NCBI GenBank assembly: GCA_903945175.1 | Contig: CAJAUM010000106.1 | Coordinates: 20,335 to 84,334, forward strand | DNA length: 64,000 nucleotides | Reading direction: 5' to 3' | Source: an uncultured Bacteroidales bacterium | GTDB lineage: Bacteria; Bacteroidota; Bacteroidia; Bacteroidales; FEN-979 | In this document: positions 1-64,000 of the stretch, piece after piece | Position numbering within the stretch: position 1 is the first letter of the stretch | Layout: every line of letters begins with the position of its first letter | Notes under the pieces: generated by a model | The model's database searches: none | Told to the model about the DNA's origin: nothing | What the model saw: the letters and a program-made list of their open reading frames with translations, nothing else | Made by a program: the position numbers and the translations under genes

Positions 1-272
1 GAAAAAACAGCAACCACGAGCAGTATGGCATTTTTTTTCAACCCGGTGGTCAATTGGCAAGTTCCCGAGAGCATCATCATTCCGAATACGAAAGACAAGA
101 TACCCGTAGATGGTGACATGGGCTTGTACCCTGGCAAAACACTTGTGAGGTTCTCTGCTCCAAACATCCATAAAATCACTACAATGAAGCCTGTTAACGC
201 TGCAATTCCGCCTGAAAACAGGATTACAAGACGGAGAACCCGGGCCTCACTGAAGGTTATTTGGTCTTTCAT
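1..272 (-). CDS. N-terminal fragment of an integral membrane protein that runs off the left edge; possibly a sensor partner of the adjacent receiver
   Basis: It is open-ended and therefore absent from the ORF track. The minus-strand ATG at 272 reads MKDQITFSEARVLRLVILFSGGIAALTGFIVVILWMFGAENLTSVLPGYKPMSPSTGILSFVFGMMMLSG... with no stop before position 1. The sequence has several hydrophobic helices. It lies 68 bp downstream of the receiver gene on the same strand. Confidence 0.45.
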   Translation of the reverse strand, partial: MKDQITFSEARVLRLVILFSGGIAALTGFIVVILWMFGAENLTSVLPGYKPMSPSTGILSFVFGMMMLSGTCQLTTGLKKNAILLVVAVF

Positions 273-340
273 TATGTAGCTTAATTCAAACCCGTTTTCA
301 TCAATCAATTCAAAAAAAAGGAAAGCCTACGTGATTGAAG

Positions 341-724
341 TCAAATGACCAACCATTTTTTCAACATGGTTAACAATTCATCACGGCCAATGGGTTTGGC
401 AAGGTAATCATTGCATCCACTGATTACTGCATCGCGGATGGAGGTTTGGCTGACATAAGCAGTAAGTATGACAATCGGAAGTGTGGGTCTGAAAACACGG
501 ATTTCGCGTGTTGCATCATATCCAGTCATTACAGGCATCATGCCATCCATGAATATGAGGCGGATATCAGGATTATCACGGGAACAATCAATGGCTTCTT
601 TACCGTTCTTAGCACGCAGAATGGTCAGTCCGGTCTCCCTGTAAATGCGCAAAATATATTCAAAATTGGTATCATCATCTTCTGCAATAAGGATGGTATA
701 ACCACTATAATTTAACTGTTCCAT
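341..724 (-). CDS. Stand-alone response regulator receiver (CheY-like)
   Basis: 127 aa. Acidic pocket ILIAEDDD, phospho-acceptor context LIFMDGMMPVMTG, ILTAY, and conserved Lys in YLAKP. Confidence 0.9.
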   Translation of the reverse strand: MEQLNYSGYTILIAEDDDTNFEYILRIYRETGLTILRAKNGKEAIDCSRDNPDIRLIFMDGMMPVMTGYDATREIRVFRPTLPIVILTAYVSQTSIRDAVISGCNDYLAKPIGRDELLTMLKKWLVI

Positions 725-794
725 TTTGGTTTATGTTCGTAATGACAAAGATAAATAATTTTCGAAGAATCTTTTATTATTGTGACAATTCCGC

Positions 795-802
795 TAAATT
801 TG
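795..802 (+). promoter_or_regulatory. Bacteroidota -7 promoter box (TAnnTTTG) for the TPR histidine kinase
   Basis: TAAATTTG lies 16 nt upstream of the ATG at 818. It sits inside the GTG-extended ORF, which argues for the 818 start. Confidence 0.4.
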
Positions 803-817
803 TTAAAATTTGTCTGT

Positions 818-2941
818 ATGAGGATAGGGCTCGTGGCAATTATTCTATTTTTGTTCATGTTGAATCAATTGACACAGGCCATTTCACCTCCGCCAACAGG
901 AACACAACCATCTCTTATTCAAACAGGTGCATTTGATACGACGGCAATCATTCCGGGAATGATTGCCGTACTGGAGTCAGGCGTACGGAGTGTGCAGGCC
1001 AGGCATCAGTTAGATTCCCTGATAGAATTAAGCAGCAAAATCGGCTTTATCCCTGGTGTAGCCAGGGGGATCATGCTGACCGGGATTTTTTATTGGGAAA
1101 ATCCTGATTCAGCGCTCAAATATTTACGGATAGCCCGTCAATACAGCAAGCAACAAGACTACAAATTTGGCTTTTTTCTTTCTACGCATAACTTAGGAAG
1201 CCTGTATCTCAATTATGGTGTGCAGGACAGTTCCATCTATTGGCTTACCCGGGCCTTAATGCTATGGAGGCCTGATATGGGTTTAAACAGGCATGCGAAG
1301 CTCCAGATCGATATTGGAGCATGGTATTCAGCACGTGAAGACTACAAACACAGTTTGGAGTTTTTGATTCCAGCCATGAATACGTTGAAAACGACAGGCG
1401 ATACATTGAGATTAAGGAGCTTGTACAGTACGCTTGGGGTTATGTATACGAACCTCCAAAGCTTCGAAAAGGCAAAGTCCTACTATGACCAGATACTCGC
1501 AATAACCCCTGAATCATTCATGAATGGACGGATATGGTCTGATACCTATAACAACCTGGGGACATTGTACCTGGATGTGAAGAAGGACCAAGATTCTGCG
1601 CTTATTATGTTCAGGAAATCACAGGAGGTCGCACTGAAATTCAAACTGTCTGAAAAGATACGCATGATCCATTCGAATATGGGAAGTACGTTCCTCATGC
1701 TTCGCCAGCAGGATTCAACTATATTTTATTTACTTTCGGCCAAGTCAAAGATAGATAAGTTCACAAGAAAAAGTCATTCTGCCGCTATTTTCATCAGCTA
1801 TGGCGTAGCAATGATAAATTCCGGAAAAATCGATTCAGCAAAATATTATGGGGAAAAAGGCATGGCACTGTTGAATGATCAGGGAACTGTAAATCTGAAG
1901 ATTATCGGCTACGAATTGTTATTCCAGATCGATTCGGTTAAAGGCAATTATCGGTCCGCCATCCGTTACCTGGGGCAGGCCAAAGAGCTGACAAAAAATC
2001 TCTACAACAGGGAGATCCTGATGAAGGTTGCCGAAAAGGAATTTTCGTACGAAATGGAACGAAAAAATGATGAGAACAGATACCTGAAAAAGGAAAATGA
2101 ACTTAAAGCAGGCATAATAAAAAATCAATGGTACATCCTTGGCTTTGCCATTCTTATCATACTCCTGATCTCTGTATTACTGATATTTATTGCCAATAAT
2201 CGGAAAAAATTTCAAAAGCTTAACAATACCAAGGATAAGTTTCTTTCAGTCATTTCGCACGACCTGCGATCGCCGTTCAATTCATTATTGGGGCTTTTGG
2301 ATGAACTCCATTCAGGGTATGATAGTTTTTCGGATGATGAACGCAAACATATCCTCATGTTGCTTCAGTCAACGAGCCAGAACACCTACCACTTGCTCGA
2401 AAACCTGCTGGAATGGGCTCGTTCACAGCAAGGACAGATCACTTCGGAACCCAAAATAATTTTTTTAAGGCAAGCAGTTGACAAAATTATTGAATTGCTG
2501 CAGGCCAGGGCAGAAAAAAAAGGGATCGAAATCCGAAATATGATTAAACCGGAAATGAAAGCATTTGCAGATCCCATTTTGTTTGATAACTGCATCCTTA
2601 ACATCACAAACAATGCGGTTAAATTTACACCGGCCGGAGGAACCATCACACTCACCTGTCATGACACCGAAAGATCTGTTTTTATTTGCTGCGCGGACAC
2701 TGGAATAGGGATACCGCCAGAATCCCTGAAGCAGCTTTTCAGGCTCGACGGTAAGGTAAAACGCCGCGGTACAGCCAATGAACCGGGTACCGGCCTTGGC
2801 TTGATCCTCTGCAAGGAGTTCATCCATCTGATGAAAGGGAAGATCACTTTGGTGAGCAAAGAAAATGAAGGCACAAAAGTGTTCATCGAATTGCCTGCCG
2901 CGCATGGAGTTTCCTCTCAGGTAAGTCACTCCGCAGAATAA
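818..2941 (+). CDS. TPR-repeat sensor histidine kinase (signal/TM, TPR periplasmic part, TM, HisKA + HATPase_c)
   Basis: H-box FLSVISHDLRSPFNSLLG, N-box ITNNAVKFTPAGG, G-boxes ADTGIGIPPE and GTGLGLILCKEF. An internal TM is WYILGFAILIILLISVLLIFIA. The start was moved from GTG 782 to ATG 818 (MRIGLVAIILFLFML...). Confidence 0.85.
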   Translation: MRIGLVAIILFLFMLNQLTQAISPPPTGTQPSLIQTGAFDTTAIIPGMIAVLESGVRSVQARHQLDSLIELSSKIGFIPGVARGIMLTGIFYWENPDSALKYLRIARQYSKQQDYKFGFFLSTHNLGSLYLNYGVQDSSIYWLTRALMLWRPDMGLNRHAKLQIDIGAWYSAREDYKHSLEFLIPAMNTLKTTGDTLRLRSLYSTLGVMYTNLQSFEKAKSYYDQILAITPESFMNGRIWSDTYNNLGTLYLDVKKDQDSALIMFRKSQEVALKFKLSEKIRMIHSNMGSTFLMLRQQDSTIFYLLSAKSKIDKFTRKSHSAAIFISYGVAMINSGKIDSAKYYGEKGMALLNDQGTVNLKIIGYELLFQIDSVKGNYRSAIRYLGQAKELTKNLYNREILMKVAEKEFSYEMERKNDENRYLKKENELKAGIIKNQWYILGFAILIILLISVLLIFIANNRKKFQKLNNTKDKFLSVISHDLRSPFNSLLGLLDELHSGYDSFSDDERKHILMLLQSTSQNTYHLLENLLEWARSQQGQITSEPKIIFLRQAVDKIIELLQARAEKKGIEIRNMIKPEMKAFADPILFDNCILNITNNAVKFTPAGGTITLTCHDTERSVFICCADTGIGIPPESLKQLFRLDGKVKRRGTANEPGTGLGLILCKEFIHLMKGKITLVSKENEGTKVFIELPAAHGVSSQVSHSAE

Positions 2942-2973
2942 GAAATGGAAACCGCGTTGCTATCAAAAGGGAA

Positions 2974-4020
2974 TTAACCGTATTTATTCATAAAAGGCAT
3001 GAGGAATGATACGACATTTCTTGCCAGAAACGCTGTATTATATCCGCCCTCCATCACAATCAGCTTAGGAATGTCCATTTCACTGATCAGATATTCTGCA
3101 AGATCGGTATAGATTTCCGACGACAATCTGAAGTTCCCAAGCTCCTCCTTCTCGAATGTATCCACGCCCAGGGAAACTACAAGATATTGGGCGCCGAATT
3201 GTTTCAACCTTGAAATTGCATCACGAAAGGCCAAAAAATACTCATCATCACTAATTCCCGGAGGAAGGGGAAAATTGATATTCTTCAATGTATTCTCCGA
3301 TTCAAATCCCGTGAGATAGGGGTAGGCATAATCCGGGTCACCATGAATGGATACAAGGAGGATATTCTCCAGGCGCTGAACAATATCCTGGGTGCCATTT
3401 CCATGATGGAAATCAATATCGAGGATTCCAACCTTAACCCTGCCTTTTGCCTCCAAAACACCCTGATCCTGAAGAAATTTCGCTGCGAGCGAGGCATTGT
3501 TCACAAAGCAGTAACCGCCTGCATAATCAAATCCGGCATGATGCCCCGGCGGACGGCACAATGAGAACACGCAGGATTCACCCAGCAGGAGATATTTTGC
3601 TCCGGTAAGCGCTGTAAATCCTGAAAACCTCACAGCTTCCCAGGTTCCCTTTACAATCATGGTGCAACTATCGGTCATATAAAAACCTGCTTTCCCTTCC
3701 GGACTTCTCGAAGGAGGATGATCGCGCATTTTGCCGAGTGCAAAAAACTCCGGCATGATACCTTCAGGCCACAATCCAGCTGCAATCCATTCGGCATAGG
3801 CTGTTTGCAGGTATTCAAGATATGCGGCTGCATGTACTTTATAGAAATGCCCCATCCCGAATTGTTCAGCCCGGGTAAGCGCTGCGTGCGGAATGTCCAT
3901 CAATGCCTCGAAGATGAGTTCCGCCCTCTCGGGAGATTCTCCATAAGCCACAACATGGTTTGAGATAAATTCCTTAGGCGGGTTGTGAAGGATATGATGC
4001 GGAGAATAGGTTACAATCAT
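2974..4020 (-). CDS. Histone deacetylase-family (HDAC / acetylpolyamine amidohydrolase / AcuC-like) Zn-dependent deacetylase
   Basis: Motifs RPPGHHAG, ILDIDFHHGNGTQD, SLGVDTFEKEE and MEGGYN are all present, so the catalytic His pair, metal ligands and Tyr look intact. Confidence 0.9.
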   Translation of the reverse strand: MIVTYSPHHILHNPPKEFISNHVVAYGESPERAELIFEALMDIPHAALTRAEQFGMGHFYKVHAAAYLEYLQTAYAEWIAAGLWPEGIMPEFFALGKMRDHPPSRSPEGKAGFYMTDSCTMIVKGTWEAVRFSGFTALTGAKYLLLGESCVFSLCRPPGHHAGFDYAGGYCFVNNASLAAKFLQDQGVLEAKGRVKVGILDIDFHHGNGTQDIVQRLENILLVSIHGDPDYAYPYLTGFESENTLKNINFPLPPGISDDEYFLAFRDAISRLKQFGAQYLVVSLGVDTFEKEELGNFRLSSEIYTDLAEYLISEMDIPKLIVMEGGYNTAFLARNVVSFLMPFMNKYG

Positions 4021-4034
4021 GGTTTTCGCCGCTT

Positions 4035-5528
4035 TCAGTCGATGATGTTCGGATCATGCGCCTTGATGTAGGTCAATAGCTCTTTGGCAACATCACTGAC
4101 AAGCAAAATTTTATCGTAATCCAGACTTACGTTATTCAGGTATTGAAGTACCAATGCATCTCCGATCATTGATTCCGGCAAAATTCCTGCAAAGAAAAAG
4201 CCCATTTTTTCAAACTCGGCAGTCAGCCAAAAGGTCAATGGATCTTTTAATTTCAAAAAGAGGTTAATAGATGCAACATGCTGAATGCAAAAGCTTTGAA
4301 GGAGTTTTCTGATTTGTTGCCTGATATCGGTTCCGTATGAGACAACAAAAATTTCGGCACAACCTTCCAACTCGTTCGCCCCGGATTTAATGGATGCAGC
4401 AGGACTGTCAAATTCAAGGGAATCACTGGAAGGAATGATATAGGAGTGGTTCGCACCCAGGTTCTGATAAAGTTTCGCTACCATCTCCTTGTGATGTTCA
4501 GGAACAAACAAATTATAAGAAACCGGTGGCATCATATACCTGAATCCCAGGGCCACGCTGATTCGCTGGGAGGCATCATCTGAAATTCCTTTGAATTTCC
4601 ATGAAGCCGGGCTGGTGGCAAGGAGGATTCCGCAATCGTTGATCTGGAATTTAATCATTGACTTTTGGGTAAAAATGTGGTTTGTAACCGCATAGGCATA
4701 TATTCCGCGGAGTTCCCGCTTTTTCGGCACCTGGAACAGGTAATCAACCAGTCTGTTCAAAGCTCCCTGTCCCCGGTATTCCACATTCACAAATACGAAC
4801 GTCAATTCGGCAATCGTATCCTCGGGATATTGATACAGCAGCGCCGAATGACCCATGAAAACATTATCTTTGGTTACAGCAACAGCAGAGATCATCTCTG
4901 ATCTTCTGTTCATCTCCACCAAACGTTCCGGGTAATAGATATGATCATCAAAAAATGTATATCCGTGGGTTTTATATGCACAGCGCGACACTTCAATTGC
5001 TTCATGTTCATCCAGCCCCCTGACATCGTATTCAATTTTTTCGGTGATGACAGCTGCAGTCTGGCGGGTTTCAAGACCTGCATCCTGATCTTTCCGGATT
5101 TCAACACCCGGAAGGTATTTGACCATAACAGTCTCCTTCCCCTGAGGGCCAAGGTTATGAAAGGATAATTCATCCATCACCTTCTGGATGAGATAAATTC
5201 CCAATCCGCTGGTTGAAAGATCATCGAGGATTTTAGTCACTTCATATTTTTTAATATGTGCAGGATCAAACGGAATTCCCTTTTCCTTCAGGGTGATTTT
5301 TATCCCGCCCCGGACTTTCTCACAGATGATGTCAAATGTTGGATTTTCCTCATCACTGGTATGAACCATGATGTTTGATACCGATTCTTCGGTAGCGATA
5401 TCGATTTGGTCCAGCTCATCACCGGAGAATCCGATATTTTTTGCAATTTCACGCACAAACAGCTGGATCATAAAGGAATAATCCAGTTTATTTGGGAAGG
5501 TCATTTTGATTGATTCGTTAATTTCCAT
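4035..5528 (-). CDS. Fusion protein: N-terminal RsbW/SpoIIAB-like GHKL ATPase (anti-sigma-type Ser kinase fold) + GNAT acetyltransferase + about 190 aa C-terminal region of unclear fold
   Basis: The N-terminal about 140 aa carry an N-box-like EESVSNIMVHT and a G2-like SGLGIYLIQKVMDE. The central part has a GNAT acetyl-CoA loop context VFVNVEYRGQGALNRLVDYL. It sits 20 bp after the upstream kinase gene and 14 bp before the HDAC gene. Confidence 0.7.
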   Translation of the reverse strand: MEINESIKMTFPNKLDYSFMIQLFVREIAKNIGFSGDELDQIDIATEESVSNIMVHTSDEENPTFDIICEKVRGGIKITLKEKGIPFDPAHIKKYEVTKILDDLSTSGLGIYLIQKVMDELSFHNLGPQGKETVMVKYLPGVEIRKDQDAGLETRQTAAVITEKIEYDVRGLDEHEAIEVSRCAYKTHGYTFFDDHIYYPERLVEMNRRSEMISAVAVTKDNVFMGHSALLYQYPEDTIAELTFVFVNVEYRGQGALNRLVDYLFQVPKKRELRGIYAYAVTNHIFTQKSMIKFQINDCGILLATSPASWKFKGISDDASQRISVALGFRYMMPPVSYNLFVPEHHKEMVAKLYQNLGANHSYIIPSSDSLEFDSPAASIKSGANELEGCAEIFVVSYGTDIRQQIRKLLQSFCIQHVASINLFLKLKDPLTFWLTAEFEKMGFFFAGILPESMIGDALVLQYLNNVSLDYDKILLVSDVAKELLTYIKAHDPNIID

Positions 5529-5548
5529 AGGAATTGTTGTATGTTTTT

Positions 5549-7858
5549 TTAGTTTTTTTCGGAAGATCCGTCTACACCTGGTGTTGTAAAATAGAATGTA
5601 CTGCCTTTTCCTTCCTCACTTTTCATCCAAATCTTTCCGCCTTGTTTTTCGATAAAATCCTTACAGAGGATTAAACCCAGACCGGTGCTTAATTCACCCT
5701 GGGTACCTTTTCGGTTGGTATTTTTATCAATATGGAAAAGGTTGGAACGAATATCTTCTGACATTCCTATACCGGTATCTTTGACTGCAACTTCAACCAA
5801 ATTGTCTTTTGTCCGGCGTGAACTGATGGTTACAGCTCCGCCTTTGGGAGTGAACTTGATGGCATTGGAAGCCAGATTGCGTATGATCGTATCAAACATA
5901 TTCGGGTCTGAGAATATTTTAACATCATCCAGAATTTCCAGCCTGATCGTGATATTTTTTTGAAGGGCAGCATCCGAAACCAATTTCAGGCTTTCTGCAA
6001 TTTTGTTTTTTAACATGAATACAGATGGGTCAAAGGAGGTTATCCCGCGCTGCATGCAGGACCATTCCAAAAGGTTTTCGAGCATTTCGTGGAGATTTGA
6101 GGCAGATTTTCTCATCTTCACAGCAATGTTCTGAATTTCATCCAACGTCAGGGTTGGTAACTCCTCAGCCATGAGCTGTGTAAAACCCATGAATGTACTG
6201 AAAGGGCTACGCAGATCATGTGCAATAATGGAGAAAAATTTATCTTTTTCTGCAATAGTTCTCGCGAGCTCTTCATTCTTGAGGCTAAGTTCTGTTTCTG
6301 CCAGTTTACGGGATGTGATATCTTTACCTTGAGCGATCGTAGCGATTGGGGTAACTCCATCCTGGGCAAACAATGTAGCTGAATTCCACAGAACGGTCCG
6401 TACAGAACCATCGAGGTGCAGAATTTTGATCTCTTTTGTCTCCCAACGTTCACCACTGAGGGTTTTGTGAATCAACGCCATAGATTCATTTACGAGAGAA
6501 GATGGGAATAAAATTTCCAGCGATTTTCCCACTACCTCTGCCTCACTGCGTCCGGTAAGGTATTCAAATGCATGATTAAAGCGCGTAATTCGAAACGTTG
6601 GATCCCATACGATGATGGGAGAATTGGCATAGTTTATCAGATTTTCAAGATAGGCATTGCTCTCACGCAGTGCATCTTCGGCATGTTTTCGATCTGAAAT
6701 ATCGTTATAGGTGATAACAACCCCAAAACCTTCAAGAGGAATGGGTGCAGCTGAGACGTTGATCCATGTGATCTGATTCTCACCTTTGACAATGCCCATT
6801 TCCACATTATTGACTTGGCATTTCTCTTTGAGTGCGCGGACACTTGGAAATTCCGAACCCTGCATGGGTGTGCCATCGGGCTGCACAATGCGCCACTCTA
6901 TGCCGCTTATGGTGCGCTTTTCCTGTTCTTCACGCGAAATTCCAAGTAAACCTTCGGCAATTTTGTTCGACTCGACAATCTTTCCGTCGGAGTCTGAAAT
7001 GGTAAGGCCTATCGGGAATGAATTGAACAACAACTTATACATCGCCAAACTGACACGCAGCGCCTCTTCTGACTTTATTCGTTCGGTGATATCTTCAAAC
7101 ACCGTAACGAAATGTTTCTTTGCCGGTGAACTGACAGAGATTTTAAAGTGCTTTCCAAGGGGTTCAAAATACGTTTCGAAGGCGCTTGGTTTTCCTGACT
7201 CTGCTGTTTGAACATAAATATCCAGGTAGGGAGGCACCTCCGTATCGAATGCATCCGTGACCAATTTGCCGGTAACATCTTCAGGCTTCAATCCTGTATG
7301 GCGCAAAAAAGCCGGATTTACTGAGAGTACAACGTAATTAACAGCTTTGTCCTGGTCGTCGTATATTATTTCATGAAGTGCAACACCATCCAGCATATTT
7401 TCAAACAGATTCCTGTAGCTGATTTCTGAAGTCTGCAACAATGATTGCTGCTGCTCAATCTGCGCACGCATCCGTCGCAAGGTCAGGTGGGTTCGAATCC
7501 GGGTCAGCACCTCAGCTGCCTGAAACGGCCTGGTAATATAATCTGCCCCTCCAACCCTGAAACCTTCAAGCATATCGCAGGCTGAACCAGATCCGACGAT
7601 GAAAATAACAGGAATATCCTGCATCGTATGGTCCGATTTAATTTGAGCGCATAAGTTAAACCCATTCAGGTCTGGCAGTGATGTATCGAGCAGGATCAGG
7701 TCAGGCACTAATTCCTTCGCTACAAGGATCGCATCCTTGCCGGCATCAGCAACATGAACCTGATATCTGTTCTCGGTCAGTATAGCCTGGAGGAGTGACA
7801 AATTCTCAAGGGCATCATCAAAGACAAGAACTTTTCCGTGAGTGTCGTCAATAATCAT
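5549..7858 (-). CDS. Receiver-PAS(x3)-histidine kinase (N-terminal REC, PAS/PAC sensors, HisKA, HATPase_c)
   Basis: REC: VLVFDD...LILLDTSLPDLNG...YITRPF. Repeated PAS/PAC-like segments include ITERIKSEEAL, NDISDRKHAEDAL and KDITSRKLAE. H-box FFSIIAHDLRSPF. NLASNAIKFTPKGG, KDTGIGM, STGLGLILCKDF. The start was moved to ATG 7858 (MIIDDTHGKVLVFDD) because the longer ORF overlaps the dnaE-family gene. Confidence 0.85.
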   Translation of the reverse strand: MIIDDTHGKVLVFDDALENLSLLQAILTENRYQVHVADAGKDAILVAKELVPDLILLDTSLPDLNGFNLCAQIKSDHTMQDIPVIFIVGSGSACDMLEGFRVGGADYITRPFQAAEVLTRIRTHLTLRRMRAQIEQQQSLLQTSEISYRNLFENMLDGVALHEIIYDDQDKAVNYVVLSVNPAFLRHTGLKPEDVTGKLVTDAFDTEVPPYLDIYVQTAESGKPSAFETYFEPLGKHFKISVSSPAKKHFVTVFEDITERIKSEEALRVSLAMYKLLFNSFPIGLTISDSDGKIVESNKIAEGLLGISREEQEKRTISGIEWRIVQPDGTPMQGSEFPSVRALKEKCQVNNVEMGIVKGENQITWINVSAAPIPLEGFGVVITYNDISDRKHAEDALRESNAYLENLINYANSPIIVWDPTFRITRFNHAFEYLTGRSEAEVVGKSLEILFPSSLVNESMALIHKTLSGERWETKEIKILHLDGSVRTVLWNSATLFAQDGVTPIATIAQGKDITSRKLAETELSLKNEELARTIAEKDKFFSIIAHDLRSPFSTFMGFTQLMAEELPTLTLDEIQNIAVKMRKSASNLHEMLENLLEWSCMQRGITSFDPSVFMLKNKIAESLKLVSDAALQKNITIRLEILDDVKIFSDPNMFDTIIRNLASNAIKFTPKGGAVTISSRRTKDNLVEVAVKDTGIGMSEDIRSNLFHIDKNTNRKGTQGELSTGLGLILCKDFIEKQGGKIWMKSEEGKGSTFYFTTPGVDGSSEKN

Positions 7859-7970
7859 AATTAAAAAGATTGGGAAAAGGAGGAGTAAATGTAAAAAGAA
7901 TAAATCGGATACGATCATGTTTATCCCTGAAAGAGGAAAAAAATATGGAATGCGAATTGATAAAACTGCA

Positions 7971-10900
7971 TTATCCCCTCGGATCACTTTGCAGCGGCAT
8001 CTTTGCCATTCTCTCCACATTCATGCTTGGAAAACCGAACTCCTCAACGATTTTTCCCTTGACGAGATAGATCCCATCGCCACGGAAAGGGTACTGGGTC
8101 ACTGCCTTTGGAAAATGGACGGTGTCGAAAAAATGGCCGTTCGCATCGATGAAGGTACCGAAATGCATCCACTCCCGTTTTATGGTGCGCACATATTTAA
8201 TGGTAACCAGCAATCCCAGCATGCGTATGGTTTTACCAACATGGGTACCCATGTCGTGGGCCAGGATATCTCCCCGGAACTTTGTCCCGAGCAGGTCGAA
8301 ATAGGTATGGGTAATGGGAAACCCAAGCAGTTCGATTTCGTCGTACACCTCGGAGAGAAGGTTTTGTTCAAGTACCGGAAGTTCGAATCTCTTCACTGTC
8401 GTTGGGAAGAGCAAAGGACATTTTTGTGATACGTGACACGTGACGCGTGACGCGTGACGATCGGTTGACTTTTGATCATTTCCCAGCAGCATATGCGCCT
8501 CCCACAGCAGTGAGGCCTTGGGCTTGCCGGTGAAACGGAATGCGCCGACCCGGATGAGAATGATCAACTGGTCGAGGGTGACCGGAACCCTTTGAATGAA
8601 ATCTTCCAGACTGGCATAGGGTCTCTCTGGGTAAATCGTCTTTCCAACCGTCGCCTCCAGTCCTGCCACGTGAATAAATCCCAGGAAAATGTCCTTCCCC
8701 CTGATGCAGGTCTTGTATTCGCTCCGGTTGACACAAGGTACATGCAGGTTGGCGCCGGAGATTTTGGCTTCGTTGAAATAGACCCAGGAGGAATAAAACC
8801 CGCCGAAATTATTGATCACGCCGGTAATGAACTCCAGCGGATAGTGCGCCTTGAGGTAGAGGCTCTGGTAGCTCTCCACGGCATAGGAGGCAGAATGTGC
8901 TTTGGAGAAGGAATAGCCGGCAAACGATTCAATCTGCCGCCACACCTCTTTCGTGACCTCTTCGGGATAGCCGGATGTCCGGCAGTTTTCAAAAAATTTG
9001 TCGATGATACGCTGCAGCTCCTTTTTTGACCGGTATTTTCCACTCATGGCACGCCTTATTACATCGGCATCGGCCAGGTCGAGACCGGCAAAGTGGTGGC
9101 AGATCTTCAGCACATCCTCCTGGTACACCATCACTCCGTAGGTCTCTTTCAGTTGTTCCTCCATCACCGGGTGCAGATATTTGAACTTATCAGGATTATG
9201 AAAACGAAAAATGTACTCTTTCATCATGCCCGACCTCGCTACGCCCGGGCGGATAATCGAACTTGCAGCCACCAGGGTGCGGTAGTTTTCACATTGAAGT
9301 TTCTTCAGCAATCCGCGCATGGCGGGACTTTCCACATAAAAGCATCCAATCGTCCGGCCATTCCGAAGCATCTCCTTTACCTTTTCATCCTCCTTGAAGG
9401 CACGTACATGGTGCACATCTACGCTGATCCCCTGATTTTTTTTCACGAGTTCCGCCGCCTCGTAAATATGGCCGATGCCCCGCTGACTCAGAATATCGAG
9501 TTTCTCAAAACCGATGTCTTCCGCCACGTACATGTCGAACTGCGTGGTTGGAAAGCCTTTCGGGGGCATATCAAGCGCCGTGTAACAGGTGATGGGCTCC
9601 TCGGAGACCAGCACCCCGCCGGCATGAATGCTTCGGATATTGGGAAAATCGGCCATCATTTCTCCCAGCTCATTGATCTTGCGGATGATATGATTTTTAT
9701 TGATCGCATCTTCGGGATGTTTCAGGAAGGCATCAATTTCCCCCTTTGGCAAACCGTGAACCTTCCCTAACTCCCGATAAATTGATTTATCGCGGAAGGT
9801 TGACATGGCGCCGAGCAGGGCCGTATGTTTGCGCCCGTAGCGTTTGAAAATATAGTCGAGCACTTCGTCGCGCTCCTTCCATGAATAGTCGATGTCGAAA
9901 TCGGGTGGCGAGGTGCGTTTGGGGTTGATGAAACGCTCAAAGTAAAGGTCGAGCTCAATGGGGTCAACATCAGTGATTCTCAGACAGTAAGCCACGATGC
10001 TGTTGGCGCCACTCCCCCGCCCCACGTGATAAAATCCGCGGGACATGGAATAGCGGATAATATCCCAGGTAATCAGGAAATAGGAAGAAAACTTCATCCT
10101 GTCGATAATATCCAGCTCATGCCGGATGCGACGCATTGCCTCTTCATGGTCTTTTCCATAACGGTATTCAAGCCCATCCATGGCCAATTTTTCCAGCAAT
10201 ATCAGGTCATCATAGCAGCTTCCTGTGAAAGTTTTCTTGTTTTTGCAGGCTTTGAAATCGAAATCAATGGAACACGCTGCCATCAGTTTATTGGTATTGT
10301 TGATGATCTCCGGGAAATCGCGGCAGATCTCCAGCAGTTCATCTGCAGGAAGCATTATCTCATCAGATGCTGCGATCTGATGAGGTTCCAGCCGGCTTAG
10401 CAGCACGTTGTGGTCAACGGCGCGAAAATTCCGATGCAGTTCATACTCCTGGCCGTTGCGAAATGTGACCGGCGCCATGAGTACCATTCGAGGAATGAGT
10501 TCGCGGTGGCGGGCGAGCATGAGCGGACTGAGATCGGAAGGGCGGATGCCAATATACGAATGACGATTTACGAATGACGAATGACGATTGACGATTGACG
10601 ATTGACGATTGACGAAACCGGGAAACGGACAAATTACGAACACATTGTTAAACTCCGGAGGGCTGTCGGGTAAAGGCAGGTTGTGAAGGTTGTGGTCGCT
10701 TAAAAATTCATTCAGTTCACGGAAGCCGTCGTTGTTTTTAGCCAGACCGGTGTAAAGCAGCTGATCGTCGCGGCGGAACTCGATCCCGGCGATGGGTTTG
10801 ATGCCCCTTTCCTTGCACACTGCAACAAATTCCATGATGCCGGTGGAATTGTTGATATCGGTAAGGGCCATCACGGGATTGACAGGTCCGGGTTGTACCC

Positions 10901-11000
10901 CGCCCGCCATACCATAGGCCTTTACCGCCTCGTCGACAAGATTTTCCATGGAGATGGTTCCATAGCGAAGGGAGTAGTATGAGTGGCAGTTTAGGTACAT
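7971..11000 (-). CDS. dnaE: DNA polymerase III alpha-subunit family protein; short 1009-aa paralog resembling the error-prone DnaE2/ImuC type rather than a replicative DnaE of about 1200 aa
   Basis: N-terminal PHP domain MYLNCHSYYSLRYGT...ALTDINN. Polymerase core motifs include PDFDIDY, ILSQRGIGHI, FSKAHSASYAV and a C-terminal OB region. The DnaE2-like assignment is an inference from length and N-terminus only. Confidence 0.8.
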   Translation of the reverse strand: MYLNCHSYYSLRYGTISMENLVDEAVKAYGMAGGVQPGPVNPVMALTDINNSTGIMEFVAVCKERGIKPIAGIEFRRDDQLLYTGLAKNNDGFRELNEFLSDHNLHNLPLPDSPPEFNNVFVICPFPGFVNRQSSIVNRHSSFVNRHSYIGIRPSDLSPLMLARHRELIPRMVLMAPVTFRNGQEYELHRNFRAVDHNVLLSRLEPHQIAASDEIMLPADELLEICRDFPEIINNTNKLMAACSIDFDFKACKNKKTFTGSCYDDLILLEKLAMDGLEYRYGKDHEEAMRRIRHELDIIDRMKFSSYFLITWDIIRYSMSRGFYHVGRGSGANSIVAYCLRITDVDPIELDLYFERFINPKRTSPPDFDIDYSWKERDEVLDYIFKRYGRKHTALLGAMSTFRDKSIYRELGKVHGLPKGEIDAFLKHPEDAINKNHIIRKINELGEMMADFPNIRSIHAGGVLVSEEPITCYTALDMPPKGFPTTQFDMYVAEDIGFEKLDILSQRGIGHIYEAAELVKKNQGISVDVHHVRAFKEDEKVKEMLRNGRTIGCFYVESPAMRGLLKKLQCENYRTLVAASSIIRPGVARSGMMKEYIFRFHNPDKFKYLHPVMEEQLKETYGVMVYQEDVLKICHHFAGLDLADADVIRRAMSGKYRSKKELQRIIDKFFENCRTSGYPEEVTKEVWRQIESFAGYSFSKAHSASYAVESYQSLYLKAHYPLEFITGVINNFGGFYSSWVYFNEAKISGANLHVPCVNRSEYKTCIRGKDIFLGFIHVAGLEATVGKTIYPERPYASLEDFIQRVPVTLDQLIILIRVGAFRFTGKPKASLLWEAHMLLGNDQKSTDRHASRVTCHVSQKCPLLFPTTVKRFELPVLEQNLLSEVYDEIELLGFPITHTYFDLLGTKFRGDILAHDMGTHVGKTIRMLGLLVTIKYVRTIKREWMHFGTFIDANGHFFDTVHFPKAVTQYPFRGDGIYLVKGKIVEEFGFPSMNVERMAKMPLQSDPRG
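8426..8460. repeat. Heptanucleotide tandem array, 5 units (TGAYRCG / TGACGCG type), inside the dnaE-family CDS
   Basis: Plus strand reads gtgatac gtgacac gtgacgc gtgacgc gtgacga. It is translated on the minus strand as ...DRHASRVTCHVSQ... Confidence 0.8.
10554..10618. repeat. Heptanucleotide tandem array, 9 units of (T/A)TGACGA-type (minus strand CGTCAAT x4, CGTCATT x3, plus variants), in frame inside the dnaE-family CDS
   Basis: Plus strand reads acgaatg acgattt acgaatg acgaatg acgattg x4 acgaaac (63 bp). It encodes a 3 x 7-aa peptide repeat, FVNRQSS IVNRHSS FVNRHSY. Confidence 0.9.
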
Positions 11001-11020
11001 GGCAGGATTGTAAAACCAAT

Positions 11021-11064
11021 TGATTAATATTTAATCATTTTAATGGCTACAATTTAATCATTTT
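11021..11064. promoter_or_regulatory. Candidate operator region: inverted repeat TGATTAA-TAT-TTAATCA, two direct copies of ATTTAATCATTTT, and the 15-mer TACAATTTAATCATT
   Basis: Read directly. The inverted repeat is at 11021-11037. The direct repeats are at 11028-11040 and 11052-11064. The 15-mer at 11048-11062 matches 14/15 with 26625-26639 in the lexA-like promoter. Confidence 0.35.
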
Positions 11065-11140
11065 TCATTAAAAATCAAATTGCACTTCGGCTGTTTGAGT
11101 TTTAGAAAATTTACTGCTACGGTATATCGATTTTGTTAAT

Positions 11141-11148
11141 TACTTTTG
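11141..11148 (+). promoter_or_regulatory. Bacteroidota -7 box (TACTTTTG) for the M14 peptidase gene
   Basis: TAnnTTTG lies 28 nt upstream of ATG 11176. It overlaps the TTG 11146 start used by the ORF track, which favours the 11176 start. Confidence 0.4.
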
Positions 11149-11175
11149 AGCGCCGAATCTCCTATATACAAGTTT

Positions 11176-12675
11176 ATGAACGCAACGGTAATATCAATTC
11201 TTTTTCTGGTTCTCACAGTATCTTGTTTTTCGCAGGAGCCCGTTGCACCTCTAAAGAAGAATGAGTTCAACAAGGCAACCTCCTATAATGAATTGACAAC
11301 CTTTGTTCAGCAGCTTGATGCGCAATCGGACTTGCTGCATGTTGAACTTATCGGACAGTCTGTACAAAAAAGAAATCTTTACGCGCTCACATTTTCTTCG
11401 ACGGAATTCGGGAAGGATCCGTTAAAAATAAAGGTGCTTGTGTTTGCACAGCAGCACGGAAATGAACAATCAGGCAAGGAAGGTGCCCTGCTTCTTGCGA
11501 AGGAACTGTTGAATCCGGAAAACAGATATCTTTTTGACAAGATTGATTTTGCCCTGGTCCCACAGGTGAATCCCGATGGATCAGAGGTAAATAAAAGGCG
11601 GAATGCAAACAACATGGATCTGAACCGCAATCATCTGATCTTAACAGAACCAGAGACCAAGGCTGTGCATGATTTTTTCGATAAGCATCTTTTTGAAGTC
11701 ACCATGGATGTGCATGAATATTCGCCCTACGGGGAGGACTGGATTAAATACGGTTACCGCAAAAATGCTGATGTTACAGTTGGGACAACGACCAATCTCA
11801 ATGTTTCCAGCAAGATAAGGGAAGTATCTGGTAAAAATTACCTTCCCTTCGTTTTGAAATATTTGAGTGACCGGAAATTTTCATCCTTTGTATATTGCCC
11901 GGGTGGTCCTCCTGAGATTGATTACATCAGACACAGCACCTTTGATATCAATGACGGACGACAAAGTCTGGGGATTCAAAACACCTTTTCATTTATCCAG
12001 GAAGGGTTGAACGGGAAGGATGGCTATGTTGAAAACCTTCAGCACCGGGCAGAAGGGCAAATGACCGGCATGCGGGGTTTGCTTGAATATGTTTATCTTA
12101 ACAAGGATATGGTTAAAGATCTTGTCACGACCGAAAGAATTAAAATGGTTGCCGCTGGTCCCGGTGAAGATGTATCTATTCAATCAGTTCATGTCGGAAA
12201 CGGGCAGAAGCTCATACTCCCGCTACTTTCCTACTTCTCAGGAAATGACACTGTCGTCACCGTATATGATTATCGTCCGGAAGTAAAATCGCTGCTGGAT
12301 ATAAAAAAACCGGTTGGTTATTTAATTCCCCGAGAATTGACCACACTTGTTGAATGGGCTGAAAGTCAATCGCTTAAACCTATTCAATTTAAAATATCAA
12401 GTACCTTCAAAGCAGAACAATATTTTATCAATAAGATCGACTCCATCGATTTTGAAGGAGATCGCACTGTTGATCCCTGGATTGTCGTGCAGAATTGCAA
12501 GGAAAACTTTCCGGATAGCGCTTATTTTTTCATATCAACAGCTCAATTAAAGGGCAATATGGTGGTACTGGCTCTGGAGCCAAAGTCAATGGTTGGCTTG
12601 ATCACATATACCCATTATGCTAATCTGTTAAAGCATGGCGAAGTTTTCCCCATTCTCAGGGTTATTGCAAAATAG
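11176..12675 (+). CDS. Secreted M14-family zinc carboxypeptidase
   Basis: Signal peptide MNATVISILFLVLTVSCFSQ. Zn motif QQHGNEQSG (HxxE), NRRNANNMDLNRNH, and second Zn His in MDVHEY. Confidence 0.85.
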   Translation: MNATVISILFLVLTVSCFSQEPVAPLKKNEFNKATSYNELTTFVQQLDAQSDLLHVELIGQSVQKRNLYALTFSSTEFGKDPLKIKVLVFAQQHGNEQSGKEGALLLAKELLNPENRYLFDKIDFALVPQVNPDGSEVNKRRNANNMDLNRNHLILTEPETKAVHDFFDKHLFEVTMDVHEYSPYGEDWIKYGYRKNADVTVGTTTNLNVSSKIREVSGKNYLPFVLKYLSDRKFSSFVYCPGGPPEIDYIRHSTFDINDGRQSLGIQNTFSFIQEGLNGKDGYVENLQHRAEGQMTGMRGLLEYVYLNKDMVKDLVTTERIKMVAAGPGEDVSIQSVHVGNGQKLILPLLSYFSGNDTVVTVYDYRPEVKSLLDIKKPVGYLIPRELTTLVEWAESQSLKPIQFKISSTFKAEQYFINKIDSIDFEGDRTVDPWIVVQNCKENFPDSAYFFISTAQLKGNMVVLALEPKSMVGLITYTHYANLLKHGEVFPILRVIAK

Positions 12676-12716
12676 ACAGTTCAAATAATATTCAACTTTA
12701 ACTTAAATTTATCGAT

Positions 12717-13826
12717 ATGCGTATAGAAAGAATTGAACTTCGACACGTTAAAATGGTACTGGTTAGCCCGTTTGTCACATCCATGGGAACGGAGTATGAC
12801 GAAGAGCATATAATCGTCAGGGTTGATGCAGATGGGGTTACCGGCTGGGGTGAAAGCGTTGCTGAAGGCACCCCTTTTTACTCTTATGAAACTGTTCCTA
12901 CCGCGTGGCATATCCTCAAGGATTTTTTAATCCCATCCGTTCTGGGAAAAGATATTCAAAGTATTGACGAAGCCATTGCAGGTTATGCCAAGGTTCGCGG
13001 GCATATGATGGCCAAAGCCGGCATCGAAGCTGCCTTGTGGGACGCATTTGCGAAAACCAAAGGTATTTCACTGTCAAGCATGATCGGCGGAACCCGAAAA
13101 AAAATTGATGTGGGTGTGAGTATCGGCATCCAGGATTCTGTTGCCGGACTAATCAAAAAGGTTGAGGGTTATATTTCGGAAGGATACAAACGGATTAAGA
13201 TCAAGATTGCCCCGGGACTGGATATGCAATTTGTGGAGGCCCTGCGGAAAGAGTTTCCAAACCTGCTGCTGCAGGTAGATGCAAACTCGGCATATACCCT
13301 TGATGACATTGATCTCTTTAAAAAGATGGATCATTACAACCTGTCATTGATCGAGCAGCCGTTGGGTTATGAAGATATTTATGATCATTCAAAATTGCAG
13401 CGAGAACTAAAAACGCCGATATGCCTGGATGAAAGTATCCATTCTCTTGATGATACCCGTGCAGCCATCGAACTGGACAGTTGCAGGATTATCAACATCA
13501 AACCAGGGCGTGTTGGTGGGTTTACCGAATCAAAGCGCATTCACGACTATTGCGCCTCAATGAACATTCCGGTTTGGTGTGGCGGCATGCTGGAATCGGG
13601 AATCGGCCGTGCCGGGAATGTGGCATTGGCTTCACTTTCTAATTTCACCCTTCCAGGTGATATTTCTGCCAGTAAAAGATATTATAAACATGACATTGTA
13701 GACCCGGAGTTTGTCGTAAATCCTGATGGCACGATGGATGTGCCTACAAAACCCGGGATCGGTGTGGATGTTAACATCAAGATGCTGGATCAGGTTACAG
13801 TCAGGAGTGAGGTGCAAAAGATGTAA
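12717..13826 (+). CDS. Enolase-superfamily enzyme of the o-succinylbenzoate synthase / N-succinylamino-acid racemase (OSBS/NSAR) type
   Basis: KxK motif YKRIKIKI; metal ligands in QVDANSAY, IEQP and LDES; second catalytic Lys in NIKPGRVGG. The N-terminus GWGESVAEGTPFYSYETVPTAWHILKDFLIP resembles NSAR/OSBS proteins. Confidence 0.7.
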   Translation: MRIERIELRHVKMVLVSPFVTSMGTEYDEEHIIVRVDADGVTGWGESVAEGTPFYSYETVPTAWHILKDFLIPSVLGKDIQSIDEAIAGYAKVRGHMMAKAGIEAALWDAFAKTKGISLSSMIGGTRKKIDVGVSIGIQDSVAGLIKKVEGYISEGYKRIKIKIAPGLDMQFVEALRKEFPNLLLQVDANSAYTLDDIDLFKKMDHYNLSLIEQPLGYEDIYDHSKLQRELKTPICLDESIHSLDDTRAAIELDSCRIINIKPGRVGGFTESKRIHDYCASMNIPVWCGGMLESGIGRAGNVALASLSNFTLPGDISASKRYYKHDIVDPEFVVNPDGTMDVPTKPGIGVDVNIKMLDQVTVRSEVQKM

Positions 13827-15419
13827 CTATTTTTCGCTGGGACCTACCGCATATTCCCTGATACAATCGCTTACAATTTTCAGGATGTTTTTCATCTTGC
13901 CGGGATCAGTTTTTGCCATGACATCCCCCGGTGTATGGTAGTCAGCATGAAACCCGGAAAAGAAGGTCATAACAGGAATTTTTTGTGCGGTAAATGAGGC
14001 ATAATCACTTCCGGAATGACCAGTCACATCCCATAGATCAAGTTCAAAAGGGGTTGAAAGCCTGAGGTTGAGTTTCCGGGCGAGATCTCTCAGTGAGTCA
14101 CTTCCCGTCATCGTCCCGATGCTGACTTGCCTGTTTGCTGTATCTTCAGGAGCGCTGCGTGAAATCATGTCCAGATTGATATAGAGCAAAATTTTAACCG
14201 GATCCGCCTTGGTATGCGCTACAAAATAGCTGCTTCCCAGGAGCCCCTTTTCCTCGGCAGTCCAGGCTGAAAACAGGAGGTTGCAGGCAGGCTTTTCACC
14301 ATATTCCTTCCAGGCTTTAGCCAAGGCAAGGATTCCTGTAACGCCGGAAGCATTATCATCGGCCCCATTGTATATATCCTTACCCCGCATGCCCAGGTGG
14401 TCATAGTGCGCGCCGACCACAATACTTTTTGTCGTGTCTTTGCCATATATGATACCCAATACATTGCGAACGCGCATTTGCTCCGATTTAACTGCAATTG
14501 AAAACCGGATTATTTTATCCTTAAGCGGTGTTGATGCAGGTGCAAAATCCTGTGCAATTTTCTTCTCAATCTCAGAAAGCACAATCCCAGTCCCGTCAAA
14601 AAGCATTCTGGTGGCATGTGGGCCAAGCCTGAAGAGGGGTACCCTGGAAACCGAGGTATCACCTGGCAATGCATGATAAGGATCTTCATATTCGGCCTCA
14701 GCGACTTCGGTAGAATTCATTGTTGCCTGCACGACATCCTGATTGCCTGGGGTTTGAGTAAATGATTGTTGCCGGCCACCAGCGGATATAACAATCAAGG
14801 CTACAGCGCCGTGCTTTTCAGCATTCCGAAGTTTATTGTCATCAGAATTCAACGTCTCTCTCGGTGACTTTCCAAGTTTCTGCCAGGCATGAGAAGTAGT
14901 ATCGGTATGACCAGGAAATCCATCTAAAACAACGACAATCCGCCCGTTTACATCAAGGCCTTTATAATCATCATACCCCTTTCCCGCCATTGAAATACCG
15001 TATCCTGCAAATACCAGGGGAGCTTCAGCATCGCGGCCATACGGGCCTGGGGTCAATTCAAAGTCGATGCCTGAGGTCAGCTGAAGCGCAGATTCAGAAA
15101 AGGGCGTTTTGCTGATAACGGCGAAGCGCACCTTTTCCGCTTGATAGCGCACCAAATCAAAATTTTGAAAATATGTATGTTTTTGGTCACCGAATGGCGC
15201 CAATCCATCCAGCTGCATCAGCGAGGAAACAAAATCCGCAGCCATGAAGCCGCCCCTGGAACCTGCTTCCCGACCTTCCATCCAGTCGGATGAGAGAAAC
15301 GACTGGATGCCTTCAAAATCATACTTTAACGCATCAGGAACCGGACCGGAAGTTGTTTGCGCCCGAAGGGTCAACGCTGAAAACCACAAAAACAGCAGAA
15401 GGATGTAGAATTTGAACAT
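13827..15419 (-). CDS. Secreted M28-family aminopeptidase with PA (protease-associated) domain
   Basis: Signal MFKFYILLLFLWFSALTLRAQ. M28 motifs GAHYDHLG, NGADDNASGV, FSAWTAEEKGLLGS and HTPGD. Confidence 0.85.
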   Translation of the reverse strand: MFKFYILLLFLWFSALTLRAQTTSGPVPDALKYDFEGIQSFLSSDWMEGREAGSRGGFMAADFVSSLMQLDGLAPFGDQKHTYFQNFDLVRYQAEKVRFAVISKTPFSESALQLTSGIDFELTPGPYGRDAEAPLVFAGYGISMAGKGYDDYKGLDVNGRIVVVLDGFPGHTDTTSHAWQKLGKSPRETLNSDDNKLRNAEKHGAVALIVISAGGRQQSFTQTPGNQDVVQATMNSTEVAEAEYEDPYHALPGDTSVSRVPLFRLGPHATRMLFDGTGIVLSEIEKKIAQDFAPASTPLKDKIIRFSIAVKSEQMRVRNVLGIIYGKDTTKSIVVGAHYDHLGMRGKDIYNGADDNASGVTGILALAKAWKEYGEKPACNLLFSAWTAEEKGLLGSSYFVAHTKADPVKILLYINLDMISRSAPEDTANRQVSIGTMTGSDSLRDLARKLNLRLSTPFELDLWDVTGHSGSDYASFTAQKIPVMTFFSGFHADYHTPGDVMAKTDPGKMKNILKIVSDCIREYAVGPSEK

Positions 15420-15422
15420 AGA

Positions 15423-16550
15423 TCACCGTTTTATCAACTTTCCCATGGCCATCAGGTGCACGATATTAAAATTTGCGTCCAACAACAACAGATCAGCATC
15501 GTAGCCCTCCCTGATGTGGCCTTTGCCGGATAATTTCAGGATATCTGCCGGGCTGGATGTAGCAACCTGTAATGCTATCTCCAGCGGAATCTGGTCTTCC
15601 AGTACTGCTTCTTTGATCTCCCGTAATATAGAGGAGGGAAGCCCCATATCAATTTTCACCAGTCTCCCTTCTTGATCGAAACTAGGGAGTGAACCACAGC
15701 CGTCGGAGGTAAATGTGATATGATTTATCGGAACTCCGGCTTCAAGGAGTTGTTTCAATGCGATTGATGGTTTGATCTCTACATCCATATCGTAAGGATA
15801 TGAACTGGTGGTAATATCCACAAAGCCCTTTTTCCCATACGCTTTAGCATCCTCGAAAATGTATGGATTGCGATTGCAATGGGTCGGAATGAACTGCCTG
15901 TATCCCATTTCGGTGGTGGCAACAACCTCATGGATCGGCCTGAATGGATCTTTGGCATCGCCCATGTGCATATTCACGATCCCGGCTTTACCCCCGATCA
16001 TCCCTGCCACACGGGCATGTGCGGTAATCCGCGCCAATTCAGCGACAGAAGGGACCGAAGAACGGTGATCAGAGATGGCGACCTCTCCTACCCCGATGAT
16101 CTCTTCGAACAAGGCAATATCTTTTGCAATATCACCTGTGATCGTGGGAGATGGAACCTGATATGCACCGGTGTACATCCATGCGGACACACCCAAAGCA
16201 CGTAATGTTTTAACCTTCATCAACACACTTTCCACTGTCCGGGTGATTCCATCAGTTCCAAGGCAACCGATTACTGTTGTAACCCCTCCCTCAAACATCA
16301 TGTTCAACTGGAGTTCAGGCATGCGGCTGGCAGGACCACCTTCACCTCCTCCACCGGTAATATGAACGTGAGAATCAACCAACCCTGGCACAAGGCTGAG
16401 ACCGTCACAGTCAATCGTTATCACCTCAAGACCCTGAGGCATGTCAATATGATCAGCAACGACCAGGATACTCTTCCCGCCTGTCAGCACATCCTTTATA
16501 CCTAAGTATTCTGGTGCATATAATCCTGCATTTTTAAATAGTGTAATCAT
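15423..16550 (-). CDS. iadA: Isoaspartyl (beta-aspartyl) dipeptidase, amidohydrolase superfamily
   Basis: PGLVDSHVHITGGGGEGGPASR is the IadA-type signature. There is no signal peptide. The start was moved to ATG 16550 (MITLFKNAGLYAPE...). Confidence 0.8.
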   Translation of the reverse strand: MITLFKNAGLYAPEYLGIKDVLTGGKSILVVADHIDMPQGLEVITIDCDGLSLVPGLVDSHVHITGGGGEGGPASRMPELQLNMMFEGGVTTVIGCLGTDGITRTVESVLMKVKTLRALGVSAWMYTGAYQVPSPTITGDIAKDIALFEEIIGVGEVAISDHRSSVPSVAELARITAHARVAGMIGGKAGIVNMHMGDAKDPFRPIHEVVATTEMGYRQFIPTHCNRNPYIFEDAKAYGKKGFVDITTSSYPYDMDVEIKPSIALKQLLEAGVPINHITFTSDGCGSLPSFDQEGRLVKIDMGLPSSILREIKEAVLEDQIPLEIALQVATSSPADILKLSGKGHIREGYDADLLLLDANFNIVHLMAMGKLIKR

Positions 16551-16693
16551 AGGTCCGAATTTCTTCAGCAAAATTGGCGAAAAAAACAACCCTGTTGCGT
16601 TTTGCAATCATTTTTTTTTTATTTTCGTTCGATGATTTTATCAACCTGGGCTTTGAAATGGGAACATTAACACCATCCGACTGATACTCACCT

Positions 16694-18007
16694 ATGAACA
16701 AGGCAACCTTATTCCTCGTTGTGTCTTCCCTATTGTTTCCAATCACTTTATGTAGTCAACCATCAAACCTTGGAAGTCTCGTGATTGTGGGAGGAGGACT
16801 TGAACACTCCAACAAGAACATCTTCAACCAACTGATCAATCTCGCCGGCGGAACTGAAAAAGCCTCTTTTGCAATTATTCCTTCTGCCAGTGGAACACCC
16901 ATGCAGTCCTACGTGTATTTCAGGAACATCCTGATATCCTATGGCATTAAACCATCCAACATATACCTGGCTCCGGTGGCTGTGCTGGATGATGACAGCA
17001 CCAAAGATGTGAATGAATCTGAGTGGAAAAACAATGGCAATGATCCGAAGGTAGCAGAACGTGTCAGGCAATGCACTGCCGTGTGGTTTTCGGGTGGTGA
17101 CCAGGCGAGAACAATGAAAACGCTTGTAAGGGCCGGCGGCAGCCGTACTCCCGTTCTGGATGCTGTGTGGGATGTTTACCGTTCCGGAGGTGTCGTTGGT
17201 GGCACCAGCGCCGGCGCAGCGATCATGAGTGAAGCAATGATCGGGGGAGGTACAAGTATCGCAGCCCTGAGTAACGGTGTGATTGAAGATTATACCGGTG
17301 ATGATTTCCCTGAAGAACAGGGCGTCATGGTAACCAAAGGACTTGGTTTTTTCCCTCACGGTTTGGTTGATCAGCATTTCCATGCCAGGGCCCGCATCGG
17401 AAGGCTCACCGTGACGCTGATGCATGAAAAAAAAGTCAATGCCCCTGGATCCATTGAACAACAAGGCCGGGACCTGGGTTTTGGTGTTGATGAAAACACA
17501 GCCCTTGTGTATAGCGGTAAACAAAACAGGATGCATGTCGCAGGAGCTGCTGGCGTTACCATTCTCAATACCTCCGGTGCCAGATTTTTTTATGCTCAAA
17601 AACTACCCGTTATTGAAAACATCTCTCTCAGCTATCTCGAAGAGGGCGATTGCTATGATTTCACAACGGGCATAACCACTCCTGCAGAGGGAAAGAGATC
17701 AACCCGGGGGAAAGAACGATACAAGGAACCTTATACATCGCAGGACGGGGTTTTATCACCGAGCCAGGCCACATTCCGCGACCTCATCACCATTCATCTG
17801 GCTGATAACAAGGCGACAGATACCATTCAAAATATCACATTTGTCAATCCTACTTCAGGATTTCGGGTCACTCTTTTCAAAACACCTTCAACAGAAGGCT
17901 TCTGTACCGAAATGCCCCGGCACGATGATCGTTACACGGTGACCGGTATCAGGATGGATATTACACCGGTTCATATCTCTGCAACTCCAGTGAACAATAA
18001 ATATTAA
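16694..18007 (+). CDS. Cyanophycinase (peptidase S51) with lipoprotein-type signal peptide and about 150-aa C-terminal extension (CphE-like, exported)
   Basis: Signal/lipobox MNKATLFLVVSSLLFPITLC. S51 motifs VIVGGG, WFSGGDQ, nucleophile GGTSAGAAIMS, and VDQHFHARARIGRL. Confidence 0.8.
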   Translation: MNKATLFLVVSSLLFPITLCSQPSNLGSLVIVGGGLEHSNKNIFNQLINLAGGTEKASFAIIPSASGTPMQSYVYFRNILISYGIKPSNIYLAPVAVLDDDSTKDVNESEWKNNGNDPKVAERVRQCTAVWFSGGDQARTMKTLVRAGGSRTPVLDAVWDVYRSGGVVGGTSAGAAIMSEAMIGGGTSIAALSNGVIEDYTGDDFPEEQGVMVTKGLGFFPHGLVDQHFHARARIGRLTVTLMHEKKVNAPGSIEQQGRDLGFGVDENTALVYSGKQNRMHVAGAAGVTILNTSGARFFYAQKLPVIENISLSYLEEGDCYDFTTGITTPAEGKRSTRGKERYKEPYTSQDGVLSPSQATFRDLITIHLADNKATDTIQNITFVNPTSGFRVTLFKTPSTEGFCTEMPRHDDRYTVTGIRMDITPVHISATPVNNKY

Positions 18008-18022
18008 CCCAAGACTACACAT

Positions 18023-20932
18023 ATGAAAAAAACTTATTTTTTGTTGTTTTTGTTTAGTGTGCTGCTTCAGCAACTTTTGGCGCAGGACATTCCTGTTAGC
18101 GGAACGATCATCTCCACTGATGATAATTCTCCGATTCCGGGAGTCACTGTGCTGATAAAAGGGAGCACACAAGGAACTACTTCCGACATTAACGGAAAAT
18201 ACTCGCTTCTGGCGCCTGCCAAAGGAGTGCTGGTATTTTCCTATGTTGGCATGCAGACCCAGGAGATTTCGATAAATAGCAAGAAGGTGATCAATGTAAA
18301 ATTGAGCGACCAGGATATTGCACTTGGCGAGCTGGTTGTTGTGGGGTACAGCACCACCAGTAAGAAGCTGATATCCGGCTCAATTGAACTTTTAAACCAG
18401 GATGAGATTAAAAATATGCCAATCCGCACCCTCGATGGAGTTCTTCAGGGTCAAACTGCCGGACTCACTGTCGTTACACAGTCGGGAACACCCGGTGGTC
18501 AGAACATGATCAAACTCAGGGGGGGGAGTTCCATCAATGCAAGCAATCAGCCCCTGGTTGTCATCGACGGGATACCTGCAATTACCGGCCAATATTCCCA
18601 GGTAGGGATGAGTGGTCAGGAAATCAATGCCATGAGTGACATCAACCCCAATGATATTGAGACCATGACCATTCTGAAAGATGCTTCTGCCACTTCAGTA
18701 TATGGTGCACGTGCTTCTAACGGAGTTATCCTGATCACTACCAAGAAGGGAACCCGTGATAAGACAGATGTGTCGCTGAACCTTAGCTACGGATGGCAAA
18801 CCCTGCCTAAAGAGCGCATGATCCCCATGATGAGCGCCTCGGACTGGAATGCCTACAAAGGGACCAATGTCCAGGGAATCAATACCGACTGGATGCAGGA
18901 AATTTTGGTGACGGCTCCGACAGCAAACACAGAACTATCTGTCAGCAGCGGAAATGACAAATACAGGCTTTTCATCTCCGGAAACTATTATGACCAGGGT
19001 GGCGTGGTGATGGGTACTTCATATCAGCGTTACAGCGGCCGCATCAACTCGGATTATAAGATCCTCCCCAACCTTACCATCGGAGGCGGTGTAGGTATTA
19101 CCTATTCGAAAAACGCCAGGGTGGAGGGCGACGCAACCCTGAACGGTCCATTGCCCAATGCGATGTCGATACCGGCCATTTACCCTGTTTATGATGCAAA
19201 TGGCAAATATGATGAGAGCATGTTTTATGCAAACCCCGTTGCCATTGCCAATAATTCGATAAACAATGCATATACCAACAGAACCAACGGAAATGCCTAT
19301 GTCGAATATAAATTTTTGCAAGGCTTTACATTCACATCCAAATTCGGGATCGATATATACAATCTCAGGGAACACAGTTATGATCCCACAACCACACGCC
19401 AGGGTAAAAAGTACAACGGCCTGGGTATCGAAGGAACCAGTTATGCCAGCAACCTCACTACCAACAACGTACTCCAGTATATCAATGAATTTAAAGAAAA
19501 ACACAACATTGATATTCTGATCGGCCACAGTTTTGAGAAATATGCAAGCCGGACTACCTACATTGAAGGCATCAATTTCCCAAATGACAACCTCCAATAT
19601 ATGACCTCGGCAGGCACCATCCGAGCCGCTTCCGCAACTGCCCTCAACCGGGTTATGAATTCTTACTTCGGACAATTCAAATACAATTACAAATACAAAT
19701 ACATCTTCACCCTGACCGCACGTGCCGACGGTTCCTCAAAATTTGGCACAAATAACAAGTACGGTTATTTCCCCGCAGGTTCATTTGCCTGGCGAATGTC
19801 GGAAGAGCCGTTTCTCAAGAAGGTTAAATGGATCAATGAGCTGAAAATCAGAGCCATTTATGGACTTACCGGGAATGACGGCATTGGTGATTTTGCCTCT
19901 CTTGGTCTTTATGGCGCAGGATACAATTACGGGGGCGGTTCAGGGATCGCACCCACTCAATTGCCCAATCCTGACCTGAAATGGGAGACAACTACGCAAA
20001 CCGGACTGGGTTTTGATGTCTCGTTGTTCAAAAACAGGATTAGCCTCAGTTTTGATCTCTATTACAATCACACCAAAGACCTTCTTCTTGAGAGACCAAT
20101 CCCCAGTTCATCCGGTTTCTATCTCATCTCCTCCAATATCGGGCAACTTCAGAACAAGGGGCTTGAAGTGGTGCTGAACACGGTGAATATCGACAAGGCA
20201 TTTGTCTGGACCACCTCTCTCAATTTTGCCATGAACCGCAACAAGGTGCTGAGCCTTTATGAAGATCAGCCGATTGACGATATGGGCCGCGGGGGAAACC
20301 GTGTTGAAGTAGGCCAGCCAATTGGTATCTTTTACGGACTTAATTGTTTGGGTGTTGACCCGACGACGGGGAACCTGGTCTATGAAGATGTCAATCATGA
20401 TGGCATTATCACCTCTGCTGATCGCATCAAAACAGGCGATCCGAATCCCGATTTCACAGCTGGATTTACAAATGTGTTCAGTTATAAAAATTTCGAACTC
20501 ACTGTTTTTCTTCAGGCAGTATATGGGAACGAAATTTTCAATGGAACACTGATCTACCTCGAATCGGGTACCGGCGAAGATAACCAGACAGCACGTATGA
20601 ACGGCCGGTGGCAAAAACCGGGCGATATTACACAATTTCCGAAGGCCGGTGATTCATATAAATCATCAAGGTTTATTGAAGATGGCTCTTTCCTCAGGGT
20701 GAAGAATATTACACTGAGTTATAATTTTAAGAAAGAGTGGATCAAAAAAATCGGCATGAAATCGGCGAAAGTATACGGCACTGTCCAAAACTTATTCACC
20801 TTCACCAATTATACAGGCATGGACCCAGAGGTTAATTATTATGGGGGTTCCAGCAACATCATCATCGGGACCGATTTCTTCACTTACCCGCAATCACGTA
20901 CCATCCTGGTTGGTTTGAGTTTTGTTTTTTAA
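18023..20932 (+). CDS. SusC/RagA-family TonB-dependent outer-membrane transporter
   Basis: Signal peptide, a carboxypeptidase-regulatory-like N-domain (VSGTIISTDDNSPIPGVTVLIKGS...NGKYSL), a plug (VVVGYST...LQGQTAGL) and a terminal aromatic ...LVGLSFVF. It starts 15 bp after the cyanophycinase stop. Confidence 0.9.
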   Translation: MKKTYFLLFLFSVLLQQLLAQDIPVSGTIISTDDNSPIPGVTVLIKGSTQGTTSDINGKYSLLAPAKGVLVFSYVGMQTQEISINSKKVINVKLSDQDIALGELVVVGYSTTSKKLISGSIELLNQDEIKNMPIRTLDGVLQGQTAGLTVVTQSGTPGGQNMIKLRGGSSINASNQPLVVIDGIPAITGQYSQVGMSGQEINAMSDINPNDIETMTILKDASATSVYGARASNGVILITTKKGTRDKTDVSLNLSYGWQTLPKERMIPMMSASDWNAYKGTNVQGINTDWMQEILVTAPTANTELSVSSGNDKYRLFISGNYYDQGGVVMGTSYQRYSGRINSDYKILPNLTIGGGVGITYSKNARVEGDATLNGPLPNAMSIPAIYPVYDANGKYDESMFYANPVAIANNSINNAYTNRTNGNAYVEYKFLQGFTFTSKFGIDIYNLREHSYDPTTTRQGKKYNGLGIEGTSYASNLTTNNVLQYINEFKEKHNIDILIGHSFEKYASRTTYIEGINFPNDNLQYMTSAGTIRAASATALNRVMNSYFGQFKYNYKYKYIFTLTARADGSSKFGTNNKYGYFPAGSFAWRMSEEPFLKKVKWINELKIRAIYGLTGNDGIGDFASLGLYGAGYNYGGGSGIAPTQLPNPDLKWETTTQTGLGFDVSLFKNRISLSFDLYYNHTKDLLLERPIPSSSGFYLISSNIGQLQNKGLEVVLNTVNIDKAFVWTTSLNFAMNRNKVLSLYEDQPIDDMGRGGNRVEVGQPIGIFYGLNCLGVDPTTGNLVYEDVNHDGIITSADRIKTGDPNPDFTAGFTNVFSYKNFELTVFLQAVYGNEIFNGTLIYLESGTGEDNQTARMNGRWQKPGDITQFPKAGDSYKSSRFIEDGSFLRVKNITLSYNFKKEWIKKIGMKSAKVYGTVQNLFTFTNYTGMDPEVNYYGGSSNIIIGTDFFTYPQSRTILVGLSFVF

Positions 20933-20950
20933 CTTATAATTCTGAAAAAA

Positions 20951-22285
20951 ATGAAAAAAATATTTTTTATACTGATTGTCCTCACCTTTGCGACAATCTC
21001 CTGCACCAAGATGCTGGATGTACAGCCGACTGCATCGGTCTCTGCTGATAAGGCTATCCAGGATGAATCTGGCGTGGAAAAGGCCATTACAGGAGCCTAT
21101 TATTCCCTGCACGATGTAGGCAATTACGGACGCAACCATGTCATTGTTGAAGATCTTGCCGCGGATAATCTCGTATGGACAGGAACGACGCGTGATTATC
21201 AGCAGGTTGCCGACAATATCATTGCATCGGATAATGCCATTATTGATGGTATATGGACATCCAATTACGATTGCATCAACAGGGTTAACAATGTTCTCGA
21301 ACGCATTGGCGCCATTGATATGGGGAGTGATAAACGGAATTTATATACAGGAGATGGACTGTTTCTGCGTGCTTTATCCCATTTCAACCTGCTATGCTAT
21401 TTCGGGGCAATCCCAATCAAAACGAAGCCTACCCTCGACCTCAGCAATATAAACCAGGCTCGTAATCCTGTATCAGAAGTTTATAAACAGATCATTGCGG
21501 ACCTTATTCAGGCAGAAAAAATACTACCTGCCTCAAGATCCTTGGGCTGGGCCAGCTCTTTTAGTGCAACTGCCTTACTGGCAAGGGTTTACCTGACACA
21601 ATTTCATTACACCAACGATCCGGCCATCGCTGAGCTTGCTAAAGGAAAGGCTGATGAGGTTATCAATCATGGAGGATTTATTCTTTCTCCGGCCTATGGC
21701 GACCTGTTCAACGGAAATACCACCGAATCCATTTTCGAAGTTATTTTTGATGCCCAGAATTATAACCGCCTCGCCCAGTATTTCTTCCCTGTAAGCCTTA
21801 CCGGCCGATATGAGGTATCTCCTCCCTCCGCATTCGTTCAGAGTTTCCAGGCTACCGACACGGTCAGGTTTGATGCTTCCATTACCTTTGATGAGAAAAA
21901 TCTGCCATACGGTATCAAATACAAGGATTACACATCGGGAACTGACCGCGTTTACGTATTCAGGCTTGCCGAGATGTACATGATCCGTGCAGAGGCGCAG
22001 GCATATACCAACGGGAATATCGAGGAGATCCGCACCGACATTAACACCCTGCGGCTGCGTTCCGGCCTGGTTGCCACAACCGCAAACACCTATGATGAAC
22101 TGAAACTGGCGATTGAAGGTGAACGCCGGCATGAGTTTGCCTTTGAAAGCCAAAGGTGGTCAGACCTTGTAAGAACCAAAAGAGCTACCACCGTAGTGGG
22201 AATTGATGAAAAATACACCCTCTTCCCAATTCCGCTCAGCGAGATGCAAACCAACAATCTGATGACCCAAAATCCCGGTTACTGA
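20951..22285 (+). CDS. SusD/RagB-family outer-membrane lipoprotein
   Basis: Lipobox LTFATISC. It sits immediately downstream of SusC. TPR-like helical N-half and typical C-terminal ...FPIPLSEMQTNNLMTQNPGY. Confidence 0.9.
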   Translation: MKKIFFILIVLTFATISCTKMLDVQPTASVSADKAIQDESGVEKAITGAYYSLHDVGNYGRNHVIVEDLAADNLVWTGTTRDYQQVADNIIASDNAIIDGIWTSNYDCINRVNNVLERIGAIDMGSDKRNLYTGDGLFLRALSHFNLLCYFGAIPIKTKPTLDLSNINQARNPVSEVYKQIIADLIQAEKILPASRSLGWASSFSATALLARVYLTQFHYTNDPAIAELAKGKADEVINHGGFILSPAYGDLFNGNTTESIFEVIFDAQNYNRLAQYFFPVSLTGRYEVSPPSAFVQSFQATDTVRFDASITFDEKNLPYGIKYKDYTSGTDRVYVFRLAEMYMIRAEAQAYTNGNIEEIRTDINTLRLRSGLVATTANTYDELKLAIEGERRHEFAFESQRWSDLVRTKRATTVVGIDEKYTLFPIPLSEMQTNNLMTQNPGY

Positions 22286-22314
22286 TCATTTATCAATCTT
22301 AAATGTAAAAAATT

Positions 22315-23517
22315 ATGAAAAGAAATATTTTATCTCTCATCGCTATCTTGCTCATCCTTACGTTGGGAGCCGGATGCACCAAAAAGGACATGGGAACCCC
22401 TGCTGCCAGCACTGTAGCCAATTTCAGTTTTATTGCTACCAACCAGGGATACGCGCCGTGCGAAGTCCAATTTACCAATCTCTCATTGAATGCTACAGGG
22501 TATTTATGGGATTTTGGCGATGGCAGAACTTCGACAGAATTAAACCCAAAAATCACCTACGATACCGCAGGATTATTTACTGTCAAACTTACATGTACAC
22601 CCGGAGCGGTAGTTTATTACAATCAGGCTGTCAAGAGTATGATTGTGAATGCCAAAGATCCGAATGCCGGGCTGGTCCAGGTATTGTATTATACCACAAG
22701 GGGTGTTCCCGGGAATGGTCATTTGGCGATTCTGCAGGACACACCGCCGCTGAGTCAGGAATTCGAACCACCCATGGACATGAACAGGCCGTATGGTATT
22801 GCTGTTGACACGGCCCATAAAAAAGTGTACATCACCGATTATTCGACCAACGCGATATATCGGTTTGATGCAGATGGCAAAAAAGGATCTAAAATACTGG
22901 ATGGCACAGTTCCGGGACAGGAAATGGTGGTTAGTGCTGAGGCCATTTTTGTTTTGGGTGATAAAATTTACTGGGGCAGTCCGGGTGGAATCTACAAAGC
23001 AAATTTGGATGGCAGCAATCCGGAAACACATATTGCTTTCGGCGCAGGACCACCCGAATTTCCGATCGATATGCAATACGACCCCGCCACCAATAAGATC
23101 TATTTTGTCAACGATAAAACAGATTACACCGGCGGATACTGGTCGGTGAATTTCGATGGAACAGGCATGACAGAAATCATCCCTGATGTTGACGGAACGG
23201 CCATCGAGATGGATTTCAGGAATGGCAAAGCTTACCTGGTCCTCTATGGTTCAGCAGGAACGGTAGCGCCGGAAAACGGTGTATTCATGTGCAACATCGA
23301 TGGCACCAGCTTTACTCGTATCGGCGATTTTGGAGTCAAAGCCACCTGGGGCATTGCCCTCGATACCAAGCGCAATAAACTCTTCTGGGGAATCAAAAAT
23401 TCGAATGCAGATCCCGATGGTAAAATAATCCGGGCTAACCTCGATGGATCAAATCCTGAAGACTGGATTACAAACATTAGTCCGCATGCAATGACTTGTA
23501 CCTGGATTAAGCTGTAA
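22315..23517 (+). CDS. Lipoprotein with PKD domain followed by YWTD/LDL-receptor-class-B-like beta-propeller repeats
   Basis: Lipobox LTLGAGC. PKD signature VQFTNLSLNATGYLWDFGDGRTS...YDTAGLFTVKLT. Repeats: KVYITDYSTNAIYRFDADG, KIYWGSPGGIYKANLDGSNPE, KIYFVNDKTD, KLFWGIKNSNADPDGKIIRANLDGSNPE. Confidence 0.7.
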   Translation: MKRNILSLIAILLILTLGAGCTKKDMGTPAASTVANFSFIATNQGYAPCEVQFTNLSLNATGYLWDFGDGRTSTELNPKITYDTAGLFTVKLTCTPGAVVYYNQAVKSMIVNAKDPNAGLVQVLYYTTRGVPGNGHLAILQDTPPLSQEFEPPMDMNRPYGIAVDTAHKKVYITDYSTNAIYRFDADGKKGSKILDGTVPGQEMVVSAEAIFVLGDKIYWGSPGGIYKANLDGSNPETHIAFGAGPPEFPIDMQYDPATNKIYFVNDKTDYTGGYWSVNFDGTGMTEIIPDVDGTAIEMDFRNGKAYLVLYGSAGTVAPENGVFMCNIDGTSFTRIGDFGVKATWGIALDTKRNKLFWGIKNSNADPDGKIIRANLDGSNPEDWITNISPHAMTCTWIKL

Positions 23518-23523
23518 CATAAA

Positions 23524-23559
23524 GAAGAGGCTGTCCTTTTGAGACAGCCTCTTCTTTTT
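23524..23559. terminator. Bidirectional intrinsic terminator between convergent genes
   Basis: Perfect 12-bp stem GAAGAGGCTGTC / GACAGCCTCTTC (23524-23535 / 23543-23554), 7-nt loop, flanked by AAA upstream and TTTTT downstream. Confidence 0.8.
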
Positions 23560-23590
23560 CCGCATGAGCGCAATAATCTGAAATGGTTGA

Positions 23591-24691
23591 TTATTTGATC
23601 ACAACCATTTTATTTGATTTAATCTGATCATTAAACATCAGTTTACAATAATAGATACCACTGGATAGATCATTTGCATCGAATTGAATGGTGTGAGAAC
23701 CCGGTGTTTGAGTTTCGTTGACCAATGTAGCCACTTCATTTCCCATGGTATTGAAAACCTTTAAACTCACAAATCCGTTGTCCGGAATCTGATAGCCAAT
23801 GGTGGTCGATTGTTTAAATGGATTGGGATGATTTTGGCCAAGGTTAAGCCCTTGTAAAGAAAGTTTATTATCATCGATGGCTGTGATCAATCCCTGGTAC
23901 TTTTCTTCTGCTGCTGCAATGTTTGCCAACATGGCCTGTTCATTTGCGCCAAGTGCAAAAGCATAATATACATTGAAAGATCCTGCCGGAGCAGAGACAA
24001 TGGGCAATTGAGCAGTAATTGTAACCGGACCGTCAGCGGTAGTGGAAACATACCGAGGTTGCAATTCGCCATGATTCATCCAATTCCAGTAACTCGTATC
24101 AACAGGATAAGCATCATACCATTCAAAAGAATAGAGGGATGATAAGGATGTTGACAGGAGTTTAATCCCCATATTTTCCTGACTACCTCTGTGAAAACGA
24201 ACAACGCCAGCTGAACTGTTGTAAGTCACGGTATCAAATCCGTACTCCTGGTTTAATTCAGGAATGATGTCCAAGCCTGCTGAAGCATTCATGGCATCCG
24301 TTTGCATATTCTTGATATTGAATTTGATGATGGTGTAACTCCCGTTGGTCCACCCAAAAGCGTTTAATCTAACCTGTACTGCAGGTGGTAATGATGAGTA
24401 GGAGTTGTCGTAGGCTCCGTAGATTTCAAAATCACTCTTTGTTGGATTACTGACCAGTACTGTTGGTTCCAATTGCTCCGCATCATTGGTGTAATCAAAA
24501 ACAGCTGTTCTTGAGGTTTCAACTAAAATCGATGCCCGTTGTAAATGCCTGACAGCATCAGGAGTATACAGCCGGATTCTGCCGTACTCGTTCACATCAA
24601 CCTCTATTGCTCCCGTGTTAAATGATGCCTGGGAATAACTATTCAAGACGAATAGCATCATGAGAGCATTAAAAAGTAAAATTTTTTTCAT
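23591..24691 (-). CDS. Secreted protein of unknown function with T9SS type-A C-terminal sorting domain
   Basis: Signal MKKILLFNALMMLFVLNSYSQ. The C-terminal about 80 aa are NHPNPFKQSTTIGYQIPDNGFVSLKVFNTMGNEVATLV...LSSGIYYCKLMFNDQIKSNKMVVIK. Confidence 0.7.
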   Translation of the reverse strand: MKKILLFNALMMLFVLNSYSQASFNTGAIEVDVNEYGRIRLYTPDAVRHLQRASILVETSRTAVFDYTNDAEQLEPTVLVSNPTKSDFEIYGAYDNSYSSLPPAVQVRLNAFGWTNGSYTIIKFNIKNMQTDAMNASAGLDIIPELNQEYGFDTVTYNSSAGVVRFHRGSQENMGIKLLSTSLSSLYSFEWYDAYPVDTSYWNWMNHGELQPRYVSTTADGPVTITAQLPIVSAPAGSFNVYYAFALGANEQAMLANIAAAEEKYQGLITAIDDNKLSLQGLNLGQNHPNPFKQSTTIGYQIPDNGFVSLKVFNTMGNEVATLVNETQTPGSHTIQFDANDLSSGIYYCKLMFNDQIKSNKMVVIK

Positions 24692-24840
24692 AGGATTTAG
24701 TTTTTAGTTTGACTTTTATTTATACAAATATATTAATTACTGATCAAAATCAAGTGTTAAAAACAAAAAAAATAATAAATGTTTTCCTGTTTGTTTCAGG
24801 CCATCTGCCTAACTGTTAATCATTCTTTAGCTGGGAGCCA

Positions 24841-25992
24841 TTACGTAATTGAGAGTGCTCTTCTTACAATCTTCTGCCCGTATTTAAGGCGGATCCGGTC
24901 GAGGGCCTGGTACAGGTTGACCATCTCCACATTGTCATCGAACATATTCAGCTGCGGATTTCCCGAGATGAGGTTACTGAAACGCACGCCAATGAGGCGG
25001 ATCAGCATGCGTCGCTGGTAGAGGCGGTCGAAAAGCTCTTTCACCACCGGGATAAGCTGATGATCGAAGGCTGTGTAGGGGACCTGCTTCTGCAGGGTAT
25101 GGGTATCGAAATTCGAATAGCGGATCTTCACCGTGACGCAGGAGGTGAGCTTCTGCTTGTCGCGCAGTTCAAACGAGATTTTTTCCACCATCTTAACCAG
25201 GATCTCTTTCATCCGGATGATGTCGATGCTGTCCTGTTCAAAGGTGGTTTCGGTGCTCACCGATTTGGCCTCATGGTAAGGATAGACCGGTGTGCGGTCG
25301 ATGCCGTTGGCTTTTTCCCAGATTACGATGCCGTTCTTGCCCATCACCCGTTCCATCATGTTGACAGGGATGTGGCTCAGGGTGTCGATCGTAACCACTC
25401 CCATAGAACGGAGCAGCCGGTAGCTCTTCTCCCCGATCATCGGGATCTTGCGGATCGACAGCGGCGCGAGGAAAGGTTGCACCGCATCGCGTTCCACGTA
25501 ACGTTCTCCATTGGGCTTGGCTTCGCCTGTGGCGATCTTTGACACGGTCTTGTTCACCGACAACCCATAGGAAATTGGCAGTCCGGTGTTTTTGATGATA
25601 TTCTCCCTCAGTTCATGGGTCCATTTCTGTAATCCGAAGAAGCGGTCCATCCCGGTAACATCAATATAATGCTCATCGATGGAGGCCTTCTCGTAAACCG
25701 GCGCCTTTTCGGCAATGATATCTGTAACCGCGTGCGAATACTTTGAATAAAGCTCCATATCCCCCCTCACGAGGATTGCATCTCCACACAGCGCCCGCGC
25801 CATCTTCATGGGCATGGCTGAATGGACGCCGAACTTCCGTGCCTCATAGCTGCAACTGGCTACCACGCCGCGGTCGGAGGTGCCGCCGATAATCACCGGC
25901 TTTCCCTTCAGCTCAGGGCGAATAAGGCGCTCAACGGAGACAAAGAAGGTATCCAGATCGAAGTGGACTATGTTGCGGGAAAGGGTCAGCAT
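24841..25992 (-). CDS. dinB: Y-family DNA polymerase IV
   Basis: Catalytic motifs VHFDLDTFFVSVE and ASIDEHYIDVT, followed by little-finger domain length. It sits 8 bp downstream of the ORF6N gene. Confidence 0.85.
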   Translation of the reverse strand: MLTLSRNIVHFDLDTFFVSVERLIRPELKGKPVIIGGTSDRGVVASCSYEARKFGVHSAMPMKMARALCGDAILVRGDMELYSKYSHAVTDIIAEKAPVYEKASIDEHYIDVTGMDRFFGLQKWTHELRENIIKNTGLPISYGLSVNKTVSKIATGEAKPNGERYVERDAVQPFLAPLSIRKIPMIGEKSYRLLRSMGVVTIDTLSHIPVNMMERVMGKNGIVIWEKANGIDRTPVYPYHEAKSVSTETTFEQDSIDIIRMKEILVKMVEKISFELRDKQKLTSCVTVKIRYSNFDTHTLQKQVPYTAFDHQLIPVVKELFDRLYQRRMLIRLIGVRFSNLISGNPQLNMFDDNVEMVNLYQALDRIRLKYGQKIVRRALSIT

Positions 25993-26000
25993 ATAACTAA

Positions 26001-26522
26001 TTATCTGCTTTTTTCAATTTTAAAACCAACCGGATTCCGGGGTTCCTCCTTCTGCCGGACCAATTCTCTCAACGCCTGAAAAACGAGCATTATTTGCTCA
26101 GAATGTTGGTCCAGCTTTTCACAGGTTCTTTTCTCGAGGTCATTAATCCGTTCCGACAATTCGTGATGCATAGCAAGGACTTCCCGTAGCTTAACAAATG
26201 CCCGGACGACAAAAATGCTTGCATGAATGGCTACCATGCTGTTTAATACACTCGCCAGCATCAAGGCACCATGCTCCGTGAATACGAATGGGAGCTTTCT
26301 GCGTCCACCCCAATCTGAAGTCACAATTTGCGGCAGCAAATCAGGATCGCCAGTATTATCAGCAGTTTGCGAACTTGATGTTGCAATTTGCAACATCAAG
26401 TTCCGATATTCCTCTAAGGAAAGTTCAAACATAAAATCAGAACTGTCAATCATAACCTTTCTTCCCCGGATAAAATAAATCTGTGAGATGATCTCTTCGT
26501 TTAACTGAACCTTGGTTCCCAT
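26001..26522 (-). CDS. ORF6N-domain protein (variant lacking part of the usual N-terminal segment)
   Basis: IYFIRGRKVMIDS...DFMFELS...WGGRRKLPFVFTEHGALMLASVLNS..AI..SIFVVRAFVKLRE matches the ORF6N pattern. ATG 26522 is preferred to GTG 26549. Confidence 0.6.
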   Translation of the reverse strand: MGTKVQLNEEIISQIYFIRGRKVMIDSSDFMFELSLEEYRNLMLQIATSSSQTADNTGDPDLLPQIVTSDWGGRRKLPFVFTEHGALMLASVLNSMVAIHASIFVVRAFVKLREVLAMHHELSERINDLEKRTCEKLDQHSEQIMLVFQALRELVRQKEEPRNPVGFKIEKSR

Positions 26523-26592
26523 TGTTTTTTCTGCTTTATCCGATTTCACGGGAAAAGGTAATAGCCAAAAGATAAATTTTTATCAACAAAAC

Positions 26593-26639
26593 AAAAATGA
26601 TTATTTTTTAATCATTTTTTCGATTACAATATAATCATT
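26593..26639. promoter_or_regulatory. Candidate operator cluster in the divergent lexA-like / ORF6N-dinB promoter region
   Basis: Inverted repeat AAAAATGATT-N7-AATCATTTTT at 26593-26619. Inverted repeat GATTA-CAATA-TAATC at 26622-26636. The 15-mer TACAATATAATCATT at 26625-26639 abuts the -7 box. Confidence 0.4.
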
Positions 26640-26646
26640 ATATTTG
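26639..26646 (+). promoter_or_regulatory. Bacteroidota -7 box (TATATTTG) for the lexA-like gene
   Basis: TAnnTTTG lies 21 nt upstream of ATG 26667. Confidence 0.45.
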
Positions 26647-26666
26647 CAAAACCAAAATTTTTAAAT

Positions 26667-27470
26667 ATGTTTTTCAGCAGCAATATAAAATTCATGCGGA
26701 AGCGCCGCGGGCGTACGCAAGACGATGTGGCAGGTGCCATCAATATGAAACGGTCAACCCTCAGCGGTTATGAGAACAACGTAGCTCATCCCGGCATGGA
26801 TTCGCTGATACTGTTTTCCAATTATTTCAACATTGCCATCGATACCCTTATAAAGATCGATTTGACCAAACTCCCTGAAAGCCAGCTGAGGCAGATAGAG
26901 CGGGGATATGATGTATATCTGAAGGGCAGTAACCTCAGGGTTCTCGCAACCACAGTAAACAAAGAAAATGAAGACAATATCGAGTTGGTTTCAGAAAAAG
27001 CAAAGGCGGGCTATACCAGTGGATTTGCCGATCCGGAATACATCAGCATTTTGCCAACCTTCCGGCTGCCCTTTTTATCCCGGCAGAAAAAATACCGCAC
27101 ATTTCAGATCAGTGGCGATTCAATGCTCCCTATCCCGCACGGCGCATGGGTAACAGGGGTATTCATCCAGGACTGGACGTCGCTCCGTGACAGGGATGCT
27201 TACATTATCCTGACCATGGATGAAGGAATCGTTTTCAAAGTTGTCGAGAACAGGATCAAGACCGAGGGTAAACTTGTGTTACATTCGCTGAATCCGCTTT
27301 ATCCGGTATATGATATCAACACACGTGATATTCGCGAAATATGGCAATTTGTGCACTACATCAGTCCAAAAATCCCAGAAAACATATCCAGCGAAAATTA
27401 CCATCTTACAGAGACCGTAAAAAAGCTGCAGCATGACATCCTGGCCATTCAAACCAAGCTCAACATCTGA
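26667..27470 (+). CDS. LexA-like repressor: XRE/CI-type HTH + S24 self-cleaving peptidase domain (non-canonical LexA type of Bacteroidota)
   Basis: HTH: RKRRGRTQDDVAGAINMKRSTLSGYENN. Possible Ala-Gly cleavage site in EKAKAGYTSGF. Ser nucleophile in FQISGDSMLP. Lys in GIVFKVVEN. Confidence 0.8.
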   Translation: MFFSSNIKFMRKRRGRTQDDVAGAINMKRSTLSGYENNVAHPGMDSLILFSNYFNIAIDTLIKIDLTKLPESQLRQIERGYDVYLKGSNLRVLATTVNKENEDNIELVSEKAKAGYTSGFADPEYISILPTFRLPFLSRQKKYRTFQISGDSMLPIPHGAWVTGVFIQDWTSLRDRDAYIILTMDEGIVFKVVENRIKTEGKLVLHSLNPLYPVYDINTRDIREIWQFVHYISPKIPENISSENYHLTETVKKLQHDILAIQTKLNI

Positions 27471-27574
27471 ATAAAAAACTGAAAAAGCAATATGGTTTAC
27501 ATTTTTTTAACATAATTCACCGCAAAATCGAAACTGATTTACCTCAATTGCGTACAAGAAGAATATTTATTATG

Positions 27575-27582
27575 TATGTTTG
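27575..27582 (+). promoter_or_regulatory. Bacteroidota -7 box (TATGTTTG) upstream of ugd
   Basis: TAnnTTTG lies 36 nt upstream of ATG 27618. Confidence 0.4.
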
Positions 27583-27617
27583 TTCTAATTATCAATCAAT
27601 AATCAAAGCTTAAAAAA

Positions 27618-28943
27618 ATGAAAGTCGCCATCGTTGGATCTGGTTACGTCGGTCTGGTTACCGGTACGTGTTTCGCTGAAGTCGGGATTGAGGTCACTTG
27701 TGTTGACATCGATCAGAAAAAAATTGAAAACTTAAAAAACGGCATTATTCCTATTTATGAGCCAGGCCTGGAGGAGATGGTTCACCGGAACATGAAAAAA
27801 GACCGCCTTAAGTTTACGACCAGTATTGCCGAAGCATTGGAAGATTGTGAAGTAATTTTCAGCGCAGTAGGAACACCTCCTGACGACGACGGAAGCGCTG
27901 ATCTCCAATACGTTATCAGTGTAGCGCGTGATTGCGGCAAAAACATGAAGGATTATTTGCTGATCGTAACAAAAAGCACCGTGCCTGTTGGAACCGCTGA
28001 AAAAGTGCGCGCCGCCATTCAGGAAGAGTTGGATAAACGCGGCGTAAGCATCGAATTTGACGTTGCCTCAAATCCCGAATTCCTCAAAGAGGGCGCAGCC
28101 ATTGATGACTTCCTGAAACCCGACCGGATTGTGGTTGGATGTAATTCACCCCGAGCCGAAGAGTTGATGAAAGCACTGTATAAACCCTTTACATTAAATG
28201 GTCACCCTGTTATTTTTATGGATATCACCTCGGCTGAAATGACGAAATATGCAGCCAACTCCATGCTTGCCACCAAAATCAGCTTCATGAACGATATTGC
28301 GAACCTTTGTGAAATTGTCGGTGCAGATATTAACATGGTCCGCAGGGGCATTGGATCTGACTCCCGCATTGGCAGCAAATTTATTTATCCCGGGGTAGGC
28401 TATGGCGGCTCCTGTTTTCCGAAAGATGTGAAAGCCCTGATACACACAGCCGATGATTTCAACTACAGTCTTCGTGTCCTGAAAGCGGTGGAAGAGGTAA
28501 ATGACGATCAGAAATCCGTATTATTTAATAAAATGATGAAGCACTATGGCGGGGAGCTGGCTGGCAAAACAGTGGCTATCTGGGGATTATCATTTAAGCC
28601 ACAAACTGACGACATGCGGGAGGCTCCTTCCCTGACCATCATTAAAAGACTCCTGGAGGCAGGTGTAAAAATTAAAGCATATGATCCTGTGGCCATGCAT
28701 GAAGCCGAACGCATCCTGAGCGATACAATTTATTATGCCCCCGATCAATACGATGCCCTCATTGATGCAGACTGCCTGATGCTCGTGACGGAATGGCCGG
28801 AGTTCAAATTCCCAAATTTTAACGTCATCCGGAAACTCCTGAAAGATCCCGTCGTGTTTGATGGAAGAAACATTTACGAAATTGCCGAGATGAAGCGCAA
28901 AGGATTCGCTTATTATTGCATTGGTGTTGATACTTCTAAATAA
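27618..28943 (+). CDS. ugd: UDP-glucose 6-dehydrogenase
   Basis: Rossmann motif [12 protein letters not shown], catalytic Cys in [24 protein letters not shown]. Confidence 0.9.
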
Positions 28944-28954
28944 AATCTCTTTGT

Positions 28955-29000
28955 TCATCCAAAAAAAGCCTAACAGTTCAATCAAGTACCGTTAGGTTTT
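28955..29000 (+). terminator. Possible intrinsic terminator after ugd
   Basis: AAAAAAGCCTAAC ... GTTAGGTTTTTT: a 6-8 bp stem with a rather long loop and a T-run. Confidence 0.35.
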
Positions 29001-29027
29001 TTAATTAGAATTCATAAATCCGGAGAA

Positions 29028-29966
29028 ATGATAAGAAAAAAGATTTTAGTCACGGGAGGCGCCGGTTTCTTAGGATCCCACCTCTGCGAAAGATTGCTTA
29101 ACGAAGGAAATGAAGTGGTTTGTCTGGACAATTATTTCACCGGACAAAAGCAAAACGTCGTTCACCTGTTAAAAAATCCCTTTTTTGAATTGATCCGACA
29201 CGACGTGACCATGCCCTTCTACATCGAAGTCGATCAGATTTACAACCTTGCATGCCCGGCCTCTCCCATTCACTATCAGTACAATCCGATCAAAACAGTT
29301 AAAACCTCGGTGATGGGCGCCATCAATATGCTGGGACTCGCCAAGCGCATCAAGGCCCGCATCCTGCAGGCTTCAACCAGCGAAGTATACGGTGATCCTG
29401 AAGTTCATCCACAAGTGGAGTCTTACTGGGGCCATGTTAATCCGATAGGCATCCGTTCATGTTATGATGAAGGAAAGCGCATCGCTGAAACCCTTTTCGT
29501 CAATTATCATCAGCAAAACAATGTCCGGATCAAAATAATGCGGATCTTCAATACCTATGGGCCCCGTATGCATCCCAGCGACGGCCGTGTGGTTTCAAAT
29601 TTCATCGTGCAGGCGCTCAGGGGGGAGAATATTACCATTTATGGCGATGGTTCTCAATCCCGAAGTTTCTGTTATGTGGATGACCTGCTTGAAGGAATGA
29701 TTCGTTTAATGAACTCCAGGGAAGATTTCACGGGACCCGTGAACATTGGCAACCCCAATGAGTTTACCATGTTGGAACTTGCTGAAAAAGTCATAAAACT
29801 CACAGGAACTGACTCTAAAATCATATATATGCCGCTTCCGGCAGATGATCCAACGCAACGCCAACCCAATATTTCACTCGCAAAAAAGGAGTTGGGCTGG
29901 GAGCCCAAGGTCATGCTTGAGGAGGGATTGGTTAAAACGATTGATTATTTCAAAAGCATCGTTTGA
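29028..29966 (+). CDS. uxs: UDP-glucuronate decarboxylase (UDP-xylose synthase), SDR family
   Basis: [12 protein letters not shown], YxxxK in CYDEGKR, and overall UXS-like sequence ([22 protein letters not shown]). Confidence 0.85.
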
Positions 29967-29986
29967 TTGCTTCCAAACACAACGCC

Positions 29987-30850
29987 ATGAAAATATTAGT
30001 TACCGGATCAAACGGCCAGCTTGGCAATGAAATAGGGATGCTGAGATCTGCCTATCCATCATACGAGTTCCTTTTAACTGACCTGGCAGAATTGGATATT
30101 ACAAATGAACAAGCCATCGATGAACTCTTTTCGCAATACAAACCAGCGGTTGTAATCAATTGTGCGGCTTATACTGCTGTTGACAAGGCAGAACAGGAGG
30201 AAAAAATTGCGTTTCTGATCAATTCAAGTGCAGTAGGCAACCTGGCCAGGGCTGCATCTAAGCACCATGCGCTGCTGGTGCATATCTCCACTGATTATGT
30301 GTTTGATGGTAAAAACCACAGACCCTATGTGGAGAATGACCCGACTAACCCGGTCTCTATGTATGCTAAAAGCAAGCACGCCGGGGAACAGCAGATTCAT
30401 TCCTTTGCGAACAATGCCCTGATTATCAGAACCTCATGGCTGTATTCAGAATTTGGATTAAATTTCGTGAAAACAATTATGAAATATGGGAAAGAGCGTG
30501 GTAAGCTGAATGTGGTCTTCGACCAGGTTGGCACCCCTACCTATGCCCATGACCTTGCTAAAGTCATCCTTGATATCGTTGAAAAAAAAACCATTTCCTC
30601 CGGTGTTGAAATTTTTCATTTTTCAAATGAAGGTGTTACCAGCTGGTACGATTTTGCCAAGGCCATTGTGGAATTCAGCGGCATAGACTGCAGAATTAAT
30701 CCGATTGAAACAAAAGATTATCCCCTGCCCGCAGCACGGCCGTATTACAGCGTTTTCAACAAATCAAAGATCAAGGAACGATTTCAAATTGAGATCCCGT
30801 TCTGGCGCGACAGCCTGAGGAAGTGCATGGAGAGAATGACGAGCGAGTGA
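29987..30850 (+). CDS. rfbD: dTDP-4-dehydrorhamnose reductase
   Basis: ILVTGSNGQLG, AAYTAVDKAE, YxxxK in YAKSKHAGE. ATG 29987 is preferred to TTG 29963. The last codons and the stop lie in a heptamer repeat. Confidence 0.85.
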   Translation: MKILVTGSNGQLGNEIGMLRSAYPSYEFLLTDLAELDITNEQAIDELFSQYKPAVVINCAAYTAVDKAEQEEKIAFLINSSAVGNLARAASKHHALLVHISTDYVFDGKNHRPYVENDPTNPVSMYAKSKHAGEQQIHSFANNALIIRTSWLYSEFGLNFVKTIMKYGKERGKLNVVFDQVGTPTYAHDLAKVILDIVEKKTISSGVEIFHFSNEGVTSWYDFAKAIVEFSGIDCRINPIETKDYPLPAARPYYSVFNKSKIKERFQIEIPFWRDSLRKCMERMTSE

Positions 30851-30875
30851 CGAATGACGAGTGACGAGTGACGAA
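30837..30875. repeat. Heptanucleotide tandem array (TGACGAG/TGACGAA, 5 units with one 4-nt irregularity) spanning the rfbD stop codon
   Basis: tgacgag cgag tgacgaa tgacgag tgacgag tgacgaa. The TGA stop of rfbD (30848-30850) is part of a repeat unit. Confidence 0.85.
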
Positions 30876-30904
30876 ATATTTATGAAAATCAAAGAGGTTA
30901 CGTT

Positions 30905-32641
30905 ATGGAAATAGAGCATACAATACTGGAAAGGGCAAACAGATGGCTTGGGGGCAGTTTTGATGAAGATACTAAAATTGCTGTGAAGCAGCTGATAAAT
31001 TCAAATCCGGTTGAGTTGACCGATTCATTTTACAGGGATCTTGAGTTTGGCACCGGGGGCTTGCGAGGGATCATGGGGGTAGGAACAAACAGGATGAACA
31101 AATACACCGTAGGCATGGCAACCCAGGGGCTGGCCAATTATCTGAAGCAAATGTTCCCGGATAAAAAGCCGGTAAAAATGGCTATTTCGTATGACAGCCG
31201 CAATAACAGTAAATTTTTTGCACGGATTGTCGCAGAGGTGCTTTCTGCGAACGGTTTCACTGTATATCTCTTCACCGACCTTCGTCCAACGCCAGAGCTC
31301 TCCTTTGCCATCAGGCATTTGGGATGCCAGAGTGGGGTCATGGTCACGGCATCACATAATCCAAAAGAATACAACGGATATAAGGCATACTGGGACGACG
31401 GGGCCCAAATGATTGCGCCCCATGATGAAAACGTAATCAGGGAGGTCCAGAAAATCACCTCAATCGATGACGTGAAATGGGCTGCATTGCCTGAAAACAT
31501 CATCAACATCGGTGAAGAAATTGACCAGGAGTACCTTGGCCGGGTTTTGGCGCTATCCCTGTCTCCTGAAAGCATTAGGCATCAAAAGGATCTGAAAATT
31601 GTTTATACCCCACTTCACGGTTGTGGAAGGGAACTGGTGCCGAAAACACTTTCCATGTTTGGCTTTGAAAACATCCATATGGTTAAGGAGCAAGCCATTG
31701 CCGATGGAAATTTCCCGACGGTGCATTCACCTAATCCCGAAGAGCACAATGCCCTAGACATGGCCATCAACCTGGCTGACGAACTCCATGCCGACCTTGT
31801 TATGGCTACCGATCCTGATGCAGACCGTGTTGGTATCGCCATAAGAAATCATAAGAATGAAATGGTTCTCCTCAATGGAAATCAAACCGCGGCCCTGCTC
31901 TTCTATTATATTCTCAACAGATGGAAAGGATTGGGGAAACTGAAAGGCACTGAATTCATCGTTTCTACCATTGTCACGACAAAACTGCTTTCAGAAATTG
32001 CAGCCTCATTTGGAATTGCCTATTTCGAATGCCTGACCGGATTTAAATATATTGCGGATGTGATCAGGCAAAATGAAGGCCAAAAAAAATTCATTGTGGG
32101 CGGTGAAGAGAGTTATGGATACCTCATTGGAGATTTTGTTCGAGACAAGGATGCTGTAAGCGCTTGTGCATTGATTGCTGAAACAGCTGCCTGGATGGCT
32201 GATCAGGGCAAATCGCTTTTTGATCTGCTCCTCGATATTTATCAGGAATACGGTTTCTATAAAGAGTCACTGATCTCTGTGACACGAAAAGGGAAAAGTG
32301 GCGCCGAAGAAATCCAGCAAATGATGGTAGATTACCGAAATGCACCTCCAAAAGCGATCAACAATTCTAACGTTGTCAAAATCAAGGACTACCTCTTACA
32401 GATTGAGAAAGATGTTCTCGCTGGATTTTCCAAAGCCATAGACTTGCCAAAATCCAATGTACTTCAATTCATACTTGAAGATGGAAGCATGATCAGTGTG
32501 AGACCATCCGGAACCGAACCAAAAATTAAATTTTACTTTGGGGTTCGTGAACCACTCAGCACCAGGGACGATTTTGAGCAAACGGAATATCGACTGAATG
32601 AAAAAATAGCTGGCATCATCGCTTCAATGAAGCTAAAATAA
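30905..32641 (+). CDS. Phosphoglucomutase/phosphomannomutase-family phosphosugar mutase (578 aa type)
   Basis: Phosphoserine loop TASHNPKEYNGYK, metal loop ATDPDADRVG, sugar loop GGEESYGY. Confidence 0.85.
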   Translation: MEIEHTILERANRWLGGSFDEDTKIAVKQLINSNPVELTDSFYRDLEFGTGGLRGIMGVGTNRMNKYTVGMATQGLANYLKQMFPDKKPVKMAISYDSRNNSKFFARIVAEVLSANGFTVYLFTDLRPTPELSFAIRHLGCQSGVMVTASHNPKEYNGYKAYWDDGAQMIAPHDENVIREVQKITSIDDVKWAALPENIINIGEEIDQEYLGRVLALSLSPESIRHQKDLKIVYTPLHGCGRELVPKTLSMFGFENIHMVKEQAIADGNFPTVHSPNPEEHNALDMAINLADELHADLVMATDPDADRVGIAIRNHKNEMVLLNGNQTAALLFYYILNRWKGLGKLKGTEFIVSTIVTTKLLSEIAASFGIAYFECLTGFKYIADVIRQNEGQKKFIVGGEESYGYLIGDFVRDKDAVSACALIAETAAWMADQGKSLFDLLLDIYQEYGFYKESLISVTRKGKSGAEEIQQMMVDYRNAPPKAINNSNVVKIKDYLLQIEKDVLAGFSKAIDLPKSNVLQFILEDGSMISVRPSGTEPKIKFYFGVREPLSTRDDFEQTEYRLNEKIAGIIASMKLK

Positions 32642-34627
32642 ATGTCCGGAATCAGATTAACCTCTCTTCTTTTTTCAGGATTCATCTTATTTTTTTCCGT
32701 TGGGTATAGCCAAAGTGTAAGCGTTCCTCCATCGGAAAGCGTTGTCAGTGATGGTGATACCGTCTATATCAGGCATGGAACCTACATCCTGCTTAAAAAC
32801 ATGTCCATTACAATCCCACGTGACACCTTTTATATTTTGCCCTACGGGAAAGGAGACATGTCAGATGCCCGTTCGTATCAGAATTCGAAAATTTTTTATG
32901 ATACGATGTACAAAAAATTTTCCCGAAAAAAAATAACAAAATTAATCTATAATCTGGCCTTTATTGAGCCCCAACAAACTGATCTGCCTGATACGACCCA
33001 GGTGTTGAGGAGCGCACAGCCCTATGAAGGATTTCAGGGAAAAATTATCCGGAAAATCGATGTAAAAATTTTACCGCCATTTGGGGCGAATATTTTTGAC
33101 ACTACCAGGGTGGCGGAAACCGGAATCGGAAAGACCCTGAATAGTGTACACATGAATACACGTAAACACGTGATCCGCAAAAATCTTCTTTTTAAGAACG
33201 GTGACAGGGTGGATCCATCTGTTCTGGCTGACAATGAAAGGATATTGAGAGACCTTGCAGCCATTGACAATGCCCGGATCATCATCTCCCCAACCGGCCC
33301 TGAGAGCGATTCTGTTGACCTGCTCGTGGTCGCCAAAGATGTATGGTCCATTGGTATTGATGTTCCGGTGGTGACCCCACAAAAAGTCAGGTTCCGAATC
33401 TATGATGCCAATTTTCTTGGACAGGGAAATCAGCTGATAAACAGCATGTCAATGGATTTGTACCGAGCCCCGTTTTTCCTGTATGAAGGATTATCTTATA
33501 CCTATGCCAATATCGAAGGTTCGCTTATTGACGCAACCATCGGTTATGAGGCTGACCACCTGGGAAATATGATTATGCTGTTACGTTTCGACCGGTCATT
33601 CCTGACCAATCAGACAAAATGGGCCGGAGGGGCCGCGGCCTCCTATATTACCAATGTCAATAATATGGTTGAAACTGCACCTATTACATCCCATTCAAAT
33701 TATGAAGGGATCTGGCTGGGCCGGGCATTTTTGCTCAAGGGGCAAAAGGAGTTATCCAGGGCTGTGGTTGCCGCCGCTGTATACCGCAGGGATTTTGGGT
33801 CCCGTCCGGAGGTCACCATTGATTCAAACAGAGGTTATTATAATGGATTGCAAGTTCTCTCTGCCCTTTCCTTTTCAAGAAATAATTATTATCTGACAGA
33901 TTATATCATGGATTTTGGAAAAACAGAAAACCTTCCATATGGTCATTTGATTCAAATAACTGTCGGGGCCGACCGCTGTGATTTTTATAGCCGTGTTTAT
34001 ACCGGTATCCATCTCGCGGCAGGTAATTTTTTTAAAAAATTTGGCTATATCTCGTCCTATATAAAATTTAGCGGCTTTTTTTACCATACATCATTTGAAG
34101 ATGCAGTTCTCAAATTTAACTTCAATTATTTCACTCCACTTCTGAAAACCCCGGACAAAAGGTTCAAATTTCGTGTTTTTTATTCGGCCAATTACCGTTA
34201 TGCCATCAATTCAAGATCAAACAACCTGGACTATTATGATGCTAACCTTGATTTCAAAATTGATAAGGTTGGCAATGGTAATTATTTTAACGGGGTGAAT
34301 ATTATTTCAGGCAGACTTGCTACTGTATGCTTCAGTCCATGGTATTTTTATGGCTTCCGCTTTGCGGCCATGATTGAATTACAATCAGGTTTGGTTGCAA
34401 AAAAGAATGAACCACTCTACAATGCACCTTTTTTTAGCAGTATCGGGCTAAGCCTCATCATTAAAAACAACAACCTCATTTTTCCAGCTTTCCTCATCTC
34501 CGGGTATTTTTATCCTTCATCCTCAGCTGATTTCAGGCAATTCCAGTTTATGATCAATTCCAATTTGAATGTAGATTATTACGATTTCAACGTAAATGCG
34601 CCACACGAAGAAAATCTGGGGAACTGA
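32642..34627 (+). CDS. Predicted outer-membrane protein, Omp85/POTRA-like N-region plus beta-barrel (uncharacterised)
   Basis: Signal peptide. POTRA-like segment IIRKIDVKILPPFG...IRKNLLFKNGDRVDPSVLADNERILRDL. A long aromatic-rich, alternating C-terminal region. The start codon abuts the mutase stop. Confidence 0.4.
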   Translation: MSGIRLTSLLFSGFILFFSVGYSQSVSVPPSESVVSDGDTVYIRHGTYILLKNMSITIPRDTFYILPYGKGDMSDARSYQNSKIFYDTMYKKFSRKKITKLIYNLAFIEPQQTDLPDTTQVLRSAQPYEGFQGKIIRKIDVKILPPFGANIFDTTRVAETGIGKTLNSVHMNTRKHVIRKNLLFKNGDRVDPSVLADNERILRDLAAIDNARIIISPTGPESDSVDLLVVAKDVWSIGIDVPVVTPQKVRFRIYDANFLGQGNQLINSMSMDLYRAPFFLYEGLSYTYANIEGSLIDATIGYEADHLGNMIMLLRFDRSFLTNQTKWAGGAAASYITNVNNMVETAPITSHSNYEGIWLGRAFLLKGQKELSRAVVAAAVYRRDFGSRPEVTIDSNRGYYNGLQVLSALSFSRNNYYLTDYIMDFGKTENLPYGHLIQITVGADRCDFYSRVYTGIHLAAGNFFKKFGYISSYIKFSGFFYHTSFEDAVLKFNFNYFTPLLKTPDKRFKFRVFYSANYRYAINSRSNNLDYYDANLDFKIDKVGNGNYFNGVNIISGRLATVCFSPWYFYGFRFAAMIELQSGLVAKKNEPLYNAPFFSSIGLSLIIKNNNLIFPAFLISGYFYPSSSADFRQFQFMINSNLNVDYYDFNVNAPHEENLGN

Positions 34628-34673
34628 TGTAAACAAAAAAAACGTAGTTTTACTTTTCAATAAAACATATCGA

Positions 34674-35222
34674 ATGAATGAAACAATCCTGAACACCGGC
34701 GATGACCCGGTATATTCCAGAAAAGTCCTGGAGATGCTCACTGTTGCTAATGAATATTGCCTATTTCTTGAAAAAGCGGATGATTACACGGAGGAGGAGT
34801 TGCTGAATTTTCTTCAAAAAATTGCTCCGCTGATATATTTGAAGAGTGTGCTCCTGCCTGAAATCGATGTAACCGATGATACTGCTGTCGAACATTATGT
34901 AAATGAAGAGCAGTGGGAGGCGCTTTTCAACCTATTGTATAATAAATTCGGAGAAAAAGATCAGTTCTATTTTGTTGACCTTCATGAGAAAAGTCACAAT
35001 GATCCAATCAAAGGAAGCCTGGCCGAGTGTTATACTGACATATACCAGGATTTGAAAGATTTTGTTCTTCTTTACCAAAACCCGTTAAAGACATTCAAGG
35101 AAAACGCAGTTAAAGAATGTAAGCGATTGTTCGAATCCCGTTATGGTTATCGCATTATCAACGCCCAGGCTGCCATTCATTGTATTCAATTTCCGGAGGA
35201 TGACCGCGAAATGATTTTTTAA
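34674..35222 (+). CDS. DUF5063-like hypothetical protein
   Basis: MNETILNTGDDPVYSRKVLEMLTVANEYCLFLEKADDY... is recalled as the DUF5063 pattern. ATG 34674 was chosen over the upstream extension that overlaps the preceding gene. Confidence 0.45.
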   Translation: MNETILNTGDDPVYSRKVLEMLTVANEYCLFLEKADDYTEEELLNFLQKIAPLIYLKSVLLPEIDVTDDTAVEHYVNEEQWEALFNLLYNKFGEKDQFYFVDLHEKSHNDPIKGSLAECYTDIYQDLKDFVLLYQNPLKTFKENAVKECKRLFESRYGYRIINAQAAIHCIQFPEDDREMIF

Positions 35223-35245
35223 TACTTTTGTAAAAACAATTTCAC

Positions 35246-35590
35246 ATGATAGATCGTCAAAGATTCAACGACAACTTTCAGTATTTTGATAAAGAAATAA
35301 TTATTGAAATCATTGACATTTTCTTTTCTGAATATGATGAACGTTTCACCAAATTAGAAAGAAACGTTCTTGACCGGGATTTTCCTCAGTTGAAATTCAA
35401 TGCACACAGCCTGAAGGGTGTTATTGCAAATTTCATGGATCCTGTTACAATTGACCTTTCAAGGAGACTGGATGAAGCATCGAAGAGCAAGGATGAAACT
35501 GGTCTTGACCAGCTATTTGATGACCTGAAGAAAAGCACCGGGAAGTTAATGGTCGAGTTGCAGCAGATCAAGCAGGAACTTACTTCCTGA
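35246..35590 (+). CDS. Stand-alone histidine phosphotransfer (Hpt) protein
   Basis: 114 aa helical protein with the HxxKG phosphorylation motif (NAHSLKGVIANF). Confidence 0.75.
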   Translation: MIDRQRFNDNFQYFDKEIIIEIIDIFFSEYDERFTKLERNVLDRDFPQLKFNAHSLKGVIANFMDPVTIDLSRRLDEASKSKDETGLDQLFDDLKKSTGKLMVELQQIKQELTS

Positions 35591-36602
35591 ACTTTACTTT
35601 ATCAAGTCTATTCAGTCCGTCCACAGCTTTATCATAGTTCACCTTGATCTTGAGTGATTTTTGATAGTCAATGTATGCGTTTTTGTAATCCCCCATCAAC
35701 TCATAGGCATATCCCCGGTTATAATAAGCCTGATAATAATCCGGATCCAGCTTTAACGATTGAGTAAAGTAAGGAATTGCGCGCGGAAAATCCTTTAGAT
35801 ATACAAGGTAGATATAGCCCATGTTATACGGAACTTCACGAAACGCAGTATCCACTTTGCCAAGATTCTGATAGGTGGCAATGGCTTTATCAAATTGTCC
35901 GTTCTCCTGATAAAACAACCCAAGCATGTAGATGGCCTCTTTGCTTTGAGGGCGAATATTCAACGCATTTTTAAGGTACAATTCAGCCAGCTGGCTCTTC
36001 TTTATTGCATGAAGTTCTCCCAGTTGCAAATACGCATCATAATATTGCTGGTTTTTATCAACGGCCTGCATGAGGTCATTGACAGCATGCAGGGTGTCTC
36101 CCTGCTCAAGTAGCCCTATGGCCCTCGTATAATAGGCCGCTGAATAACCATTGTCAACCTCCAGCAGTTGTTTCACTGTTGCGAAGCAATTCGCATAATC
36201 CTTCACAATCAGGTACAATTTTGCCAGTTTCAGCAAGGCCTCCTTTTCCCGGGGATTGATACCAACCGCTTTTGTGAGCGCATCCCTGCTGTTTTCTGTT
36301 TGGCCCATCAGCAGGTAAATATCAGACAATGTGATGTAATAACCCGTCTTTTTATTATCGAGGGAGATGGCCCTGTTGATATCCTTCAGCGCTTTATCAA
36401 ACTGATGGTCACTCAGCAGGTATTTTGCCCGCCGGTTATACAAGTCCGGATTTTCCGCATCGTCCTCCACCTGCTGGTTCAACACCTCCAGGCGAATGCG
36501 GGTCGTATCAGATTCTGTTTGTTGCCCGGTACCATCACCTCCGCTCCGGCAAGCCGACAACACCGACAGGCCAAGCAGGAGGCAAGCAAAAAAATTTCTC
36601 AT
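35580..36602 (-). CDS. TPR-repeat lipoprotein
   Basis: Lipobox LGLSVLSAC, then multiple 34-aa TPR units (AxxYxxRAxxY-type). ATG 36602 is preferred to TTG 36608. Confidence 0.75.
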   Translation of the reverse strand: MRNFFACLLLGLSVLSACRSGGDGTGQQTESDTTRIRLEVLNQQVEDDAENPDLYNRRAKYLLSDHQFDKALKDINRAISLDNKKTGYYITLSDIYLLMGQTENSRDALTKAVGINPREKEALLKLAKLYLIVKDYANCFATVKQLLEVDNGYSAAYYTRAIGLLEQGDTLHAVNDLMQAVDKNQQYYDAYLQLGELHAIKKSQLAELYLKNALNIRPQSKEAIYMLGLFYQENGQFDKAIATYQNLGKVDTAFREVPYNMGYIYLVYLKDFPRAIPYFTQSLKLDPDYYQAYYNRGYAYELMGDYKNAYIDYQKSLKIKVNYDKAVDGLNRLDKVKFRK

Positions 36603-36635
36603 GGACAAATAAGTTTCAATTACAATGGCAACGCA

Positions 36636-37640
36636 TTATTTATGTGGCGTCAGGACTACCCGGATTTTTGCTTCCAGCTCATCGGCCAGTTCTGGATTAT
36701 CCTGAAGTATTTTCTTAACGGCATCTCTACCCTGCCCAAGTTTTGTATCGCCATAACTAAACCACGAACCACTCTTTTTTACAATGTTCAATTCCGTTGC
36801 AATGTCAATGATTTCAAATGGGCGGGAAATTCCCTCTCCAAAAATGATGTCAAATTCAGCCTTGCGGAATGGCGGGGCAACTTTATTTTTAACCACCTTC
36901 ACCTTTACGTGGTTGCCAACGACATCATCACCCTCTTTTAACTGGGTTAGCCGCCTGATATCAAGGCGGACTGAGGCATAGAACTTCAAGGCATTTCCGC
37001 CCGTCGTAGTTTCGGGGTTGCCAAACATCACACCTATCTTTTCGCGAAGCTGGTTGATAAAAATGCAGCAGGTTGCTGTTTTACTGATGGTAGCGGTTAA
37101 TTTCCGGAGGGCTTGCGACATGAGGCGTGCATGTAACCCCATTTTTGAATCGCCCATCTCTCCCTCAATTTCACTTTTCGGGGTAAGTGCAGCGACAGAG
37201 TCAATTACAATGATGTCGATGGCACCCGATCTGATCAGGTTTTCAGTGATTTCAAGTGCTTGCTCCCCATTATCAGGCTGCGAAACGAGCAAATTTTCGA
37301 CATCCACGCCAAGTTTCTGAGCATAAAACCGGTCAAACGCGTGCTCTGCATCAATGAATGCCGCAATGCCCCCGGCCTTTTGTGATTCTGCTATTGCATG
37401 CAACGCCAGGGTGGTTTTACCCGAGGACTCAGGGCCGTAAATCTCGATTACCCTGCCCTTCGGCAACCCGCCAATCCCCAGGGCGGCATCCAGCCCGATC
37501 GATCCTGTCGAGATCACATCCACCGCTTCAATGGCATTGTCGCCCAAACGCATGATGGTTCCCTTACCGTATGTCTTTTCAAGTTTATCAAGCGTAAGCT
37601 GCAACGCCTTCACCTTTTCTTTATTCACTTCATTTGCCAT
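36636..37640 (-). CDS. recA: Recombinase RecA
   Basis: Walker [23 protein letters not shown], and the L1/L2 regions. Full-length 334 aa. Confidence 0.97.
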
Positions 37641-37916
37641 GATTATTTCCTCCTTTTTTTGAAAACACGCGATGGCGTGTCTTGACTGTTAATACCCCAT
37701 TTCTTTCAGGATCTGGACAGTATGGTTCTTGGTATCTTCTTGCCCCAAATGCCATAATCCATGTTTTTTATTGCTTTATCGGAGATGAGGGCAAAAGGTA
37801 ATACGTATTTCTCAGAAAAATTTTTATCAGGGCTTTCCCTGCCCATACCGGTTGATTTATGACATTCAAAATTATGCATTAATGATGGAAAACTCCTCAG
37901 ATTACCTGCTGAGTTA

Positions 37917-38570
37917 TCAACAACTTTTTGTTGCTTGATTCGTCAGATTAAATCTGCAAATGGCATTTAACCCACATTCGATGCATTTGGGCTTACGGGC
38001 AATGCACACATACCGGCCATGTAAAATTAACCAGTGATGTGCGATTGCACGAAGGTTTTCGGGGATATGCCGGACCAGCTGCTGCTCAGTTTGAAGCGGG
38101 GTTTTAGCACCCGTAGTTAACCCCAGCCTGGCTGAAACGCGAAAAACATGTGTATCAACTGCCAACGCCGGCTGATTGAAGATCACAGATGCAATTACAT
38201 TTGCTGTCTTTCGTCCAATACCCGGTAGTTTCTGAAGTTCCTCCACATCAGATGGGAGTGCGCCGCCAAATTGTTCTAAAAGTGATTTGGCAAACCCTAT
38301 CAGATTTTTAGTCTTGTTGTTCGGATAGGAACAACTGCGGATCAATGCAAAAACCTGGGAAGGATCAGCAACTGCAAGCGATGTCACATCCGGAAAGCTT
38401 TGGAAGAAGTCCGGCGTGATGATATTGACCCGCTTATCGGTACATTGCGCTGAAAGGATAACTGCAACCACCAGCTCGTAAGGATCTGCATAAATAAGTT
38501 CAGTTTCAGCCTGGGGCCGGTGTTCCTTAAAATATTCAATAACCCGCCGGAATCGTTCTTCTTTGCGCAT
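37917..38570 (-). CDS. nth: Endonuclease III (DNA glycosylase/AP lyase)
   Basis: Hh[15 protein letters not shown] and a 4Fe-4S cluster loop CIARKPKCIECGLNAIC (C-x6-C-x2-C-x5-C). Confidence 0.92.
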   Translation of the reverse strand: MRKEERFRRVIEYFKEHRPQAETELIYADPYELVVAVILSAQCTDKRVNIITPDFFQSFPDVTSLAVADPSQVFALIRSCSYPNNKTKNLIGFAKSLLEQFGGALPSDVEELQKLPGIGRKTANVIASVIFNQPALAVDTHVFRVSARLGLTTGAKTPLQTEQQLVRHIPENLRAIAHHWLILHGRYVCIARKPKCIECGLNAICRFNLTNQATKSC

Positions 38571-38595
38571 GAAATCAGATAGAAACTTTTAGAAA

Positions 38596-39738
38596 TTAAT
38601 TCGATCCCCGGAGAATGGCCACAGATCCCTTGAAAATATCATCCCTGAACTGGCCCTGACATTTTAAGATGTAAAAATAGGTTCCATCAGAGAGATTGGC
38701 TCCATCCCAGTCCCCGCTTCTGTAATCAGACTTTTCATAAACCTTTCTGCCCCATCGGTCAAATGCAATGAACTCATTGCTAAGATAGGCATCCCTGAAA
38801 TCTTTTTCCCTTGGTTCCCCGGCGAGCATTATCTGAAATTTATCGTTGATCCCATCTCCATTTGGGGTAAACACATTGGGGATCTTGAGTTCAGTCGTTT
38901 TAACAATCAGATCATGCTTGATAATGGTATCGCATCCGTTGATATCGGTGAAGAGGAGTCGGATAAGGAACTTGCTGTTCGGATTGTTCAGGATCGTTTC
39001 CTCTGTATACGAATGACCTGCAGGATTTCGATTGGGAATTTTTGTACTATCACCAAAATCCCATGTCCAATTGGTCAGGTACTTTTGCATGGAATCAGGA
39101 AAAATAACCTGAATATTAGGATTGGTAAGGTAAATCGTGTCTCTTGGAAGAAATTCAAAATCGATTTTAGGTGCTTTCAAAACATCAACAAAGTAGGCGC
39201 TGTCGAGCGAACACCCCAGCGAATCTGTAACCGTAAGGATATAATGACCGCGGCAAAGGCCAAAGACAATGGTATCTTGTGAAAAACCTCCATTCCAGTC
39301 ATATATGTAAGGAGGATAATTTTTAAAGGGGGTTCCCTCCGACACACGGGTTTTAAACTGTCCTTTGCAATCATTGGGACAACCGAGGGGATTGTAACGG
39401 TAAAGCGTGTCGATCTTCATTTTTGGATGCATGCGCAGTTGTGCATCGTTGCTCGTGTCTGCACTCCCATCCACCATGATGATACACCGATAATAGCCCT
39501 GGGAGTTGCCTTTGACCTTGATAATGGGATAAATTGAGTCTGTTGCGCCGGTGATATCAATAAAATTCTTTTGCCAGCGAAATGAAACTGTTCCGGTGTG
39601 GGTCCCGGAAATAACAGTAGTAAAGGCAATACTGTCTCCATAGCAGACTATTGTATCAGCCGGATTTACAACAACAGTTACCTGGCTAGCGACCGAAAGG
39701 CAGGAAAAAAAAGATAAGATAAAGAGGAGATGTTTCAT
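38596..39738 (-). CDS. Secreted Ig/PKD-domain protein with T9SS type-B (gliding-motility-associated) C-terminal domain
   Basis: Signal MKHLLFILSFFSCLSVASQ. PKD-like WTWDFGDST. C-terminal IPNVFTPNGDGINDKF...DRWGRKVYE...WDG...GTYFY motif set. Confidence 0.75.
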   Translation of the reverse strand: MKHLLFILSFFSCLSVASQVTVVVNPADTIVCYGDSIAFTTVISGTHTGTVSFRWQKNFIDITGATDSIYPIIKVKGNSQGYYRCIIMVDGSADTSNDAQLRMHPKMKIDTLYRYNPLGCPNDCKGQFKTRVSEGTPFKNYPPYIYDWNGGFSQDTIVFGLCRGHYILTVTDSLGCSLDSAYFVDVLKAPKIDFEFLPRDTIYLTNPNIQVIFPDSMQKYLTNWTWDFGDSTKIPNRNPAGHSYTEETILNNPNSKFLIRLLFTDINGCDTIIKHDLIVKTTELKIPNVFTPNGDGINDKFQIMLAGEPREKDFRDAYLSNEFIAFDRWGRKVYEKSDYRSGDWDGANLSDGTYFYILKCQGQFRDDIFKGSVAILRGSN

Positions 39739-39823
39739 CAGGAGTTGCAATACGGCCACAAAAGTAAGAAATTCTTTCAATCGCCATCAATTCAATAACG
39801 TTTGGGCAACGTTTTTGGTATGT

Positions 39824-40186
39824 CTAATAGAGATTATTGGAGATCATGATTAGGGTACAAGCGTGAACCACTTCGATTCCAGCTTCGGTAAGGATGGCAG
39901 CAAATTCGGGAGACTCGGTGCCCGGATTGAAAATCACACGCTTTGGTTTCAAACTCAGGATGTAATCGTAGTATGCTGGCTGATTTTTCGGGCCAATATA
40001 GAGGGTAACCGTGTGGATATGTTCATATTTCGGAAAGGGCTTTTCAATCCGTACGCCACTGATCTCGCCTTCCCTCAAACCAACTGCCACTACAGGGATA
40101 TTGCTGTACTTCAGCTTCCTGACGGCCATGTATCCAAATCTTTCCGGATTTGTGCTGGCACCGAGAACCAGGGTCTTTTTTATCAC
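39824..40186 (-). CDS. CoA-binding domain protein (YccU/YneT-like)
   Basis: 120 aa. LVLGASTNPERFGYMAV...VNP..E pattern typical of small CoA-binding proteins. Confidence 0.7.
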   Translation of the reverse strand: MIKKTLVLGASTNPERFGYMAVRKLKYSNIPVVAVGLREGEISGVRIEKPFPKYEHIHTVTLYIGPKNQPAYYDYILSLKPKRVIFNPGTESPEFAAILTEAGIEVVHACTLIMISNNLY

Positions 40187-40240
40187 GTGTTAATTGATTC
40201 ACAACAACAGGACAAAAGTAAACAAAAAACAATCCAATCC

Positions 40241-40945
40241 TTATCGGGAATCCTGGAGTTGGATCTTTACCAGGCTGCCCCGGTCATATATCTCCTTTTT
40301 TGAGACCACCCCGTTTTCAAGGTAGTAAATCCATGTGCCATCCTGATGTCCGGAATGGTAATTGCCTGAAATCATCAGCTTTCCGGAGGTGTAAAATGTT
40401 TGAAAAAGCCCCTGCTTCTCCCCGGCCATGAAAGTTCCACGCAATTTAATTTTGCCGTCAAGATAGTACTGCTCCCAAAGTCCCTCACGCACACCCTTTT
40501 TATAATCATGGATTTCAGACAACCCACCTTCAGGATAAAATACCTTCGATGGCCCTTCTGCAAGGCCGTCAGAGTAACGTTCCTCCGACACCAGGGTGCC
40601 TTTGGATTCACTGAAAAACAGCCAGATACTGTCCTTTTTTTCATTGACATAATTTCCTTCAGCCATTTTCCGACCGTTTGGGAAGTAGGAGATCGTCTTT
40701 GCCCTTTTTCCCATATCTGATATGATGGAAACTGTTTTTATTTTTCCGTTTTTATAATAATACCTGAATTCTCCGGCCGGGAGCCCATCCTTAAACCGGC
40801 CTTCATACATGATTCTACCCGCGGAATCGCGTTTACACCAAAATCCCTGCTTGAGGCCCTTGTCATCCAACATATTCAAGGTATCCTGGCCAAACATGGA
40901 TGAAGAAAAAATTGCAAACAACAGAAGGATGAAAATTCGTGGCAT
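40241..40945 (-). CDS. Secreted MORN-repeat (YwqK-family-like) protein
   Basis: Signal peptide plus repeated G.W..YY.NGK / GxxxGxFxxYYxNG units throughout. Confidence 0.65.
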   Translation of the reverse strand: MPRIFILLLFAIFSSSMFGQDTLNMLDDKGLKQGFWCKRDSAGRIMYEGRFKDGLPAGEFRYYYKNGKIKTVSIISDMGKRAKTISYFPNGRKMAEGNYVNEKKDSIWLFFSESKGTLVSEERYSDGLAEGPSKVFYPEGGLSEIHDYKKGVREGLWEQYYLDGKIKLRGTFMAGEKQGLFQTFYTSGKLMISGNYHSGHQDGTWIYYLENGVVSKKEIYDRGSLVKIQLQDSR

Positions 40946-40958
40946 ATCCCGAAAAAAT

Positions 40959-40966
40959 TAACTTTG
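40959..40966 (+). promoter_or_regulatory. Bacteroidota -7 box (TAACTTTG) for recR
   Basis: TAnnTTTG lies 21 nt upstream of the TTG start at 40987. Confidence 0.4.
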
Positions 40967-40986
40967 CAAAGTAATAATAATTTCAC

Positions 40987-41610
40987 TTGCAAACCTATCC
41001 TTCGAAATTGCTTGAACAGGCAGTAAATGAACTGTCGAAGCTGCCCGGAATCGGACGAAAAACAGCCCTTCGCATGGCCTTGCATCTTCTTAAACGCAAC
41101 CCTGCAGAAGTTGAGGCGCTGGGTACCTCTGTAATTAAAATGCGAAATGAGATCAATTATTGCAAAGCGTGCAGGAATATATCCGATCAGGAGCTTTGTG
41201 CCATCTGTGCAAGCCCCAAACGGGATCATTCATTCATCTGCGTTGTCGAAGATATCCGCGACGTGATGGCCATCGAAAACACGGGTCAGTTCAGCGGGGT
41301 TTATCATGTACTGGGGGGGATCATCTCCCCGATGGATGGCATTGGCCCACAGGATCTTCATATCGATGATTTAATTGAACGGTTGAAGATTGGAATCATT
41401 ACGGAGGTGATCCTGGCCCTTCCGACCACCATTGAAGGAGACACAACAAATTTTTACCTTTTCAGAAAGCTTAATGAATTTCAGATAAAACTAACCACCA
41501 TCGCCCGCGGGGTTTCAATTGGCGATGAGCTGGAACACACGGATGAAGTCACACTGGGTCGCTCTATTTTAAACCGCACACCCTATGAATCAGGCCTCAC
41601 CCGGAAATAG
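40987..41610 (+). CDS. recR: Recombination protein RecR
   Basis: Hh[14 protein letters not shown], Zn finger [16 protein letters not shown], Toprim domain VVEDIRDV...[10 protein letters not shown]. It has an apparent TTG start. Confidence 0.92.
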
Positions 41611-41620
41611 CTCCATTTTT

Positions 41621-41848
41621 CTAGAAAAGTTCGAGTTGGTTGACTTTTACCGGCAACATGTTATCCACCTCAAGCCCGGCATAATTCTGCAATAACGGCC
41701 GGATGGCTTTTTTGATCAATTTATTCGGCGTTGTGCGACGTGATTTACTGTAATTCATCAGCGACTTTTTCTGACGCGCCGTAACTTTGATCGTGATAGT
41801 TTTAAATTTAATCGGCTTTCGTCCCTTTTTTGCTTTTTTTCGAGGCAT
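41621..41848 (-). CDS. Small basic hypothetical protein (possible ribbon-helix-helix fold)
   Basis: 75 aa with a Lys/Arg-rich N-terminus, then a strand-helix-helix-like pattern TITIKVTARQKKSLMNYSKSRRTTPNKLIKKAI. It starts 4 bp after the glmM stop. Confidence 0.35.
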   Translation of the reverse strand: MPRKKAKKGRKPIKFKTITIKVTARQKKSLMNYSKSRRTTPNKLIKKAIRPLLQNYAGLEVDNMLPVKVNQLELF

Positions 41849-41852
41849 GTGA

Positions 41853-43247
41853 TCAGCGGTCTTTTAGAATATCCTTGAAGTCATTGATTATTTTATTCGC
41901 TAGATTTTCTGCCTTTTTCATCATGTCGCTTTCAGCATAAATCCTGACAATGGGTTCCGTATTCGATTTGCGCAAATGGACCCACTCGTTTTTAAAATGG
42001 ATTTTAATCCCATCGATGGTCGTAACCTTATGCGATTTATATTTTTCAATAATCCCTTTAAGAATTTTCTCAATGTCCATTTCCGGAGCAAATTCAACCT
42101 TGTTCTTCGAGATGAAATAATTCGGGTATTGATCGCGCAGTGTGGAACATTTTTTTCCGGATTTTGCCAGATAAGTCAAAAATAGGGCGATCCCTACCAA
42201 TGCATCTCGACCGTAATGGAGTTCAGGATAAATAATCCCGCCGTTACCTTCTCCACCGATCACTGCATTTTTCAACTTCATCATTTCAACAACGTTCACC
42301 TCTCCTACAGCCGAAGCAAAATATTTACCACCAGCCTTTTCGGTTACTTCACCTAAAGCTTGTGTTGAAGATAAATTGGATACGGTATTCCCTTTTTTAT
42401 GCTGGAGAATGTAGTCTGAAACAGCCACCAGCGTGTACTCTTCGCCAAAGGTCTCCCCCATTTCATTGACAATAGCCAGTCGGTCCACATCGGGGTCAAC
42501 GACAAATCCAAGGTCCGCTTTATTTTTTACGACGGCATCGCAAATATCTCCTAAGTGTTCGGGCAGCGGTTCAGGATTATGTGGAAAATGACCAGTAGGA
42601 TCGCAATAAAGCAGATCAATTTTATTTACATTCAATGCCTTTAACAACAGTGGTATGGCAATTCCCCCGGTACTGTTCACCGCATCAATTACGACCCGGA
42701 AATGGGCTTTTTTAATCGCTTCCACATCCACAAGGGGAAGCAGAAGTATCTTTTCTATGTGCTTTCCAATGTATGTGTCGTCGCTTTTATAACTGCCAAG
42801 CTTATCAACCTCAGCAAAAACAAAGTCCGCTTTGTCGGCGATGGCCAGCACCTCCTCGCCATCGGCCGCCGATAGAAATTCGCCCTTGCTGTTGAGCAGT
42901 TTGAGGGCATTCCATTGCTTTGGGTTGTGGCTTGCAGTAAGGATGATTCCCCCATGGGCGTGTTCATCAACTACAGCAATTTCGGTGGTGGGTGTGGTCG
43001 TCAGTCCGATATCTACCACGTCAACTCCCATTCCCATCAACGTACCTACCACCAGGTGGTTTACCATGACCCCTGAAATACGGGCATCTCTTCCTACCAC
43101 CACCTTTAGTCTTGCCTTGGGGTGTGATAGTTTTAAGAAAGTGAGGTAAGATGCGGTAAAGCGAACGATATCAACGGGATTAAGTCCATCTCCCGACTTT
43201 CCGCCAATGGTTCCCCTGATACCTGAAATGGATTTGATTAGCGCCAT
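41853..43247 (-). CDS. glmM: Phosphoglucosamine mutase
   Basis: Phosphoserine loop TASHNPKQWNALK, metal loop VVDPDVDRLA, GGEGNGG. Confidence 0.85.
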   Translation of the reverse strand: MALIKSISGIRGTIGGKSGDGLNPVDIVRFTASYLTFLKLSHPKARLKVVVGRDARISGVMVNHLVVGTLMGMGVDVVDIGLTTTPTTEIAVVDEHAHGGIILTASHNPKQWNALKLLNSKGEFLSAADGEEVLAIADKADFVFAEVDKLGSYKSDDTYIGKHIEKILLLPLVDVEAIKKAHFRVVIDAVNSTGGIAIPLLLKALNVNKIDLLYCDPTGHFPHNPEPLPEHLGDICDAVVKNKADLGFVVDPDVDRLAIVNEMGETFGEEYTLVAVSDYILQHKKGNTVSNLSSTQALGEVTEKAGGKYFASAVGEVNVVEMMKLKNAVIGGEGNGGIIYPELHYGRDALVGIALFLTYLAKSGKKCSTLRDQYPNYFISKNKVEFAPEMDIEKILKGIIEKYKSHKVTTIDGIKIHFKNEWVHLRKSNTEPIVRIYAESDMMKKAENLANKIINDFKDILKDR

Positions 43248-43261
43248 TTGGTTTTTTTTCG

Positions 43262-43269
43262 CAAATGTA
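43262..43269 (-). promoter_or_regulatory. Bacteroidota -7 box (TACATTTG on minus strand) for glmM
   Basis: Plus-strand CAAATGTA lies 15 nt upstream of the glmM ATG. Confidence 0.35.
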
Positions 43270-43404
43270 AAGGTTTTAGATATTGACTGTCAGAACTGTT
43301 AAAAAAAACTGAAAACTGCGTGCTTGCCTCTCCCATGTCATCTGATTTTTTCGTAATTTTGCTGAATACAGATGATGGCCTTTAACAGGTGTCTCTGACT
43401 GCTG

Positions 43405-44808
43405 ATGGAAGAACCATTTGAATCCTATTTTGACCGCGAAACCTTGTCCCTGGTTGGACGTTTCGAAAAAATGCTCCAACAGGATCAGCACTATTTCTTT
43501 GATGTTGGTGAATATGAGGAGATCATTGAGTATTATTTCTTCAAAAATGAACAGCGCAAAGCCCTCATGACCATCAACCAGGCTTTGGAACAGCATCCTG
43601 AATGCGCCTCCATCCTGATCAAACTGGCCCAGTTTCATGTCAATTCTAAAAAGGATCATGAAGCGATGCGAATATTAAAGGAGATTGAACATGCTGAAAT
43701 TGCCGACAGTGATCTGTACCTTGCAAAAGGCAATCTATACAGCCAGCTTGAGAAGCCTGAAAAGGCCATTGAAGAATATAAAAAGGCCATTGACGGGGCT
43801 GATTTTGTTGATGATATCTATTCAAGCATTGCATTTGAATATGAATCCCTGGGAAAATACGATAAGGCCATTGAATTTTTATTAAACGCACTGGAATTGA
43901 ATCCCGATAATGATGCGGCACTGTATGAATTTGCATTTTGCTGCGAAGTCTCTCAGCAATCGGACCGCAGCATCGGTTTTTTGCATTCCTTTCTTAATCA
44001 ACACCCCTATTCCGTAGCCGCCTGGTTTAACCTTGGCATTGCATACAGCAATACCGATCTTTACGAAAAGGCCATCGAAGCGTACGACTACGTCCTTGCC
44101 ATTGACGATACTTTTTCATCCGCCTATTTTAACAAGGCAAACTGTTACGCAAACGTCGACCAGTTTGATAAAGCCATTGAGACCTATTTCGAAACATTCT
44201 TTTACGAAGATCCTGAGCCAGTTACATATTACTATATTGCAGAGTGCTACGAAAAGCTTAAACAATTTGACGCTTCCATTGAATATTACCAGAAAGCTAT
44301 TTCGCTTGATCCTGACTTCGCAGATGCATGGCTTGGGATTGGCATCTCGCAGGATGAATTGGGAAGGCCTCAATCAGCGCTCCCATACATCCAAAAGGCA
44401 ATAAAACTTACGCCGGCCATACCTGAGTACTGGTTTATCCTCGGAGACATCCAGATCAAGCTTTCAAAGATAGAAGATGGCATCTCCTCGTATCGTAAAG
44501 TGATCGAACTTGATCCGGATGATCCGGATATCTGGCTGGATCTTTCTGTTGTTTATGCCGACCAGAAAGACTATGAGAAGGGATACTCCGTGTTGGAGGA
44601 TGGTTTGCGGCACCACGGCTCGCATTCCGATTTTTACTTTGGCATGGCTTATTACCTTTTTATGTTGGGTAGATCTCAGCAGGGAAATGAGACCATGATT
44701 AAAGCCCTGGAGATGGATTATGATGGACACAAGCGCCTTTTTACTACATTTCCCGAGGCAAGGAACCATCCTGAAGTAGTAGAATTAATTGAATCCTTCA
44801 AGAAATAG
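43405..44808 (+). CDS. TPR-repeat protein (cytoplasmic)
   Basis: 467 aa of consecutive TPR units (e.g. AWFNLGIAYSNTDLYEKAIEAYDYVLAIDD). No signal peptide. Confidence 0.8.
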   Translation: MEEPFESYFDRETLSLVGRFEKMLQQDQHYFFDVGEYEEIIEYYFFKNEQRKALMTINQALEQHPECASILIKLAQFHVNSKKDHEAMRILKEIEHAEIADSDLYLAKGNLYSQLEKPEKAIEEYKKAIDGADFVDDIYSSIAFEYESLGKYDKAIEFLLNALELNPDNDAALYEFAFCCEVSQQSDRSIGFLHSFLNQHPYSVAAWFNLGIAYSNTDLYEKAIEAYDYVLAIDDTFSSAYFNKANCYANVDQFDKAIETYFETFFYEDPEPVTYYYIAECYEKLKQFDASIEYYQKAISLDPDFADAWLGIGISQDELGRPQSALPYIQKAIKLTPAIPEYWFILGDIQIKLSKIEDGISSYRKVIELDPDDPDIWLDLSVVYADQKDYEKGYSVLEDGLRHHGSHSDFYFGMAYYLFMLGRSQQGNETMIKALEMDYDGHKRLFTTFPEARNHPEVVELIESFKK

Positions 44809-44852
44809 CTGGATTGCATAATAAAGTTCGCCTAACTGTTAAGCTGCAAATT

Positions 44853-45641
44853 ATGACAAAAATTAACCTTCCCTTCCTACCTGACCGCACTACCAAGCCC
44901 AGGCAAAACGGAATAGCCATGGTGATGGACAAAGGCCTGAGTGTGCGTGAAGCAGAAGATTTCATAGAATCAGCCGGTCATCTGGCCGATTTTGTCAAAC
45001 TTGGCTTTGGAACATCCTTCGTCGGAAATAAAGTCAAGGAAAAAGTAAAGGCTTACCAGCAGGCAAACATCAAGGTGTATGTCGGCGGGACCCTGTTCGA
45101 AGCCTTTGTTATCCGTAATCTCTTCGATGATTACCTTAGATACATTGATCAACTCGGGCTTGACACTGTCGAGGTCTCCGATGGTTCAATGGTGATGGAA
45201 CATGATGTTAAGTGCGAGTACATTCACAAGCTTGCAAAAAAATATACTGTTCTCTCCGAGGTCGGCTCAAAGGAATCTGGAATCATAATCGCGCCGGGCC
45301 AGTGGATCCAGATGATGCAAAAAGAGTTGCAAGCCGGCAGCTTTAAGGTAATTGGTGAAGCACGCGAAAGCGGAAATGTGGGTATTTACCGCACAACAGG
45401 AAAGGCCCATGTAGCGCTTATCAATAAAATCCTTGCCAAGATACAGGCAGACAAACTCTTGTGGGAAGCTCCGCTGAAGTCTCAGCAAGTTTGGTTTATC
45501 AACCATTTCGGCGCCAATGTCAACCTTGGGAACATAGCCCCGGCTGAACTTATTCCGCTCGAAACATTGCGGCTCGGGTTAAGAGGAGACACTTTTTTCA
45601 GCTTTCTGCCTGACACATACAAGAAGTTCCAGCCAATCTAA
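44853..45641 (+). CDS. (2R)-phospho-3-sulfolactate synthase (ComA) family protein
   Basis: LPFLPDRTTKPRQNGIAMVMDKGL...DFVKLGFGTS...VEVSDGS matches my recollection of the ComA family. ATG 44853 is preferred. Confidence 0.65.
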   Translation: MTKINLPFLPDRTTKPRQNGIAMVMDKGLSVREAEDFIESAGHLADFVKLGFGTSFVGNKVKEKVKAYQQANIKVYVGGTLFEAFVIRNLFDDYLRYIDQLGLDTVEVSDGSMVMEHDVKCEYIHKLAKKYTVLSEVGSKESGIIIAPGQWIQMMQKELQAGSFKVIGEARESGNVGIYRTTGKAHVALINKILAKIQADKLLWEAPLKSQQVWFINHFGANVNLGNIAPAELIPLETLRLGLRGDTFFSFLPDTYKKFQPI

Positions 45642-45675
45642 TGGAGCATGTGGTTACGAAAGGAAGGAGGGAACC

Positions 45676-46416
45676 ATGTTACTGGGTTTGATAGGATATC
45701 CATTGGATCATTCATGGTCAGCCAGGTATTTCAACGAAAAATTCAGGAAGGAAGGACGAACTGATAGCGTATATCAGCTGTTTCCGCTTATCAGCCTTGA
45801 TGTTTTTCCCGCATTCCTCCAATCCCATCCTCAACTCTCCGGACTCAACGTAACCATTCCTTACAAAGAAAAGATCATCCCATACCTGGATGATCTCGAT
45901 GAGACAGCCCGTCAGATCGGGGCTGTCAACACCATCAAAATCATCCATGAAAACGGAAAAATCATTACAAAGGGGTTCAACACAGATGCGGGAGGATTTC
46001 TTGAGACCCTGACGGAACAAATTCCACTCAGCCATGCACTGATTCTTGGAACAGGCGGCGCCTCCAGGGCGGTGGCCTTCGCACTGAAGAGCCTGGGTAT
46101 TGGATTCTCATTTGTTTCCAGGAATAACAGGGGACCAGGGATCATTTTATATGATGAACTTTCAGTTGAAGTAATTCATGACAATAAATTCATTATCAAT
46201 ACAACACCGTTGGGAATGTATCCACTTATTACAGAAATCCCCCCCCTGCCATATCAGGGTCTTACTGAGAACCATTTTTTATATGATCTCATCTATAATC
46301 CTGATGAGACCGGTTTCTTAAAACAGGGAAAATTAAGGAATGCAAGCACGATGAATGGCATGCAGATGTTGATCAATCAGGCGGAATTGGCTTATCAGAT
46401 ATTCGAAGCTAGGTAG
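45676..46416 (+). CDS. aroE: Shikimate 5-dehydrogenase
   Basis: GLIGYPLDHSWSARYFNEKF, LNVTIPYKE, GAVNTI and GTGGASRAV motifs. Confidence 0.85.
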   Translation: MLLGLIGYPLDHSWSARYFNEKFRKEGRTDSVYQLFPLISLDVFPAFLQSHPQLSGLNVTIPYKEKIIPYLDDLDETARQIGAVNTIKIIHENGKIITKGFNTDAGGFLETLTEQIPLSHALILGTGGASRAVAFALKSLGIGFSFVSRNNRGPGIILYDELSVEVIHDNKFIINTTPLGMYPLITEIPPLPYQGLTENHFLYDLIYNPDETGFLKQGKLRNASTMNGMQMLINQAELAYQIFEAR

Positions 46417-46681
46417 TTTTTTTATCCTCCTTTTCAGGTTCATCATCCCTTACAACTTCGATCTTAAAATCAGCAACCATGGCAGCCACCGCCCCGGCTG
46501 CAGCCAGCATTGGAGCAAACAGGGCCCCGATCACACCAAATGTGACGGGAATTTCGAAAAACACTTTTCCGGTTTCATCCTTGATGATCAGCTTTCTGAC
46601 ATTTCCTTCATGGATCAGTTGTTTGATCTTTTCAACCAACTCTTCACCCTTTACCCGGAATTCTTCTTTTATATTTTCCAT
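46409..46681 (-). CDS. DUF4342-like small protein
   Basis: 90 aa. ...EGNVRKLIIKDETGKVFFEIPVTFGVIGALFAPMLAAAGAVAAMVA... pattern. Confidence 0.5.
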   Translation of the reverse strand: MENIKEEFRVKGEELVEKIKQLIHEGNVRKLIIKDETGKVFFEIPVTFGVIGALFAPMLAAAGAVAAMVADFKIEVVRDDEPEKEDKKTT

Positions 46682-46711
46682 TTGGGGAGACTTTAGTGTT
46701 CATTTTGTTGA

Positions 46712-48088
46712 TTAACGGATCAGCATTTTCAATAATCTGATCTTATTTTTATAAGGGGCATATCTGGCAGGGATATCTATAAAATTCGATTTTTTCATAA
46801 TCGAGCGGGAGTGTGAGAATACATCAAAACTGAACTTGCCATGGTATTGACCCATCCCGCTGTATCCAACACCGCCAAAAGGCAGGTTATCATTTGCATT
46901 ATGCATGACGACCTCATTGATACATCCGCCACCTGACGAGGTTTTGCCAAGCACCTCGGATTGTTTCGAACTTGATTTTGAGAAATAATACAATGCAAGA
47001 GGTTTCTCGTGTGCATTGACATAGTTTATCACATCGTTCAGGTTATCGAACTCCAACACCGGGAGGATTGGACCAAATATTTCTTCCTGCATGATGGGAT
47101 CATCAGTTTTTACACCATCAATGATGGTGGGGGCCATGTAACATGCGTCTGCATCGACCTCCCCTCCGGCCACGAGGTGTGCTCCTTTCAGATAGGCAGC
47201 CAGTTTTTCTGTTTTCGCTTTTGTGGCAATGTGAACAAAATCAGGACTGTCTTTGGGATTTTCACCAAAATATTCAATGATTTTCTGTTTCATTAACCGC
47301 ATTAGTTCATCCTTCACCTTCCGGTGAACAAAAAGGTAATCGGGGGCGATACAGGTTTGTCCTGCATTGAGATATTTACCCCAGACAATCCGGCTGGCAG
47401 CGACCTTCAGATTGGCATCCTGATCGACTATACAGGGACTTTTTCCACCAAGTTCGAGGGAGACGGGGGTCAGGTGTTTTGAGGCTGCCTCCAGGACAAC
47501 CTTGCCAACCTCCGAACTTCCTGTAAAAAAAATATAATCCCATGGTTGGGCAAGCAAAGCGGTGTTCATCTCCCTTCCGCCGTCAAACATGGTGATGTAT
47601 TCAGGGGCAAAATATTCCCTGATCATTTGGGCCATTACCGCTGCTGTTTTGGGACTGTATACTGACGATTTCAGTACGACGCAATTCCCTGCAGAAATTG
47701 CTCCGACAAGCGGTTTTATCAATAGCTGGAAGGGGTAATTCCAGGGGGCGATGATCAGTACCCGGCCGTATGGTTCCTTGAAAATCCTGCTGGTCGACCA
47801 AAAATGGATCATCTGGTTTGTACAAACATACCGGGGCTTCGACCATTTGCGAAGGTTGCGTATGTGACTGTTTATTTCAGCCAGTACCAATCCAATCTCA
47901 GTTCCGTAGGCTTCGAATTTTGATTTATGAAGGTCTTTCCATAGCGCCTCATACAGTCTCTCCTCATAAGCCAGGATTGCACTTCTTAATCTTTTTAGCT
48001 GAGATAACCGAAAATCGATCTCCTTCGTTTTATGGGTATTAAAAAACAATTTCTGGCTTTCAACTGCCAATTTCACCTGTTCTGTCAT
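46712..48088 (-). CDS. NAD(P)-dependent aldehyde dehydrogenase (class-3 / fatty-aldehyde type, 458 aa)
   Basis: Catalytic Glu in LELGGKSP, catalytic Cys in GQTCIAPDY, EEIFGP, and FTGS cofactor motif. Confidence 0.88.
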   Translation of the reverse strand: MTEQVKLAVESQKLFFNTHKTKEIDFRLSQLKRLRSAILAYEERLYEALWKDLHKSKFEAYGTEIGLVLAEINSHIRNLRKWSKPRYVCTNQMIHFWSTSRIFKEPYGRVLIIAPWNYPFQLLIKPLVGAISAGNCVVLKSSVYSPKTAAVMAQMIREYFAPEYITMFDGGREMNTALLAQPWDYIFFTGSSEVGKVVLEAASKHLTPVSLELGGKSPCIVDQDANLKVAASRIVWGKYLNAGQTCIAPDYLFVHRKVKDELMRLMKQKIIEYFGENPKDSPDFVHIATKAKTEKLAAYLKGAHLVAGGEVDADACYMAPTIIDGVKTDDPIMQEEIFGPILPVLEFDNLNDVINYVNAHEKPLALYYFSKSSSKQSEVLGKTSSGGGCINEVVMHNANDNLPFGGVGYSGMGQYHGKFSFDVFSHSRSIMKKSNFIDIPARYAPYKNKIRLLKMLIR

Positions 48089-48194
48089 ATCATTTAATAA
48101 TCATTTTGATTTAATTCAAAATTACACTTTTTCATTTTACACGGAAAATAAAACTCCGGGCAAAGATTTATTTGGTGATAATAAAAGAAATTAG

Positions 48195-48202
48195 TACATT
48201 TG
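48195..48202 (+). promoter_or_regulatory. Bacteroidota -7 box (TACATTTG) for rpsO
   Basis: TAnnTTTG lies 51 nt upstream of ATG 48253. Confidence 0.4.
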
Positions 48203-48252
48203 CAGCCCGTTTAAAAGGCCTATTAAGTTAATCAGAAACAACACGTACAGCA

Positions 48253-48522
48253 ATGAATTTAGCACCTGAAGTAAAAAAGAAAGCATTCTTAGAACACGGA
48301 AAATCAGAATTTGACAGCGGCTCCGCTGAGGCACAGGTAGCACTGTTTACCATGAAAATCCAGCATCTCACGGAACATCTGAAGATCAACAAGAAAGACA
48401 TGGTGACGGAACGTTCACTGGTAATCATGGTTGGAAAACGCAGGAAGTTACTGGATTATTTGAAAAGCAAAGAGATTCAACGTTATCGTAACATTATCAA
48501 GAAACTCGGTATTCGTAAATAA
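48253..48522 (+). CDS. rpsO: 30S ribosomal protein S15
   Basis: 89 aa. ...GSAEAQVALFTMKIQHLTEHLKINKKD..ERSL..MVGKRRKLLDYL... is canonical S15. Confidence 0.97.
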   Translation: MNLAPEVKKKAFLEHGKSEFDSGSAEAQVALFTMKIQHLTEHLKINKKDMVTERSLVIMVGKRRKLLDYLKSKEIQRYRNIIKKLGIRK

Positions 48523-48548
48523 ACAAATTATTTTCATTATAAATCAAG

Positions 48549-48577
48549 AAAGAGGCAATGTGATTATTGCCTCTTTT
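48549..48577 (+). terminator. Intrinsic terminator/attenuator hairpin between rpsO and pnp
   Basis: Stem AAAGAGGCAAT / ATTGCCTCTTT with a 6-nt loop, followed by a T-run. Confidence 0.7.
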
Positions 48578-48600
48578 AATATCTGAAAGAGACAAAAAAA

Positions 48601-50838
48601 ATGAATGGAATAACAAAAACTTTTACCCTTGCCGATGGTCGCGAGATCAGCATTGAAACCGGCAAGCTCGCCAAGCAGGCCGATGGGTCTGTAGTTGTTA
48701 AGATGGGCGACACCATGTTACTTGCTACAGTTGTAGCCATGCAGGAAGCCAAGGAAAACGTTGACTTCATGCCTTTATCAGTCGAATACCGTGAAAAATA
48801 TGCCGCTGCTGGCAGGTTTCCGGGAGGTTTTTTTAAACGTGAAGCACGTCCATCCGACTACGAAATTCTTATTTCAAGGTTGATTGACCGGGCGCTGCGT
48901 CCTCTTTTTCCCGATGATTACCATGCTGAAGTGCAGGTGATCGTTACCCTGATCTCGGCTGACAAGAATGTTTTACCCGATGCGCTGGCATGCCTGGCCG
49001 CATCCGCCGCCCTTGCTGTAAGCGATATCCCCTTCAACGGCCCCATTTCAGAGGTCAGGGTTGCCAGGATCAACGGCCAATTTGTCATCAATCCGAACAT
49101 TGATGCGATGGCTGAAGCCGATATCGACATCATTGTTGCTGCCTCCATCGACAACATCATGATGGTGGAAGGAGAGATGAAGGAAGTTTCAGAAGATGAC
49201 ATGTTGGAAGCCATCCGCGTAGCGCATGAAGCCATCAAGGATCAATGTAATGCGCAGCTCGAGCTTGCATCGATGATTGAAAAATCAAAAGTAAAAAGGA
49301 TCTATTGCCACGAATCAAACAACCCTGAATTCAGGGAAAAGGTCAAAGCAGCCACCTACCAGAAGGTTTACGATATGGCGGCCAGCGGCAATGCAAACAA
49401 GCATGAACGCAAGAAGATCATCGAAGCCATCAAGGAGGAATTTGTTGCCACCCTCACCGAAGAGGAAAAGGAGGCCAACAAGAACCTGATCGGACGTTAT
49501 TATCACCAAGTTGAAAAAGAGGCCATCCGTAACGCCACCATGGATAACCGCAAGCGTTTGGATGGACGTAAACTCGATGAGATCCGCCCGATCTGGTCTG
49601 AGATCGATTACCTCCCTGCTGCACATGGTTCAGCCATTTTTACCCGTGGCGAAACACAGTCACTCACTACCGTCACACTGGGAACAAAGCTTGATCAGCA
49701 GGCGATTGATGGCGCCATCATCGAAGGGAAGGTAAATTTCATCCTGCACTATAACTTTCCATCCTTTGCCACCGGTGAAGTCAAACCAATCCGCAGTACC
49801 GGCCGTCGTGAGATCGGACATGGAAATCTGGCGCTTCGTGCCTTGAAAAACATGATTCCCCAGGGAGCAGATAATCTTTACACGATTCGCATCGTTTCAG
49901 ATATTCTTGAATCGAATGGCAGTTCATCCATGGCAACGGTTTGTGCCGGTACCATGGCGCTGATGGATGCCGGGGTTAAAATCACCAAGCCTGTTTCAGG
50001 AATTGCGATGGGACTCATCACGGACAACAAACGCTATGTGGTGCTGTCAGACATTCTTGGAGATGAAGATCATCTGGGCGATATGGATTTCAAAGTTTGT
50101 GGTACCCGCGACGGGATTACTGCATGCCAGATGGATATAAAGGTTGATGGGTTATCATTTGATATTTTGCGTGAAGCCCTGCTTCAGGCCCGCCAGGGAC
50201 GCATGCATATCCTCGGTGAAATGGGAAAGACCATTTCGGAACCGCGTCCCGATTTCAAACCATTTGTACCCCGCATTTTCCAGATGAAGGTTCCCAAGGA
50301 ATTCATCGGAGCAATCATTGGCCCCGGTGGCAAGGTGATCCAGGAGATGCAACGCGAAACCGGCACCACCATTGTTATTGAAGAGGTGGGTGAATTCGGG
50401 ATTGTTGACATTGTTGCCGATAACATGGAGGCCCGTGACAAGGTGATTGAAAAGATCAAACGCATTGCCTCTGTAGCAGAAGTTGGTACCGTTTACAAAG
50501 GGAAAGTCAAGAACATACAGTCTTTTGGCGCTTTCGTGGAGATCCTTCCCAATCAGGACGGGTTGCTTCACATTTCAGAAATTGACTGGAAACGATTGGA
50601 AAAAGTAGAAGATGCACTGAAGGTTGGCGATGAAATTGAAGTTAAGCTGATAGAGGTGGATCCAAAAACCGGAAAACTGAAATTATCACGCCGCGCCTTA
50701 CTTCCAAAACCGGAAGGCTATGTTGAACGTAAACCGGAACCGCGTTCGGACAGCCGTCCTGACCGTGGGGATCGTGGTGACCGTGGTCATGACCGCGGAG
50801 GTGACCGTGGTGGCGACCACCGTGGCCCAAGGAGATAA
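48601..50838 (+). CDS. pnp: Polyribonucleotide nucleotidyltransferase (PNPase) with an Arg/Gly/Asp-rich C-terminal tail
   Basis: Two RNase PH domains, a KH domain ([14 protein letters not shown]), and an S1 domain ([15 protein letters not shown]). The tail is [34 protein letters not shown]. Confidence 0.97.
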
Positions 50839-50907
50839 AATATTGTAACCTTAACCTAAGTTTTACGTAAACCGACCCATATGTAAGGTCAAAAAAATTG
50901 CGTTCGC

Positions 50908-51771
50908 ATGAGGCAGTTAAAAATTACGAAGCAGGTTACCAATCGCGAAACCGCATCCCTGGATAAATATCTTCAGGAGATTGGCAAGGTGGAACTCATA
51001 ACAGCCGACGAAGAGGTAGCTCTCGCCCAACGTATAAAGCAGGGCGACATGGCTGCACTCGAAAAATTGACAAAGGCCAATTTACGTTTCGTGGTTTCGG
51101 TATCCAAACAATACCAAAATCAAGGACTTAGTCTACCTGACCTTATCAATGAAGGCAACCTGGGGCTCATCAAAGCGGCGCAGCGGTTCGACGAAACCCG
51201 TGGTTTCAAGTTCATATCCTATGCCGTATGGTGGATCCGTCAGTCGATTCTTCAGGCATTGGCGGAGCAATCGCGTATTGTTCGTTTGCCCCTGAATAAA
51301 ATCGGATCGATCAATAAAATCAACAAGGCTTACGCGCAGCTTGAACAGCAGTATGAGCGGGAACCGAACGCAGGCGAAATAGCTCTTTTGCTCGAAGTTT
51401 CTGAAAATGAAGTGAAGGAATCGATGCGGAATTCGGGTCGTCATGTTTCCATGGATGCACCACTTATACAGGACGAAGACAATACCATGTACGACGTTCT
51501 GCGCAGCGAGGAAAACACCACTCCTGATAATGGATTGCTTTATGAATCCCTGAAAAAGGAGATAGAACGTGCTGTATCCACGCTCACACAGCGCGAAGCT
51601 GACGTTATCCGTTTGTATTTCGGACTCAATGGCAGCCATCCGATGACCCTTGAAGAGATTGGTGAGAAATTTGACCTTACCCGCGAACGTGTCCGACAAA
51701 TCAAGGAAAAAGCCATCCGCCGATTGAAGCATACTTCCCGGAGTAAGATTTTGAAAACATACCTGGGGTAG
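50908..51771 (+). CDS. rpoD: Primary RNA polymerase sigma factor (Bacteroidota sigma-A, 287 aa)
   Basis: Region 2 [18 protein letters not shown]...[10 protein letters not shown]; region 4.2 [27 protein letters not shown]. Confidence 0.93.
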
Positions 51772-51773
51772 CT

Positions 51774-52427
51774 ATGTCTCACCTTGTTGCGCCTTCTCTC
51801 CTCTCAGCCAATTTTCTGAATCTTGAGAAAGACATTGCGATGCTCAATCAGAGTGAAGCTGATTGGTTGCACCTCGATGTCATGGATGGAATGTTCGTTC
51901 CCAATATCTCATTTGGGTTTTCCATTATCGAAACAATCAGAAAGGCAACAGACAAACCACTTGATGTTCATCTGATGATCGAGGAGCCTGAGCGTTATCT
52001 TGAACGATTCAGGAAAGCCGGCGCAGATATCATCAGCATTCACATGGAGGCCAGCAAGGATCCTGTTTCAGCCTTAAGGGCCATTAAAAAACTGAATGCA
52101 AAAGCTGGTATCGTCATCAATCCAGCCACCCCTGTCGATGTGTTAAGTGATGTGATCAGGGAGGCGGATATGGTTCTCCTCATGTCAGTAAACCCCGGAT
52201 TTGGCGGACAATCTTTTATTCAGCAGACCTTTCAAAAGATTATAACACTAAAAACCATGATTACCAATCTTGACCTTCAGGTCCTGATTGAAGTAGATGG
52301 AGGCGTTGATCTTCACAATGCAGCTCCCCTGATAAAATCCGGAGTTGATATTTTGGTGGCAGGCAATACCATTTTCTCTTCTGAAAATCCGCATCAAACC
52401 ATCCATCAGCTGAAATCGATCCGTTGA
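51774..52427 (+). CDS. rpe: Ribulose-phosphate 3-epimerase
   Basis: PSLLSANF, HLDVMDGMFVPNISFG, MSVNPGFGGQ, EVDGG. Confidence 0.93.
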   Translation: MSHLVAPSLLSANFLNLEKDIAMLNQSEADWLHLDVMDGMFVPNISFGFSIIETIRKATDKPLDVHLMIEEPERYLERFRKAGADIISIHMEASKDPVSALRAIKKLNAKAGIVINPATPVDVLSDVIREADMVLLMSVNPGFGGQSFIQQTFQKIITLKTMITNLDLQVLIEVDGGVDLHNAAPLIKSGVDILVAGNTIFSSENPHQTIHQLKSIR

Positions 52428-52503
52428 TTTTACCCGTTACTTTTTATTATTCCCGATTCAGCATCACGTTTTTTTCCTATTTTTACAAAAAATATTCTTC
52501 GAA

Positions 52504-53097
52504 ATGGATTTCTGCGGCGTCAGGGATTTTATCCTTCACAGACTGAAAACTGAACTTAACCCAACACTTTATTATCATAGTGTTGAACATACCCTTGATG
52601 TTGGTGAAGCAACCCGCCGCCTAATTGAAACAGAAAATATAGAAAAGAAATATGCCATCCTGTTGGAAACAGCCGCGCTTTTTCATGATGCAGGAATAAT
52701 CGTACAATACATTGATCATGAAGGGGCCTCTGTTACCATGGCAAGAGAAATACTTCCGTGCTATGGATATACCCAAGGCGAAATCGATTACATTACCGGG
52801 TTGATCATGGTCACCAAACTACCACAGCGCCCGGTATCCCTGGTTGAAAAGATCCTGTGTGATGCTGATCTTGATTACCTGGGCCGTGAAGATTTTTTCA
52901 TTCATTCATTTCAACTCCGTTTAGAATGGCAGGTAAATGAGGTAAAAAATTTGCCGCTGTATGATTGGTTCAAATCCCAGGTCGCCTTTTTATCTAATCA
53001 TCAATATTTTACAAAATCTGCCGTAGCTTTAAGAGATGAGCAAAAAAACTTAAACCTGCAAGAATTAAAGCAACTGATTGGTTATATACATCAATAA
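52504..53097 (+). CDS. HD-domain metal-dependent phosphohydrolase
   Basis: YHSVEHTLDV ... AALFHDAG ... CDADLDYLG (H...HD...D pattern). Confidence 0.7.
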   Translation: MDFCGVRDFILHRLKTELNPTLYYHSVEHTLDVGEATRRLIETENIEKKYAILLETAALFHDAGIIVQYIDHEGASVTMAREILPCYGYTQGEIDYITGLIMVTKLPQRPVSLVEKILCDADLDYLGREDFFIHSFQLRLEWQVNEVKNLPLYDWFKSQVAFLSNHQYFTKSAVALRDEQKNLNLQELKQLIGYIHQ

Positions 53098-53150
53098 CAA
53101 GAACTTGCAAGCTAATCATTCAACAATCAAAAACCATAAATCTTTTTATC

Positions 53151-54032
53151 ATGGCAAAAGAACAAAAGGAATCAAAGTATAATAAAATAGTTTTAATTCC
53201 GACCGATTTCTCTGAAGTGTGCGGAAATGCCATATCACATGGTGTAAAACTGGCGAAATTTCTGGGATACAAGGTGTGCATCCTCCACATCATCAACAAG
53301 GAAACGAAAGCAGTCCTGAAAAAGAAAAATGTTGGCGTTGATTATGTAGAATGGCGGCTCAAGGAGTACAAAAAATATTATGAAAAAAAATATGACGTCG
53401 ACATCGATACCTTGTCTGTCGAAGGGAGTATCTTTTCTACCATCAGTGAAGTGGCTACGAAGATCAAGGCCAATCTCATGGTTTTAGGAACCCATGGAAA
53501 AAAAGGGTTGCAGCATGTTTTCGGCAGTTATGCCTTGAAAGTAGTTATTGAATCACCCATTCCTGTGGTCGTTGTGCAAAAACGTTCGTTCCGGGAGGGT
53601 TATAATAACATCATCTTTCCTATTAGCAATGATGTTGAATCGCGCCAGGCTGTGCAATGGGCAAAACTTATTGCCAGACTGTTCAATGCAAAAATCCATA
53701 TTCTCCTCTCTCCCGAAAAAGATTCGGGACTAAAGAGCCGCCTGATGATCATCACCAAGCAGATCACGGATATATTTGACGAGGAAAAGATTCCTTATGG
53801 TGTTACAACGGCATATAAATCTTCGAATTTTGCTGAAGAGGTGATCTCCTATGCTGTTACCCAGCATGCTGACCTCATGATGATTATGACTCGTCCAAAT
53901 GTGGATATTCCCGGCTTTAGCCTCTCCGCCTGGGATGAAAAGCTGATGTTCAATGAAGCACAGATTCCTGTTATGTGTATCAATCCTATTGAACTCGGTT
54001 ATCACTATTACGAGTGGGCCATGCTTGCGTAG
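53151..54032 (+). CDS. Universal stress protein (tandem Usp domains)
   Basis: Two Usp-like halves (KIVLIPTDFSE...LMVLGTHGKKG... and NIIFPISND...LMMIMTRPN). Confidence 0.7.
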   Translation: MAKEQKESKYNKIVLIPTDFSEVCGNAISHGVKLAKFLGYKVCILHIINKETKAVLKKKNVGVDYVEWRLKEYKKYYEKKYDVDIDTLSVEGSIFSTISEVATKIKANLMVLGTHGKKGLQHVFGSYALKVVIESPIPVVVVQKRSFREGYNNIIFPISNDVESRQAVQWAKLIARLFNAKIHILLSPEKDSGLKSRLMIITKQITDIFDEEKIPYGVTTAYKSSNFAEEVISYAVTQHADLMMIMTRPNVDIPGFSLSAWDEKLMFNEAQIPVMCINPIELGYHYYEWAMLA

Positions 54033-54086
54033 CAATTCAGGCAATGCCACGATGCCGAAAATGCAGAAAAGAGGTAACAAACTTTT

Positions 54087-55628
54087 ATGATGAAGCTGAT
54101 CCGGAGATATTGGGATACAAAACCACTTTTTCTGATTATTTCCCTGGCTGTGCTTTTTCGGCTGCTGGCGGCAATTTTCGCCAAAGGCTGGGGGATGTTC
54201 GATGACCATTTTATTGTAATTGAAGCAGCCGGGTCATGGGTAGCGGGCCTTGACTACAATGACTGGCTCCCAGGCAGCCCTGGAAACCATGGCCCCACCG
54301 GACACAACCTGTTCTATCCAGGGGTTCATTTCATCCTTTTCACCATTTTTCATTGGATCGGGATCACAGATCCGCAGACAAAGATGCTTTTCATTCGACT
54401 GATCCATGGCGCTTTATCATTGTTAACAGTTTACTTTGGATATAGAATAGCGGAGACCCTGCAGGATAGAAAGGCAGCACGCCTGGCCGGATTATTGCTT
54501 GCGGTCTTTTGGTTTATGCCATGGATGAGTGTTCGAAACCTCGTTGAAATGGCCTGCGTCCCCTTTCTGATGGCCGGTTATTGGCTGATTATCCGCAAGA
54601 AACTCAACAAACCTATGTTGCTGGATTGGCTGTTCGCAGGCTTGTTGTTTGGTCTGGCTGTCAATATACGACCGCAGGCTGTATTCTTTCCAATCGGGAT
54701 CGGACTGGTTATCCTGTTTCAGCGAAAATGGGGGGAATTGTTGTCACTTTCAATCGGTTCGCTTGTTTGTTTCTCCCTGTTCCAGGGAGGAATTGATTTT
54801 ATCATCTGGGGCAAACCATTTGCAGAGCTCCTTGAATATGTAAACGTTTGTGTAACTGAACGCAATGATTACATTTCACTGCCGTGGTACAACTACTTTC
54901 TGACTATTTTTGCCCTGCTGATTCCCCCGGTCAGTTTTTTCCTATTCTTTGGATTTCTGAAGAACTGGAAAAAGTACCTTTTTGTTTTTCTGCCGACCTT
55001 GCTGTATTTTATATTTCATTCCTATTTCCCCAATAAACAGGAACGGTTTATCCTGCCAATGATCCCCTTGCTGATTGTTTTCGGAACAATGGGCTGGACC
55101 CTGTTTGCTGAAAATTCTGAATTCTGGAAAAAACGGCCGAAACTTTCAGCCTGGAGTTGGGGTTTCTTTTGGACGATCAATGCGATTTTATTGATTACCT
55201 TTACCTTTACCTATTCAAAAAAAGCGCGGGTTGAAGCAATGACCTACCTCTCCAAATACCCTAATATACAGATTATTGCAGTGGTCGACGAAGAGGGCAG
55301 CCCGGAGCAGATGCCTAAATTTTACCTGAATCAATGGCCCGGCTCCTATAATGAACGTTCGCGCGATCCGAGTGCAGATTCCATCCTTGCCCTCGCTTAC
55401 CGCAATCGTATGCATGATCCTCCGCGGTTTATTCTGTTCACCGGAGATAAAGGGATCAAGCCGATGGTGATCAAAGCCAGGCAATATTTCCCCCGTCTGG
55501 TTTATGAGACCACCATTGAGCCCGGATATATCGATCGCTTTGTTCATTGGCTTAACCCTATAAACAAAAACCGCAGGATCTTTATTTACCGGAATAGCGA
55601 AGTTATTCCGCAACGAATGGAAAATTGA
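54087..55628 (+). CDS. GT-C-fold integral-membrane glycosyltransferase (GT22 / PMT_2-like, ArnT-analogous)
   Basis: 513 aa with about 11 predicted TM helices and an acidic first-loop motif MFDDHF. It is in an operon with a polyprenyl-phosphate GT2. Confidence 0.6.
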   Translation: MMKLIRRYWDTKPLFLIISLAVLFRLLAAIFAKGWGMFDDHFIVIEAAGSWVAGLDYNDWLPGSPGNHGPTGHNLFYPGVHFILFTIFHWIGITDPQTKMLFIRLIHGALSLLTVYFGYRIAETLQDRKAARLAGLLLAVFWFMPWMSVRNLVEMACVPFLMAGYWLIIRKKLNKPMLLDWLFAGLLFGLAVNIRPQAVFFPIGIGLVILFQRKWGELLSLSIGSLVCFSLFQGGIDFIIWGKPFAELLEYVNVCVTERNDYISLPWYNYFLTIFALLIPPVSFFLFFGFLKNWKKYLFVFLPTLLYFIFHSYFPNKQERFILPMIPLLIVFGTMGWTLFAENSEFWKKRPKLSAWSWGFFWTINAILLITFTFTYSKKARVEAMTYLSKYPNIQIIAVVDEEGSPEQMPKFYLNQWPGSYNERSRDPSADSILALAYRNRMHDPPRFILFTGDKGIKPMVIKARQYFPRLVYETTIEPGYIDRFVHWLNPINKNRRIFIYRNSEVIPQRMEN

Positions 55629-55629
55629 G

Positions 55630-56760
55630 ATGAACGACCGTAAAAAGATCAATATTGCCCAACCCTCCTTTCTCGGGAACGAAAAAAAATATCTGCTCGA
55701 TACAATCGAAAGTGGCTGGATCAGTTCCATCGGCCCCTATATTGAGAAGTTTGAAAATGAATTTGCCAGGTACCATGGGGTTAAACATGCCATTGCAACC
55801 CACAATGGAACCATTGCCCTTCATTTGGCACTGGTTGCCGCCGGTATAAAAAGCGAAGATGAGGTCATTGTTCCAGACTTCACCTTTGTTGCTACTGCCA
55901 ACAGCGTTCGCTATTGCAATGCCACGCCGGTACTTACCGACGTTGATCCGGGGGACTGGAATATCGCCCCGGAATCAATCAAGGCCAATATCACGTCAAA
56001 GTCGAAAGCCATTATTCCTGTTCATCTTTATGGAAATCCTGCGCGGATGGACGAAATACGCGACATTGCCAAGCAGCATAAGCTCCTCATCATCGAAGAT
56101 TGTGCTGAGGCGCTGGGCGCCAAATACAATGGCGAGAGGGTTGGTATTATGGGAGATATTGGCTGCTTTTCCTTTTTTGGAAATAAAATTATCACCACGG
56201 GTGAAGGGGGAATGTGTATCACCAACAATGATGAACTGGCAGAGCGGATGCGCATTCTTCGCGACCATGGCATGAACAGGACGAAAAAATACTGGTATGA
56301 TCTGCTGGGTTTCAACTACCGGATGACGAATATGCAGGCAGCTGTCGGGGTTGCCCAGTTGGAACAACTTGATGACCTTTTAAAGACACGCGACGATATC
56401 TACCTCTCCTATCAAAATGCATTCAAGGACTCCCCGGGGATCCTTCTTCAGGAAACACATCATCAGCGCAGCGTAAACTGGATATTCACCATACGGATGC
56501 AGGGGTTATCTGAGGCACAGAGGGATGCTGTCATGGCCGATCTGAAAGTTAAAAACATCGATTCACGACCTGTTTTTTACCCCATTCACAAAATGGATTT
56601 CTACCAAAACGGGGGGTTTTGCCGGATGATTCCTTCAGGGAGCAACCTCGTTTCGCAGGAAGGAATCAGTCTGCCAACTTACATTGGTCTCGATCAAAGC
56701 GACATACGCTTTATTGCGGAGACCCTGAAAGAGTCATTGGCCATCCATGTCAATAAATAA
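55630..56760 (+). CDS. DegT/DnrJ/EryC1/StrS-family PLP-dependent sugar aminotransferase
   Basis: NGTIALHLAL, and PLP-Lys context FSFFGNKIITTGEGGM. The start is 1 nt after the preceding stop. Confidence 0.88.
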   Translation: MNDRKKINIAQPSFLGNEKKYLLDTIESGWISSIGPYIEKFENEFARYHGVKHAIATHNGTIALHLALVAAGIKSEDEVIVPDFTFVATANSVRYCNATPVLTDVDPGDWNIAPESIKANITSKSKAIIPVHLYGNPARMDEIRDIAKQHKLLIIEDCAEALGAKYNGERVGIMGDIGCFSFFGNKIITTGEGGMCITNNDELAERMRILRDHGMNRTKKYWYDLLGFNYRMTNMQAAVGVAQLEQLDDLLKTRDDIYLSYQNAFKDSPGILLQETHHQRSVNWIFTIRMQGLSEAQRDAVMADLKVKNIDSRPVFYPIHKMDFYQNGGFCRMIPSGSNLVSQEGISLPTYIGLDQSDIRFIAETLKESLAIHVNK

Positions 56761-56766
56761 CCCGAG

Positions 56767-59531
<2,765 letters not shown>

Positions 59532-59534
59532 TGG

Positions 59535-60269
59535 TTACTGTACCTTCGTGACCGATCCGGCGCCTGAAACCTGCTGATCGATTTCTGTAGGGGAACCCTT
59601 GTACTTTACACTGCCGGCACCCGAAATTTCAGCCCGGATCCTTTTGGAAACGTTGAGCTGGGCATTGCCAGCACCACTGATATCAATATCATAGTTCTCC
59701 GCAATCATATCAAAAGCAAAGATGTCTGAGGCTCCGGAGAGATCCATGGTTACATCAACAGCAGTTCCCGTGAATTTCATCTTGCTGGCGCCGCTGCAAC
59801 CGAGTTTTAACTTTTGAACCGCTATCTCAAGTTTTGAATCTGAGGCCCCTGAGGCATCAATGCTGAGTTCGGGAACGGTAATACGGCCCTCGGTACTGAT
59901 ATCTACAGCACCACTCACATCTATGTTCTTCAGATTTTTAACTGTCACATAAACTTTCATGACTGTAACATGGTGCACCGGTTTCCGGGTTTCAATTCTC
60001 AGCGTTCCGCCCACAACTTCGGTCCGGATGATTGGAAGCAGGTTTGCATCGGTTTCTACGGTAACCTCTTCGACTGCACCCTGTTTGAGAACAATATCAA
60101 AAGCCCCGGACACTTCAATACCATCAAATGAGGGGACTTTACGAATCTCCTTCAGCACATTTCCATCCCCGTGAACTCCTCCGGTGACATGGCAACTGGC
60201 AAAAAGACTCGTCATCCCTAAAAACAGGCTGATAAACATGATTTTTGAAAATAATTTCATTGTTTTCAT
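59535..60269 (-). CDS. Exported DUF2807-like ('head GIN' putative adhesin-fold) protein
   Basis: Lipoprotein-like signal ...TSLFASC, then repeated ..SGAG/SGAS/SGAV.. beta-solenoid-like units (VSGAFDI, VSGAVDI, ASGASDS, ISGAGNA, ISGAGSV, VSGAGSV). Confidence 0.6.
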   Translation of the reverse strand: MKTMKLFSKIMFISLFLGMTSLFASCHVTGGVHGDGNVLKEIRKVPSFDGIEVSGAFDIVLKQGAVEEVTVETDANLLPIIRTEVVGGTLRIETRKPVHHVTVMKVYVTVKNLKNIDVSGAVDISTEGRITVPELSIDASGASDSKLEIAVQKLKLGCSGASKMKFTGTAVDVTMDLSGASDIFAFDMIAENYDIDISGAGNAQLNVSKRIRAEISGAGSVKYKGSPTEIDQQVSGAGSVTKVQ

Positions 60270-60323
60270 AGGTTAAAATTTAAATTGTTGGACGAAGGAA
60301 AAAATATTGGTTACAAACTTTCT

Positions 60324-61376
60324 TTATTCAAGACTTACATTCCCGTACTCACTATGAACAACCACCTTGCTTACCGGAGCCTCTGTCGCTCCTACCGTTC
60401 CTTTATACACACTGGAAGTAGGCGTCGTAGAGCGGAATGAAAATTTGGCTTTGTCTGACGGGAAATTCAGATTGCAATATTTAACATCAGCATCCAGGCT
60501 GTATTTGGACTGTTCATTCAATCCGATTGAGACATCGCCATATCTATTCTGAATATTTACAGATGAAAAATCAGCAGCCATTTCATGAACATCACAGTTC
60601 CCATATTGAATATCAAGATTCAGGCTCTGTTCAATGCGCTGGATATCAATATCAGAGAATTTCGATTTACTTTGCAAGGCCGATGAATTTTCCAAATTCA
60701 GTTTACCGCCTTCAAAAACCACATTGAGTGCAATGATTTTTTCAGCATCAAGGTTTGAAAATTTTGAATCGAGCCTTAAACTGCCAGCATAATCCAGGTT
60801 CATTTCAGAATATTTTAACATCATCACTGCACCTTTAACCCAGTTTAAGCTTGCTTTGCTAAACTTAATGTCCAGCAGATTATCTGAACTTCCAAGTTTT
60901 TTTGCCTCCAGGTTTCCATATCCCAGGTTAATCTTCGTCTTTCCCTGTACTTCATTGATGAAGATATCGCCGAATTTATTTGTCAGGTCGAGACTGATGG
61001 TAACCGGCATCGATATGATGTAATCAATTGAAAAGCTCCCTTTTCCTGAGCCTTTTCCATCCTGGATACTTGTAACCGCATTCACGGAGGATGGTGAATC
61101 GGTAAAATCGATCGAGATCCTGTTGAAGCGTTTGACAGCCTCTTCCTGGTCGCTGGCATCAACTGTGATGGTGACTTCGATTAAAATGGAATTTTTATCC
61201 CAGTTGGCACAGTGTATCTTTCCGAAACGGTTGTTAACAGTAAGCTGTGCATCAGGATTGACGGTGAATTCCTTTTTAATCACCTTGGTAAATTCATCAT
61301 GGGCCTTCACCCCTTTTATGCAAAGCAGGAAAAGGAAAACCAGCGTAAAGAAGGTAATTTTTATTATTGTTTTCAT
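60324..61376 (-). CDS. Exported DUF4097-like beta-helical protein
   Basis: Signal/TM, then repeats ending in ..FGDI/YGNL/YGNC/YGDV/YGNV.. typical of DUF4097/LiaG-like proteins. Confidence 0.55.
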   Translation of the reverse strand: MKTIIKITFFTLVFLFLLCIKGVKAHDEFTKVIKKEFTVNPDAQLTVNNRFGKIHCANWDKNSILIEVTITVDASDQEEAVKRFNRISIDFTDSPSSVNAVTSIQDGKGSGKGSFSIDYIISMPVTISLDLTNKFGDIFINEVQGKTKINLGYGNLEAKKLGSSDNLLDIKFSKASLNWVKGAVMMLKYSEMNLDYAGSLRLDSKFSNLDAEKIIALNVVFEGGKLNLENSSALQSKSKFSDIDIQRIEQSLNLDIQYGNCDVHEMAADFSSVNIQNRYGDVSIGLNEQSKYSLDADVKYCNLNFPSDKAKFSFRSTTPTSSVYKGTVGATEAPVSKVVVHSEYGNVSLE

Positions 61377-61382
61377 GACAAA

Positions 61383-61919
61383 CTATTTTTTGGATTGTGA
61401 AAGTTGCTTGATGATGTTGTTCAGAATGGATTCTTTCATCTGCTGGTTCTGGATAATGGCATCCAGAATGTGTTCATTACCGGGATTGACCAGCAGGGTG
61501 TTTTTCAGTTCGGCTGTTGACAGGTTCAGTTTTGAAATTTCGCTTAACGCAGTCTCGTTTAATGAAATGGCTTCCGAATTGCATGATGCCAGGGTATTCA
61601 GGGTTCCCATTTGCACCATGGCCTGGTTGTCATAATACTGAATCGCTTCCGTTATTTCAAGTGGCAATTCTGATCCCTGGTTTAATAACACAAATCGTTC
61701 ACCAATCTCCCTGGTGACAAATTCGACTACAATAACACTTACACTGATCAGGATGACGATCAAAGCTGCAACCTTAAGCAGACGGCTGCGTGTGTGACTT
61801 ACTGCCAGGACCGGCTGGCTGCTCATACGGTTCTGAAATCTCCCGAAATGATCCTGTTCTGGCTCAAATGAATCGAATTCTCCGAGGTGCTCCCTGATAT
61901 ACTTTTCCAGTTCCGGCAT
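61383..61919 (-). CDS. Membrane-anchored anti-sigma factor (candidate)
   Basis: 178 aa with a single TM, LLKVAALIVILISVSVIVVEFV. It starts 2 nt after the ECF sigma stop. Confidence 0.55.
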   Translation of the reverse strand: MPELEKYIREHLGEFDSFEPEQDHFGRFQNRMSSQPVLAVSHTRSRLLKVAALIVILISVSVIVVEFVTREIGERFVLLNQGSELPLEITEAIQYYDNQAMVQMGTLNTLASCNSEAISLNETALSEISKLNLSTAELKNTLLVNPGNEHILDAIIQNQQMKESILNNIIKQLSQSKK

Positions 61920-61921
61920 GG

Positions 61922-62494
61922 TTAATTTGCGCTAAATGTATGGTGAAAATTATTTTTCTTTAATAATCCGAGTAATTTCCGGCGTGCACGAAAGTAGCGG
62001 GTTCGCGAAAGCTGATTTGAAATATGCAATATCTGGGAGATCTCCTCGTGATCATATCCTTCAAGAAGGAAAAGTGATAAAACAACCCGGTACTCCTCCG
62101 GCAGATAAAACATTGCTTTTTTGACCTCTTCTACCTGAAACTGGATTTCATCCTCCCTGTTTTCTTCGGCGGTATCGGGCACATCGTACACCTCTTCGTC
62201 AAGAGAAACGGTATTTTTCTGTTTTCTTAAATAATCAAGGGACCTGTTGACCACAATCCGTTTCAGCCAGGAACCGAAGCTGCCCGCACCCGAATAGCGA
62301 TCCAACTGCTGAAATCCATCCAGGAAAGATTCCTGCATGATATCCTCAGCTTCGGCCATATCGTTGACAATTCTGAGACTGGTATTGAACATGGCTTTAT
62401 AATAGAGTTTATAGATTTTAAATTGTGCATCTCTGTCGCCATTGCGACAGGCATCAATCAATTTCTGATGAATATGTATATAAGCGCCTTCCAA
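61922..62494 (-). CDS. ECF-type RNA polymerase sigma factor (sigma-70 family group 4)
   Basis: Region 2 AEDIMQESFLDGF...WLKRIVVNRSLDYLR; region 4 EEISQILHISNQLSRTRYFRARRKL. It has an apparent TTG start. Confidence 0.85.
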   Translation of the reverse strand: MEGAYIHIHQKLIDACRNGDRDAQFKIYKLYYKAMFNTSLRIVNDMAEAEDIMQESFLDGFQQLDRYSGAGSFGSWLKRIVVNRSLDYLRKQKNTVSLDEEVYDVPDTAEENREDEIQFQVEEVKKAMFYLPEEYRVVLSLFLLEGYDHEEISQILHISNQLSRTRYFRARRKLLGLLKKNNFHHTFSAN

Positions 62495-62621
62495 TCTATC
62501 GGATTTTTGACAATGGACTGAGGTGAATTTAAAATGTTACAGTTCACAGATAAAATTATTAAAAAAATCATCCATTCCGCCATGGTCATTCGTTATTCAT
62601 TATAGGTAAATCGCAGAGAAG

Positions 62622-63527
62622 ATGTACTTTTGCGCCAGATTGAAAAAATTTCACATACCTGTATATTTTTTTCCCCTTGCAGCCATGCTTTTTTGGGGAC
62701 TTTCCTTTATTTGGAGCTCCATCCTGCTGAAATATTATGAACCTGTCACCATCATTTTTATCCGGCTTATCATCTCTGCTGCTTTCCTTTTTACGATTAT
62801 TCATTTTTTCTGGAAACGTGAAAAGATCAGCCTGAAAGACTACAGATTGATTTTTCTCAGTGCATTGTTCAATCCATTCCTCTATTTTCTTGGGGAGAAT
62901 TACGGATTAAAATTTTCCACGCCCTCCATCTCTGCAGTAATCATTGCAACCATTCCTGTTTTTTCTCCAGTAATAGCTTTTCTGAGTGTCAGAGAAAAAC
63001 TAACCCCCATTAATTTTGTTGGAATTGCCATCTCTTTTAGTGGTGTAGTCATGATGCTTGTCACCGGGAATCTTTCCCTCGCAGCTGATATCCGTGGGAT
63101 TCTTTGTTTATTCGGGGCTGTTCTGGCTGCCTTGCTCTACACGGTCACATTGAGAAAACTCACTGTCAAATATTCGGCACTGACTTTGATTGCCTGGCAA
63201 AACCTGATCGGTATTTTTCTCTTTTTACCTCTTTTTTTGGTATTTGAATTCAAATCAGCCATAGATGTTCCCCTGAACAGAGAGATCATCACATCCATGC
63301 TACTTTTAGCAATCCTTGCCTCTTCAGTCTCTTTTGTTTTTTTTGCACATTCAGTTAAACTACTGGGAATCAGCAAATCAAATATCTTTTCAAACCTGAT
63401 CCCTGTATTTACGGCCATATTCTCATTTATTCTGCTATCAGAAGAGTTTACCCTCCAAAAAGTCGCAGGGATCACACTGGTAATTGGCGGAGTTTACCTT
63501 TCGGAAAGAACAAGAAGGCGAATTTAG
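62622..63527 (+). CDS. EamA/DMT-family transporter
   Basis: 10 predicted TM helices in two EamA halves. N-terminal ...AAMLFWGLSFIW is typical of the family. Confidence 0.8.
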   Translation: MYFCARLKKFHIPVYFFPLAAMLFWGLSFIWSSILLKYYEPVTIIFIRLIISAAFLFTIIHFFWKREKISLKDYRLIFLSALFNPFLYFLGENYGLKFSTPSISAVIIATIPVFSPVIAFLSVREKLTPINFVGIAISFSGVVMMLVTGNLSLAADIRGILCLFGAVLAALLYTVTLRKLTVKYSALTLIAWQNLIGIFLFLPLFLVFEFKSAIDVPLNREIITSMLLLAILASSVSFVFFAHSVKLLGISKSNIFSNLIPVFTAIFSFILLSEEFTLQKVAGITLVIGGVYLSERTRRRI

Positions 63528-63574
63528 CTCCCCATTTTTATGCTATCTTTGCTTGACTATATTTGACAAAACAG

Positions 63575-64000
63575 ATGATTTTTAGACCTGAGAAACTGAA
63601 AATAAAAGATCTGCGGATGAAACCTTTCATCGATCCGGATGAAATATGGGAATTCATTCGTACGCGTCCGGCAACAAAGGAGCAAGTCAGGGATATCATC
63701 GCAAAATCTCTCGATAAAAACCGGTTGACTCTTGCCGAAACAGCTGTTCTAATAAATGCAACAGATCAGGATCTCATTGAAGAAATCAAACAGGGAGCGC
63801 GTAAATTGAAAGAAAAAGTGTACGGTCAGCGGATCGTGCTCTTTGCCCCTTTATATATCGGGAATCTGTGTACTAACAATTGTGCTTACTGCGGATTTAA
63901 AGCATCTAACAAGCAATTAAAACGGGTTACACTCGACCATGATGATCTGGTTTGCCAGGTTAAAGCGCTGGAAGATTCAGGCCAGAAAAGATTAATCCTG
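63575..64000 (+). CDS. Radical-SAM tyrosine-lyase family protein, HydG-like (N-terminal 142 aa; continues beyond the window); ThiH not excluded
   Basis: Open-ended, so not in the ORF track. ATG 63575 gives ...LTLAETAVLINATDQDLIEEIKQGARKLKEKVYGQRIVLFAPLYIGNLCTNNCAYCGF (CxxxCxxC radical-SAM cluster motif). Confidence 0.6.
   Translation, partial: MIFRPEKLKIKDLRMKPFIDPDEIWEFIRTRPATKEQVRDIIAKSLDKNRLTLAETAVLINATDQDLIEEIKQGARKLKEKVYGQRIVLFAPLYIGNLCTNNCAYCGFKASNKQLKRVTLDHDDLVCQVKALEDSGQKRLIL

Follow-up and report, generated by a model that had tools for sequence, protein, structure and literature searches.

An RsbW-like/GNAT fusion protein encoded beside an ApaH-type deacetylase suggests a signal-gated acetylation switch

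The window, which here means the whole 64-kb stretch of DNA analysed, comes from the genome of a lake-water Bacteroidota. As listed in Table 1, three consecutive minus-strand genes encode a hybrid sensor histidine kinase, a fusion protein, and a zinc deacetylase. The original prediction of spacers of 20 and 14 bp agrees with the ORF coordinates. Since short spacers between genes on the same strand are typical of operons, this layout is unremarkable taken alone. The mechanical ORF of the kinase spans positions 5549-8020 and its 5′ end overlaps a DnaE-like gene (7971-11000). Thus, the true start is 7918 (public gene call, 789 aa) or 7858 (original prediction, 769 aa). All of the domains predicted for the kinase, an N-terminal receiver, three PAS modules, and a HisKA/HATPase core, were found by Pfam, as were the stand-alone receiver and the TPR kinase alongside. 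The membrane sensor fragment noted next to these genes is present; it is the beginning of a 671-aa PAS histidine kinase that runs over the left end of the window. A metatranscriptome contig (X25 record 2; 171 nt, 0 mismatches) crosses the fusion/deacetylase junction at 3996-4166, and another (X27 record 21; 151 nt) crosses the kinase/fusion junction at 5469-5619; these RNA contigs carry no strand information and may stem from DNA carry-over.

Table 1. Features of the locus (window coordinates; aa numbers refer to each protein)
Feature	Position	Strand	Evidence
PAS histidine kinase (671 aa), 5′ part, cut by the window edge	1..272	-	Window's own contig
Stand-alone receiver protein, 127 aa	341..724	-	Pfam
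TPR-containing histidine kinase, convergent with the deacetylase gene	782..2941	+	Pfam
ApaH-type (acetylpolyamine amidohydrolase, cluster 4) zinc deacetylase, 348 aa	2974..4020	-	Pfam, PDB
Spacer, fusion stop codon to deacetylase start codon	4021..4034	-	14 bp
Fusion, 497 aa: RsbW-like GHKL, GNAT acyltransferase, and C-terminal (probably GNAT-like) lobe	4035..5528	-	Pfam, PDB, AlphaFold2, Foldseek
C-terminal lobe, aa 318-497	4038..4577	-	Conserved across family; AlphaFold2 model
GNAT acyltransferase domain, ~aa 160-312	4593..5051	-	Pfam Acetyltransf_1 aa 203-279, Foldseek/PDB, conservation
RsbW/SpoIIAB-type HATPase_c_2, aa 11-137	5118..5498	-	Pfam E 7.5e-18
Spacer, kinase stop codon to fusion start codon	5529..5548	-	20 bp
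Hybrid sensor histidine kinase: receiver, 3 PAS, HisKA, HATPase_c	5549..7918	-	Pfam, public gene call
Kinase catalytic core	5579..6247	-	Pfam HisKA 538-604 (E 5e-9), HATPase_c 651-760 (E 2e-22)
Kinase, three PAS modules	6305..7417	-	Pfam PAS_8 148-204, PAS_7 279-394, PAS/PAS_9/PAS_4 404-518
Kinase receiver (REC)	7493..7831	-	Pfam Response_reg aa 10-122 of the 769-aa form, E 3.6e-21

The fusion protein is the core of the finding. Its architecture is agreed upon by Pfam, PDB searches, AlphaFold2, and Foldseek, and the AlphaFold2 model (147-sequence alignment) has a pLDDT of 90.9 and a pTM of 0.80. The RsbW/SpoIIAB-like GHKL N-terminus that had been proposed was recovered as HATPase_c_2. RsbW is the best match of this domain in the PDB profile search (against RsbW 6m36, E 2e-10 for a single-sequence search and 1.2e-24 for a profile search), and Foldseek aligns the modelled domain with RsbW and SpoIIAB (E 4e-9, target TM 0.87-0.92). 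Column counts revealed that the N-box (E48/N52), G1 (E82-x-G84), and G2 (G108-L-G110) are kept family-wide. The fusion nevertheless scores far under the RsbW equivalog cutoff (73.8 vs 145 bits) and also under the SpoIIAB cutoff.

The predicted GNAT core was likewise found by Pfam (E 5.5e-5, 23.9 bits vs a cutoff of 20.7). It has a conserved motif A (E250-Y-R-G253-Q-G255), a candidate general base E241, and the family signature V281-T-x-H284-x-x-S/T-Q288. Q288 is invariant, and motif A, E241, and H284 are invariant or nearly so; judged by its motifs, the GNAT is catalytically intact. E241 occupies the general base site of Gcn5/Pat-type lysine acetyltransferases. Structural and PDB-profile matches of the GNAT are generic, with SpeG among the best (Foldseek target TM ~0.66, 12-15% identity). 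The additional C-terminal domain noted earlier was modelled confidently as a separate alpha/beta lobe, for which no sequence match was found in Pfam or PDB searches. The order of secondary structures and an hhalign match to the first GNAT that is in register but weak (E 0.055) suggest that it is probably a diverged second GNAT-like repeat without motif A; on direct reading, IYYPERLVEM of the GNAT parallels LFVPEHHKEM of the lobe. Every motif quoted in the original prediction is present in the sequence.

The fusion has more than 795 homologues. They form 547 clusters at 50% identity (E<1e-30) and are conserved over the full length. In 147 sequences with 29-87% identity to the window protein, the ATP-binding motifs and motif A are kept. 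No paper describing the family was found in the literature searched, and a comprehensive review (PMC8556138) does not mention a GNAT fused to a HATPase or anti-sigma domain. This is a large, multi-phylum, uncharacterised family.

The deacetylase, originally described as a motif-intact HDAC/acetylpolyamine amidohydrolase, has all of the catalytic motifs and belongs specifically to the ApaH type of cluster 4. It matches Hist_deacetyl in Pfam (E 1.9e-56) and, over the full length, solved APAH structures in PDB (6phr, E 1.5e-71; 3q9b, E 9e-70), and is about 40% identical over the full length to the Mycoplana ramosa enzyme. A motif census showed that RPPGHHAG, D(I/L)DFHHGNGTQ, GVDTF, and EGGYN are invariant in 24 of 24 fusion-linked orthologues. 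The polyamine-selectivity glutamate, E106 of the M. ramosa enzyme, is kept in the window enzyme and is E, V, or L among the orthologues. In place of the PIS gatekeeper motif, the window enzyme has ELG and most of the orthologues have x-L-G. The cluster-4 enzymes that have been characterised deacetylate polyamines and retain some lysine deacetylase activity; a cluster-4 ApaH deacetylated the K549-acetylated AcsA of Bacillus subtilis as well as peptides in which position -1 is K or R (PMC11532494).

Is the pairing of the fusion with a hydrolase conserved? I surveyed the gene immediately downstream on the same strand at 80 genome loci. In Bacteroidota, an ApaH-type deacetylase gene directly follows the fusion gene at 24 loci, the two genes being 9-20 bp apart or overlapping by 23 bp at 22 of these loci and 216 and 333 bp apart at the other two. 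The tight coupling of the two genes that had been proposed is borne out by this adjacency and by the RNA-derived contig over their junction. At 11 loci of Acidobacteriota, Verrucomicrobiota, Planctomycetota, and Sumerlaeota, the downstream gene encodes a cytoplasmic M23-like protein whose HxxxD and HxH motifs are intact; it overlaps the fusion gene by 1 bp in 6 of the 11. Among 12 Syntrophales/Smithellaceae-type loci, ten have an Amidohydro_3 hydrolase gene directly downstream (with a 3-bp gap in six), while the remaining two have it just upstream on the opposite strand. Three further loci have an M23 or M28 protein directly downstream. Thus, the fusion and a hydrolase form a conserved unit, and the conservation of their adjacency across phyla is beyond chance. 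The M23-like and Amidohydro_3 enzymes are not known as deacetylases, and it is from gene position only that I infer their equivalence to ApaH. Since unrelated zinc hydrolases replace ApaH elsewhere, a protein is no more likely to be the substrate than a small molecule. The fusion gene of distant clades has transporters or LuxC/LuxE genes beside it rather than hydrolases, so the writer/eraser logic fails for the family as a whole.

The expected co-occurrence thus held for the HDAC gene and failed for the REC-PAS histidine kinase. The kinase gene, said to be hard-wired to the pair, immediately precedes it in just two cases, the window and locus L002, and is absent from that place in L001, which is as close to the window as L002 (87% identity). 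The two-component genes around the pair are reshuffled among close relatives: the TPR kinase, part of a variable two-component insertion, has its orthologue on the opposite side of the pair in L004, and orthologues of the stand-alone receiver lie near the pair in L001 and L004. The histidine kinase is therefore a lineage-specific neighbour outside the conserved module; it is a recent, strain-level addition and would be at most a lineage-specific input.

The proposed link to partner switching was upheld by STAS, PP2C, and RsbW genes recurring beside family members. Among 72 genome loci, 21 have one or more of STAS, PP2C, and stand-alone RsbW genes within four genes of the fusion gene and 51 have none; among 75 metagenome loci, the numbers are 29 and 46. 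The metagenome loci represent more distant clades, in which the fusion gene lies within operons such as PP2C-RsbW-fusion-STAS; the counts there are 23 for STAS, 17 for PP2C, and 19 for stand-alone RsbW. Five Acidobacteriota or Verrucomicrobiota loci have a STAS gene immediately 5′ of the fusion gene, nine Bacteroidota loci have one adjoining the fusion-deacetylase pair, and a REC-PP2C gene is directly upstream at four Smithellaceae loci. In an unbiased Pfam census of 109 operonic neighbours, STAS ranked first and HATPase_c_2 fourth, and no sigma-factor family was among the 25 families listed. The neighbouring STAS proteins retain the phosphorylatable serine motif. The window has no STAS or PP2C gene. 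The STAS partner expected elsewhere in the genome was found 7 kb away on the window's own contig (L081, where position x equals window position 15529-x). This 103-aa STAS gene (L081 18649-18960) lies past the 671-aa kinase gene and a DEAD helicase gene, with four genes between it and the pair, and is the last gene of an M49/acetylating aldehyde dehydrogenase/STAS operon. Its counterpart in L004 and L010 is directly 3′ of the deacetylase gene. The link of the fusion family to partner switching is strong.

The presence of the fusion family in STAS/PP2C gene clusters suggests a signal-gated acetylation on/off pair. The N-terminal domain may be the interface to the STAS/PP2C modules, binding and probably phosphorylating a single-domain STAS protein, and the attached GNAT would be switched on or off by STAS binding or release, filling the place of the sigma factor in a classical partner switch. 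In the Bacteroidota lineage, the co-transcribed ApaH-type deacetylase would hydrolyse the N-acetyl product, giving a gated writer plus an eraser. STAS gating, the identity of the substrate, and reversal of the GNAT product by the hydrolase are what I infer here; a STAS-gated GNAT with an amidohydrolase reversing its product is the best reading, with about an even chance of being right. The most likely acceptor, named tentatively, is a small cationic amine of the polyamine type. The main alternative, a protein lysine such as one on acetyl-CoA synthetase (Acs), is somewhat less likely and has perhaps one chance in four.

It is possible, at similarly modest odds, that the conserved lysine of Acs, or other proteins, are acetylated by the fusion and deacetylated by the ApaH-type enzyme in the manner of Pat/CobB or AcuA/AcuC, with the RsbW-like and STAS domains acting as docking modules that join enzyme and substrate. 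E241, at the general base position of lysine acetyltransferases, is consistent with this. An Acs gene with an N-terminal HATPase_c_2 lies directly upstream of the fusion gene in L068 (Planctomycetaceae), and one with an N-terminal STAS lies two genes downstream in L034 (Verrucomicrobiia); both Acs proteins keep the RSGKIMRR lysine motif. The operon of the Bacteroidota STAS gene with an acetylating acetaldehyde dehydrogenase gene and the action of a cluster-4 ApaH on acetylated AcsA (PMC11532494) point the same way. However, no Acs gene was found in the window, clear Acs genes lie near the fusion gene at only 2-3 of the 80 loci, and acetyl-CoA supply could equally explain the link. Furthermore, the M23-like, Amidohydro_3, M28, and amidase partners are not known as lysine deacetylases.

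Less probable is a metabolic sensor kinase or anti-sigma factor, in which the GNAT and C-terminal lobes would serve only to sense acetyl-CoA or acyl-CoA and to tune the kinase activity toward STAS, or the hold on a sigma factor, so that the output is gene expression and the hydrolase gene is merely co-expressed. The intact ATP-binding motifs, the RsbW match, the operons already holding PP2C, RsbW, and STAS genes, and a C-terminal lobe without motif A would all suit such a sensor. On the other hand, the near-invariant GNAT residues are those of a working enzyme, the census lacks sigma-factor families, and the RsbW equivalog cutoff is missed widely. A different zinc amidohydrolase family lies directly downstream in each of three clades, often translationally coupled, which is hard to explain without a catalytic product. 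It is very improbable that chance or local rearrangement brought the three genes together and that each works on its own. The restricted occurrence of the upstream kinase gene and the shuffling of two-component genes would agree with it, but adjacency with short spacers or overlaps is kept across several phyla, RNA contigs span both junctions, and the identities of fusion and deacetylase to the window proteins drop in parallel (87/81-85, 80/78, 71/65, and 64/60%). For the fusion-deacetylase pair, this explanation is already largely refuted.

The best reading, a STAS-gated GNAT, resembles the RsbW-RsbV-RsbU and SpoIIAB-SpoIIAA-SpoIIE modules in the fold and ATP-binding motifs of the N-terminal domain and in the recurrent neighbours, namely STAS proteins with a phospho-acceptor serine, PP2C, and extra RsbW-like kinases. 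It differs from them in that no sigma factor recurs near the fusion gene, the RsbW-like domain is covalently joined to an enzyme, and the score lies far below both equivalog cutoffs. Enzyme outputs are known from the Pseudomonas aeruginosa HsbR-HsbA-HsbD diguanylate cyclase system (PMC5085249) and the Anabaena HenR/STAS-glycosyltransferase system (PMC13555669), and a non-sigma switch from Vibrio fischeri SypE/SypA, in which SypE is a multi-domain protein with an RsbW-like domain (PMC10120452). There, as proposed here, the STAS phosphorylation state controls an enzyme or process, not transcription; in those systems, STAS binds a separate output enzyme, whereas here the GNAT is fused to the RsbW-like domain. 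No partner switch with an acetyltransferase output was found in the literature searched.

Like Pat/CobB and AcuA/AcuC, the locus pairs a GNAT writer with a deacetylase eraser, and Acs genes with STAS or RsbW-like extensions lie near the fusion gene in two phyla. A regulatory domain fused to a GNAT is also shared with enzymes such as the cAMP-dependent mycobacterial PatA. Here, however, that domain is GHKL kinase-like and not NDP-forming acyl-CoA-synthetase-like, cNMP, or ACT, the eraser belongs to the ApaH type (cluster 4) and not to the sirtuins or AcuC (cluster 2c), and no AcuB is present. The pair resembles the SpeG/SSAT and ApaH/HDAC10 polyamine enzymes in the identity of its deacetylase to the M. 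ramosa APAH with all catalytic residues kept, in the glutamate equivalent to E106 that the window enzyme has, and in the presence of SpeG among the best structural matches of the GNAT. SpeG is a 170-aa dodecameric enzyme without fused domains, and its likeness to the GNAT is generic; the gatekeeper replacement also sets the deacetylase apart from ApaH polyamine enzymes. No regulated writer/eraser operon for polyamines is known from the literature searched. The tandem-GNAT enzymes MshD, Eis, N-myristoyltransferase, and FemX carry a degenerate second GNAT-like lobe after an active GNAT. With no detectable sequence relationship to these enzymes, the fusion probably has the same lobe order, which would fit an acceptor site between the lobes.

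The original prediction described three closely packed minus-strand genes: a sensor kinase, a fusion of an RsbW-like ATPase with a GNAT acetyltransferase, and a deacetylase. This layout and every domain named in it were confirmed by ORF calls and Pfam. The spacers within the trio are 14 and 20 bp in length. The 5′ end of the kinase ORF runs over the stop codon of the upstream DnaE-type polymerase gene, and thus the kinase start should be either 7918, as in the public gene call for the same contig, or 7858, as originally predicted.

Genes of the fusion locus and its upstream neighbours, in window positions
Feature	Position	Strand	Domains or source of label
Deacetylase ORF, 348 aa	2974-4020	-	Pfam Hist_deacetyl, E 1.9e-56
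Fusion ORF, 497 aa	4035-5528	-	Pfam HATPase_c_2 (aa 11-137) and Acetyltransf_1 (aa 203-279)
Kinase ORF	5549-8020	-	Pfam Response_reg, three PAS modules, HisKA, HATPase_c
DnaE-type polymerase, 1009 aa	7971-11000	-	PHP, DNA_pol3_alpha, finger and HHH domains
M14 carboxypeptidase	11146-12675		Pfam, precomputed gene table of the contig
MR_MLE-type dipeptide epimerase	12717-13826		Pfam, precomputed gene table of the contig
M28 peptidase	13827-15419	-	Pfam, precomputed gene table of the contig
Amidohydrolase	15423-16607	-	Pfam, precomputed gene table of the contig

The source organism is a lake-water Bacteroidota, with Draconibacterium and Prolixibacteraceae as its nearest named relatives. Public lake metatranscriptomes cover all three genes at low depth, and no contig among them covers 7591-8300. 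A 171-nt RNA contig (3996-4166, no mismatches) crosses the fusion/deacetylase junction, and a 151-nt contig from a related strain (5469-5619) crosses the kinase/fusion junction. These contigs support the co-transcription of the three genes, although they carry no strand information and could stem from DNA carry-over. A scan of 2800-8200 for terminators and for consensus sigma-70 promoters, a type other than those of Bacteroidota, gave counts not above the shuffled expectation and left the spacers empty.

It was found that the N-terminal domain of the fusion is of the GHKL/RsbW type, as predicted. The Pfam match to HATPase_c_2 has an E-value of 7.5e-18 (65 bits against a cutoff of 27.4), and a PDB search with the family profile matched RsbW at E 1.2e-24. 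An AlphaFold2 model of the fusion was built on a 147-sequence alignment (pLDDT 90.9, pTM 0.80), and a single-sequence model (pLDDT 35) was discarded. Disorder is confined to a short linker (aa 145-156). The N-terminal domain has a GHKL (Bergerat) fold of about 140 aa, which Foldseek superposed on B. subtilis RsbW (6m36/6m37) and on SpoIIAB (1tid/1l0o) with E-values of 4e-9 to 1e-7 and a target TM of 0.75-0.92. The N-box (E48 in 131/147, N52 in 111/147), G1 (D/E82 in 133/147, Glu in the window; G84 in 144/147), and G2 (G108 in 116/147, G110 in 117/147) are kept among the 147 homologues, which are 29-87% identical to the window protein. Thus, the domain is likely to bind ATP. Judged by score, the fusion is not an RsbW equivalog; it reached 73.8 bits against 145 for RsbW (NCBIfam NF003144) and 35.3 bits against 135 for SpoIIAB (TIGR01925).

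The GNAT core was likewise borne out by Pfam, motif A, Foldseek, and the PDB profile. The Acetyltransf_1 match is a narrow pass (23.9 bits against a gathering score of 20.7). In the 147-sequence alignment, motif A (E250-Y-R-G253-Q-G255) keeps R252 in 137 and G255 in 114 sequences, E241 in the preceding strand is nearly invariably Glu, and the family signature V-T-x-H284-x-x-S/T-Q288 has an invariant Q288. The Foldseek and PDB-profile matches of the GNAT domain are small generic GNATs (SpeG, RimJ-like enzymes, AAC(6′), and arylalkylamine N-acetyltransferases), and say nothing firm about the acceptor. A type II GNAT toxin was also considered and ruled out by size and gene context: TacT, AtaT, and KacT are GNATs of about 160-180 aa with an adjacent RHH/DUF1778 antitoxin, whereas the fusion has 497 aa, three domains, and a deacetylase and a kinase as neighbours.

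Conservation of the C-terminal lobe (aa 318-497) equals that of the other parts of the protein. Only noise came out for the lobe when 29 members were scanned against Pfam (E up to 10) and the PDB was searched with a profile. When aligned with the first GNAT by hhalign, the lobe was in register with a statistically weak E-value of 0.055, and an element of the first GNAT ('IYYPERLVEM') is repeated in the lobe ('LFVPEHHKEM'). Together with the order of the secondary structures, these likenesses suggest a degenerate second GNAT-like lobe lacking motif A. Since Pfam and PDB gave no sequence match and the hhalign match is weak, this second GNAT is still hypothetical and unproven.

The fusion belongs to a large family. 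There are more than 795 word-indexed homologues, whose source annotations are only 'ATP-binding protein', 'GNAT family N-acetyltransferase', or 'RsbW'. An exhaustive search (E<1e-30) gave 547 clusters at 50% identity, nearly all of about 500 aa and aligning end to end. For a survey of gene context, ORFs were called in 80 genome loci and clustered, and the representatives were annotated. These loci belong to Bacteroidota, Acidobacteriota, Verrucomicrobiota, Planctomycetota, Syntrophales/Smithellaceae, Sumerlaeota, and others. In 24 Bacteroidota loci, an acetylpolyamine amidohydrolase (ApaH)-type deacetylase is the next same-strand gene downstream of the fusion, which upholds the predicted tight coupling of the two genes. 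The genes are separated by 9-20 bp or overlap by 23 bp in 22 of the 24 loci, and the gap is 216 and 333 bp in the other two. The identities of both proteins to those of the window drop in parallel across loci. The kinase did not hold up as a conserved partner of the pair. Of the 80 loci, only the window and L002 have a histidine kinase gene directly upstream, while the equally close L001 (87% identity) has the polymerase gene followed by the fusion with no kinase between them. Genes for a TPR kinase, a receiver, and a PAS kinase around the pair are reshuffled among close relatives. Thus, the kinase is a recent and variable addition.

Outside Bacteroidota, other hydrolases occupy the position of the deacetylase. 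In 11 loci of Acidobacteriota, Verrucomicrobiota, Planctomycetota, and Sumerlaeota, the next downstream gene encodes an M23-like protein of about 215 aa with intact HxxxD and HxH motifs (cluster c3; L030:9461-10108, L035:9461-10114, and nine more). Its gene overlaps the stop codon of the fusion gene by 1 bp in six of the 11 loci. The protein is cytoplasmic and has no signal peptide, and its top NCBIfam match is the middle of PRK06148, a 1015-aa 'hypothetical protein' model. A cytoplasmic M23-type amidase in the position of an eraser would be unusual. In Syntrophales/Smithellaceae-type loci, an Amidohydro_3 hydrolase of about 560 aa is encoded downstream of the fusion in 10 of 12 cases (with a 3-bp gap in six) and just upstream on the opposite strand in the remaining two. 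M23 or M28 proteins follow the fusion in three further genome loci. Thus, three unrelated zinc-dependent amide hydrolases are found in one translationally coupled slot. No other observation argues as strongly for an amide product that is made by the GNAT and hydrolysed by the neighbouring enzyme.

The pairing is not absolute even inside the clade. In L017, L019, and L071 (Bacteroidia/Prolixibacteraceae, fusions 70-72% identical), the fusion is followed not by a deacetylase gene but by a convergent YjbR-family gene. In a Porphyromonadaceae MAG contig, only the first 118 deacetylase residues are encoded after the fusion (L014:2194-2547). This may reflect a truncated or decayed gene, or else an error in the assembly of the contig.

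The deacetylase of the window matches solved acetylpolyamine amidohydrolases over its full length (6phr, E 1.5e-71, query aa 4-345; 3q9b of M. ramosa, E 9e-70, aa 3-340; 9gkz, E 2e-66), including the N-terminal L1/L2 region of the polyamine-specificity loop. It is 39.7% identical to the M. ramosa enzyme, MrApaH. By this full-length similarity, it belongs to cluster 4 of the bacterial classical deacylases. Those enzymes of the cluster that have been characterised deacetylate polyamines, and they are still active as lysine deacetylases on acetylated B. subtilis AcsA and on peptides whose position -1 is K or R (PMC11532494). The motifs RPPGHHAG, DIDFHHGNGTQ, GVDTF, and EGGYN are invariant in all 24 fusion-linked orthologues, so that the enzyme is motif-intact as predicted, and the zinc ligands (D, H, D), the tandem His, and the catalytic Tyr are all kept. 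The polyamine-specificity motifs are not decisive. The window has the Glu equivalent to MrApaH E106, a polyamine-selectivity residue ('SPEGKAGFY'), but this position varies among E, V, and L in the fusion-linked clade. Instead of the PIS gatekeeper motif, the window enzyme has ELG and most fusion-linked orthologues have x-L-G.

Does the fusion have partner-switching proteins around it? In the 64-kb window, no STAS, PP2C, Acs (acetyl-CoA synthetase), Amidohydro_3, or M23-like gene was found; tblastn gave only cross-matches to receiver domains. Outside the window, a 103-aa STAS protein is encoded on the same contig, 7 kb from the fusion, and may be the partner sought in the prediction. Its gene closes an operon with genes for an M49 peptidase and an acetylating acetaldehyde dehydrogenase. 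Its orthologue lies directly after the deacetylase gene in L004, L007, L008, and L010 and directly upstream in L020-L022. Five loci of Acidobacteriota or Verrucomicrobiota have a different STAS gene directly before the fusion, and four of Smithellaceae have a REC-PP2C gene before it, together with CheA and CheB. All STAS proteins of these genome loci retain the phosphorylatable serine motif. The fullest local module among close relatives was found in L008 (80% identity to the window). Here the fusion and the deacetylase are followed by a STAS gene on the minus strand, a stand-alone 138-aa RsbW-like kinase, and a second STAS gene (L008:9995-11267), and a 744-aa STAS-containing protein is encoded divergently upstream.

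A metagenome scan seeded with one distant clade gave 80 further loci. Complete modules often surround these fusions, such as NMT1-PP2C-RsbW-fusion-STAS (L119), PP2C-RsbW-STAS-fusion-STAS (L134), and RsbW/PP2C-fusion-STAS (L103). Within four genes of the fusion, STAS, PP2C, and other RsbW genes occur in 15, 4, and 3 of 72 genome loci and in 23, 17, and 19 of 75 metagenome loci. In an unbiased Pfam census of 109 probable operon neighbours, STAS ranks first (15) and HATPase_c_2 fourth (9), with SpoIIE at 5. The 25 families listed for these neighbours include no sigma-factor family, and none was seen beside the window gene. Judged by its neighbourhoods, the fusion behaves as a component of partner-switching systems without a recurrent sigma-factor partner.

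An acetyl-CoA theme was also found. In a Planctomycetaceae locus, the gene directly upstream of the fusion encodes a bona fide acetate-CoA ligase, which scored 1035 bits where the cutoff is 657 and has an RsbW-like HATPase_c_2 domain at its N-terminus (L068:5313-7697, plus strand). In a Verrucomicrobiia locus, an Acs with an N-terminal STAS domain (STAS HMM, E 6e-17) is encoded two genes downstream (L034:10241-12694, plus strand). As far as found, Acs fused to partner-switch domains has no earlier description. Both keep the 'RSGKIMRR' lysine motif, whose lysine is the residue acetylated by Pat and AcuA in model organisms. On the contig of the window, the STAS gene is co-oriented with the dehydrogenase gene and lies 10 bp downstream of it (L081:18649-20404). 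The dehydrogenase is of the EutE/AdhE N-terminal type (E 1e-146 to 1e-181, below equivalog cutoffs). The extended Acs genes and this operon suggest that the network is linked to acetyl-CoA metabolism.

The architecture and gene context are solid, and a hypothetical mechanism may be built on them. The RsbW-like domain would bind, and probably phosphorylate, a STAS protein. PP2C phosphatases and additional RsbW kinases encoded elsewhere would determine whether the STAS protein is phosphorylated, and this state would gate the fused GNAT. The ApaH-type enzyme would undo the acetylation. The substrate is equally hypothetical. My tentative choice for the acceptor is a polyamine-type small cationic amine, since the eraser is of the ApaH lineage, its substitutes are general amidases or peptidases and not known protein deacetylases, and distant clades have transporter or biosynthetic neighbours (MFS-HEAT-cNMP, SMR, ABC, LuxC/LuxE). 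The main rival is a protein lysine, for instance that of Acs. The extended Acs proteins beside the fusion in L068 and L034, with their acceptor lysine intact, keep this target in play, but tblastn found no Acs gene in the 64-kb window, and I regard a protein target as rather unlikely. It is more improbable still that the fusion is purely an acetyl-CoA-sensing kinase or an anti-sigma factor, because the catalytic residues of the GNAT are conserved and no sigma partner was found among the operon neighbours listed.

A broader reading is conceivable, if doubtful: the regulated bacterial acyltransferases of this family may form a class of their own, new to biology, where the output of the partner switch is an enzyme fused to the RsbW-like domain. 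The GHKL domain would be a tethered 'anti-enzyme' that unphosphorylated STAS relieves, or a docking site that it engages. The STAS- or RsbW-extended Acs would belong to this network too, and the cell would switch the making and the use of acetyl-CoA together, and the eraser would have been swapped at least three times for unrelated zinc hydrolases (ApaH, M23-like, Amidohydro_3).

Partner switching is understood chiefly as sigma-factor control. Few fused sensor domains, such as the Pat-type, cNMP, and ACT domains, are known in the regulation of bacterial acetylation. The fusion resembles a partner-switch component as well as a GNAT with a fused regulatory domain. It shares the GHKL fold, the ATP motifs, and nearby STAS genes with RsbW and SpoIIAB, but differs from them in having no sigma-factor family among its listed operon neighbours and in the missed equivalog scores. 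It is not of the Pat or AcuA type, since both the regulatory domain and the eraser class differ. Pat-type enzymes have a regulatory domain like an NDP-forming acyl-CoA synthetase, whereas the fusion has HATPase_c_2, a GNAT, and an unassigned lobe; compared with the AcuA/AcuB/AcuC operon, the window deacetylase is of the ApaH type, not AcuC, and AcuB is absent. Partner switches with an enzyme as output have been described for HsbA-HsbD (PMC5085249) and for a STAS-glycosyltransferase system of Anabaena (PMC13555669). A comprehensive review of bacterial acetylation lists no RsbW-like domain fused to an acetyltransferase (PMC8556138). A search of the freely accessible literature, on RsbW, anti-sigma, or HATPase_c_2 domains with a GNAT or acetyltransferase and on partner switching with STAS and Acs, gave no account of this architecture.

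If the proposal is true, the family would join the two fields, with Ser-phosphorylation/STAS signalling directly gating an acetyl-CoA-dependent transferase. With at least 547 clusters over Bacteroidota, Acidobacteriota, Verrucomicrobiota, Planctomycetota, Syntrophales, and others, it would suggest what many orphan STAS/PP2C/RsbW modules may do in phyla without an identified SigB-type output. The eraser replacement would be a natural experiment that could expose new deacylase chemistries. Through the fusion, one could also test how signals control the homeostasis of polyamines or acetyl-CoA in uncultured bacteria that are abundant in freshwater and sediment.

Some other neighbours were observed. 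Directly downstream (-32 to +52 bp) of distant family members lie genes of cluster n4 (L100:1691-4699 and 11 other metagenome loci), encoding proteins of about 1000 aa in which an MFS transporter is joined to HEAT repeats and a cyclic-nucleotide-binding domain. The fusions of another clade have genes for LuxC-type acyl-CoA reductase/AMP-binding proteins, LuxE acyl-protein synthetase, MFS_3, and phosphatidylserine-decarboxylase-like proteins beside them (L137:2143-4704, L143:7494-8624, L143:4736-5953, L144:4149-5423), which points to a lipid or amine biosynthetic context. Synteny of the DnaE-type polymerase gene with the fusion and deacetylase genes extends to L001, L002, L004, L010, and L020-L022. 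The window polymerase scored below the equivalog cutoffs of both replicative DnaE and error-prone DnaE2, and has a short imperfect peptide repeat, VNRQSSIVNRHSSFVNRHS, at about 10557-10613. Beyond it, the genes at 11146-16607 form a cluster resembling a peptide or murein-peptide recycling set.
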